From assembly GCA_047233565.1 (NCBI GenBank), contig JBKSUH010000001.1:1-52992 (forward strand): DNA of 52,992 nt, in the 5' to 3' direction. The notes beneath the pieces are model-generated. The model was not told the DNA's origin, made no database searches, and was given only the letters and a program-made list of their open reading frames with translations. Each line of letters begins with the position of its first letter. Positions within the stretch are counted from its first letter, which is position 1. Origin of the DNA: Alistipes sp. (GTDB lineage: Bacteria > Bacteroidota > Bacteroidia > Bacteroidales > Rikenellaceae). Made by a program: the position numbers and the translations under genes. Below are positions 1 through 52,992 of the stretch, piece by piece.

Positions 1-184
1 CATCCCCGGTGAAGGCCACAACTTGCAGGAGCACTCCATCGTGCTCGTCCGCGGCGGTCGTGTGAAAGACCTCCCCGGTGTACGTTACCACCTCGTGCGC
101 GGTGCGCTCGACTCGGCTGGTGTCGACGGTCGTCGCCAGCGCCGTTCGAAGTACGGTGCAAAGCGCCCCAAGGCAGGTAAATAA
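1..184 (+). CDS. rpsL: 30S ribosomal protein S12 (3' part, truncated by window edge)
   Basis: Frame 2 translates to [60 protein letters not shown], stop TAA 182-184. Confidence 0.97.
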
Positions 185-222
185 TCACGAGAAACATTAA
201 TTAGACAATTTTCGAATAAACA

Positions 223-699
223 ATGAGAAAAGCTAAGCCAAAAAAGCGAATTCTACTTCCGGATCCCAAGTTCGGCGACGTGTCTGTGACCCGTTTCGTC
301 AACAACCTTATGTTGGACGGTAAGAAGAGTATTGCCTACACCATTGTCTACGATGCGTTGGATCTGGTAGGCAAGAAGATGAAGGATGCTGATAAATCTC
401 CCCTGGAAATCTGGAAACAGGCCCTGGAGAACATCACGCCCCAAGTCGAAGTGAAATCGAAGCGTATCGGAGGTGCGACGTTCCAGGTTCCTATGGAGGT
501 TCGTCCGGAGCGCAAGATTTCTATTTCCATGAAAAACCTTGTCCTCTATTCTCGCAAGCGCGCCGGAAAGACGATGGCAGATAGGCTCTCAGCAGAGATA
601 ATGGATGCCTTCAACCAGCAGGGTGCCGCCTTCAAACGCAAGGAGGAGATGCACCGCATGGCCGAGGCCAACAAGGCATTCGCACACTTTAGATTCTAA
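223..699 (+). CDS. rpsG: 30S ribosomal protein S7
   Basis: Intact ORF with [20 protein letters not shown] and [15 protein letters not shown]. Confidence 0.98.
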
Positions 700-715
700 T
701 AAGGAGACCGAACAG

Positions 716-2819
716 ATGGCAACCAGAGATTTACATTACACTCGCAATATCGGTATCATGGCACACATCGATGCCGGTAAGACCACCACGTCGGAGCGGA
801 TCCTTTTTTACACGGGTAAAACCCACAAGATCGGTGAGGTACACGAAGGCGGCGCTACGATGGACTGGATGGTTCAGGAGCAGGAGCGCGGTATCACCAT
901 TACCTCGGCCGCTACCACCGCATTCTGGAACTATAAGGACAAACAGTACCAGATCAACCTGATCGACACCCCGGGACACGTCGACTTTACGGTCGAGGTG
1001 GAGCGTTCGCTCCGCGTGCTGGACGGCGCCGTTGCGACGTTCTGCGCCGTAGGCGGCGTAGAGCCCCAGTCGGAGACCGTATGGCGCCAGGCGGACAAGT
1101 ACAATGTCCCCCGTATCGGCTACGTCAACAAGATGGACCGCACGGGCGCCGACTTCTGGCCGTGTGCGCACAGATCAAGGAGCACTTCGGTGCTACGGCC
1201 CTTCCGGTCGTCCTGCCGATCGGTGCCGAGGACAAGTTCGAAGGATTGGTAGACCTTATATATAATAATGCGATCTATTACTACGACGACAAGTCCGTCC
1301 GCGATAACTTCGAACTGAAGGAGATTCCCGCCTCGATGGCCGAGGAGGCTGCCGAATGGCGTGCGAAACTCATCGAAGAGGTCGCTTCGACCGACGAGGT
1401 GCTGATGGAGAAGTTCTTCGAGGATCCCGATTCGATCACCCCCGAGGAGCTGCTCGCAGCCATCCGCAAGGCTACGATCTCGATGCAGGTCGTTCCGATG
1501 CTCTGCGGCTCGTCGTTCCACAACAAAGGCGTACAGAAACTGCTCGACTATGTCATTGCGTTCCTGCCCTCGCCGCTGGACGTGCCCGCCGTGACGGGTA
1601 TCAACCCCAAGACCGAGCAGGAAGAGGTTCGCCACGCTCGAGGCGATCCGTTCTGCGGTCTGGCGTTCAAGATCGCTACCGACCCGTTCGTAGGCCGTCT
1701 GGCTTTCGTGCGCGTTACTCGGTAAACTGATGCCGGTTCCTACATGGCACCCGCAGCGGCAAGCGCGAGCGTATCAGCCGTATTTACCAGATGCACGCCA
1801 ACAAGCAGAACCCCATGGAGACCGTATCGGCCGGCGACATCTGCGCTGCCGTAGGTTTCAAGGAGATCCATACGGGCGACACGCTCTGCGCCGAGAACGC
1901 ACCGATCGTCCTGGAGCAGATGACCTTCCCCGAACCGGTGATCGGCCTGGCCGTCGAGCCCAAGACCCAGAAGGATCTGGACAAGCTCGGCATCGCCCTG
2001 TCGAAACTGGCTGAGGAAGACCCCACCTTTACGGTTCACACCGACGAGGATTCGGGCCAGACCGTCATCAGCGGTATGGGTGAGTTGCACCTCGACATCA
2101 TCGTCGACCGTCTGCGCCGTGAGTTCGGCGTCGAGATCAACCAGGGTGCCCCCCAGGTCAACTACAAGGAGTCGCTTACCAAGACGGTTCAGCACCGCGA
2201 GGTGTTCAAGAAGCAGACCGGTGGCCGTGGTAAGTTCGCCGACATCATCTTCGAGATCGGCCCTGCCGACGACGGTGCGATGGGCCTTACGTTCGTTGAC
2301 CAGGTCAAGGGCGGTAATATTCCCAAGGAGTTCATCCCTGCGGTGCAGAAGGGCTTTGCTTCGGCGATGACCAACGGTGCGTTGGCCGGTTACAAGATGG
2401 ACTCGATGAAGATTACGCTGCTCGACGGTTCGTTCCACCCCGTGGACTCCGACCAGCTGTCGTTCGAAATCGCTGCCCGCAACGGTTATCGCAACGCTGC
2501 CCCCAAGGCCGGCTCGGTGATTATGGAGCCCATCATGTCCGTGGAGGTCGTGACCCCCGAGGAGAACATGGGCGACATTATCGGCGACCTGAACAAGCGC
2601 CGCGGCCAGATCACCGGCATGGAGTCGAAAGGCACCGCCCGCGTGGTGAAAGCCAAGGTTCCCCTGTCGGAGATGTTCGGCTATGTGACCGTACTGCGTA
2701 CGATCTCGTCGGGCCGTGCAACCTCGTCTATGGAGTTCTCGCACTTCGAGGAGGTTCCTGCCAACCTGGCTAAGGAGATCATCGAGAAAGCGAGTGGTAA
2801 ACGTAAGGATATAGAATAA
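716..2819 (+). CDS. fusA: Elongation factor G (split by several apparent sequencing frameshifts)
   Basis: [45 protein letters not shown] and SEMFGY are spread over ORFs 605-1252, 1081-1725 and 1791-2819; ATG at 716. Confidence 0.96.
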
Positions 2820-2827
2820 GCAAACAT

Positions 2828-3133
2828 ATGAACCAGAAGATTAGAATCAAGTTAAAGTCATTCGATCACAATCTCGTGGACAAGTCGGCCGAGAAGATTG
2901 TGAAGACCGTGAAGAGCACGGGCGCCGTTGTAAGCGGCCCGGTGCCCCTTCCCACGCGCAAGCAGATTTTCACGGTGAACCGCTCGACTTTCGTCAACAA
3001 GAAAGCCCGCGAGCAGTTCCAGCTCTGCACCTTCAAGCGTATCCTCGACATCTATTCGTCGACGCCCAAGACGATCGACGCACTGATGAAGCTGGAACTC
3101 CCCTCGGGTGTGGAGGTCGAAATCAAAGTGTGA
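2828..3133 (+). CDS. rpsJ: 30S ribosomal protein S10
   Basis: [12 protein letters not shown] ... GPVPLPT ... [11 protein letters not shown]. Confidence 0.98.
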
Positions 3134-3205
3134 TAACGGAAGGCTTGTACCTATATTAGTATAGCACGAAAGATCACTTTATTTATAACAAACAATCGAC
3201 AACAA

Positions 3206-3820
3206 ATGTCAGGACTTATTGGAAAGAAAATCGGAATGACTTCCGTTTACAGTGCCGAGGGTAAGAATATACCATGCACTGTCATTGAGGCTGGGCCGTG
3301 CGTTGTTACGCAAATCAAGACCGTGGAGAAGGATACCTACGAAGCGGTACAGATTGCCTATGACGAGAAAAGTGAAAAGCACACCAGCAGCAGTTTGTTA
3401 GGTCACTTCAAGAAAGCCGGCACTACCCCCAAGCGCAAGATGGCTGAATTCTAGGGTATGCCCGAAGTGAATCTCGGCGACACGCTCACCGTAGACCTCT
3501 TCTCGGAGGAGGACTGGGTCGACGTGACCGGGATATCGAAAGGTAAAGGCTTCCAGGGCGTTGTGAAACGCCACGGTTTCGGCGGCGTGGGCGGCCAGAC
3601 CCACGGCCAGCACAACCGTCAGCGCAAACCCGGTTCGCTGGGTGCGTCGTCCTATCCCTCGCGTGTCTTCAAGGGCAAGCGTTTGCCCGGCCAGATGGGT
3701 GGCGAGCAGGTCAAGGTTTTGAACCTGCGTGTTTTGAAAGTTATTCCCGAAAGCAACCTTATCCTCGTGAAAGGTTCGATCCCGGGTGCAAAAGGTGCTT
3801 ATTTAACAATTGAGAAGTAG
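3206..3820 (+). CDS. rplC: 50S ribosomal protein L3 (one in-frame TAG at 3452-3454, probably an error)
   Basis: [10 protein letters not shown] and [15 protein letters not shown]; ORFs 3206-3454 and 3458-3820 are in the same frame. Confidence 0.96.
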
Positions 3821-3821
3821 T

Positions 3822-4447
3822 ATGGAATTAGCTGTTTTAAACACACAAGGAAAGGAAACGGGTCGTAAGGTAGTCCTTTCGGATGCCGTTTTCGGCGTGG
3901 AGGCTAATGACCACGCTATCTACCTGGACGTGAAGCAGTATCTCGCTGACCAGCGCCAGGGTACGCACAAGTCGAAGCAGCGCAACGAGGTTGCCGGTTC
4001 GACGCGTAAGCTCAAGCGCCAGAAAGGCACCGGCGGTGCCCGTGCCGGCAGCATCAAGTCCCCCCTCTTCCCGGGAGGCGGCCGCATCTTCGGTCCCCAG
4101 CCCGCGATTACAGCTTCAAGCTCAACAAGAAGCTCAAGCAGCTGGCCCGCCGCAGCGCACTGACCTACAAGGCACAGGCCGGCGTCATCAGCGTAGTGGA
4201 GCCCATCTCGATGGATGCCCCCAAGACCAAGGCCGTCGTTGCCCTGGCCGATGCGCTGAAAGTAGCCGACAAAAAGGTACTGCTGGTTCTCCCGGAGTCC
4301 AATGCAAACCTTCAGCTCTCGTGCCGCAACCTCCCCTACGTACAGCCCGTGCTGGCGCAGAACGTCTGCACGTACGACGTGATGAACGCTTCGGCGATCG
4401 TGATGGTGGAAGGCGCTGAGAATGTATTGAATACGATGTTAGCTTAA
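3822..4447 (+). CDS. rplD: 50S ribosomal protein L4 (frameshift near 4100)
   Basis: [34 protein letters not shown]-terminal part in ORF 4196-4447. Confidence 0.95.
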
Positions 4448-4463
4448 AAACGCAAGACACACA

Positions 4464-4754
4464 ATGGAAATTATTATTAAGCCGGTTTTGACCGAGAAAA
4501 TGACGATTCAGGGCGAAAAGTTGAATCGCTACGGTTTTATCGTTGACGTGAGGGCTAACAAGCTGCAGATTCGCAATGCCGTAGAACAGATGTACAACGT
4601 CGTCGTGACGGATGTGAACACCGTGAACTACATGGGCAAACTCAAGAGCCGCTACACCAAGGCCGGTCTCTTGGAGGGTCGCGCTAACAACTTCAAGAAG
4701 GCTATCGTCACCTTGAAGGACGGAGATAAGATAGATTTTTACAGTAATATCTAA
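4464..4754 (+). CDS. rplW: 50S ribosomal protein L23
   Basis: [10 protein letters not shown] ... ANKLQI ... KKAIVTL. Confidence 0.97.
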
Positions 4755-4759
4755 CGGAG

Positions 4760-5584
4760 ATGGCAGTAAAAAAATTTAAACCTGTTACCGCAGGTACGAG
4801 ACATAAGATTATCGGCACGTTCGAGGAAATCACGACGAACAAGCCTGAGAAATCGTTGCTCAGCCCCAAAAAGAGCTCGGGTGGACGTAACAACTCTGGT
4901 AAGATGACGGTTCGCTACATCGGCGGCGGTCACAAGCAGATGTATCGTAACATCGACTTCAAGCGCACGAAGGACGGCATTGCTGCAACTGTAAAATCTG
5001 TCGAGTACGACCCCAATCGTACTGCACGTATTGCACTTCTGGTATACGCCGACGGTGAGAAAAGCTACATCATCGCACCGAACGGCCTCCAGGTGGGCCA
5101 GACCGTAATGAGCGGCGCAGGCGTTGCTCCCGAGGTCGGAAACACGCTCTTCCTGAGCGAGATTCCGCTGGGTACGGTCATCCACAATATCGAACTCTAC
5201 CCCGGCCAGGGAGCCGCCATGGCTCGTTCCGCCGGTTCTTACGCCCAGTTGCTGGCTCGTGAGGGCAAATTCGCCATCATCAAGCTGCCCTCGGGCGAGA
5301 CTCGTATGGTACTCGTAACTTGCCGTGCTACGGTAGGCGTCGTGTCGAATGTCGACCACAACCTCGAAAGCTCCGGCAAGGCAGGTCGTGAGCGTTGGCT
5401 CGGCCGCCGTCCGCGCAACCGCGGCGTGGTGATGAACCCCGTGGATCACCCGATGGGTGGTGGTGAAGGCCGTGCATCCGGTGGTCACCCCCGTTCGCGC
5501 AAGGGTCTGCTGGCTAAGGGTTACAAGACTCGCAACCCGAAGAAGACGACCTCGAAGTTTATTATTTCCAAGAAGAAAAAATAA
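4760..5584 (+). CDS. rplB: 50S ribosomal protein L2
   Basis: [12 protein letters not shown] and [17 protein letters not shown]. Confidence 0.98.
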
Positions 5585-5601
5585 TTAAATAAGAGTACAT
5601 A

Positions 5602-5871
5602 ATGAGCCGTTCATTAAAAAAAGGACCGTTTATCGACCCCAAGCTCGAAGCGAAAGTAGTCGCCCAGGCGGAAGGCAACAAAAAGTCGGTCATCAAAACT
5701 TGGTCGCGTGCAAGTATGATCTCGCCTGATTTCGTAGGTCAGACGATCGCTGTCCACAACGGAAACAAGTTTATTCCGGTGTATGTAACAGAGAACATGG
5801 TAGGGCACAAGCTCGGTGAGTTTGCCCCCACCCGTAACTTCCGCGGTCACGCAGGTAACAAGAAAAAATAG
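5602..5871 (+). CDS. rpsS: 30S ribosomal protein S19
   Basis: [10 protein letters not shown] ... [13 protein letters not shown]. Confidence 0.98.
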
Positions 5872-5878
5872 GTAGAAA

Positions 5879-6289
5879 ATGGGTGCAAGAAAAGCAATAA
5901 AAGCCGAGAAAATCAAGGCTGAAAAGAAGCAGAAGGCAATCGCTATTCTGCGTGATTGCCCGACCTCTCCCCGCAAGATGCGCCTGGTGGCCGACATCAT
6001 CCGCGGCGTGGAGATCAACAAGGCATTGGGCATCCTTCGTTTTTCGAAGAAGGAGGCGTCGATCCGCATGGAGAAACTTCTCAAGTCGGCAATCGCCAAC
6101 TGGGAGGCCAAGAACGAGAACGAGCGCCTGGAAGATACGAAACTGTGTGTGAAAGAGGTGTTCGTTGACGGCGGCCGCATGCTGAAGCGTATTCAGGCTG
6201 CGCCCCAGGGCCGCGCTCACCGAATCCGCAAGCGTTCGAACCACGTGACGATCGTAGTTGACAAAATGGTAACCGTAGAAAACAAGTAA
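5879..6289 (+). CDS. rplV: 50S ribosomal protein L22
   Basis: [14 protein letters not shown] and [11 protein letters not shown], with a Bacteroidota-type basic N-terminal extension. Confidence 0.97.
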
Positions 6290-6293
6290 TCAG

Positions 6294-7085
6294 ATGGGAC
6301 AGAAAGTTAATCCGATAGCAAATCGTCTTGGTATCATCCGCGGTTGGGATTCCAACTGGTTCGGCGGCAAGGACTTCTCAGAGAAGCTGGTCGAGGACGC
6401 CAAGATCCGCAAATACCTGAATGTCCGTCTGGCCAAGGCAAGCATCTCGAAGATCATCATCGAGCGTACGCTGAAGCTGGTCACGGTGACCATTTCCACC
6501 GCTCGTCCGGGTATCATCATCGGCAAGGGCGGCCAGGAGGTCGACAAACTGAAGGAAGAGCTGAAGAAGCTCACCGGCAAGGAGATCCAGATCAACATCT
6601 TCGAGGTGAAGCGCCCCGAGGTGGATGCCGTGATCGTCGGCCAGAACATCGCCCGCCAGCTGGAGGGCCGCGTATCGTTCCGCCGCGCCGTGAAGACGGC
6701 CGTAGCATCGACCATGCGCATGGGTGCCGAGGGTATCAAGATCCAGGTTTCCGGCCGTGTAGGCGGCGCCGAAATGGCCCGCAGCGAAACCATCAAGGAA
6801 GGTCGTATTCCGCTGCATACGTTCCGTGCCGACGTGGATTTCTGCCTGACCGAGGCGCTCACCAAAGTGGGTATCCTGGGTGTGAAGGTCTGGATCTGCC
6901 AGGGCATCGTGTACGGCAAGCGCGACCTGTTCGAAATCGCAGGCGCATCGGCGCAGGCTCCCTCGGGCGACCGCGGTGAGCGTGGCGACCGCGGCGACCG
7001 TCGTGGTCGCGGCGACCGTCGCGGAGACCGGCGTGATCGCGGCGATCGTGGCGGTGACCGTCGTCGCAACAACAATAATAAGTAA
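6294..7085 (+). CDS. rpsC: 30S ribosomal protein S3 with RGD-rich low-complexity tail
   Basis: [17 protein letters not shown] and [11 protein letters not shown]. Confidence 0.98.
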
Positions 7086-7112
7086 GTCGGACCTTTTTAA
7101 AGCAAAACAACA

Positions 7113-7533
7113 ATGTTACAGCCGAAAAAGACCAAATTTAGGAGAATGCAGAAGGGTCGCATGAAGGGTATTGCTCAGAGAGGAAACCAACTTGCAACCG
7201 GTTCGTTCGCAATCAAAGCACTTGAATCCGCATGGATCACAGGTCGTCAGATAGAGGCGGCGCGTCAGGCCATCACCCGTTACATGAAGCGTGAAGGCCA
7301 GCTCTGGATCCGCATCTTCCCCGATAAACCCATCACGAAGAAGCCCGCCGAGGTGCGTATGGGTAAGGGTAAGGGTAATCCCGAAGGATTCGTGGCGCCG
7401 TTACTCCCGGACGTATTCTCTTCGAGGCGGAAGGCGTGCCGAAATCGGCGAGGCCCTGCGTCTGGGCGCCCAGAAACTGCCCATTACCACCAAGTTTATC
7501 GTAAGGCGTGACTACGTCGAAACCACAATCTAA
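7113..7533 (+). CDS. rplP: 50S ribosomal protein L16 (frameshifted near 7400-7445)
   Basis: [16 protein letters not shown] and [13 protein letters not shown]-terminus [16 protein letters not shown] in another frame. Confidence 0.95.
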
Positions 7534-7545
7534 CGAGACGACAAG

Positions 7546-7734
7546 ATGAAAAGTGCAGAAATCAAGGATATTTCGATCAAAGACCTGCAGGAGCGCATCG
7601 AGACTGAGAAGGCTCAGCTTGCAAAGCTGAAGGTGCAGCACGCGGTGTCCCCCGTCGAGAACCCTTCTATCATTAAGAAAAACCGCAGAGATATAGCTCG
7701 TATGCTGACAATCCTGCGTCAAAAAAACGCCTAA
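7546..7734 (+). CDS. rpmC: 50S ribosomal protein L29
   Basis: 62 aa, ENPSIIKKNRRDIARMLT, operon position. Confidence 0.95.
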   Translation: MKSAEIKDISIKDLQERIETEKAQLAKLKVQHAVSPVENPSIIKKNRRDIARMLTILRQKNA

Positions 7735-7746
7735 TAAGGAATAGCT

Positions 7747-8001
7747 ATGGAAAGAAATCTTAGAAAAGAGCGTATTGGGGTGGTTGTCAGCAACAAGATG
7801 GAGAAAACCATTGTGGTTGCAGTAGCACGTAAGGTGAAGCATCCGATCTACGGCAAGTTCGTCAACAAGACGACGAAGTTCGTCGCCGAGTCACTCGACG
7901 AGACCTGCAAGGAAGGCGACACCGTCCGTATCATGGAGACCCGCCCGCTGAGCAAAACGAAGCGTTGGAGATTAGTACAAATTATTGAAAGAGCTAAGTA
8001 A
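7747..8001 (+). CDS. rpsQ: 30S ribosomal protein S17
   Basis: [20 protein letters not shown] and [11 protein letters not shown]. Confidence 0.97.
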
Positions 8002-8003
8002 TT

Positions 8004-8369
8004 ATGATACAGCAGGAAAGTAGACTCGTAGTAGCTGATAACAGCGGTGCAAAGGAAGTTCTCTGCATCCGGGTGCTGGGCGGTACCAAACGCCGCTACG
8101 CATCTATCGGCGATAAGATTGTGGTGGCTGTCAAGAGCGCGACTCCTTCGGGCGATGTCAAGAAGGGTGCCGTGTCGAAAGCAGTCGTCGTAAGAACGAC
8201 CAAGGAAATCAGACGTGCCAACGGTTCGTACATTCGTTTCGACGACAACGCCGTGGTGCTGCTTAACAACCAGGGTGAAATGCGCGGTACTCGTATATTT
8301 GGCCCCGTAGCTCGTGAGCTGCGCGACCAGTATATGAAGATTATCTCCCTCGCACCCGAAGTATTGTAA
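8004..8369 (+). CDS. rplN: 50S ribosomal protein L14
   Basis: [15 protein letters not shown] and [12 protein letters not shown]. Confidence 0.98.
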
Positions 8370-8389
8370 TCATAAAAACAATTTCGGAT

Positions 8390-8713
8390 ATGTCAGTGAA
8401 ATTACATATTAAGAAAGGGGATATGGTGCAGGTCATCGCCGGTGACAACAAGGGCCAGCAGGGCAAAGTCCTGAAGGTCGAAGCTGAAAAGCAGCGTGCC
8501 ATCGTCGAGGGGGTGAACCTTTGCAAGAAGGCCACCAAACCCAATGCGCAGAACCCCCAGGGTGGTATCGTCGAGAAAGAAGCGCCGATCCACGTATCGA
8601 ACCTGCAGGTGCTCGACCCCAAAGGCGGTAAACCCACCAAAGTCGGTCGCAGGCTCAATGCAAAAGGTAAATTAGTCCGTTACGCTAAAAAGTCAGGGGA
8701 GGAGATCAAATAA
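8390..8713 (+). CDS. rplX: 50S ribosomal protein L24
   Basis: [12 protein letters not shown] and EAPIHVSN. Confidence 0.97.
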
Positions 8714-9273
8714 TGGCATACGTACCTACACTCAAGACACAGTATAAGGAGCAGATCGTAGCTGCCCTTATGAAGGAGTTCGGTTACTCGAGCGTTATGC
8801 AGTGCCCGAAGCTCACGAAGATCGTTATCAACCAGGGTATGGGACAGGCTGTCGCCGATAAGAAACTCATCGACGTGGCCGAGGCCGAGCTGACGCAGAT
8901 CACGGGTCAGAAAGCCGTGCAGACGCGTTCGCGCAAGGACATCTCCAACTTCAAGCTGCGCAAGGGCATGCCGATCGGCGTGCGCGTGACGCTGCGCGAT
9001 ACGAAGATGTACGAATTCCTCCAGCGCCTGATCGCCGTGGCGCTCCCCCGTATCCGCGACTTCAAGGGTATCAACGAGAAGTTCGACGGCCAGGGCAACT
9101 ATACCCTCGGCATCACCGAGCAGATCATCTTCCCGGAGATCGACATCGACAAGATCACCAAGATCTTCGGTATGGAGATTACGTTCGTTACCACGGCCAA
9201 GACCGACGAGGAGGCGTATGCCCTGCTCCGCGAATTCGGCCTCCCTTTCAAAAACGCTAAAAAGAATCAATAA
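8713..9273 (+). CDS. rplE: 50S ribosomal protein L5
   Basis: [23 protein letters not shown] and LPRIRDFKG. Confidence 0.98.
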
Positions 9274-9276
9274 GCT

Positions 9277-9573
9277 ATGGCAAAAGAGTCAATGAAGGCA
9301 CGCGAGGTAAAACGCGTGAAACTCGCAAACCGCTATGCTCACAAGCGCGAGGAGATTGCTGCCAAGGTGAAGAGCGGTGAGATGGATCACGAGGAGGCAT
9401 GGATCGCACTGTCGAAACTGCCCCGCAACTCGAATCCCATCCGCCAGCACAACCGCTGCAAGATCACGGGCCGTCCCAAAGGCTACATCCGCCTGTTCGG
9501 CATCAGCCGTATCCAGTTCCGCGAGATGGCTTCGAAGGGCCTGATTCCCGGCGTGAAGAAAGCAAGCTGGTAA
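9277..9573 (+). CDS. rpsN: 30S ribosomal protein S14, long zinc-independent type
   Basis: [10 protein letters not shown] ... [10 protein letters not shown] ... IPGVKKASW; only one Cys. Confidence 0.97.
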
Positions 9574-9574
9574 T

Positions 9575-9620
9575 ATTTTCGGATGCCGGATCATATCCGG
9601 TATCCGAAAATTCATTTTCT
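9575..9620 (+). terminator. Terminator-like hairpin immediately after rpsN
   Basis: ATTTTCGGATGCCGGAT-CAT-ATCCGGTATCCGAAAAT (9575-9611, 17-bp stem with one G.U) followed by TCATTTTCT. Confidence 0.7.
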
Positions 9621-10200
9621 GCCGGGAGGCAATCCGAAGGGGAGGGAGTAGGGCTATGAAGGCTCTAAGGTAGGCTAAGTTCGTCCGAAGGGAGGGACAA
9701 GGTTTGCCGGTTAAGCTCATCTGAAGGAGAAATCCCGGATACGAGTCCGGATTTTGAGGGCGCAAGCCCGTGGACGGACGGCTGTCGCTGAGACGGCCCG
9801 GCGTCGGAGAGGGGCTTTGCAGGAGGGGAAACCCGGAATGCGGAGCGTGAATCCGGCGATTGTGCGCAGGCCGATGAAGCCTGCCGCAGTCCGATACCGC
9901 AGAGATCGGGGCTTATATGGGTGCAGAACCCGAGTAGTTACGTCGCAATGTCGAGGAAAGTGCCGCCGCAAGCGGTAACTTCTCGGCGGCGGGGCGGAAA
10001 TCGAGGGGTTAGGCATTTGGTTACAAATTTCTCGACCGAAGGGCCGGGGAGGGGTATCGCCGATTGCGGCGGCTCTCTTCCGAAGGGTCATCGGCTGTAG
10101 TGCCGACCGGGGATTTGTACGGGTTATGTTAGCAACGCATCCGTGCTAACATTGTCCGTATTCCGGGGCCGGGGCCTAAAAACGCCGAAAACAGGGCGTT
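9620..10200 (+). ncRNA. Candidate structured RNA: array of nearly contiguous hairpins, family unknown
   Basis: More than 12 hand-folded stems, many with G.U pairs valid only on the + strand; GNRA loops; no credible ORF. Confidence 0.35.
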
Positions 10201-10202
10201 AG

Positions 10203-10234
10203 CTTGGTTTTTTGAGAAATTATACGTATATTTG
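10203..10234 (+). promoter_or_regulatory. Bacteroidota sigma-A promoter upstream of rpsH
   Basis: cTTG (10203-10206), 20-nt spacer, TATATTTG (10227-10234); matches the -33 TTTG / -7 TAnnTTTG consensus. Confidence 0.75.
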
Positions 10235-10399
10235 CGCGCTTTATACCCCGGGCGTAACCCCCGTGCGAAGGGCGCGAAGGCGCTGGGAATGAGGCGCAAA
10301 ACAACGAGACATCCGAGGCGGCGGTAAGCCTGTTAGGACTTTAAGGCGCTGAGGGACAAATAATTAACTTATTACTTTAATTTTTAACTTCTATTCGTT

Positions 10400-10798
10400 A
10401 TGACTGATCCTATTGCGGACTTTCTGACCAGAATTAGAAACGCAGTGAAAGCCAACCACAAGGTGGTTGAAGCTCCTGGCTCAAAAATTAAGCAGGAAAT
10501 CACTAAGATTCTTTACGAGCAGGGTTACATCCTCGCTTACAAATTCGACACCGACGAGAAAGGTCACCCGTCGATCAAAATCGCGCTCAAGTGGGACGCT
10601 GCCACCAAGGGCAACGCCATCAAAGACCTGAAGCGCGTGAGCCGTCCCGGTCTTCGCCAGTATGTCTCGGTGGGCGATATGCCCCGCGTGCTGAACGGCC
10701 TGGGCATCGCCGTGCTCTCGACTTCGAAAGGCATCATGACCGACGCCAAGGCCCGTAAGGAAAACGTGGGCGGCGAGGTGCTGTGCTACATCTACTAA
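10400..10798 (+). CDS. rpsH: 30S ribosomal protein S8
   Basis: MTDPIADFLTRIRNA, SRPGLRQY and GGEVLCYIY. Confidence 0.98.
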   Translation: MTDPIADFLTRIRNAVKANHKVVEAPGSKIKQEITKILYEQGYILAYKFDTDEKGHPSIKIALKWDAATKGNAIKDLKRVSRPGLRQYVSVGDMPRVLNGLGIAVLSTSKGIMTDAKARKENVGGEVLCYIY

Positions 10799-10822
10799 CG
10801 GAAATTTTTAAACGCAAGAACA

Positions 10823-11410
10823 ATGTCAAGAATTGGTAAATTACCTGTAAACCTGCCCGCCGGCGTTACCGTAGAGGTTTCGGCCGACAATGTGGTAAGC
10901 GTGAAAGGGCCACTCGGGACGCTGAGCCAGAAAGTTGACTCGGACATCAAGGTAGAGGTCGGCACGCACAAGGACGTTCACACGGGCAACGAGGCTCCCG
11001 CCGTGCTCGTATCGCGTCCTACCAACCAGCCCCGCCACCGTTCGCTGCACGGCCTGTACCGTGCGCTGATCAACAACATGGTCGTCGGCGTATCGAAGGG
11101 CTACGAAATCAAACAGGAACTCGTGGGCGTCGGTTTCAAAGCCGAAGTCAAGGGCCAGATCCTCGAAATGAGTCTCGGTTACTCGCACGACACGCATTTC
11201 ATGCTTCCCAAGGAGGTTACCGCTACGGCCGTGACGGAGAAGAAGGGCAACCCGATCGTAACGCTGAAGAGCATGGACAAGCAGCTCGTCGGCCAGGTCG
11301 CTGCCAAGATCCGTTCGCTGCGCAAGCCGGAGCCGTACAAGGGCAAGGGTATCAAGTTCGTCGGCGAACAGCTGCGTCGCAAGGCGGGTAAATCAGCAGG
11401 TGCTAAATAG
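10823..11410 (+). CDS. rplF: 50S ribosomal protein L6
   Basis: MSRIGKLPV and RKPEPYKGKGI. Confidence 0.98.
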   Translation: MSRIGKLPVNLPAGVTVEVSADNVVSVKGPLGTLSQKVDSDIKVEVGTHKDVHTGNEAPAVLVSRPTNQPRHRSLHGLYRALINNMVVGVSKGYEIKQELVGVGFKAEVKGQILEMSLGYSHDTHFMLPKEVTATAVTEKKGNPIVTLKSMDKQLVGQVAAKIRSLRKPEPYKGKGIKFVGEQLRRKAGKSAGAK

Positions 11411-11426
11411 TAAATAGTTTAGAGTT

Positions 11427-11789
11427 ATGTCACTGAACAAGATAGAAAGAAGAGAGAGGATCAAGATGCGTATCCGCAAGATCGTGAGTGGTACGCCCGA
11501 ACAGCCTCGCATGACTGTATATCGTAGCAACAAGCAGATCTACGTGCAGTTTATTGATGACCTCGCAGGTGTGACCCTGGCCACGGCATCCTCGCTGGAC
11601 AAGGAGGTGGCGGAAGCCGCCGCCGGCAAGAACAAGTGCGACGTGGCCGCCCTGGTGGGCAAACTGGCCGCCGAGCGTGCTGCCGCCAAAGGCATTTCGA
11701 CCGTAGCGTTCGACCGCAACGGCTACCTGTATCACGGAAGAGTTAAACAGCTGGCCGAAGCAGCACGCGAAGGCGGTCTTAAATTCTAA
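11427..11789 (+). CDS. rplR: 50S ribosomal protein L18
   Basis: RSNKQIYVQ and [13 protein letters not shown]. Confidence 0.98.
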
Positions 11790-11795
11790 GCGATT

Positions 11796-12313
11796 ATGTC
11801 AAATACCAACATAAAGAAAGTACGCACCAGCGACCTCGAGCTTAAGGACAGACTCGTAAGCATTCAGCGTGTTACCAAGGTAACCAAGGGAGGTCGCACA
11901 TTCAGTTTCTCGGCCATTGTCGTCGTAGGTAATGAGGACGGTGTCGTGGGCTACGGCCTGGGCAAGGCTTCGGAGGTTCAGTCGGCCATCGCCAAGGGCG
12001 TGGAGGACGCAAAGAAGAACCTGGTGAAGATCCCCGTTATCAACGGTACGATTCCCCATAAGCAGGAGCTCCGTTACGGTGGTTCGCTCGTCATGATCCG
12101 CCCGGCCGCCCCCGGTACGGGTATCATCGCCGGCGGTGCCATGCGTGCCGTGCTGGAGTCGGTGGGCGTGAAGAACGTGCTTGCCAAGAGCAAGGGCTCT
12201 TCAAATCCCCACAACCTGGTGAAGGCGACCATCGGCGCACTGTGCGAGCTGCGCGATGCCCCAGCATCGCCCGCGTGCGCGGTATCTCGATGGACAAGGT
12301 GTTTAACGGTTAA
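11796..12313 (+). CDS. rpsE: 30S ribosomal protein S5 (frameshift near 12262)
   Basis: [10 protein letters not shown] and PGTGIIAGG; true end ...DKVFNG* at TAA 12311-12313. Confidence 0.96.
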
Positions 12314-12327
12314 TTCTCAAGAAGAAC

Positions 12328-12569
12328 ATGGCAAGATTGAAAATCACCAGGTCAAAAGCCGCATCGGCTCCACGGAGCGTCAGTGCAGAACCTTGACGCG
12401 CTGGGTCTGAAAAGGATCAACGCGAGCGTCGAGCACGACGACTCGGTGATCATAAAGGATGATTGGCGCGTGAAGCACCTCGTGAAGGTCGAGAAGTAGC
12501 CCCGCCAGAAGGCTGCCCCAAGGCCAAGAAAGCCGAGGTCAGGAGGAGGCTGCACAGGCCGCAGAATAA
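12328..12569 (+). CDS. rpmD: 50S ribosomal protein L30 with Ala/Lys/Glu-rich C-terminal extension (frameshifted, not in ORF track)
   Basis: [19 protein letters not shown] ... [10 protein letters not shown] ... RVKHLVKVE, reconstructed across deletions; lies between rpsE and rplO. Confidence 0.88.
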
Positions 12570-12594
12570 GTTTAACAGCTAACGGACTATAACA

Positions 12595-13038
12595 ATGGAA
12601 CTCAATAATCTCAAACCCGCAAAGGGTTCAACGCATCACGATAAACGGATCGGCCGCGGTGCAGGTTCGGGCCACGGCGGCACGGCCACCCGTGGACACA
12701 AGGGTGCACAGTCGCGTTCGGGTTACTCGCGCAAGCTCGGCTTCGAGGTGGCCAGATGCCGCTTCAGCGTCGCCTCCCAAGTTCGGTTTCACGAATCTGA
12801 AACGAGTTGAATTCAAGGCCATCAACCTCTCGACGCTCGAGGAGCTGGCAGCCAAGAAATCGCTCACGGAGGTTACGGTCGAACGCTCATCGCCGCAGGT
12901 TTCATCTCGTCGAACGACAAGGTGAAAATCCTCGGTAACGGTACGGTTACCAAGGCGCTGAGCGTGAAGGCTCACGCATTCTCGAAGAGCGCCGAGGCGG
13001 CCATCGTGGCAGCCGGCGGCAGCGTCGAAAAACTGTAA
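12595..13038 (+). CDS. rplO: 50S ribosomal protein L15 (frameshifted)
   Basis: [25 protein letters not shown] and VKILGNG; ends ...GGSVEKL*. Confidence 0.95.
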
Positions 13039-13059
13039 GAACCCTAGAAACCGAAAATT

Positions 13060-14436
13060 ATGAATCAGTATCTCGTTGTTGGTATCGTCTTTTTAGTGGT
13101 AATCGCTCTTTTGGCGACCAACAAGAAATTGGTTGAAACGCTCAAGAATATCTACAAGATCGAGGAGCTGCGCAAACGTGTGATCTACACGATCGGGCTG
13201 CTGCTGGTCTACCGCTTGGGTAGTTTCGTGGTGATTCCGGGTATCAACCCCAACGCCCTGGGCGAGGGGTCGGCGCTTGCCAGCCAGCTCGACGGCAACG
13301 GACTTCTGGGTCTGTTGAACGTCTTTTCCGGCGGTGCATTCGGCAATGCGGCCATCTTTGCACTCGGAGTCATGCCGTACATCACCGCCTCCATCATCAT
13401 CCAGCTCATGGGTATGATGATCCCGTATTTCCAGAAGATGCAGAAGGAAGGTGAAAGCGGCCGCCGCAAAATGAATCAGTGGACGCGCTTCCTTACCATC
13501 GGCGTGCTGATCCTCCAGGGCCCGGCGTACATCGCCAACCTGTACCATCAGGTGCCCTCTGCATTCGTTTACGGCAACTCGTTCGGCTTCGTAGCCTATG
13601 CGACGACGATCCTCATCGCCGGTACCATGTTCATTATGTGGCTCGGCGAGAAGATCACGGACAAGGGTATCGGCAACGGTATCTCGCTGATAATCATGAT
13701 CGGTATCGTGGCCCGTTTGCCCCACGCCCTGTTGGCCGAGGTCAACGCGCGTTTCCAGACCGCCAGCGGTAGCGCCATCATGCTTATCCTCGAGCTGGTG
13801 TTGCTGTTTCTGGTCTTCATGGCTACGATCGCCCTGGTACAGGCAGTCCGCAAGGTACCTGTACAGTATGCAAAGCGTATCGTCGGTAACAAACAGTACG
13901 GCGGTGTACGTCAGTACATCCCCCTGAAGATGAATGCTGCGAATGTGATGCCCATCATCTTCGCGCAGGCTCTGATGTTTATCCCGGCGCTGTTCTCCGG
14001 TACGGCCTTCGCAGCTGCTTTCAGCTCGATGACCGGTTTCTGGTACAACTTCACGCTTGCAGTGCTGGTAATCGCGTTCACCTACTTCTACACCGCGATT
14101 ATCATCAACCCCCAAATGATGGCCGATGACATGAAGCGAAACGGCGGCTTTATCCCGGGTGTGAAACCGGGTAAGCAGACCGTGAACTACATCGACACCA
14201 TCATGACGCGTATCACGCTCCCCGGCTCGTTCTTCCTGGCCATCGTGGCGATCCTGCCCGCGCTGGCAATGAAGTTCCTGGGCATCCAGCAGGCGTTCGC
14301 CTACTTCTACGGAGGTACGTCGCTGCTGATCATGGTCGGCGTGGTGCTCGACACTCTGAAGCAGATCGAGAGCTACCTGCTGATGCGTCATTACGATGGT
14401 CTGATGAAGACCGGACGTATCCAGGGTCGTCATTAG
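13060..14436 (+). CDS. secY: Preprotein translocase subunit SecY
   Basis: FALGVMPYITASIIIQL, GIGNGISLII, FIPGVKPG and GGTSLLIMVGV. Confidence 0.98.
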   Translation: MNQYLVVGIVFLVVIALLATNKKLVETLKNIYKIEELRKRVIYTIGLLLVYRLGSFVVIPGINPNALGEGSALASQLDGNGLLGLLNVFSGGAFGNAAIFALGVMPYITASIIIQLMGMMIPYFQKMQKEGESGRRKMNQWTRFLTIGVLILQGPAYIANLYHQVPSAFVYGNSFGFVAYATTILIAGTMFIMWLGEKITDKGIGNGISLIIMIGIVARLPHALLAEVNARFQTASGSAIMLILELVLLFLVFMATIALVQAVRKVPVQYAKRIVGNKQYGGVRQYIPLKMNAANVMPIIFAQALMFIPALFSGTAFAAAFSSMTGFWYNFTLAVLVIAFTYFYTAIIINPQMMADDMKRNGGFIPGVKPGKQTVNYIDTIMTRITLPGSFFLAIVAILPALAMKFLGIQQAFAYFYGGTSLLIMVGVVLDTLKQIESYLLMRHYDGLMKTGRIQGRH

Positions 14437-14468
14437 GAGTTTTTCCCGAAGAGTTCTTAACGAAGAGA

Positions 14469-15245
14469 ATGATCTATTTAAAGACAGACGAGGAGATAGA
14501 GCTGCTCCGCGAGAACAACATCCTGGTGTCGAAGACACTGGCGGAAGTGGGTCGCCACATCCGGCCGGGTGTCACCACCAAGTTTTTGGACTCGGTTGCC
14601 GAGGATTTTATCCGCGCACACGGAGCAGTTCCCGCCTTCCTCGGGTATCAGGGATTTCCCGCTTCGTTGTGTGTATCGGTAAACGAACAGGTAGTTCACG
14701 GTATCCCATCCTCGAAATGCGTCCTCAGAGAGGGCGACATCGTTTCGGTCGATTGCGGTACGTTTATGAAGGGGTTTGTTGGTGATTCGGCGTATACGTT
14801 CGCCGTTGGAGAGGTTGCCGGGGAAGTTAGGCAGCTGATGGAGGTCACCAAAGAGGCTCTTTATAAAGGTACGGCACAGGCTAAGGCCGGCAACCGCGTA
14901 GGCGACGTGTCGGCAGCCGTGCAAGAGTACGCCGAAAGTTTCGGCTACGGTGTGGTGCGGGAATTGGAAGGACATGGGTTGGGTCGGAAAATGCACGAAG
15001 ACCCCGGTGTCCCCAATTACGGAGCACGCGGCAGGGGGCCGCTCCTCAAGGAAGGAATGGTCATCTGTATCGAGCCCATGATAAATATGGGTACCAAAGC
15101 GGTGGTTTTTGAAAGGGATGGCTGGACAGTCCGCACGCGCGACCATAAACCCGCGGCGCACTACGAGTTCGCCGTTGCGGTTCGTAAGGACGGGCCCGAC
15201 GTGCTGACGGACTTTAGTATCATCGAACAGGCAATAAACAAGTAA
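14469..15245 (+). CDS. map: Methionine aminopeptidase type I
   Basis: SVNEQVVHGIP, DCG...GDSAYT, GHGLG..MHEDP and IEPMIN. Confidence 0.97.
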   Translation: MIYLKTDEEIELLRENNILVSKTLAEVGRHIRPGVTTKFLDSVAEDFIRAHGAVPAFLGYQGFPASLCVSVNEQVVHGIPSSKCVLREGDIVSVDCGTFMKGFVGDSAYTFAVGEVAGEVRQLMEVTKEALYKGTAQAKAGNRVGDVSAAVQEYAESFGYGVVRELEGHGLGRKMHEDPGVPNYGARGRGPLLKEGMVICIEPMINMGTKAVVFERDGWTVRTRDHKPAAHYEFAVAVRKDGPDVLTDFSIIEQAINK

Positions 15246-15251
15246 GACTCT

Positions 15252-15469
15252 ATGGCAAAACAGGCTGCTATTGAAAGGGACGGTACGATTATCGAAGCCT
15301 TGTCCAACGCGATGTTCCGCGTCGAGCTGGACAACGGCCACGTGCTCACCGCCCACATCTCGGGGAAGATGCGTATGCACTACATCAAGATCCTCCCGGA
15401 GATAAAGTTAAAGTGGAGATGACGCCCTACGATTTGACGAAGGGACGTATATCTTTCCGGTACAAATAA
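15252..15469 (+). CDS. infA: Translation initiation factor IF-1 (1-nt deletion near 15400)
   Basis: [48 protein letters not shown] ... [16 protein letters not shown]. Confidence 0.95.
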
Positions 15470-15489
15470 CATTAGATTGCTTGAAAATC

Positions 15490-15606
15490 ATGAAAGTAAA
15501 AGCATCCATCAAGAAAAGAAGCGAGGATTGCAAGATTGTGAAGCGTAAGGGGAAACTCTACGTCATTTGCAAGAAGAATCCCAAGTTTAAAATGCGCCAA
15601 GGGTAA
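15490..15606 (+). CDS. rpmJ: 50S ribosomal protein L36
   Basis: [38 protein letters not shown] (38 aa, below ORF-track cutoff). Confidence 0.96.
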
Positions 15607-15643
15607 TGTTTAAACGGTTTAGTAAAAAAGAAAAAGATTTTAT

Positions 15644-16024
15644 ATGGCACGTATAGTCGGTGTAGATTTACCAAAAAATAAAAGGGGCGAGATCGGCCTG
15701 ACCTATATCTACGGTATCGGTCGTTCGACGGCCCGCAAGATTCTCGAGGTCGCTGGCATCAGCTACGACCTCAAAGTCCAGGATTGGTCGGACGACCAGG
15801 TCGGTGCGATCCGTTCGACGATCGCTGACCTGGGTATCAAAGTCGAGGGCGAATGCCGTTCGGCCGTCCAGCTCAACATCAAGCGCCTGATGGATATCGG
15901 CTGCTACCGCGGCATCCGTCACCGCCTGGGTCTTCCCGTTCGCGGTCAGTCGACCAAGAACAACGCACGTACCCGTAAGGGCCGCAAGAAGACTGTCGCA
16001 AACAAGAAAAAGGCAACAAAGTAA
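15644..16024 (+). CDS. rpsM: 30S ribosomal protein S13
   Basis: LTYIYGIG and [26 protein letters not shown]. Confidence 0.98.
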
Positions 16025-16037
16025 TCTTTAGAGAATT

Positions 16038-16427
16038 ATGGCAAAGAAAACTGGAACAGTTAAGAAAAAGGTTGTTAAGGTCGGTGCCGTTGGCAATGCC
16101 TACGTTCACTCCACTTTCAACAACGTAATCATCACTATCACCAACGAGGTGGGTGACGTCATCAGCTGGTCGTCGGCCGGTAAGATGGGTTTCCGTGGTT
16201 CGAAGAAGAATACTCCGTATGCAGCACAGACCGCTTCGGCCGACTGCGCAAAGGTCGCTTACGACATGGGCCTGCGCAAGGTGAAAGTGTATGTCCAGGG
16301 CCCGGGCGCCGGACGTGAGTCGGCCGTGCGCACCATCCACGGCGCCGGTATCGAGGTGATGGAGATCATCGACGTTACGCCGCTGCCGCATAACGGTTGC
16401 CGTGCTCCTAACCGCCGCCGCGTATAA
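16038..16427 (+). CDS. rpsK: 30S ribosomal protein S11
   Basis: [14 protein letters not shown] and [11 protein letters not shown]. Confidence 0.98.
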
Positions 16428-16476
16428 TTTGCGTCGTGGTAAGGAATATTTCTAAGGTTTTAAAAAAGTCAAAACA

Positions 16477-17084
16477 ATGGGAAAATACATAGGACCAAAA
16501 TCGAAGATCGCCAGAAAGTTCGGCGAAGCTATTTACGGGGCGGACAAGGTGCTTGAGAAACGCAACTTTCCTCCCGGACAGCACGGTCTGGCGCGCAAGC
16601 GCAAGAAGGTGTCGGAGTACGGCACGCAGTTGAGCGAGAAGCAGAAGGCAAAGTATACGTACGGCCTGCTCGAAAAGCAGTTCGCACGCACCTACGACCA
16701 GGCTGCGCGTATGGGCGGTATCACGGGCGAGAACCTGCTGAAGCTGCTCGAATGCCGCCTGGACAATGTTGTTTACCGCTTGGGTATCGCCCCGACGCGT
16801 GCAGCTGCCCGCCAGCTCGTTTCGCACTGCCACATCTGCGTGAATGGCAGCGTCGTGAACATCCCCTCGTACTCGCTGCGTGCGGGTGACGTGGTGTCCG
16901 TTCGCGAGAAGTCGAAGAGCCTGGAAGTGATCTCGGCATCTCTGGCCGGCGGTTCGAAGAGCCGCTACGCTTGGCTGAGTGGGATAACGCCTCGATGAGC
17001 GGCAAGTTCCTGCAGAAGCCTGAGCGCGAGGAGATCCCTGAAAACATCAAGGAGCAGCTCATCGTCGAGTTGTACTCGAAGTAG
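16477..17084 (+). CDS. rpsD: 30S ribosomal protein S4 (frameshift near 16985)
   Basis: PGQHG and [13 protein letters not shown]; ends [10 protein letters not shown] (TAG 17082-17084). Confidence 0.96.
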
Positions 17085-17108
17085 TAATCAAACAAATTCA
17101 AATATATT

Positions 17109-18099
17109 ATGGCAATATTAGCATTCCAGAAACCTGAAAAGGTTATTATGCTTGAATCCACTTCATCGTTCGGAAAGTTCGAGTTCCGGCCGCTGGAGCC
17201 CGATTCGGTATGACTGTCGGTAACGCTTTGCGTCGTATTCTGCTCTCTTCGCTGGAGGGTTACGCAATCACGACTGTCAAGGTAGCCGGTGTCGACCACG
17301 AGTTTGCCGCTATCCCCGGCGTGATGGAGGATATGTTGAAAATCATCCTCAATCTGAAGCAGGTTCGTTTTATCCGCACAGTCGATAATCAGGATGCCGA
17401 GAAGGTTTCCATTAACGTTGCGGGTGTGACGGAGCTGACTGCCGGATATATTTCAAATTACCTTTCGTTCTTCAAGGTGTTGAACCCCGATCTGGTGATC
17501 TGCCACCTCGCGCCCGGCACGAAGCTGCAGATGACCCTCACGATCGGTAAGGGGCGCGGTTACGTTTCGGCAGAGGAGAATACCCCCGCCGAGTGCGAGT
17601 TCGGCACCCTTCCGATCGACTCGATCTTCACGCCGATCAAGAACGTAAAGTATTCCATCGACAACTACCGTGTCGAGCAGAAGACCGACTACGAGAAGTT
17701 GAACCTGGAGATTACTACCGACGGGTCGATTCACCCCAAAGAGGCTCTGAAAGAGGCTGCAAAGATCCTTATCCAGCACTTCATGCTCTTCTCCGACGAG
17801 AAGATCACCGTCAACATGGAGGATACCAACGGTACCGAAGAGTTCGATGAGGATGTACTCCACATGCGCCAGCTGCTGAAGACCAAGCTTTCGGATCAGG
17901 ATCTGAGCGTCCGTGCCCTGAACTGTCTGAAAGCCGCCGACGTGGACACCGTGGGGGACCTCGTGAAGCTCAACCGCAACGACCTGCTGAAGTTCCGCAA
18001 CTTCGGCAAGAAGTCTTTGACGGGCTTGACGAGCTGCTGACCTCGCTCAACCTTAAGTTCGGTATGGACGTATCAATCTACAAACTTGACAAAGATTAA
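17109..18099 (+). CDS. rpoA: RNA polymerase subunit alpha (frameshifts near 17200 and 18025)
   Basis: [32 protein letters not shown] and FRNFGKKSL. Confidence 0.96.
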
Positions 18100-18101
18100 T
18101 T

Positions 18102-18701
18102 ATGAGACACAATAAGAATTTTAACCACCTTGGCCGTCAGGCGGGACACCGTAAAGCGTTGATGTCGAATATGGCTTGTCGCTCATCCTGCACAAGCGTA
18201 TCGAGACCACCGTTGCCAAAGCCAAGGCCGTTCGCCAGTTCATCGAACCGCTGGTGACCAAGTCGAAGGACGACACGACGCACTCGCGCCGTATCGTTTT
18301 CTCGTACCTCAAGCAGAAAGAGGCCGTAACCGAGTTGTTCCGCACCATCGCGCCGAAGATCGCCGATCGTCGGGCGGTTACACCCGCATCCTGAAGACCG
18401 GTTTCCGTCTGGGCGACGCTGCCGACATGTGCATCATCGAGTTCGTCGATTTCAACGACGCTACACGCTGGGCATCGCTCCCGCAGCCGCTGCCGAGGCT
18501 AAACCCAAGACGCGCCGTTCGCGCAAACCCGCAGCGAAGAAGACCGACGCTGTCGAGGAGGCTACCGTTGTCGAGGGCGAAGCCAGAAAGCCGCACCAAG
18601 AAGGCCGCTGCTCCGAAGGCTGCGAAACCGGCTGCTCCCAAAGCGGCCAAGGTTGCCGCCCGAAGGTTGCCAAGAAGACCAACGTGGGCAAGAAAATGTA
18701 G
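18102..18701 (+). CDS. rplQ: 50S ribosomal protein L17 with long Ala/Lys-rich tail (several frameshifts)
   Basis: [29 protein letters not shown] and [16 protein letters not shown]; tail ends KKTNVGKKM*. Confidence 0.93.
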
Positions 18702-18717
18702 TTTTCCGTTTAATCGG

Positions 18718-18770
18718 AAAACGATCGAAAATCCGGATACCCCGATGGGTGTCCGGATTTTGTCGTTTGT
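18718..18770 (+). terminator. Intrinsic terminator ending the ribosomal operon
   Basis: AAAATCCGGATACCC-CGAT-GGGTGTCCGGATTTT, extended by AAACGA/TCGTTT. Confidence 0.8.
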
Positions 18771-19073
18771 GCGGTGAATCTGTCGTTTGTGCGGGTGAAT
18801 CTGTCGTTTGTGCGGGTGAATCTGTCGTTTGTGCGGGTGAATCTGTCGTTTGTGCGGGTGAATCTGTCGTTTGTGCGGGTGAATCTGTCGTTTGTGCGGG
18901 TGAATCTGTCGTTTGTGCGGGTGAATCTGTCGTTTGTGCGGGTGAATCTGTCGTTTGTGCGGGTGAATCTGTCGTTTGTGCGGGTGAATCTGTCGTTTGT
19001 GCGGGTGAATCTGTCGTTTATGCGAAGGATTTGTCGTTTGTGTGAAAGGATTTGTCGTTCGGCGGAAAGATTC
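18761..19073. repeat. 21-bp tandem repeat TGTCGTTTGTGCGGGTGAATC
   Basis: One 20-nt copy (18761-18780), 11 perfect copies (18781-19011), then 3 decaying copies; no spacers. Confidence 0.97.
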
Positions 19074-19210
19074 GTTGTCGTGCGGGAGGAGTGCGGCGGA
19101 TGGTTTGTCCGTTACTCCTGCCGGCGGGCGGAAACTTTGCCGGTTCGGAGACATTCCCTTGTCCCTTGTCCCTTGTCCGTCCTGTCGTCCGTCGTCCGGC
19201 TGCCGGGGAC

Positions 19211-20279
19211 CTATTGGCGGTTCAGCCTATGGGTGAAGGCCGGATAGACGAGGCCGTGTAATTCGCTTTGGCGGATTCGATCGTGGCCGTCGTACCGTCG
19301 TAGGTGTCCGTGAAGGAGACTTCGTAGAGGAAACAGCCGCGGTAACGGTTGTTTTCAGCAGTTCGTAATAGAACTCTCCCAGTCGATCAGTCCTCCGTCG
19401 TAGGCTGCAGGTGCTTGTCCAGCGTGCCGGATTGCCCTTCGGCGCCGCGATTCTGCTGGATGTGCAGCGTGCCGAGGCGCGTACGAGCTGGAGTATGGCG
19501 ACGGCGTCGCCGTTTCTGGTCGGATTGATATACGACCCGTTCAGCGGAATCAGGGCGTGGCCCGTATCGAGGCAGACGCGCACCTGCTCCAGCTCCTCGC
19601 CGCTGAGCAGGGCGAGCGTCGTTTCGGCATCGTAAGCGACGCTCCGGGGACAGTTTCACGCAGAGAATCGTGCTCAGGCCGTACGTCGAATTGCAGGAAG
19701 CGATGTGGGTCTGCAATTCCCGGAGCGATTTCCGGCTCTGGGCCTTGCGTGCCGCGAAGTCGCTTCCGGTGGTGAGTATCGTGCCGGTCGAGGGTGGATT
19801 ACGAAATGCTTGGGCGACATGTGTTTCATGGCGCTGTTTATCACGGTTCTGAGTTTTGCTACGGCCGTCGTGCGGGCCGCTTCGTCGGTCGCCGAAATGT
19901 CGTATGTCCGGTAGGGCAGATGGATGCCCAAAGGCTTGCTGCGGCGGAGCCGATTGCCGCTCCCGCCTCGGAAAACAGTGCGTCGAGTTTCGCGTCGGTC
20001 ATTCCTTCGGCGAAGACGGTGGCGTCCTCGCCATGATGTCGATGCACATGCTGGCGCCGCGGCGCGTTTGCAGTTGGTCGTGTTGACCTGTTTGAGCGTA
20101 ATCAGTTTGCCCGGTTTGAGCTGCAGCGGGAGATGTCGTCGTTCGGGGCGCCCAACGCCGTCGTCGGTTCGACGACCGTGATGCTGCCGTTGCCTCGCCC
20201 GCTCCGGCTCCTTGTCGTCGGAGCCTCCGCAGTTGCAGAGGAGCGCGACGGCCAGCAGCGGAAGTATCCGCGTTTTCAT
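19211..20279 (-). CDS. Lipoprotein with sugar-phosphate isomerase/epimerase (xylose-isomerase-like / AP-endonuclease-2 TIM barrel) domain; frameshifted
   Basis: Signal MKTRILPLLAVALLCNCGGSDDKE; fragments HLPY..YDIS, FVIHP, VCLDTGHA, LGTLHI and FLYEV; 3' end approximate. Confidence 0.7.
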
Positions 20280-20354
20280 TTTGCAGGAGGTTGATTGTAA
20301 CGATCGGCGGGCGGGGATTGTCCTCCGCCCGCCGGATCGTGTGAAAGTGTTCGT

Positions 20355-22042
20355 TTAGTTTTTCCTGACAACGATGTTGTCCAGACAGATACGGCCGTTG
20401 GCGCTGGTAGATCCTGCACCTGTCGTATCCCAGCATATCTGGGTTTCCGCCGTCGCGCCTTCGATGGTTATCGAGAAATTGACCATTTCTTCAAGGCCTC
20501 GTTTCCGTGTTTGGGGCAGTGCGCCGATGTGATATTGATCGACTTGCCGCCGCTTTCCGGAGCGATCGATGCGGCCGAACCGCTGCCTTCGACGACCACT
20601 TGCGCCGAAGCGATTGTTCCGGCATTCAGTACTTTGACGGGAATGTCGTGTTCCGATGCAAACCGGACGGCGTCGAATGTGACGGTGACGATCGATGCCG
20701 CGGTCAGTTTTGACAGTTTGGGCGTGGTCAGCACTCCGTAATACATATTCGAACCCGAAGCCGATTGGAGAGACGGACATATCCCGGAAACTCATAACAG
20801 TATTTGATGCCCCAATCCGTTAGTCCCCGGTTTGCGAGATAGGCCGGTGCCGCATCCTTGTCGGAACTGATGTTTATGCCGAACGTCGTGTAACTTGCAG
20901 TAGCCGTGGCAGGTTCGGTGCCGTCGATGGCCGCAGGACTCGTGGATGCCAGTTTTCTGCCGCTGCTTGCCACTTTCCCCGTCTGGATCCAGTCGCCTCC
21001 GTATACCATCAGATCGAAATACTGTTCCAGAATGATCGACGGATCTTCGTTCTCGACGAGTTTCAGGCGATAGCGCGGAGTCTTGTCGGCGTTGGTGCAG
21101 TCGATCTCGACGTCTATTTTGCAGGTCGATCCCGAAACATTGACCCAGAATTTATTTATATCAGCATCTTCGGTCTTGGCCGTCATTTGTCCGAGACTTT
21201 CCGCACGTAGTATACGGCCGCCGGGTAGGTGTAGAACGGACGGTCGCATAAACGCTGTTTACGGTTCCGATGCCGCCGTTGCCGCTGTAAGCGGTGAACC
21301 CGTAGGCGTGTTCTCAATCAGGATGGTGATGTCGTCCGAGCCTTGCAGGTGATCGCAGCGGTATAGATGCCGGATTCCGACTCTTTGAGTTCGTACAGGC
21401 TTCCGTCGGAAGTCCTTGCCCATACGCCCTCCGAAGTGTCGATCAGCTGGAACGGAAGCGTGCTCCTCCGAATCCTCCGAATCGGGCAGTTGGCCTTGGC
21501 GTATATGGTAAAGGTGTTTTTCGCTTCCGGATCGAATCCGCTCTTGGTGATTTTCAATACGTCGCTCCGACTTCGGTCCATTGCGTCTCGTCGTTGAATT
21601 TGTAGGCATAGCCGATGGCGCCTTTGACGGCTTGCCATGTGACGACGACCTCGTCTGCGGATTCGCCTCTGGTGCATGACGGGGCCGGGGTCGGAAGCGT
21701 CGGTCGATGTCGAAATCGACGGTGCGTTCGGCCGAGTCGGTCGTGTGTCCTGATTGCCGACGGCATGATGCGGAACGTATGCGAACCGCGCGAGAGTCGG
21801 GTCAGCTTCAGGGTTGTGGTCGCTGCGTCGATGGTCGTGTATTCGGTGGAGTTGTCCAAAGCATAGGCATAGCCTTCCGCTTTGCGACGGCATCCCATTT
21901 GAAAGAGGCTGTCGCCAACTCGGTCGTAACCGCAAGTTTTTGGGGCTGACCAGTTCGATGCTCATGATTTCGTCGTCCGACGATTCGCACGAACTCAGGC
22001 CGAGCGCCAGAAGCAGGCGGGGAATAATAATAACTTTTTCAT
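20355..22042 (-). CDS. Surface lipoprotein with two N-terminal fibronectin-III-like repeats and an unknown C-terminal domain; frameshifted
   Basis: ATG 22042 MKKVIII...LGLSSCESSDDE; repeats ASFKWDAV..AEGYAY and VVVTWQAVKGAIGYAY; ends CLDNIVVRKN*. Confidence 0.65.
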
Positions 22043-22066
22043 ATAGGTTCGGTTCTTAGTCTGTTT

Positions 22067-23584
22067 TTAATAATCCAGATGATATATGCCGGGATGCGAA
22101 TCGGGGTCGGTGAAGACCGTCTGTTCGTATTTGTTGCCGAAGCGGTCGATCGCCTCGACCTTTACGTCCGCAGCGGGATTCGTCAGCGTGTAATAGAACA
22201 TGTGATCCGTGGACTTGTTGTAGCTGCTGTGTGTTCAGGATGCCGATGTGATAGGCCACCGTCCAGCGTCCTGTCCGAATATTGGGTCATGGTGCCGGTT
22301 TCGCGCCGTTTTCATAGACATTGACGGTCAAGCGGGTCCCAGTTCCAGATGTTCGCGACGATCTGGCCGGCGTTTTTCTTCGAGAAGTAGTACGAAGCGT
22401 CGCCGCCGCCGGTGAATTTGTCGGAACCGCGGTAGAGCCGGATCTGGAACTCTTCGTCGTGCTGCACCGATTTGTAGGTCCACTCCTTCATCGCGCCCGT
22501 CGATGCGGTAGATGCCGAAGCCGATGGGCGTGCCTTCGGTGCAGACGGTCGAGCGCCACCATGCGCCGCAGGAGGTGCCCGTGATGTGCTCGAAGATCTC
22601 CTTGCCGTTCTTGTGTGGATGTGGTTGATGTTCGAGTGGGTGGGCCGACATGATCGTTGCGTATTTGTACTGCGAGCAGCTCCAGCACTTCGTCGTAGTA
22701 GGCGTAATTGCTGTTGCGGAAGGAATGTGAACGCAAGGATCACCATTTTATCCTTCGGAACATAGCTCAGGTCCTGCTTCAGCCATTCGTATTGCTCGGC
22801 GCTGAAACCGCCGGTGTAACCCGCGCTCTCCTGACATTCGTGGATGATGTTGTCCATCGATACGATATGCACGTCGCCGCGGTTGAACGAATAGTCCACC
22901 GGACCGAAGAAGCTTTCGTATTTCGCGCGGGCCTCTTCTCGTTGGCCGTCGGAATTCGTGGTCGTGGTTGCCGATGGTCGAGAATACGGGATTCCGTCTG
23001 TTCGGGCTGCAGGGCCACCACCATGTTGCTGTAGAGCGCCCATTTGTTGTTCACCAAGTCGCCAGGTGGATGGCGTAGCACGGGATGTCGGCCGAGGAGG
23101 AATACTCCCGGATGTCCTTGGCCGCTTCGCGCTTGAACCGGACGGCGTGCGCCGCCTCGTTGATCTGGGGTCGCCGATGCAGATCAGATCGAACCGGGTT
23201 TCGGAGCGTCCAGCGCCGTCAGCGTGAAGTCGTAGCGGGCGGTTTCCGGTTTGAGTTTGGTGAAGAACTTGGGCAGTTTGTAGGTCTTGTGCATGTTGAC
23301 CTTGTAGCCCGAAGGCAGGGAGTAGAAGACGAAGCCCGATTCCGCGTTGCGGGTCAGCACATACTGGCCCTCGGCGTCGGTCTGCGTGCAGTGAAGCTGT
23401 CGCTGACGACAACCCCGGAACGGGTTGCCGTTTGCGCCCGTGACATATCCGTAGGTGTCGCCGCCGTCGGGAACGATCTCTCCGCCGTTTCGCCGTTATT
23501 GTCATTGCCGTCGCTGTCCGAGCAGGCCGCGAAAACCGCGATCGAGCAGAAGAGAAGCAGCAGTCTGTATAGCCGTTGTATCAT
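22067..23584 (-). CDS. Calcineurin-like metallophosphoesterase lipoprotein (Bacteroidota type with N- and C-terminal accessory domains); frameshifted
   Basis: MIQRLYRLLLLFCSIAVFAACSDSD; GVVVSD, LICIGDPQ, GDLV, GNHD, FGPVDYSFNRGDVHIVSMDN, GAWW and ANIWNWDP. Confidence 0.8.
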
Positions 23585-23603
23585 AGTGTGTTTGTTTTTA
23601 TTG

Positions 23604-25400
23604 TTATTCCTCGATTGAATGGCCGGCATAACCGGGGTTCTGGGTTATCAGCGGATTGGCGATGCGCTCGTCTCGAATGGGCCACAGGGCGTCTTTCATC
23701 GGGTCGTAGGACATCGTGATGAATCTGCGCAGGTTCATATCCTTGCCGTCGAACGTCTGGCCATTGTAAGTTACGTGCCGTCGGAGTCGATCGTCACGGC
23801 GTTCGATACCGAACCGTCGAGAGCCGGTGCGTAGAGCGTTCCGGAGATGACCGATTCGGCCATATCCCAGCGGCGGATGTCGAACCAGCGGAAACCCTCA
23901 TTGCAGAGTTCGACCATACGCTCGTAGCGCAGTGCCGAACGCAGGCCGTCGCGGCTGAGGTTTTCACTGAGACCGGGCATGTGTGCGCGGCTGCGGATCG
24001 TTTCGATGTCGGCTTTGGCGACGCTGAGGTCGCCGCCGTTCCACTCGATGTTGGCTTCGGCGCGGATCAGATAGAGCTCGGCCAGACGCATCAGCGGATA
24101 GCTCAGCACGCATACCGAGCTGGTGCCGAATGCATTGTTGTATTTGTACTCCTGAATGTCGAGGTATTTGCGCCACAAGTAACCGCACGGGCCTTTCGAA
24201 CCGTTGGCGCCGTATTCGATTTGCTGCCGTAGGCTTCCGAGTTTGCGACGTCTACGCCTTCTTCTTTGTCATTGTAGTTCTTGATGGTCTGGGCGGAAGG
24301 ATTGGTCTCGAACTGCATGCCCAGTACGCGGAACCGGACGTACGCAGAAGAGATCGAGACGCGGGTCGCGGTTCTTCCACGGATTCTGGTAATCGAACAG
24401 GGCGATTCCACGATCGACTTGCCGTCCGTGCACTGGATGGCGTCGAGGAAAGCCTGCGTCGGGCTGAAGTAGAGCAGCCGCCTGCGATACGCGGCGCCGC
24501 ATAATAGCCGGCATTGTGCTGGTTGCTGGAGATCGCCGTATTGTACTGCAAGGCCCAAATCCATTCGTCGCTGTTCTTGTGACCGTTGATGCCGAACAGA
24601 TTGGAAGGAGTGGGTTCGCCCTTCGTGTGGTCTTCGCCGCAGTAGCGGATGTCGTATGCCTGAAGGGAATATCCGCCCTCTTCGGCCAGTTTCAGCGCTT
24701 TGTCGGCATAATAGGCCGCCTCTTCGTAATATTTCCAGTTCAGACAGATGCGGGCTTTGAGTCCATAGGCGCCTGCGCGTCCCAGACGTGCCGATCCGTA
24801 GCTGTTCTTGTTGTGGCGGATCGGCAGAAAGTCGAGCATTTCGTCCGCAAGATCTTCGTTGAGAATCCGTGAAATCACCTCTTCTTTCGGCGTGCGCGTG
24901 TAGGTGTCGCCCAATTTCAGGGTGTGGTCGATGTAGGGGATGTCGCCGTAAAGCTGGCAGCCCCAGTCGTAGAGGAAGGAGCGGACGAGCAGCAGCTCGG
25001 CTTTATACATATTGTACTCCTGCTCGCTCATCAGCTCGCGGACGTTGTCGATGCCGTCCAGTACGAGATTGGCGCGGGCTGCGGTTTTTAGATTGGGTGT
25101 AGACCTTAGTCACCCATGCGTTCGAAGGCGGAGTTTCGACTGCTGCTGGTAGTTGTAGTTGGCGGCGTTGATACGCGATGCGCCGATGTCGGAAGCATTG
25201 TCCTGAATGCCGGGGAACGGCGTCGAGGATGCGTCGATCAGGGTAAGGCCCTTGTAGGTCGCGAAGACGCCCGCTTCCACCTCCGATTTCGTAGCCGGGA
25301 ACGTGGACGCATTCGGACCGTTGAGATATGCTTTGTCGAGCGAGCAGCCCGTGATGAAGAGACTGCAGAGCGCTATGCCGGTGATTATTTTGTTTTTCAT
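23604..25400 (-). CDS. susD: RagB/SusD family nutrient-binding lipoprotein; frameshifted
   Basis: Lipobox FITGC; YGDIPY, NRDPRL, MRLAELYLIRAEA and YERMVELCNEGFRWFDIRRW; C-terminal QNPGY. Confidence 0.92.
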
Positions 25401-25412
25401 GGTTGTAATGCG

Positions 25413-28400
25413 TTAAAATTTGAGTTCGAGTCCGACCGTAACGATCTTTACCTGCGGATAGTTGTTCGCCGAGCCGAGTTTCACGACGTCGAAGTCGCCG
25501 CTCGAATCGCCTCCGTAACCCACCTCAGGGTCGTAGCCGTCCCAGTTGGTGACCGTGAAGAGGTTCTGCGCATTGACGTAAAGATAGGCCGAATTGAGAC
25601 CGATCCGGTGCATCCACGACTTGGGTAGTTCGTAGCCCAGCTGGATGTTCTTCAGGCGGAGGTAAGCGGCGCTTTTCATCCAGAACGACGAGTCGTACCA
25701 GTTGTTTTTGTTCGCACTCGTCAGACGCGGAGTCTTGCCGTTGGGATTCTCTGCGCTCGCCCAGTCGAGGTGCTCCTTGCGGAACGTACCGCCTTGGTTG
25801 CTGGGCATTACGTAATAGGTGTTCAGATAACCGTCCGTTTTGCCGACGCCTTGGAACAGCAGACCCAGACGCAGCCCTTCCAGCCGAAGTTCAGGTTCAG
25901 GCTGTAGGTGTAGCGGGGATCGTGCTGCCGACGATGTCTTTGTCGTTCTCGTCGATCGAGTTGTTGCCGTCGATGTCGGCATAGCGGATGTCGCCGATCT
26001 GGACGGTTTCCTTGAACTGCGGACAGTTGGCGTTGACCCAGTCGGCCTCCTCCTGCGTGCGGATGATGCCGAGGCTTTCAGCGCATAGATGCTGCCGATG
26101 GAATAACCTCCTGATTGCGCAGCACGCCGCTGGTCGAGGTCTTGCCGCGCATGTCGAGATTTCGTTCTTGACGTCGGACAGGTTGGCCTGCACGCCGAAC
26201 GAGAAGTCGCGCCACTGGTTGTTGTAACCTACGCTTACCTCCCAGCCTGTGTTGCGGACCTTACCCGCATTCTGGTAGGGAGCGTTGAGACCGATGCCGA
26301 GGGGCATGTCGAGTTTCATCAGAATGTCCTTGGTCTCCTTGCGGTACCAGTCGGCCGTGATGTTGAGCTTGTTGAAAGCGAGAAATCCACGCCGACGTCG
26401 AGCATCGTGGTGGTTTCCCATTTAATGTCGGGGTTGGCCAGCGTGTTGAGGGTGACGAGCGAGTAGATATTGTCGTTCATCGAGATTTGTCCCATCGCGA
26501 GGTTCTGCGTGGTGGATAGTAGCTGGCTGCGTCGCCGCCGGCAAGGTTCTGGTTGCCGAGCGTACCGTACGATGCGCGGAGTTTCAATCCGTCGATTATG
26601 TGTTTGACATCCTGCATGAACGGCTCCTCGGAGATACGCCATGCACCCGATACCGAGGGGAAGTAACCCCAGCGGTTCGATTTGTTGAAGCGCGACGATC
26701 CGTCGATACGCAGGTTGGCCTCCAGCAGGTAGCGCTCCTTGTAGTTGTAGTTCAGACGGCCGAAGTAGGACTGTATGGCCCACTCGTAACGGCGGCCGAG
26801 TTGTCCATGTTGTCGATTTCGCCTACGTCGATCTGGTCGTAGTTGTAATTGAAGACCTGACGGTAGGCCATCAGGTATTTATAGTCGTACGTGTTGCGCT
26901 CGGCGCCGAGAATCAGTTTCAGGTCGTGGCCGCTGAAGTTGTACTTGAGCGTTGCCAGAAAGTTGTAGTTGCCGTAGAAAGCGCGCGAACCCGATTCGGT
27001 GAGGGTGGCATAGGACGCGGAGGTCAGCGTGGAGGTGCCTTTGTAGTCCTGATAGGTTGTAACGGGCTTCTTCCAGTTGTGGCGGTTGGTGGTCGTATAG
27101 CGCGGCGCCAGCATACCCTGCAGGGAGAGCCATTTTGCAGGCTCGTAGGTCAGCGTGATGGCTCCCGAAAGCCGTATGGTGTTGGTGCTGTTGCTGCCGC
27201 CGTAAAGCATCAGGGCTACAGGGTTCATGCCCTGCATTCCCAGACCGTTGTAAAGACCGGTCGAAAATTGGCTGGGAATGTCGGCCGGACGGGTGTTCAT
27301 GTAGTTGAAGATCGTGCTCTGATAGGGCGAGGCCTTGCGGTCGTCGTTCGAGAACGAAAGGTCGAGTTTCATCGACAGTTTGTCGTTGAACTTGACGTCG
27401 GCGTTGTTGCGGAACGTGTAACGCTGGAAGTCCGCATTTTTGATGATGCCTTCCTGATCCACGTATCCCAGCGTGGTGAGCATGCGTACGCGTCGCTGCC
27501 CACGCTGAGCGAAACATTGTGGCTGTGGGTGAAGCCCGAACCGGTCAGCACGGCGTCCTGCCAGTCCGTATTGGGATAAAGATCCGGGTCCTTGCCCCAG
27601 TTTTGCGGTATAGCGCCATATCCTCGTCGTTGTAATCGGGAATGGGGGTGCTGCCCGGCTTTTCGCCGTTGAGGTCCACGCCGTCGTTGAGGTACATGGC
27701 GCGTGTCAGCTCGCGGAATTCGAGCGCATTGACCATGTCGGGCAGGTCGGTCGGCGACTGCCAGCCCACATAGCCCTTGTAGGTGATGGAGAACCGCTCC
27801 TTCGAACCGCGCTTGGTGGTTACGAGGATCACGCCGTTGGCGGCGCGCGAACCGTAGATGGAGGAGGACGCGGCGTCCTTGAGGATGGAGATGGATTCGA
27901 TCAGGTTGGGATCGACGCTGTCCAGACTGCCTTCGATGCCGTCGATGAGCACCAGCGGCGAGGTCGAGCTGCCGCCGAAGGAGTTGATGCCGCGGATGCG
28001 GATCGCGCCGCCGTCATCGCCCGGTGCGCCCGACTGCGTGGTGACGGTGACGCCTGAGCCATGCCCTGCAGGGCGGCCGAGGTCGAGACGATCGGGCGTT
28101 TGTCGAACGCCTTCGAGTCGATGGTGGCCACCGAACCCGTCACGTTCACCTTTTCTGGTGCCGTAGCCCACGACGATGACTTCGTCGATCTGCGCATTGT
28201 CGCTTTCGAGCCGGATGTCGTAATCGGTCTTGGTGGTTACTTCGACCGAAGTCTCCTTGTAGCCGATGTAGAGACGGAGAGCCGCTGGCCGGGAGCCGCC
28301 GCAATGGCGAACTTACCGTTTGCATCGGTCGTGTACCCCGGCTGAGTGCCTGTAATGACGATCACGGTAGCTCCTACGAGAGGCATGCCGTCCGCGTCGG

Positions 28401-28502
28401 TGACTGTTCCGCGGACTGTCGTCTGGGCGTGCACGGCCACACTCAGGCAGCATGCGATGACCGCTGCCAACAGTTTTGTTAAGGTGCGTAGCTGTTTTTC
28501 AT
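25413..28502 (-). CDS. susC: SusC/RagA family TonB-dependent transporter; frameshifted
   Basis: N-terminal VRGTVTDADGMPLVGATV; plug signature SILKDAASSSIYGSRAANGVILVTTKRG; NPDIKWETT and YLRLKNIQLGY; terminal F. Confidence 0.95.
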
Positions 28503-28989
28503 AGTTGGTGAAATTAGTAAAATTTTAAGGTCTTTGGTCTTGGGATAAAACACCACGGGGCAGACGCGATGCGCCTGTCCGTCGGAAGGAATCCGGGTTA
28601 TTGGCCGAAAGGCCGGAAATTCAGGGTTCATAATGCGATGTCGTTTGTCTTGGTGTGTGTGCGGGTGTTTTCTCTTTGTTGTCTGAATTATGGGTGTAGT
28701 TTCTTTTGTTGTTGTAAGGTATTCTTTAGGCGAAAGGCGCGCTCGAAAGAAAATGCGCGTCGGATTATGCGGAAATTCCGAGTCCGATACTTATTCGGGG
28801 CGATTTCCGTTTGTTGTATAAAATATAGGTATAAGGCCGGCGCATTGAAAAAGGGTTGTCGGAGGTTTTCGCCGCATGAGCTTCGAGAAACTGCCCGGAT
28901 TACAGCGAAATGCCCGGTCCGCCGGATATGCCGTCCGGAAAACGGAACGTCCGTTTGCCCGGCAGGCAGAGGATGAGGTCATCGCTGTA

Positions 28990-29188
28990 AAGTTAGTCAT
29001 TATTTGCTTTTATTTGTTTTTCTTATCTTTTTCAGGGGTGAATTTATATTTATTTTTGTATTTGCAAAATTTATTGCCGAAAATTTTCTTTTGTAGCAAT
29101 ATTTTAATATATTCGCAAAGTCAAATAAAGGGTTTTGCTCTCTTTTACCTTTCGTTTACCGGACGATTTGCACTGAAAACAAGCTATA
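28990..29188. promoter_or_regulatory. AT-rich part of the divergent intergenic region between susC and the kinase operon
   Basis: Sharp AT enrichment; TATTTTTG (-7-like) at 29051-29058; palindrome TTTGCAAA at 29061-29068. Confidence 0.45.
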
Positions 29189-30824
29189 ATGGAACACCTG
29201 TACGTTATTGGAATAGACTACGGCACCGACTCGGTGCGGGCGTTGCTGGCCGACGCCGAATCCGGCGAAGAGATTGCCGTCGCCGTCTGCAATTCTCCCG
29301 CTGGGGCCGGGGTTGTACTGCGATACCGCGAAGTCGCAGTTTCGCCAGCACCCGCTGGATTATCTGGAGGCTGGAGCAGGTGCTGCGCAGGTCATTGCGC
29401 AGTGTCCTGCGCCGGAGGCGATACGCGCCATCGCCGTGGATACGACCGCCAGCACGCCGTGTCTGGTCGATCGCACCTGCACGCCGCTGTCGCTGACGGC
29501 GGGTTATGAGGAGAATCCCGATGCGATGTTCGTTTGTGGAAGGACCACGGCGCAGCGGGAGTCGGAGAGATCACCGCCCTCTGCGCCCGCGGCGAAATCA
29601 ATTACGCCCGCCGTTCGGGCAACCACTATTCGTCGGAGTGTTTCTGGTCGAAGGTCCTGCACCTGCTGCGGGGTTCGAACGGCTGCGCCGCGATGCGTGG
29701 GCCGTCGTCGAGCTGTGCGACTGGATTCCGGCCGTGCTGACCGGCTGCCGCGCTATGGAGGATTTGCGGTCGGGGCTTTGCGCCGCCGGGTCGAAGGTGA
29801 TGTGGCCGAAGAGTGGGGCGGCTATCCGCCCGAAGAGTTCTTCGCCGGACTCGACCCCGTCCTGCTGCCTATCCTGCGGCGCCTGCCCGTCAGACGTACG
29901 GCTGCGACACTCCTGCAGGTACGCTCAGCCCCGAATGGGCGGCGAAACTGGGGCTGTCGGAGCAGGTGGTCATCGGGTGGGGAATGTCGATTGCCATTCG
30001 GCGCCGTCGGCGCGGGCATCTGTCACGGGACCGTGGTGCTGAATCTGGGCACGTCGGCTGCTACATGGCCGTCATGCCGCCCGAAAGATGGGCGACCGGA
30101 TGGTCGAAGGCATTTTCGGTCAGGTGGACGGCTCGATACTTCCCGGCATGGTCGGATTCGAAGCGGGCATGTCGGCCTTCGGCGACGTGTACGCGTGGTT
30201 CAAGCGCCTGCTCTGCTGGCCGTTGCGCGAAGTGCTGCTGCCGGCCGATCCTGAGAACGAGACGCTCCGCGCACTGGCCGCGCAGACCGAAGAGCGGTTG
30301 CTGGCCAAACTGGCCGAAGCCGCCGCGCAGCTGCCCCTGCGGGCCGATGCGCCGCTGGCGACCGATTATCTGAACGGCCGCCGTTCGCCCTATCCCTGCA
30401 ACCGGCTGACCGGTTCGGTCGTGGGGCTGAACCTCTCGGCGACCGCACCGAGCTTTATTACGCCTTTGCCGAGGCGACGGTTTTCCGACGAAGGCCATAC
30501 TCGACCATCTGGCGGAGAACGGCGTGGAGATCGGACGGCTGGTGGGCATCGGCGGCATTTCGCAGAAATCCCTTTGTCATGCAGCTGCTCGCCGATGTGA
30601 CGGGCATGGCGATCGAAGTCTCCGGCAGCGCGCACTCCTGCGCGCTCGGCGCCGTGGTCCATGCGGCCGCCGCCGCGGACTCTATCCGTCGGTCGGTGCG
30701 GCGCAGCGGCGCTCGTCCGTCCGTCGCCCGTGTTTACACGCCCGACGCCGCGAAGTCCGGCATATTGGCGCTCCGCTATGAGCGTTACCGCGCCTTGGGC
30801 GCTTTCACCGAGAACCTTTTATAA
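29189..30824 (+). CDS. araB: Ribulokinase (AraB-like, FGGY carbohydrate kinase); many frameshifts
   Basis: YVIGIDYGTDSVRALL, QFRQHPLDYLE, VDTTASTP, WKDH, YSSE.FWSK, GIFGQVDGSILPGMVGFEAG.SAFGD and DYLNGRRSP. Confidence 0.85.
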
Positions 30825-30848
30825 ACCGATAAGACAAAAGAAACCCGA

Positions 30849-32146
30849 ATGAATTTACTTCAAAACCCGAACAAGCGTCGTTGGTATATTGTGGCGACGA
30901 TTTTCGTCGCAATCATCTGCAACTACCTCGACCGCCAGCTGCTGTCGATCCTCAAACCCGAAATCCTGACCCATTTCGGCATCGAAGACCTCCAGTACGC
31001 GTGGATCGTCAACGTATTCCTGATCTGTTACGCCATCATGTATCCCATATCGGGCATTCTGGTGGACCGCTTCGGGTCGAAGAAGGTGATGCTGGGTGGT
31101 ATCGTCGCATGGTCGTTGGCCTGCATCGGCGGCGGCCTTTCGACCAACGTCGTCGAATTCACCATCTGCCGCGGCATCCTCGGACTGGCCGAGCCGACGA
31201 TCTTCGCCGGACAGATCGTGGCCGTCACGCTCTGGTTCGAGAAACGCCACCGCGCCACGGCCAACAGTCTCTGACGCGGCGGTTCGCTGGAACGGTCATC
31301 GCGCCGCTGGTCATCGCGTGGATGGCCCGGTTCCTGCCGTGGCACGACGTCTTCATCGTGGCCGGTCTGGTAGGTCTGGTGATCGCCGTGGCATGGGCGT
31401 TGATCTATAAGAATCCGCCGCAGGAGGTGCTGGCCGTCACGATGGCCCCGACAGGACGAAGTCGCGCGGAACAACGGCGAACAGCAGCGGGCCTTCACGT
31501 GGGGCGAGCTGTGGACGACGCGCTCGCTCTGGGCGTGCTGCTGATCCGTCTGATCAGCGACCCGTCTGGTATTTCTGCTGCTTCTGGCTGCCGGGATACC
31601 TGCGCAGCATGGGCGAAGCGCAGGGGCTCTCGCAGCAGGCTACGCTCGACATGATTCAGTATATCGGCGGACTGCCGTTCCTGTTCGGCGCCGTCGGCGG
31701 CATCCTCACCTCGGTCTGGTCCGACTGGCTCGTGCGCCGCGGCATGCCGGCGCTGAAGGCCCGCAAGACGATGATGATCCTCATGGCCTTCGTGGCGCCG
31801 CTGTGCATCCTCACGCCCTATGTGAGCGAGTGGCAGGCCGTGTCGTTCGATGGCGCATCGGACTTGTGGTGGCGATCTTCAGCCTGATCGCGATCATGTG
31901 CCTGAGCTGGCTCTACACGATCTGCGTGGTCATCGCCGAGGCATTCCCCGTGAAGAACGTCGCCAGCGTGGTCGGCATCACGGCCGGCGCGGGAGCCGTG
32001 GGCGGCGCGGTGTTCAACATTTTCATCGGTTCGCTGCTGGTGACGATGGGCAACGTGCTGTTCGCCGTCATGGGCGTGATTCACCTCGTAACGGCGTTAT
32101 CCTGTGGCGCATGGTACGCCACGAAACTCCGAAAACCGTAAAATAA
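30849..32146 (+). CDS. MFS transporter (ACS/ExuT-like); frameshifted
   Basis: RRWYIVATIFVAIICNYLDRQLLSIL, motif A-like GILVDRFGSK, and WFEKRHRATA. Confidence 0.85.
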
Positions 32147-32164
32147 ACCTAAAACATTGCAAAT

Positions 32165-33523
32165 ATGGCAAATCAGAAAACAACGATTACGGAACCCCAG
32201 CGGGAGATTCCGGTTCGCGCCGAGGTGGACGTGCTCGTCGTGGGCGGCGGCCCTGCGGGCATCATGGCCGCACGTGCGGCGGCAGGGGCCTGCGCGTCAT
32301 GCTGATCGAAAGCCGCGGCTACTGGGCGGGAACCTCACGATCGGGCTCCCGATCCTGGGATTCCTGGGGCAAAGGCAACCAGATCATCGAGGGGCTCCCG
32401 CAGCGGTTTATCGACCGGCTGCGGCGGGGCGCCGCGGCGGACACCGACCCTGCAAGCTTCACGTAAGTCTGACGATCATCGACCCGGAGGAGGCAAGACC
32501 CTCGCACAGCAGTTGATGAGGAGGCCGGCGTCGAGGTACTGTGTATGTTTTCTGCACCGACGTCATCAGGGAGGGCAACGAAGTAAAGGGGTGGTCATCG
32601 AAAGCAAGGCAGGGCGCGAGGCGATCCTCGCCCGCACCGTGATCGACTGTACGGGCGACGCCGACGTGGCCTTCCGTGCCGGCGTCGAGTGCCGCAAAGG
32701 CGATGCCGAGGGCGGCATGCAGCCCCCGACGCTGATGTTCTCGATGCGCGGTGTCGCCACGCAACGCCTGCGCGACGCGATCGCAGAGCACCCGGACATC
32801 TATGACATGGACATCATGCCTGCGGAGTCGTTCCGCAACGAGAAGTTCATCACCGTGGGGCTTCGCAACCAGATCGCCAAGGCACGCGAGGCGGGGATCG
32901 ACCTCCCGGTGGCCCGCACGATCCTTATCACGGGCATGTCCGAGGACGAAATATGGGTCAACATGTCGCGTGTGAACGGCGTAGACCCGACTGATCCCGG
33001 GAGTTACACCCGTGGGGAGATCGAAGCCAGGAAGCAGGTTTACCGAATCCGGAAATACCTGCGGCAGTTCGTCCCGGGGTTCGAAAACGCGTGGATGGAT
33101 CGGGTGGCACCGTTCATGGGTATCCGCGAGAGCCGCGTCACGGTCGGGAAATACGTCCTCACGGCCGAGGATATCCTGGCCTGCCGACACTTCGACGACG
33201 CCATTGCCGTAGCCAGCTATCCCGTCGACCTGCACCATCCCAAAGGCGGGGACTGCACGCTGGAATACTGCGGCGACTGCTACGACATCCCGTACCGTTC
33301 GCTCGTGCCGGCCGCGGTCGAGAACCTGCTGGTTGCGGGCCGCTGCTCGTCGATGAACCACGAAGCGATGGCTTCGACGCGCGTGATGTCCACCTGCATG
33401 GCGCTGGGCGAAGCCGCCGGACGTGCGGCGCGCATCGCGCTCGAAGAGGGCGTACGCCCCTCGGCGGTCGATGTGGAGAAGGTGCGGGAAGAACTGCGCC
33501 AGACCGGTGCATACCTTCGTTGA
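32165..33523 (+). CDS. FAD-dependent oxidoreductase (PF12831-like); frameshifted
   Basis: DVLVVGGGPAG, IDCTGDADVA, GIRESR, YDIPYRSLVP and NLLVAGRC..STRVM..CMALGEAAG. Confidence 0.88.
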
Positions 33524-33613
33524 TACGGTTTTTGGTTAGATAATGTTTAAACCGGGTGAGCCTGTGGCGGGCGGATTCCGCCCGCTGCAGCGCTTGCTTT
33601 AAGACTTGAACCG

Positions 33614-34516
33614 ATGAAGAAGAGTTTTATGCTGTGTCTGGCTGGCTGTCTTGCGGCCTGCGTTACGGCGGTCTCCGCAACTGCGGCGCGTCCGGCGTCC
33701 GGGCAGCCGGCGACCCGCGTCATGACCTGCAACGTCCGCATCACGGGACTGCCCGAAGACGAGACCGCAGGACGCCGCTGGGAGGACTGCCGCGACGCCT
33801 GCCTGAAGGCGATCCGCATGTACAGACCCGATGTGATCTGCATGCAGGAGGTGATTTACGATTCGTATAACTATTTCAAGGAGAAATTCTCGGATTATGT
33901 CGCTTACGGATTCGCAGGTCCGGAGATGGATCCCTATACCGAAGGTTATCACTTTATCGGCAAGAACGTGATTTTCTTCAGCAAAAAGCGTTACGAGTTC
34001 GTCTCGTCGGGCTGCTACTGGCTGTCGGAAACCCCGCTTGCCGCGGGCAGCTGTTCGTGGAACACGATGCGCGCCCGCCACTGCAACTGGGTGCGCCTGC
34101 GCGACCGGAAGAGCGGCGCGGAGTTCCGCGTGCTGGACATCCACCTCGACCACAAGTCGGACGATGCGCGGCGCGAGCAGATGAAGATGATCGTCGGGAG
34201 TGCGCGCAGTATGCCGACGGCTTCCCGCAGATCATCTGCGGCGATTTCAATTCGGGAATCGAGAATGCACCCGTCGCGTGCCTGCGTGACGCCGGGTGGC
34301 AGGAGGCGTACGAGGCCGTACATGGTCCCGGCGAAGCCGGCTTACCTACCACGGGTTCAAAGGCCCGGATTACAGGAAAAGAACGCGCGCCGCATCGACT
34401 TTATCTTCGTGCGCGGCAACCTGCAACCCGTTGCGGCGGAGATTCTCCGCGACAAGGTCGATGGTCTGTACCCCAGCGACCACTACTTTCTGATGTCCGA
34501 TTTTATCATTCAGTAA
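33614..34516 (+). CDS. Endonuclease/exonuclease/phosphatase (EEP) family protein with signal peptide
   Basis: RVMTCNVR, PDVICMQE, YWLSETP, HLDH, GDFN (alternate frame), RIDFIF and PSDH. Confidence 0.9.
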   Translation: MKKSFMLCLAGCLAACVTAVSATAARPASGQPATRVMTCNVRITGLPEDETAGRRWEDCRDACLKAIRMYRPDVICMQEVIYDSYNYFKEKFSDYVAYGFAGPEMDPYTEGYHFIGKNVIFFSKKRYEFVSSGCYWLSETPLAAGSCSWNTMRARHCNWVRLRDRKSGAEFRVLDIHLDHKSDDARREQMKMIVGSARSMPTASRRSSAAISIRESRMHPSRACVTPGGRRRTRPYMVPAKPAYLPRVQRPGLQEKNARRIDFIFVRGNLQPVAAEILRDKVDGLYPSDHYFLMSDFIIQ

Positions 34517-34531
34517 CCGAACGAAAAACAG

Positions 34532-35841
34532 ATGAGATTTACAAAACTATTCGCGGCCGTTCTCTGCTCCCTCGCGGCGCTGGCCGCTTCGGGACAGAAC
34601 CTCCGGGACGAAATAGCTGCAAATCCCCGCAAGTCCGGCGGCGTATATTATGTCTACACCTACGACAATCCCGTGCTGACGCCTGCGCCGAAGGGTTATA
34701 AGCCGTTTTATATCAGTCACTACGGCCGGCACGGTTCGCGCTGGCTGCTGCACGACAGCGAATACGACGAGGTGATGGCCGTTTTCCGGGCCGCCGACGC
34801 CGCGAATGCGTTTACCGAGCGGGGACGCGAGGTCTACGGCCGGGTGAAGCGCGTCTACGACGACGGCATCAACCGGGGCGGCGATCTTTCGCCCCTCGGC
34901 GCCGAGCAGCACCGGGAGATCGCCGGGCGCATGTACCGCAATTTCCCCGAAGTATTCCGCTCCGGCGCGGTCGTCGATGCGCAGGCGACCCTCGTGGTGC
35001 GGTGCGTGCTGAGCATGGCGGCTTTCTGCGAGCGGCTCAAGGAGCTTAATCCCCGTCTGGAGGTGTCGCGCACGGCGGGGCGCAGGACGACGCGCTACCT
35101 CAATTTCTACAGCAAGCCGACCAATCCGACGCTCAGCCGGGAGTACCTCGACTTCATCGACAAGGGCGGTTGGCAGGAGGAGTACGAGCGGATCGGGGAT
35201 CGGTTCGTGCGTCCCGGCCGGCTGATGTCGGAGCTGTTCGCCGACGGGGAGTTCGTGCGGACGATCGACGCGCAGAAGCTGATGAAGGGCCTTTTCTATT
35301 TCGCCGCCGACATGCAGAACGTCGGTCTGGGGATTTCGTTTTACGACCTCTTTACCACCGACGAGCTTTACGGGCTGAACGTGTACGACAACTATAAGTA
35401 TTACGTGATCCGCGGCCCTTCGCCGCTCAACAGGCGTTTTCCGCAGTATTATGCCAAGGCGCTGCTGGAGGATTTCCTCACGCGCGCCGACCGGGCCGTG
35501 GAGGGCGGCGCGGTTTCGGCCGACCTGCGGTTCGGCCACAACGGCAACCTGATGACGTTCGTGTCGCTGCTGCAGTTCGAGGGTGCGACGTCGTGGAGAG
35601 CGATCCCGAAAAGATCGCCCAAGCGTGGCCCTTGTACAGGATTACGCCGATGGCGGCCAATATCCAGCTGGTTTTCTACCGTAAGAAAGCTGCGGACGAC
35701 GTGCTGGTGAAATTCCTCTACAACGAACGCGAGGTGCGGATTCCCGTCGCAAGCGATCTGGCGCCTTACTACCGCTGGAACGACGTGCGCGACTTCTACC
35801 GGAACGTGATGGAGAACCTGCCCGATCCGGCCGCGAAATAG
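34532..35841 (+). CDS. Histidine-type (acid) phosphatase with signal peptide; frameshift near 35590
   Basis: PFYISHYGRHGSRW, LRFGH, PMAANIQLVFYR and PYYRWNDVR. Confidence 0.88.
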
Positions 35842-35880
35842 CCTGCGCCGTTTCGGGGCGGGACGCTCCGGGACGATATG

Positions 35881-35912
35881 AAAAAGCTCTTCCATTACTG
35901 GAAGAGCTTTTT
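35881..35912. terminator. Bidirectional terminator between the convergent phosphatase and tpiA
   Basis: AAAAAGCTCTTCCA-TTAC-TGGAAGAGCTTTTT perfect inverted repeat. Confidence 0.9.
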
Positions 35913-35929
35913 GTTGCGGTCGGGGCCGC

Positions 35930-36688
35930 TTATTTCGCGAAGCCTTTGCCGATGCCAAGGAAATCCTCGGCCTTGAGGGCTGCGCCGCCGATCAGGCCGC
36001 CGTCGACGTCTTCCTTGGCGAAGAGCTCCGGTGCGTTCGAGGGCTTGCACGAACCGCCGTAGAGGATGGCGGTATCCTGTGCTGCCGCGCCGAATTTGGC
36101 TGCCAGCACCTGGCGGATGTAAGCGTGGATTTCCTGTGCCTGCTCGGCCGAGGCGGTCTTGCCGGTGCCGATAGCCCATACGGGCTCGTATGCGATCACG
36201 AGGTTCTTGTACTCCTCTTCGGTGAGGTTGTAAACGACCTCCTCGATCTGGGCCTTCACCACGTCGAAGTGTTTGCCGGCCTCACGCTCTTCGAGGTTCT
36301 CGCCTACGCAGTAGATCGGGGTCAGGCCGTTGGCGTAAGCCTGCGCCATCTTCTTGTTGAGCGTAGCGGAGGTTTCGCCGTAGTACTGGCGGCGCTCCGA
36401 GTGGCCGAGGATCACGTATTTGCAACCCAGCGCCGCGATCATCGAAGCGGCGATCTCGCCCGTATAGGCGCCTTTGGCCTCCGTGGCGCAGTCCTGTGCC
36501 CCGAGGGCGATGTCCGAACCCTTGAGTGCCTCGGCGACCTGCGAAAGGTGCGTGAAGGGGGGGCACACGATGAAGTTGACGCACGAGCATACCTCGCCGC
36601 GGCCGGCTGCGATGCCTTTGGCCAGTTCTACACCTTCGGCGGGAAGCGTATTCATCTTCCAGTTGCCGGCAACAATTTTCTTTCTCAT
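35930..36688 (-). CDS. tpiA: Triosephosphate isomerase
   Basis: [29 protein letters not shown] and DGGLIGGA. Confidence 0.98.
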
Positions 36689-36726
36689 TTTCTTAGGTTT
36701 TTATTGTTAAAATCCGAATTGTCACG

Positions 36727-38445
<1,719 letters not shown>

Positions 38446-38481
38446 ATCTTGTGTTTTTGAATGTTTGGACTATTGACCGTG

Positions 38482-38511
38482 CAAAGTTAATAAATTCTGC
38501 GCAAATACGAA
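38482..38511 (-). promoter_or_regulatory. Bacteroidota promoter for lysS-tpiA
   Basis: -7 TAACTTTG (reverse complement of 38482-38489); weak -33 TTCG at 38508-38511. Confidence 0.6.
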
Positions 38512-38668
38512 CCGGGCGCGGTATGGAATAAAAAGAGCCGCATTTTTGCGGCTCTCCGTGTCAGGATGTGTCGTCCGGGCGAGTTGTCCGGGGCGGAAGC
38601 TATTGTCCGGGGGCATTGGGAAGCGTCGTCCGGGACCTGCCTTCCGGAGGGTTGTCTTCCGGGATGCG

Positions 38669-39316
38669 TCAGCCGGCGGCGGAATCCCGGCGGATCAGGC
38701 GGCGGTAGGCCCGCAGTGCGGCGTATCCGAGCGCGGCGCCGACCAGCGTGCCCCATACGAGGTCCATCGGGAAATGCTTGCCCAGGTAGATGCGCGAATA
38801 GCAGATGACGAGGGTGCAGACGACCATCAGGGCGGTGAACCACTTGCGGCGGATCGCACCGCACGAGAGTACGGCCAGCGCGACGATCGTGGCCGCGTGC
38901 GCCGAGACGGTGCCGTACATGCCGCTTACGGCCTCGGGCGGGACGTGCACTGCCCAATCATGCGGCATTGCCGCACGGCGCAGGGCGCGCAGCGAATCGG
39001 GCGTGATCTCCAGCCCTTCGAGCGAGGGGGTGAACATCGGCCGCGGGCGCGGTTCGAACTGCGGCAGCATGTCGCCCAGCAGGCCGTTATGCTTGAAGAT
39101 GCCCGAAACTATGTCCGACAGCCCCAGGGCGAGAAGCATCAGCACCAGGAAAACCGACATGCCCCGCCAGCCGCTGCGGCGCCATACCAGCCACAGGATC
39201 AATGCATAGAGCGGCAGCCACATCGCCGTGCCCGAGATGGTGAGCATCACGCGGTCGAGGGCCGTGCCGCCGTCGAAATTGAGGGCCATGAACAGGCCGT
39301 GGTCGAAAGTATACAT
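38669..39316 (-). CDS. PAP2 family membrane phosphatase
   Basis: K...RPRP, SAHA and SRIYLGKHFPMD motifs; hydrophobic segments. Confidence 0.88.
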   Translation of the reverse strand: MYTFDHGLFMALNFDGGTALDRVMLTISGTAMWLPLYALILWLVWRRSGWRGMSVFLVLMLLALGLSDIVSGIFKHNGLLGDMLPQFEPRPRPMFTPSLEGLEITPDSLRALRRAAMPHDWAVHVPPEAVSGMYGTVSAHAATIVALAVLSCGAIRRKWFTALMVVCTLVICYSRIYLGKHFPMDLVWGTLVGAALGYAALRAYRRLIRRDSAAG

Positions 39317-39472
39317 GGGTCGATGGATTTGTCGTAAATGGCTGTGGGCTGTTTTTGCCGCATTGCGGGAAGCTTTCCCTCAGCAGGGGCTTGGGGTGGG
39401 GCCAGACTTGCAAACACGGCCGTCGGCCGCGGGAAGAACATACCGGGATGCAAGGCGGCCGTCATACGCATT

Positions 39473-40976
39473 TTAAAACTGAAAGTAGATGAACGGTTGT
39501 ATGTCGCTCGACTTGACCTGCATCACGCACCAGATCATCGCCGCCGCCATGACGATCTGCAGGACCAGCGGCGCGTGCGACACCAGCCGCTGCGCGGGCG
39601 GTCCGCGCGTCCGGGCATCAGGTGGAGCAGGAAGCCTGCGGCGATCAGGGCGAAGGCGCCCGCATAGCCGGAGACGACCTGCGGGATCATCGCGGCGTTG
39701 AAGTTGTAGAAAATCTGGTGAAGCATCAGCTCGACGGTCTGCATCGACTCGGCGCGGAACATCAGCCACCCCAGACAGACGAGGTTGAACGTGAAGAAGA
39801 TGCCGGCCGCGCGGCTCCACCAGTGCATCCGGTCGCCCGTGGCCTTGGCGCCCGGCACGACCGCCATCAGAACTTGTGCAGCGCCAGCGCCGCGCCGTGC
39901 AGCGCGCCCCAGAGGATGAAGCGGATCGCCGCACCGTGCCACAACCCACCCAGCACCATCGTGACGAGCAGGTTGCCGTAGGTGCGCAGTTTGCCTTTGC
40001 GGTTGCCGCCCAGCGAGATGTAGAGGTAATCGCGCAGCCACGAGGAGAGCGAGATATGCCACCTGCGCCAGAATTCGGTGATGGTGGCCGACTTGTACGG
40101 GGCGTCGAAGTTCTTGGGGAAGCGGAAGCCCAGCAGCAGGGCGATGCCGATCGCCATGTCCGAGTAGCCCGAGAAGTCGCAGTAAATCTGCAAGGCATAG
40201 CCGTAGATGCCTGCCAGGCACTCGAAGCCCGAATAGAGCAGTGGCTCGTCGAAGATGCGGTCGACGAAATTGAGCGAGATGTAGTCCGAAATGATCGCCT
40301 TTTTGAAGAGTCCCGTGAGGATCAGGAAGACTCCCGTGCCGAACATTTCGCGCGTCACGACGACCGGGTTGCGGCGGATCTGGGGGATGAAGTCCCGGGC
40401 CCGGACGATCGGGCCTGCGACCAGCTGGGGGAAGAACGAGAGGTAGAAAAGGTAGTCGCACCAGTTGCCGAGCGGTTTGAGCTGTCCGCGGTAGATGTCG
40501 ATCGTGTAGCTCATCGACTGGAACACGAAGAACGAGATGCCGACCGGCAGGAAGATGTTCTGGAATTGGAGGAACCCCTGCCCGAACATCTGGTTGGCGA
40601 TGTCGACCAGGAAGTTGGTGTATTTGAAATATCCCAGCATCCCGAGGTTCACCATGACGCTCAGTACGACGAGCCACCGTTTCGCGGCGCGGCTCCGCAC
40701 GCGGTAGATGCCCTGCGCGATCAGGAAGTCGCTCGTGGCGGCGAAGATGAGCAGCAGGAAATAGATGCCGCTCGACTTGTAGTAGAAATAGAGCGAGAAG
40801 GCGATGACGTAGACGATGCGGGCCATCGGTGCGCGGCGGAAGACGCTGTAAACGAGCATGAACCCGGCGAAGAGGAACAGGAACAGCCCGCTGCTGAAAA
40901 TCAGCGGCGAAGAGGCGTCGTACGCGAGCAGCGCCTGCAGTTTTTCCAGGATGCCGTCCGTTGCGGGGAGTGTCAT
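39473..40976 (-). CDS. MBOAT family O-acyltransferase (AlgI/PatA-like); frameshifted at 3' end
   Basis: LPVGISFFVFQ, FFPQLVAGPI, QIYCDFSGYSDMAIG, FWRRWHISLSSWLRDYLYI and GLWHGA. Confidence 0.93.
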
Positions 40977-42571
40977 TTCCGGGGTGTGTTGAGGTTTCCG
41001 ATTGCGGAGACGGGCCGCAGCTCCCGGTCGATCTTCAGCAGACGGACACTGTCGAGTACGGCCTGCTCGGCCTGGCGGCGGATGCGTGCGGCTTCCGCGG
41101 CGGCATGGGCTTCGTATGCCCCGGCGTTGATCGCATCGACGAGCGACCAGGCCACGCGGCGCCCGCCGGCGTAGTTGATGTGCGTGTAGTCCTTGCCGGC
41201 CCAGCCGTTGGCGACGAACTGTTCCATGCCGCCCAGCGAACGCATGGCGTCGCAGGTCGGCCAGAATGCCGCGCCCGTGTTTTCCGCAGCCCCGCGCTGG
41301 TAGTCGAGCATGTAGGGGATGGCATCCATGGGTTCGAAGCCTGCGTCGGTCTTCACCGAACGGTCGCTCACGCCCAGTACCAGCACGGCCGCCGTGGGGA
41401 AGCACTGCTGTACGTAGACGACCATTTTCTCGATCTGTCGGGCGTAGTTGGTGTAGTTGTGCACCCCCGTCTGCATGATGTTGAGCCCGTATTGCAGGAT
41501 TACCAGGTCGTAACCCGCGTGGGCGTTGATCTGCGCATTGACCGACGGGTTTGTCCAGAACATCGCCTGCCCGTTGTTGCTGCGCACCGAGTAGTTGTCC
41601 ACCACCACGCCGTCGGCTTCGAACACCGCGCCGTAGCCGATGAATCCCCGCGCCGGAGAGCACCTTGAACGAGAGCGAGCGGACGTGGGGGCCGTGACGG
41701 CGATCTGGCGATGTCGGGCGCCTTCGACTGAATTCACGGCGCAGCGAGTCGTTGAGCGTCAGCTCCACGCGGCTTCGCCGGGGCTGATGAAGAAGACCCG
41801 CGCCGCGGTGCAGCTGTCGAGCCGCTTGCGGTAGTCGCTGTTTTCCCAGCGGGTCGAAGCTCCGGCCGCAGGCTGGCAGACCCATCCCGAGACGAAGAAG
41901 TGCCCGCGCAGGTTCTGGGGTGCCGCTTTGCGCTGCATGATGTTGTATGCCGTCCAGCCTTTCGACTGGGTTTTGATCGTGCGCCGGAAGGCCGTCAGGG
42001 GCGATGCCATCGGGGCGAAGCCCGCGCCGCCCCCGCCGTAGGCCTGTTGCAGCTTCTCGCGCAGGTCGGCCGTGAGGATGTCGCCCTCGATGAACGAGTC
42101 GCCCAGTACGGCGATGCGCACCGGACGGCGGGCATAGAGCAGCGTGTCGTAGAATGCCCTGAGACGTCCCGAATCGGCGGGGGCGAACTGCTCGATCGCC
42201 ACGAGCGCCGGGTTGAGCCGGGCGCTGTCGGGAACGACCGGCATGCGGCCGGAGCTGTCTTGCCGCAGCAGCCATTCGAAGATGGTTTGCACGGGGCGGG
42301 GCGCTGTGTCCGCTTCGATGCGCTCGGCCTCGATGCGCCGGGCGACCTGTGCCATGTCGACGTGGAAATCGTCCTCGTCGAAGAGCGCCGGTTCGGCGGC
42401 TTCCGCCGCGGCGTCCTCGAACGACAGGATGTCCGACAGGATGTTGGCCCGGCGGAGCTTGACGCCGCCGAGGCTTTGCGGGGGGATAAAACTCACGGCC
42501 CCAAGCACTGCGATCAGCGCCAGGGCCGCGATCCATCCCCGGTGGGAGTAGTCTTTTTCGGGGGTATTCAT
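40973..42571 (-). CDS. SGNH/GDSL-fold protein with N-terminal TM (PatB-like O-acetyltransferase/esterase); frameshifted
   Basis: IAVLGDSFIEGD, LVILQYGLN and DYTH (DxxH); overlaps the MBOAT start. Confidence 0.78.
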
Positions 42572-42578
42572 CGTCCGT

Positions 42579-43340
42579 TTAGTCGCGTCGCCCGAGGATC
42601 AGGAAGACGTAGTAAAGCACCGAGGCGATGGCGCTGAGAGCTGCTACGAGGTAGGTGCGCGCTGCCCATGAGAGGGCTTCCCGGGCTTGCGCGAGCTGTG
42701 CGCCCTGCATCGTGCGGCTGACCTGCAGCCATTCCAGCGCGCGTGCCGAGGCGTTGTATTCGACGGGCAGCGTCACCAGCGAGAAGACCGCCGACATGGC
42801 GATCAGCCCCACGCCGATCCAGCACAGCAGCTCGTTCTGCGTCGTGGCGAGGATCACCAGTCCGAGGATGATGACCCACGTGGCTGCGGTCGAGGAGAAC
42901 TGCACGATGGGTACCAACTGCGAGCGCAGCGTCAGGGGGGCGTAGCCCCGGGCATGTTGCACGGCGTGCCCGCACTCGTGGGCCGCACGGCCGCGGCGGC
43001 GACGCTCGTCGACGAGTAGACGGTCGCTCAGGTTGACGGTCATCGTCTGCGGGTTGAAATGGTCGGTCAGGTGTCCGCCACGTGCGTCACCTTGACGTTG
43101 TGGATGTTGTTGTCGCGCAGCATCTTCCGGCCACCTCGGCGCCCGTCAGCCCGCCGGGGAACTGACCTTCGAATATTTGCGGAAGACCGATTGCAGGCGT
43201 GCCTGCACGGCATAGCCGGCGATACCGATGACGATGATCAGGACGAACATTCCCATCGTCGCCGCCGAATAGTGTGCCGCACCGGAGGCCGGTTCGGCGT
43301 AGTATCCTGCCTGGAGCAGGGTGAAAAGCATGTGTGTCAT
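42579..43340 (-). CDS. Membrane-bound neutral zinc metallopeptidase (YugP-like); frameshifted
   Basis: LTDHFNP, AAHECGHAVQHA, TLPVEYNASARA and AARTY. Confidence 0.88.
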
Positions 43341-43346
43341 AGTCGT

Positions 43347-44087
43347 TTAGTTTTTTCTGTGTGTGTAATATGCGCCCGCCTGCTGCGAGGGCATCAGTAC
43401 CATTTCATTAACGGTCATATGGGCCGGTAATTGTGCCGCCCATGCGATCGCCTCGGCGATGTCTTCGCCGGTGAGCGGCTCGACGCCGTCGTAAACCCGG
43501 TCGGCGCGCTCCTTGTCGCCGTGGAAGCGCACCTCGGAGAACTCCGTCTCGACCATGCCCGGACGGATCTCCGTCACCTTGATGCCGTTGGCGAGCAGGT
43601 CGGCGCGCATGGCCTGCGAGATGGCGTGCACGGCGTGCTTCGAAGCGCAGTAGACCGCGCCGTTTTCGTAGGCTTCGGTGCCGGCGATCGAGCCGATGTT
43701 GAACACGCCCGCCGCCCGCGGCCGACGCCATTTTGGGCGTGACGACCGCGTGACGTAGAGCAGTCCTTGACGTTGGTGTCGATCATGGCGTCCCAGTCGG
43801 CTGTGTTGCCTTGGTCGATGTGTTCCAGCCCGGCAGCCAGTCCGGCGTTGTTGATGGCAGGTCCTGCCCGTTCAGGGGGCTTAGGGCGGACCTCGCTTCG
43901 CTGCGCACGTCGAAGACGAGCGCGGTGCAGCGGCGCCGCCGCTTCGATTTCGCGGCGGAGCGTTTCGAGCCGTTCGCGCGGCGTCCCGTCGCCGTTATGT
44001 CGTATCCTTCGGCCGCGAGCCGGAGCGCCATGCCCTGGCGCGTCCGATTACGATGTGAAGCTCCCGTGATCAGTGCCTGTTTTTCAT
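43347..44087 (-). CDS. SDR family NAD(P)-dependent oxidoreductase (YdfG-like); frameshifted
   Basis: ALITGA, INNAG, NIGSIAG, YCASK and PGMVETEFSEVRF. Confidence 0.88.
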
Positions 44088-44162
44088 AAAGTGGGTTTAT
44101 GATGGACAAAAATACGAAATATTGTGTTACTTTGCATAAATTTTCCAGCAAATTAAGCAGCC

Positions 44163-45392
44163 GTGAATCTCGCCTTTTTCATCGCCCGCCGGACGGCAGC
44201 GCACCCGGAGAACAAACCCGGTGTGATGGAGCGTATCGCCGTGATTTCCGTGGCGTTGAGCGTCGCGGTGATGCTGCCTGGCGATGGCCGTGATCATGGG
44301 GTTTCAAGCAGGAGGTGTCCGCAAGGTGGCCGCCTTTTCGGGCCATGCCGTGGACGGCGTGCGGGGTGTGGGGACGCTCGATTCGGAGCCCGTGCGCCGC
44401 AGTGCCCGCACCGAGGGCTGATCCGCACCACCGAAGGATTCGTGTCGCTGGCCCCTATGCCGTCAAGGGCGGTATCGTACGCACGGCGGATGCCGTGCAG
44501 GTGATGCTCAAGGGCGTGGACGGGGATTACGATTGGTCGTCGTTCGGCCAGTGGCTGGTGGAGGGGACTGCCCCGTGTGGGCGATTCGGTGCGTACGAAG
44601 GACTCCTGCTGTCGCGCGGCATGGCCGAGAAACTGATGCTCGGCGTGGGCGACAAAGTCGAGATGCTCTTCGTCGAGGCCGGCGACACGCCGCGCCGCGA
44701 CCGGTTCAAGGTGGCGGGGATTTACTCGTCGGGGATGGACGAGATGGACAACACGGTCATCCTGACCGACCTGCGCAACGTGCAGCGCCTCTCGGACTGG
44801 GCGCCGGACGAGATTTCGGGATACGAGGTCTTTACCGACGATCTGGCCGGGGCGGACGATTTCGCCCGCAGGCTGGGGCATACGCTCCTCTACGACGAGG
44901 ACGACGCCACGGCGAACCTGGCTGTCACGAGCGTGACGGAGCTTTATCAATATTTTCGACTGGCTCAAGGCGCACGACGTGAATGCCGCCGTGATAATCG
45001 TCATCATGCTCGTGGTGGCTTTTTTCAACATGACCTCGGCGCTGCTGATCCTCGTGCTCGAACGCACGCGGATGATCGGCCTGCTCAAGGCCTTCGGCAT
45101 GCGCAACGGCCAGCTGCGGCAGGTGTTCCTGTGGCGGGCGTCGTTCATCACCCTGCGCGGCCTGGCGTGGGGAAATGCTGTGGGGCTGGGGCTGTGCTTC
45201 GTGCAGCGGTATTTCCATGTCGTGCGGCTCAGCTCCGAGGGGTATCTGCTCTCCGAAGTCCCTATTTCGCTGGGGTGGGGCTGGTGGCTGGCGCTGAATG
45301 CCGGTGCCGTGGCGGCGATCGTCGCGCTGCTCGTGGTGCCGACCTATATAGTATCGACCGTGAAACCCGACGAATCAATCCGTTACGAATGA
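44163..45392 (+). CDS. FtsX-like ABC permease, LolC/E family; frameshifted
   Basis: RIAVISVALSVAVM, FKVAGIYSSG and VAFFNMTSALLILVLERTRMIGLLKAFG. Confidence 0.85.
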
Positions 45393-46107
45393 CCGTGAAA
45401 CCCTATAACACCGGACAGACCAAGAAGGAGGAGGTGCGCGAAATGTTCGACAACATCGCACCCAAATACGACCTGCTGAACCATACGCTCTCGATGAACA
45501 TCGACCGCATCTGGCGCCGCCGCGTGGTGCGCATCGTGTGCCGCAGCCGCCCGCACCGTATCCTGGACGTGGCGACCGGTACGGGCGACCTGGCGATCGA
45601 GATGGCACGCCGCATACGGGACGTGCACGTGCTGGGCGTCGACCTCTCGGAAAAGATGCTCGACGTGGCGCGCTGCAAGGTCGCCGCCCGCGGCCTCGAC
45701 GAGCGGGTCGTGCTCGATGTGGGCGACGCGGAGCACCTGCGAGTCTCGGACGCTTCGGTCGACGTGGTGACCGTAGCGTTCGGCGTGCGCAACTTCGGCG
45801 ACCTGGAGGCCGGCCTGCGCGAGATGGCCCGCACAATAAAACCCGGGGGCAAGGTCGTTATACTGGAGTTCTCGCGTCCCCGCAACCGGCTGTTCCGGGT
45901 GCTGTACGAGTTCTATACCTATAAGATACTGCCGCGCATCGGCGGCATGGTGTCGAAGGACAAGCGTGCCTACGAATACCTGCCTGCCTCGGTCGGGGAG
46001 TTCCCTGCGCCCGCGGAGTTCATGGCGATGATGGCCCGGGCGATTTCGCAACCGCCGGGCGCGGAGCCAGAGTTTCGGTATCGCACAAATATATAGGAGA
46101 AAGATGA
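45389..46107 (+). CDS. ubiE: Demethylmenaquinone methyltransferase (UbiE/MenG)
   Basis: MFDNIAPKYDLLNH, ILDVATGTGD, AFGVRN and AYEYLPASV. Confidence 0.93.
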
Positions 46108-46615
46108 AGATGATACAACGTTATTCGGTGTACGTATTGCTGCTGGCGGTCGCGGTGTCGCTCTCTTCGTGCCGCCGCGCCGTGGAGAAGGCCCGGCGCA
46201 ACATCCGCTTCGAGGGCATTGAAAGGGTCGAGCGTCAGGGACTGACGGGCGCCGAGGTGGTCGTGCGGGTGATGAACGATACGGGTTACAAGCTGGTGCT
46301 CGATGCCGCGGAAATGGGCGTTTACTATGCCGGCGGCCGTGTGGGGACGGTCGTCCTGCGCGAGGCGGTCGAAGTGCCCCGCCGTACGACGGACAGCTTC
46401 CGACCTTGTGGCAACTGAAAATCTCCGACCCGCTGGCGCTCTACGTGCTGGCCCGGAAGGTGAAGTCGGGCGATCTGTCGCAGGTCGAGGTGTCGTATGC
46501 CGTGGAAGGGCGCGGAGGCCCGGCTCCCGTGAAAATTTCGCGCGAACGGATGCCGTTGTCGGATTTTGAATACCTTTGGCCTTACGATCGAGGACGTTAA
46601 AAACAGTTGAAATAA
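46104..46615 (+). CDS. Hypothetical lipoprotein (possibly LEA_2/WHy-like); frameshifted
   Basis: Lipobox VSLSSC; ORFs 46104-46418 and 46406-46600 join; end approximate. Confidence 0.55.
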
Positions 46616-47079
46616 TGCGCAGATTGCTTTTCCTCATGCCGATTCTCCTGTGCGCGGCCGTTTCCGCGCACGCGCAGTCGCTCGACGCCTTAGCAGCGTC
46701 TGGCGGAACCCACGCCCGGGGCGACGCTTTTCAACCGGGCGCAGGTCACCGTCACCGAGCATGACGACGCCGCGCGCGCCGTGGCCGACGCCGCGCGCGC
46801 CGGGCAGCGGCTCTATTTCGAGGGTTTCCACCGGGTCTGCGTCTTTTCGGACAAACGGCTGCGGCGCGCGACGGGGCTTTGCCGCCAAGCGCTGTTCGAG
46901 GAGACTTATCCCGACGTGAAGGTTTACGTGGATTACGAGATTCCCTATTTCATCGTTTCGGCGGGCAACGCCTGACCAAGGAGGAGGCCATCATGCTCAA
47001 GGGGCGTGTGTCGGCGACCTTCCCGAAGGCTTTTCTCAAGCAGCTGAAGAGGAGAAATCCCCGATTTCCAACCTTTTGA
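46615..47079 (+). CDS. Hypothetical exported protein (possibly SPOR-like); frameshifted
   Basis: Signal MRRLLFLMPILLCAAVSAHAQ; fragments GFHRVCVFSD, YEIPYFIVSAGN and FPKAFL. Confidence 0.5.
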
Positions 47080-47116
47080 CCAATAAAAGTCCGGTTTCGA
47101 AAAATAATTCTTTTTC

Positions 47117-47147
47117 TTTGCTTTTCCCGGGCGAATATTTAACTTTG
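47117..47147 (+). promoter_or_regulatory. Consensus Bacteroidota promoter
   Basis: TTTG (47117-47120), 19-nt spacer, TAACTTTG (47140-47147). Confidence 0.85.
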
Positions 47148-47186
47148 CGGCGTTACGGAACAATTAACAATTAAATGTTTAACGCC

Positions 47187-47425
47187 ATGAAAAAGATTGT
47201 CTCTTTGTCATCGTCCTGGCTGCCGTCGCAATGGTAGGCTGCTGTGGAAATTCGAACAAGAAGGCTGCCGAGGGCGCTGCCGCCGCTGCCGCTACCGAAG
47301 CTTCGGCTTGCGCAAACTGCGCCGAGAAGTGCGATTCGACGGCTGCATGCTGCGCCGAGAAGGCCGATTCGACCAAGGCCTGCTGCGAGAAATCGTGCTG
47401 CGAGAAGGCCGAGGCAAACAAGTAG
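47187..47425 (+). CDS. Small Cys-rich lipoprotein (1-nt deletion in the signal peptide)
   Basis: MKKIVSL[F]IVLAAVAMVG-CCGNSNKK...CANCAEKCDSTAACCAEKADSTKACCEKSCCEKAEANK*; own promoter and terminator. Confidence 0.8.
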
Positions 47426-47446
47426 TCGCCGGTTAGGTTTGAGAGT

Positions 47447-47472
47447 GAGGAGATTCTTCGAATCCCCTTTTT
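47447..47472 (+). terminator. Intrinsic terminator after the Cys-rich lipoprotein
   Basis: GAGGAGATTC-TTC-GAATCCCCTT then TTT. Confidence 0.7.
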
Positions 47473-47565
47473 GTCGCTGCACGGAATTGCCGTGCGGTTT
47501 TAGATTCGGCGCGAATGTGTACGGGAGTGAAAAAATGGTTATTTTTGCATGAAATACCCGCAATT

Positions 47566-48166
47566 ATGAAAGTATTGCTTATAAACGGCAGCCCCCACAG
47601 GGAGGGGAACACTTTTATCGCCTTGTCCGAGGTTGCCCGGACGCTCGAAGCGGAAGGCATCGGGGCGGAGATCGTCCACATCGGGACGAGGGCCATGCAG
47701 GGTTGTATCGCCTGCGGGAAATGTGCGGAACTGGGGCATTGCGTCTTTTCCGATGCCGTGTATACCGCCGTGCGGGAGAAGCTTGCCCAGGCCGACGGCC
47801 TTGTGGTCGGCTCGCCGGTCTATTATGCCGGGCCGAACGGTTCGCTTTGCGCGCTGCTCGACCGCGTGTTTTATTCGTGCGGCCGCGATCTGGCCTACAA
47901 GCCTGCCGCAGCCGTGGCTGTCTGCCGCCGTGGCGGGGCGAGTGCGACGTTCGACCGCCTGAACAAGTATTTTACGATTTCGAATATGCCCGTCGTGTCG
48001 TCGCAATATTGGAACAGCGTACACGGACGGGTGCCGCGCGAAGCGCACGAAGATGCCGAAGGCTTGCAGACGATGCGGCTGGCGAGGAACATGGCGGATG
48101 CTGGGCCGGCGTCGGCCCGTCTGGCCCCGGAACCCGAAGAACGGGTCGGACGATTTCATCCGCTGA
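47566..48166 (+). CDS. Flavodoxin-family protein (iron-sulfur flavoprotein / NADPH-dependent FMN reductase-like)
   Basis: MKVLLINGSPHREGNT, GCIACGKC.....C, GSPVYY and RRGG; 3' end reconstructed ...DFIR*. Confidence 0.88.
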
Positions 48167-48243
48167 CCGCCGCGGGGCGGATGAACGGAAAAAGAGCGCC
48201 TATTTGCAGAATCGGAAATATTGTGTACTTTGGGGCACCTTTC

Positions 48244-48323
48244 GGAAAGATGCAGGAGTGGTTGAACTGGCCCGCCTGAAAGCGAGTAAACCCTAAAGGG
48301 TTTCAGGTTCGAATCCCTTTCCG
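48244..48323 (+). tRNA. tRNA-Ser (anticodon NGA; first anticodon base and several 3' bases apparently deleted)
   Basis: GGAAAGA acceptor 5' arm, D-arm TGCAGGAGTGGTTGAACTGG, loop CT-GA-AA, long variable arm AAACCC-TAAA-GGGTTT, GGTTCGAATCC, TTTCCG. Confidence 0.85.
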
Positions 48324-48330
48324 CAGAGGC

Positions 48331-48369
48331 GAAACCGGGCTGCAAGCGATCTTGCAGCCCGGTTTCTTT
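48331..48369. terminator. Terminator downstream of the tRNA, shared with the convergent gene
   Basis: GAAACCGGGCTGCAAG-CGAT-CTTGCAGCCCGGTTTC-TTT. Confidence 0.9.
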
Positions 48370-48380
48370 GCGGTTCAGGG

Positions 48381-48741
48381 TCAGTCGACGCGGGTTTTCC
48401 GGCCGGGTGCTCCGTCTCTTTCGCGCACGACGGCGAGCAGTTCCTCGACGATTGCGGTCAGCGTCCACGAGGCGTCAGTCGCGCGTGCAGGCGGTCGCAC
48501 GCGAGCCGGATGGCGCGAGCAGTTTCAGCGATCAGGATGTACGGCGGCAGCTTGAGTTTCGAGATGTCGTACTTCTCCTTGTTGAGGTAGTTCAGAACGT
48601 GTCGTAGGTCGTGCCTAACAGATACTTGCCGAAGGTCTCAGACCAGCTTGAGGTTACGGTTGGCATTTTCGCGCTCGAAGTGGAACGATTTGAGGCTTGC
48701 GCAATCAGAATGCGCCATTTCAGGTGTTCGGAAACGTACAT
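48381..48741 (-). CDS. Hypothetical protein of about 120 aa, broken by frameshifts and absent from the ORF track
   Basis: Reconstructed MYVSEHLKWRILIAQA.KSFHFERENANRNLKLV.ETFGKYLLGTTYDTF.NYLNKEKYDISKLKLPPYILIA...WTLTAIVEELLAVVREK...RKTRVD*. Confidence 0.6.
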
Positions 48742-49341
48742 ATTAAGCGGATTTTGATGGTTGATGGGAAGCCAACAGAATCTACCCGACTTACTGGAAC
48801 AGCGATGACGGATGGGATGATGAACGTGTGTTTACAGAGGCATTCGGAGTTTCGGAGGAGTCAGTCATATTGGCAGTTTTTGTTCTTCAAAGGGGTAATC
48901 TGAACAAAATGCAGATCGGAATTTGTGCGGGCAACTACAACCTTAACCCTTGGGTTTGTTTTCGTATTGAAAATTGTATTCTCGTAAATTGGTATTATAT
49001 GGCAGCTGCAAGCTGTCTCTTCTCCGTGCATTTGATGCTTGCGGAATGGCCGATAACCCGGGCGCCGCCGCGTTCCGGACCGGATGGTCGGAATGGTATG
49101 CGCAGATGTCCGATCGGTCTGTCCGGAACAGCCGCCGTCCGGGGACGTATGGGTATGGCGCAGTGGTAGCGATACGGCATGCCGCCGGGAATGGCGAAAG
49201 GATTTCTGCGAACGGAAGTGACGGCCGCGATTTCTGCGGACCGGAAAGGATCGAAGGGACGGATGCGGACGCCGAAGGGCGGCGTCCGAGGCCTTTGGCG
49301 CGGGTATGGCGGCGGGCGTCCTGCCTTGCCGGAGCGGACGT

Positions 49342-51642
49342 TTAGAACGGATACCCGATGGCCAGGTGGAATCCGAGACCGTCCTTGAAACTGAAATGTT
49401 GTAGTAGCCCTTCTTGTCCGGGTTCGATAGGGGGTGTGCAGGCCGATGCCGAGGTCGGCGCGGATGACCAGGTAACTGTCGTAGCGCAGTCCGAAGCCTG
49501 TTCCCAGCGCGATTTCATTGAGCAGCCCTTTCCATTTCAGTTCCGCACCGGGGCGTTTGGGGTCTTTTTTCAGCAGCCAGATATTCCCGGCGTCGAGGAA
49601 AACGGCGCCGTTCAGGCGTCCCATGATGCCGAAGCGGTATTCGACGTTGGCCTCCAGCTTGAAATCGCCCGTCTGGTCGAGATAGCCGTTGCGGTCGTTG
49701 GCCGGGGGACGGTAGCTGCCCGGCCCGAGCGACCGGATCGTGAAGGCGCGGATGCTGTTGGCTCCGCCGATATAGAACTGTTCGCTGTAGGGCATCACTT
49801 CGAGTTGCCGTAGGCGTATCCCACTCCGACGAGAAACGGGTGGCCAGCCAGTTGTTGCGGCGTCCGATGCGGTGGTAGAACTTCACTTCGCTCACCTCCT
49901 TGACGAACTGCGAGAAGCGGTTGCCGAACAAATGCTGCGGCTGTTTGCTGCCGAACAGGCTCAGGACGCCCGAAAGGATGTTTCCGGCCGAGGTGACGCT
50001 GTTCTGCCAGTAGAAACGGCGGTTGCCGGTGCGCCGTAGGTTTTGTCGAAGGTGTAGGTGTAGTTGATCGACGGAACGAACTGGTTGCGGAAACTCATGG
50101 CGATCGCCGGATTCTCGTCCATCGTCTTGTCGAAAGCTTCGGTCGTGTGCAGCAGTTTGTTGTAGGTCAGCTTGAATACGGTCAGCGAATGGCGGCTGTA
50201 GGGCGAAGTCTGGAAATTGTAGCCCGCCGAGCCGCTGAAGGCGATCAGCCGGAAGAAGCTGGGGCGGTTCATCAGGTCCACGCCCAGCTGGAACGTCGTG
50301 CTGCCGGGGTATCTCAGCCTGCGCGTTGCGAACGACGGCAGCAGCAGCCGCGGAATGTTGAGGTTGGCGTTCAGCCCCAGTTCGTAGGAGTTGAGCCGCG
50401 ACGAACGGCCCCCGGAGTTCTTGTTGCCCGTCTGCCATTCGTACGAGCCGTTCAGCTTCACGGCGAGCACCTCGCCGCCCGGAACAGGTTGTTGTTGCTG
50501 ACCTTGAAGGTGATGCCGGGGCCGATGAAGCTGTTCGACTTCGAGGTTACGTCCGTTTCCAGGGCGGCTTCCAGCGGATAGTCGAACTGCGCGTCGATGG
50601 CGACGTCCAGCGTGTCGGAGCCCCGCAGCGAGTCGAGCGGCGTGACGCTCAGGTTGACGGAACGGAAAATGCCCAGCTTGTTGAGGTCGGTCTGCGTGCG
50701 GTTTTGGGCATCTACCGTGAAGAGTTGCCCGCTTCGGAGTGTGAGGGCCCCGGACAGGATCCTGGGGCGGATTTTCATCGGCTTCTGGGCGATGACCCGC
50801 ACGTCCCGCAGGCGGAACGTATCGGCCGGACCGGGTTTGATGTTGGTGAGGCGGACCGTGATGTCGCCCACGCGGTAGGGTTTGAGGGCCACCTCCGGGA
50901 CGTTCGGTTTGAGGTTCAGCCGCAGGTCGACCGTCGCCGTTCGACGGTCGTGTCGGCGAGGTATTCCATGTATTCGGGCCGGAAATAATATAGCCCCTGT
51001 TGCGCAGCAGCTGTGATATGCGCTTGCGTTCGAGCGTCAGCGAGTCCATGTTGTACTGCGCCCCGACCCGCAGCAGGGAGGTCGCCCGCATGCTGTCGAT
51101 CAGGGCTGCAGGCCGCCCCCGGCCTGCGGGTAGGAGATGTTCGAGTAGTACCACGGCGGCGCTATGCCGAGCGTATAGTACACCTTTGCCTTCCGCCCGT
51201 GTTTGCGGTAGAGCAGGGAGTCTGCGGCGTGCGAGCCGAAATAGCCGTAATTTTCGAGCACCTGTTCCGCGACCTTCGTCCGGAGCCGGGGCTGTACCTT
51301 CGAGATCAGCACGGGCTGTTTGGCCAGCCGTTTGAATAACCAGTATTTGAATCCCTTTTGCCTGGGCGTGTAGAGGTAGTTGTAGGCCCACAGCCCGATC
51401 GGCAGCGGGGTGCGGATATAGGGGCTGTAAAGCGGGTTGTTCGGGGCGACCGACAGCGGTTCCTTCACGGCCGATTCGGCTGCGGCGGAGAGCACGACGC
51501 CCGAGTCGGGTTCGATCCGGATTTTCTTCACGCCCGTATACAACACCTCGTCCGACCCCAGCCGGCGGGTGGTGGAGCAGGCCGCTACCGACAGCACGGC
51601 GCAAACCAGGATGCAGGTATTTCTAATGTGTGCCGGCCTCAT
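49342..51642 (-). CDS. tamL: Omp85/BamA-TamA family outer-membrane lipoprotein (TamL-like); frameshifted
   Basis: Lipobox LSVAAC; QFYIGGANSIRAF, EANVEYRF, FLDAGNIW and GFGLRYD; C-terminal FHLAIGYPF. Confidence 0.88.
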
Positions 51643-52992
51643 CTCGTTTCTGTTTTTTCGCTTTGGGTTTCGTCGACTTGAACAGGTCGCCCAGCCTCAG
51701 CAGTTTTTTCCGGATCACGAAGCCCACGCCCGTTTCGGTGATTTCGCCTTCGAGGATGCTTTCATACCCGGTGTGGCGGAATACTTTCAGGTACATGTTG
51801 TCGCGCTTGGTCAGCATGTATTCCAGCGAAATGTCGTCGATCAGGTTCTCCTTGAGGTTCTGCGACGGGTCGGCGTCCGTGCTGAACTTGCCTCCGATGA
51901 CGGCGCGCACGCGGTTGCTGAACAGGTTTTTGGACAACCGGTAGGAGTAGTCGGTGCGCTGGCCGTTGGGGTCGTCCTCGCCGTAGGAGTTGATGCCGAA
52001 GCTCAGGTCTACGCCCTTCAGGTTGTTCTGCGCCCACTGGTTCAGCTCCTTCTGGATAAACGAGTTGAGCGGGTTCTCAGAGCTGACCTTCGCCGTGGTT
52101 CCGGGGCCCGTGTAGGTGTTGTAGATGAGCAGGTTCATCGCCTGATTGGCCCGCTGTTCGGCCGTCAGCGAATTGAGCTGGTTCTGCATCGTGAGGTCTT
52201 CGGGGGCGGACAGTCCGAAGCTGACTTCGAGGTCGTTCAGCGTATTGCGGATATTGATGGAGATGTTGAAATTCACCGAGCGCGAATCCTGCCCGTCCGC
52301 GGAGACTGGCCCGGACGGTTCGACCGCCGTAATGTTGAAGGCCGGGTCGGCGACGTTTCCGACCCAGTCTACATAGCTGTCCGGCGTGATCTTGAAGATT
52401 TTTTGGGAGATGATGGGCGGATTGTAGCGTACGCTTCCGCCCGAGAGCACGTATTTCCCCGACAGGCGGACGTCGCCCAGCGGGTTCATGGTATAGGTCA
52501 GGTTGCCGCCTCCCTTCAGGTCGATCTGGTTGTTGCCGTCCGCCGAAAGGTCTACGGCCGCCTGTACGTCGTTGTTGATGTCGACATTCACCAGCACGTC
52601 CATGCCTCCGATGCGTATTGCCTGCGATGTCTCTTCCTGTCCCTGGGAGTCCATTTCCCGGAACGAGACGAACGTCACGATGTTTTGCGGACGCTCCTTC
52701 GCGTCCATCGGGGAGTCCTGCATGACGTAGTTGATGTCCGTTCCGCCCAGCAGGGCCACGTTGCCGCGGACGACGAGTTCGTTCAGGGGGCCTTTGGCCA
52801 TCGCGTCCAGGTCGAGGTAGGCCTTTCCGTAGACGGCCGTACCCTCCTTCCGGGCTACGTCGACTGCCTGGAAATCCGACGCCCGGAGCGCGAGGTCGGC
52901 CGTCATGCGGCTGAAGTCGGCCAGGTCGGCCTCGCCGACGATCGTCAGCGGCTTGCTGTTCGGGGCGAGGAGCGTGTAGTTGTCGAATATGA
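51623..52992 (-). CDS. tamB: Translocation/assembly module TamB-like protein (C-terminal DUF490 region; 5' part outside window)
   Basis: Open frame to the window edge; LKGGGNL, KNLFSNRVRAVIGG, DDISLEYML and ETGVGFVIRKK; adjacent to the TamA-family gene. Confidence 0.87.
   Translation of the reverse strand, partial: IFDNYTLLAPNSKPLTIVGEADLADFSRMTADLALRASDFQAVDVARKEGTAVYGKAYLDLDAMAKGPLNELVVRGNVALLGGTDINYVMQDSPMDAKERPQNIVTFVSFREMDSQGQEETSQAIRIGGMDVLVNVDINNDVQAAVDLSADGNNQIDLKGGGNLTYTMNPLGDVRLSGKYVLSGGSVRYNPPIISQKIFKITPDSYVDWVGNVADPAFNITAVEPSGPVSADGQDSRSVNFNISINIRNTLNDLEVSFGLSAPEDLTMQNQLNSLTAEQRANQAMNLLIYNTYTGPGTTAKVSSENPLNSFIQKELNQWAQNNLKGVDLSFGINSYGEDDPNGQRTDYSYRLSKNLFSNRVRAVIGGKFSTDADPSQNLKENLIDDISLEYMLTKRDNMYLKVFRHTGYESILEGEITETGVGFVIRKKLLRLGDLFKSTKPKAKKQKRDEAGTH

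What the first reader, a model, noticed from the sequence alone, without database searches (positions are those of the whole stretch)
9620..10200. About 590 nt of back-to-back, strand-specific hairpins inside the ribosomal cluster: candidate novel large structured RNA
Seen by hand folding on the + strand: TGCC-GGGA-GGCA (9620-9631); TAGGGCT/GGCTCTA (9649-9667); AAATCCCGGAT/GTCCGGATTT (from 9730); GGGC-GCAA-GCCC (9758-9769); GACG..GGCTGTC/GACGGCC..CGTC (9773-9805); GGG-GAAA-CCC (~9826-9834); GCAGGC/GCCTGC (~9866-9884); TGCCGCCG/CGGCGGCG (9961-9991); TCGAGGGGTT/AATTTCTCGA (10001-10035); GGGGAGGGG..TCGCCG/CGGCGG..CTCTCTTCC (10046-10081); TACGGG..ATGTTAGCA/TGCTAACAT..TCCGTA (10118-10160); AACGCC/GGCGTT (~10181-10200). 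Many pairs are G.U, which would be C.A mismatches on the minus strand, and several loops are GNRA. Both argue for structure at the RNA level on the + strand. There is no credible ORF, and I cannot match it to RNase P, tmRNA, SRP or a group I/II intron. Inference: an unannotated ncRNA made by read-through of the r-protein operon, an RNA-processing or anti-Rho spacer, or a decayed structured mobile element.
Basis: partly seen in the sequence, partly recalled or inferred. Interest (0 to 1): 0.75.

Follow-up and report, generated by a model that had tools for sequence, protein, structure and literature searches.

The report
New structured RNA in Alistipes ribosome operon
Most species of the gut bacterial genus Alistipes that were searched carry a conserved folded RNA of about 400 bases in the middle of their main ribosomal-protein gene cluster; it matches no Rfam family and probably helps balance the two halves of that cluster.

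Summary
Real, and more than loose hairpins. The rpsN–rpsH spacer of this Alistipes genome holds a single-copy + strand RNA motif (9743–10160) with no Rfam match. Across 62 orthologous spacers it has three linked domains. In the core, 25 of 33 pairs show compensatory change; four further helices pass a partner-swap test. It was gained once and lost once within Alistipes and is missing from 150 other Bacteroidota searched. It lies upstream of a Bacteroidota-type rpsH promoter motif, so it ends the fusA–rpsN half of the cluster rather than leading rpsH. RNase P, SRP and tmRNA sit elsewhere; no 6S was found. Leads, none shown: the invariant tip resembles the S8 site of 16S helix 21 minus one base; a hairpin resembles 23S helix 20 (L24/L4 site); the last hairpin resembles the 23S precursor stem, a likely RNase III target. 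Best reading (0.55): a cis-acting feedback or processing element. The scan's earlier notes held no match.

The parts
9277..9573 (+). rpsN (S14), last gene before the element
   Evidence: ORF and translation
9575..9742 (+). Variable stretch after rpsN with a 17-bp hairpin (9575-9611); not part of the conserved motif
   Evidence: stop-to-element distance 37-675 nt in relatives; terminator-like hairpin upstream of the element in only 18 of 62
9743..9914 (+). Domain A: helix PA1 (9743-9755 with 9901-9913) closing a three-way junction with the small hairpin PA2 (9758-9769, preceded by GA) and a variable arm PA3 (about 9770-9900). PA2 resembles 23S helix 20
   Evidence: anchored in 57 of 62 spacers; swap test PA1, PA2, PA3 each 0/5000; profile match to H20
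9915..9917 (+). Invariant AUA linker
   Evidence: invariant in 61 of 61 rows
9920..10017 (+). Domain B: helix P2 (9920-9931 with 10006-10017), internal loop with GUA (9934-9936) and GAR (10003-10005) like a bulged-G motif, long hairpin P3 (9940-9997)
   Evidence: GTA in 56 of 62, GAR in 59 of 62; the motif name is recalled
9957..9981 (+). Near-invariant tip of P3, AAAGUG (9957-9962) and UAACUU (9976-9981); resembles the S8 core of 16S helix 21 lacking position 641
   Evidence: exact in 60 of 62 (these bases were also the selection pattern); only such site in window 2300-16500
10022..10119 (+). Helix P4 (10022-10034 with 10108-10119) enclosing a variable insert; its 3' strand can pair instead with the tail after P5
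   Evidence: swap tests 0/5000 for both pairings; insert size varies, 22-476 nt between P2 and P5
10120..10167 (+). Hairpin P5 (core 10126-10134 with 10144-10152, variable loop) and short tail; core resembles the 23S precursor stem
10204..10234 (+). Bacteroidota sigma-A-type promoter motif for rpsH: TTG (10204-10206) and TAnnTTTG (10227-10234)
   Evidence: TAnnTTTG in 62 of 62 element-bearing, 25 of 34 element-lacking Rikenellaceae, 1 of 49 other Bacteroidota spacers; only such box in window 2000-20000; consensus from PMC7366714 passages
10400..10798 (+). rpsH (S8), first gene after the promoter

Best explanation
A new cis-acting structured RNA at the 3' end of the fusA-S10-spc(rplN-rpsN) transcript of Alistipes, balancing the two halves of a ribosomal-protein cluster that Rikenellaceae have split with a promoter before rpsH. 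Shown: conserved three-domain + strand structure, fixed place, single copy, vertical inheritance. Inferred, in falling order of support: (1) it is made by read-through from rpsN; (2) free ribosomal proteins bind it through rRNA-like sites, S8 at the P3 tip (about 0.3) and/or L24/L4 at helix-20-like parts (about 0.3); (3) binding shifts P4 against an extended P5, giving or hiding a stem long enough for RNase III (about 0.3), which sets the stability of the upstream mRNA (retroregulation) or read-through into rpsH.
For: All model hits at E below 1e-7 in genomes lie between rpsN and rpsH, one per genome; of 120 metagenome pattern hits, 81 have rpsN or rpsH beside them on the same strand and none of the strong model hits was seen beside another gene. 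fusA and rpsJ are 8 nt apart, so no S10 leader exists, and this spacer holds the only promoter box of window 2000-20000. No terminator-like hairpin upstream in 44 of 62. No covarying helix closes the 5' and 3' ends (198/5000), as expected for an mRNA-embedded element. One RNA-library contig of a relative runs rplE to rplF across the spacer (one study; DNA not excluded). The tip keeps 8 of the 9 helix-21 core bases of the closest relative's 16S and is the only S8-like site in 14 kb. A profile built from domain A alone ranks 23S H20 first, above all 300 shuffles, in 11 of 20 Alistipes 23S copies; H18-H19-H20 is the L4/L24 site (PMC6426284, passages) and both genes lie upstream. P5 shares six base pairs with the 23S precursor stem; RNase III needs about 22 bp (PMC6212723, passages) and its gene is present in 5 of 5 genomes.
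Against: No binding, cleavage or regulation was measured. Position 641 belongs to a base triple described as important for S8 binding (PMC4176348, passages) and is missing. In the closest relative's own rRNA neither profile scored above shuffles, and the domain-B resemblance to H20 is not significant (best p 0.09). All rRNA resemblances were spotted by eye first and several rRNA sites were tried. The P4/P5 energy gap spans -12 to +14 kcal/mol and is within 3 kcal in only 19 of 49. The RNA lies upstream of the rpsH promoter, so it cannot control transcripts started there. A terminator-like hairpin precedes it in 18 of 62, this genome included. One Alistipes clade has lost it, though RNase III is kept there.
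Confidence: 0.55

Rival explanations
1. A stand-alone ncRNA cut out of the operon transcript and acting in trans, for example the 6S RNA that has not been found in Rikenellaceae, or a protein scaffold with a tertiary fold.
For: No 6S, 6S-Flavo or Bacteroidales-1 hit in 5 complete Rikenellaceae genomes and only a terminator after rplT in at least four of the five. Bacteroidales-1 is called the Bacteroides 6S homologue (10.1101/2024.04.05.588293, passage). Size, modular inserts and invariant loop bases are typical of large ncRNAs (own knowledge).
Against: Length 270-804 nt, median 390, in 52 fully anchored copies, with three branches and no closing stem, unlike the roughly 180-200 nt 6S rod (recalled). 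The two element-lacking genomes tested lack a 6S hit as well, so the gap is not filled in a complementary way. Never moved from the locus.
Confidence: 0.25
2. A constitutive 3'-end structure (terminator, exonuclease barrier or insulator) that protects the upstream mRNA and shields the rpsH promoter, with no protein sensing.
For: P5 ends 73-77 nt before the -7 box in 41 of 57 copies; a U-rich tail follows a hairpin near or after P5 in 27 of 62.
Against: A barrier needs one hairpin, not invariant internal-loop bases and three covarying domains; 25 of 34 element-lacking Rikenellaceae have the promoter box without it.
Confidence: 0.12
3. A decayed mobile element or palindromic repeat (group I/II intron remnant, REP-like insert).
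For: Arose once in an ancestor of Alistipes; domain order (variable arm, then two adjacent hairpins) loosely recalls group II introns; earlier scan notes describe repeats in such spacers in other taxa.
Against: Single copy, compensatory change throughout, no intron family hit even at E 10, nothing in phages, plasmids or viral contigs.
Confidence: 0.05
4. A DNA-level element (binding sites and an inverted repeat belonging to the rpsH promoter).
For: P5 looks like an inverted repeat at a fixed distance from the promoter.
Against: Arm spacing varies and arms change through G-U wobbles on one strand only.
Confidence: 0.03

Closest known systems
L17 downstream element (RF01708)
   Same: Structured RNA downstream of a ribosomal-protein gene, proposed 3' UTR feedback element, strand argued from G-U pairs and GNRA loops (PMC2864571, passages)
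   Different: No Rfam match; other phylum and gene; this one is multi-domain, 270-804 nt, and followed by a promoter motif
E. coli S8 operator of the spc mRNA (with retroregulation of rplN-rplX)
   Same: Same operon; helix-21-like core; upstream genes controlled from a downstream site (PMC10931766 and PMC3616713, passages)
   Different: The E. coli site overlaps the rplE start and blocks translation; here the site is non-coding, 440 nt before rpsH, and lacks position 641. No canonical S8 site in window 2300-16500
E. coli L4-binding S10 leader and the 23S H18-H19-H20 junction
   Same: Multi-hairpin RNA of the S10 operon competing with 23S domain I for L4; H20-like hairpin here
   Different: The E. 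coli leader is 5' of rpsJ; Alistipes has no room for one, and this RNA is at the far 3' end. The junction would be circularly permuted and lacks the H19 loop
Bacteroidales-1 / 6S RNA (RF01693, RF00013, RF01685)
   Same: Bacteroidota structured RNA; none detected in the five Rikenellaceae genomes searched
   Different: No model match; larger, branched, open-ended
Phage lambda sib retroregulator (recalled)
   Same: Downstream stem whose full form is an RNase III target and destabilises upstream mRNA
   Different: sib is one hairpin set by antitermination; any link here is inferred only

Membership tests
Any Rfam 15 family | Score at or above gathering cut-off | tested here: not met
   0 hits in the window; best E 0.91 (Poribacteria-1, 20 bits against 74) in 9400-10600
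RNase P, SRP, tmRNA | Is the genome's copy of that RNA | tested here: not met
   Copies lie elsewhere in complete element-bearing relatives: RNase P 4 of 4, SRP 3 of 3 (two over cut-off), tmRNA 3 of 3. G000 (60% complete) showed no RNase P hit
6S RNA | Match to RF00013, RF01685 or RF01693 | tested here: not met
   0 of 5 genomes each
6S RNA | Closed rod with central bubble | tested here: not met
   no covarying closing helix; length 270-804 nt
6S RNA | Binds RNA polymerase, templates product RNA | not testable with these tools
   needs pull-down and small-RNA sequencing
S8 operator (helix-21 mimic) | A595 bulge, A596-U644, G597-C643, bulged A642, 598-640 pair | tested here: met
   pairs 62-89, 64-86 in 61 of 61 and 63-88 in 59 of 61 rows; numbering recalled and
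S8 operator (helix-21 mimic) | Nucleotide 641 of the 597-643-641 triple | tested here: not met
   the tip was never found by the canonical scan, only by the scan with 641 deleted
S8 operator (helix-21 mimic) | Binds S8 and represses translation of an overlapping start | not testable with these tools
   no start codon overlaps the site
L4/L24 site (23S H18-H19-H20 mimic) | H20-like hairpin in a three-way junction | tested here: inconclusive
   top rank above shuffles in 11 of 20 23S copies, not in the closest relative; second H20-like fold in only 35 of 62
Ribosomal leader (Eckert and Weinberg 2020) | Lies in the 5' UTR of the regulated genes | tested here: not met
   lies upstream of the rpsH promoter motif in 62 of 62; start site not mapped; not among the 20 motifs as far as Table 1 was shown
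RNase III processing site | About 22-bp stem with preferred pairs | tested here: inconclusive
   extended P5 reaches about 24 bp with internal loops in the window; six pairs shared with the 23S precursor stem; cleavage not tested
Group I/II intron | Catalytic core (group II domain V, group I P7) | tested here: not met
   no hit at E 10

The most novel reading that the evidence does not exclude
A multi-sensor RNA at the 3' end of a giant ribosomal-protein transcript that reads free S8 (made by the downstream half) and free L24/L4 (made by the upstream half) through separate rRNA mimics and couples them, by a helix switch, to RNase III cutting, so balancing small- and large-subunit proteins across a split operon by retroregulation.
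Probability: 0.15. Interest if true: 0.85.

Novelty: new variant of a known kind. Interest (0 to 1): 0.64.

Why it matters
A 2024 review says regulation of the spc operon outside E. coli-like bacteria is unknown (PMC10931766, passage). This motif gives a concrete candidate in a common gut genus with cultured species, and control from a 3' element is called highly unusual in bacteria (PMC2864571, passage). Even if it is a free ncRNA, it is a new covarying RNA family of about 400 nt with an alignment ready for probing or cryo-EM.

Tried and rejected
RNase P look-alike (GAGGAAAGUG): canonical RNase P exists elsewhere. A closing helix P1: 198/5000. Pairing of the PA1 3' strand with the linker after P2: 4834/5000. 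16S 530-loop, 23S H57/H58, H62 and H100/101 look-alikes: seen by eye only; profile scans of the closest relative's rRNA gave no convincing site, and the one scan with a shuffle control did not exceed it. T-loop in PA2: strict pattern in only 17 of 57. A canonical S8 core in the rpsH 5' UTR of the clade that lost the element: present in 13 near-identical sequences, absent in three more distant ones, so not counted as support; a second 5' UTR hairpin there lacks the core. Sigma-70 promoter scan: 0 hits, wrong promoter type. RNA runs: only assembled contigs were on offer, 4 of 16 laid; two had no cover over the element while flanking genes were covered at low depth, which proves nothing, one covered 9784-10034, one spanned it. 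Two metagenome hits with distant rpsN looked like chimeric contigs. One weak model hit outside the genus (E 0.016, G159, not at rpsN) was not followed. Stelzl 2003 on L4 mimicry is not held.

Full report
Setting. The window is the str-S10-spc-alpha ribosomal-protein cluster of an Alistipes: the best named rpsH match, 99% identical, is an Alistipes genome. The finding lies in the 826-nt gap between rpsN (ends 9573) and rpsH (starts 10400).

Observation. The hairpins are there. The + strand folds better than shuffles (z -4.7; minus strand -2.7). A 300-nt window from 9741 scores z -9.0 on + and -0.3 on -, beyond all 45 non-ORF control regions drawn from 169 in this genome; the next window, from 9881, is unexceptional. 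Rfam 15 gives no hit at gathering cut-off in the whole window and nothing better than E 0.91 around the gap.

Orthologues. I cut rpsN-rpsH spacers from loci. After removing exact duplicates, 62 complete spacers carry the core (452-1342 nt), 34 other Rikenellaceae spacers lack it (32-1945 nt) and 49 spacers of other Bacteroidota are 18-162 nt. Eight loose pattern matches in Rikenellaceae spacers and two in partial loci were dropped by eye as chance before the count; none of the five of them later searched with the model scored on the right strand. A covariance model of the core hits 31 of 33 other Alistipes genomes once each, most of them by construction, 1 of 117 other Rikenellaceae weakly and off-locus, and 0 of 150 other Bacteroidota. 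On an rpsN+rpsH tree of 96 rows the element needs two changes: a gain at the base of a well-supported Alistipes clade and a loss in a six-member subclade. It is single-copy in this 60%-complete genome and absent from the phage, plasmid and viral collections. In metagenomes 81 of 120 pattern hits have rpsN or rpsH beside them; most of the rest are short pieces of the same element and nine are unrelated chance matches.

Structure. The core (61 rows) has 14 invariant columns. My 33-pair structure is 87.4% paired, with changes on both sides in 25 pairs and 217 cells; 0 of 500 shuffles reach any measure and slid controls fall to 35-46% (the shuffles ignore relatedness). For helices separated by variable inserts I used a swap test, pairing each species' 5' strand with every species' 3' strand, after dropping 12 near-identical rows: PA1, P2, P3, P4, P5, PA2, PA3 and fixed-anchor repeats of P2 and P4 all give 0 of 5000 permutations as good as the true partners. 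Two unrelated control pairings gave 4313 and 2162, and a closing helix 198. The RNA is therefore an open string: domain A, an invariant AUA, domain B, then P4 and P5. It spans 270-804 nt, median 390, in 52 fully anchored copies; one short copy of about 220 nt lacks a clear domain-A anchor. Two alternative folds also covary: a local 4-bp hairpin inside the P2 5' strand (present in 35 of 62) and pairing of the P4 3' strand with the tail after P5. They may be switches; shared bases and kinship could also explain them.

Transcription context. TAnnTTTG, the Bacteroidota -7 box (PMC7366714, passages), lies downstream of the element in 62 of 62 spacers, in 25 of 34 element-lacking Rikenellaceae and in 1 of 49 other Bacteroidota; it is the only such box followed by a pyrimidine in window 2000-20000. 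P5 ends 73-77 nt before it in 41 of 57. fusA stops 8 nt before rpsJ. So the family appears to have split the cluster before rpsH, and the element ends the upstream half. A terminator-like hairpin precedes the element in 18 of 62. Expression evidence is thin: of 4 RNA runs laid, all as contigs, one 2712-nt contig of a relative spans rplE to rplF and another run covers 9784-10034; strand, ends and level cannot be read, and DNA carry-over is not excluded.

What it is not. RNase P, SRP and tmRNA sit elsewhere in complete relatives. No 6S-type family was found in five complete genomes, which leaves that role open, but size and the lack of a closing stem argue against it.

Mechanistic leads. (a) S8. 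The tip strands match eight of nine core bases of 16S helix 21 of the closest complete relative and are the only S8-like site in 14 kb of the cluster, just upstream of the S8 gene. Position 641, part of an important base triple, is missing; an aptamer with a rearranged core still binds S8 tightly (PMC4176348, passages). (b) L24/L4. A profile of domain A ranks 23S helix 20 first and above all 300 shuffles in 11 of 20 Alistipes 23S copies, but not in the closest relative, whose helix differs. A descriptor of the alternative domain-B fold hits only helix 20 in that rRNA operon (expected 0.05) but was written after seeing the likeness. H18-H19-H20 binds L4 and L24 (PMC6426284, passages); helix names and numbers are from my own knowledge. 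(c) RNase III. The stem that joins the flanks of pre-23S rRNA holds UUGACAU paired with AUGUCAA, and the leader half occurs in 17 of 19 readable 23S loci. P5 holds the same run of pairs, found by a loose pattern in 47 of 62. Extended P5 reaches the roughly 22 bp the enzyme needs (PMC6212723, passages); with P4 formed it is about 15 bp. The two states differ by a median 1.8 kcal/mol with a wide spread.

Prior art. Ten literature searches (listings) showed no description of this motif. Fremin and Bhatt 2021 (passages and Table S1 search) list no Alistipes candidate near rpsN or rpsH, but long table cells were cut and their other supplements were not read. Eckert and Weinberg 2020 (passages) show no S8, S14 or L24 leader in the part of Table 1 displayed. 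The Minerva preprint (passages) scanned 150 genomes and works with an Alistipes locus; its supplements are closed and might list this spacer. Most subscription papers are not searchable. The scan's own notes held no match.

Verdict. A real, previously uncatalogued RNA motif. It works most plausibly like a 3' feedback element of a ribosomal-protein operon (L17 downstream element, spc retroregulation) but is a member of no tested family. Interest 0.64.

Noticed in passing
L051-L053, L224-L236 (rpsH 5' UTR, 248-387 nt from the -7 box): The Alistipes subclade that lost the element has a different long, conserved, structured rpsH 5' UTR; 13 near-identical members hold a canonical S8-like core, three distant members do not. 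A second candidate motif.
   Followed up: partly
L048, L154, L268-L277 (rpsH 5' UTR, about 160-190 nt): A third conserved 5' UTR hairpin in the same loss clade, beginning its tip with AAGUGCC like the element's tip.
   Followed up: partly
window 223-2819, 3206-4447, 7113-7533: fusA, rplC, rplD and rplP are broken into pieces by frameshifts, most likely assembly errors; single-base differences in G/A runs of the spacer against a relative's contigs suggest the spacer may hold such errors too.
   Followed up: no
G240, G236, G222, G104, G160: No 6S RNA family detected in five complete Rikenellaceae genomes, and none evident after rplT; the family's 6S RNA is still to be found.
   Followed up: partly
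L350:847-973: A metagenome contig in which the element breaks off inside P2 and continues into unrelated AT-rich DNA: an insertion or a chimeric contig.
   Followed up: no
L256, L257: 23S rRNA copies in two Alistipes assemblies are only 73-77% identical to the query and lack the leader motif, possibly contaminating contigs.
   Followed up: no
L053:553-2500: A 1.9-kb rpsN-rpsH gap, apparently holding an inserted gene on the opposite strand.
   Followed up: no
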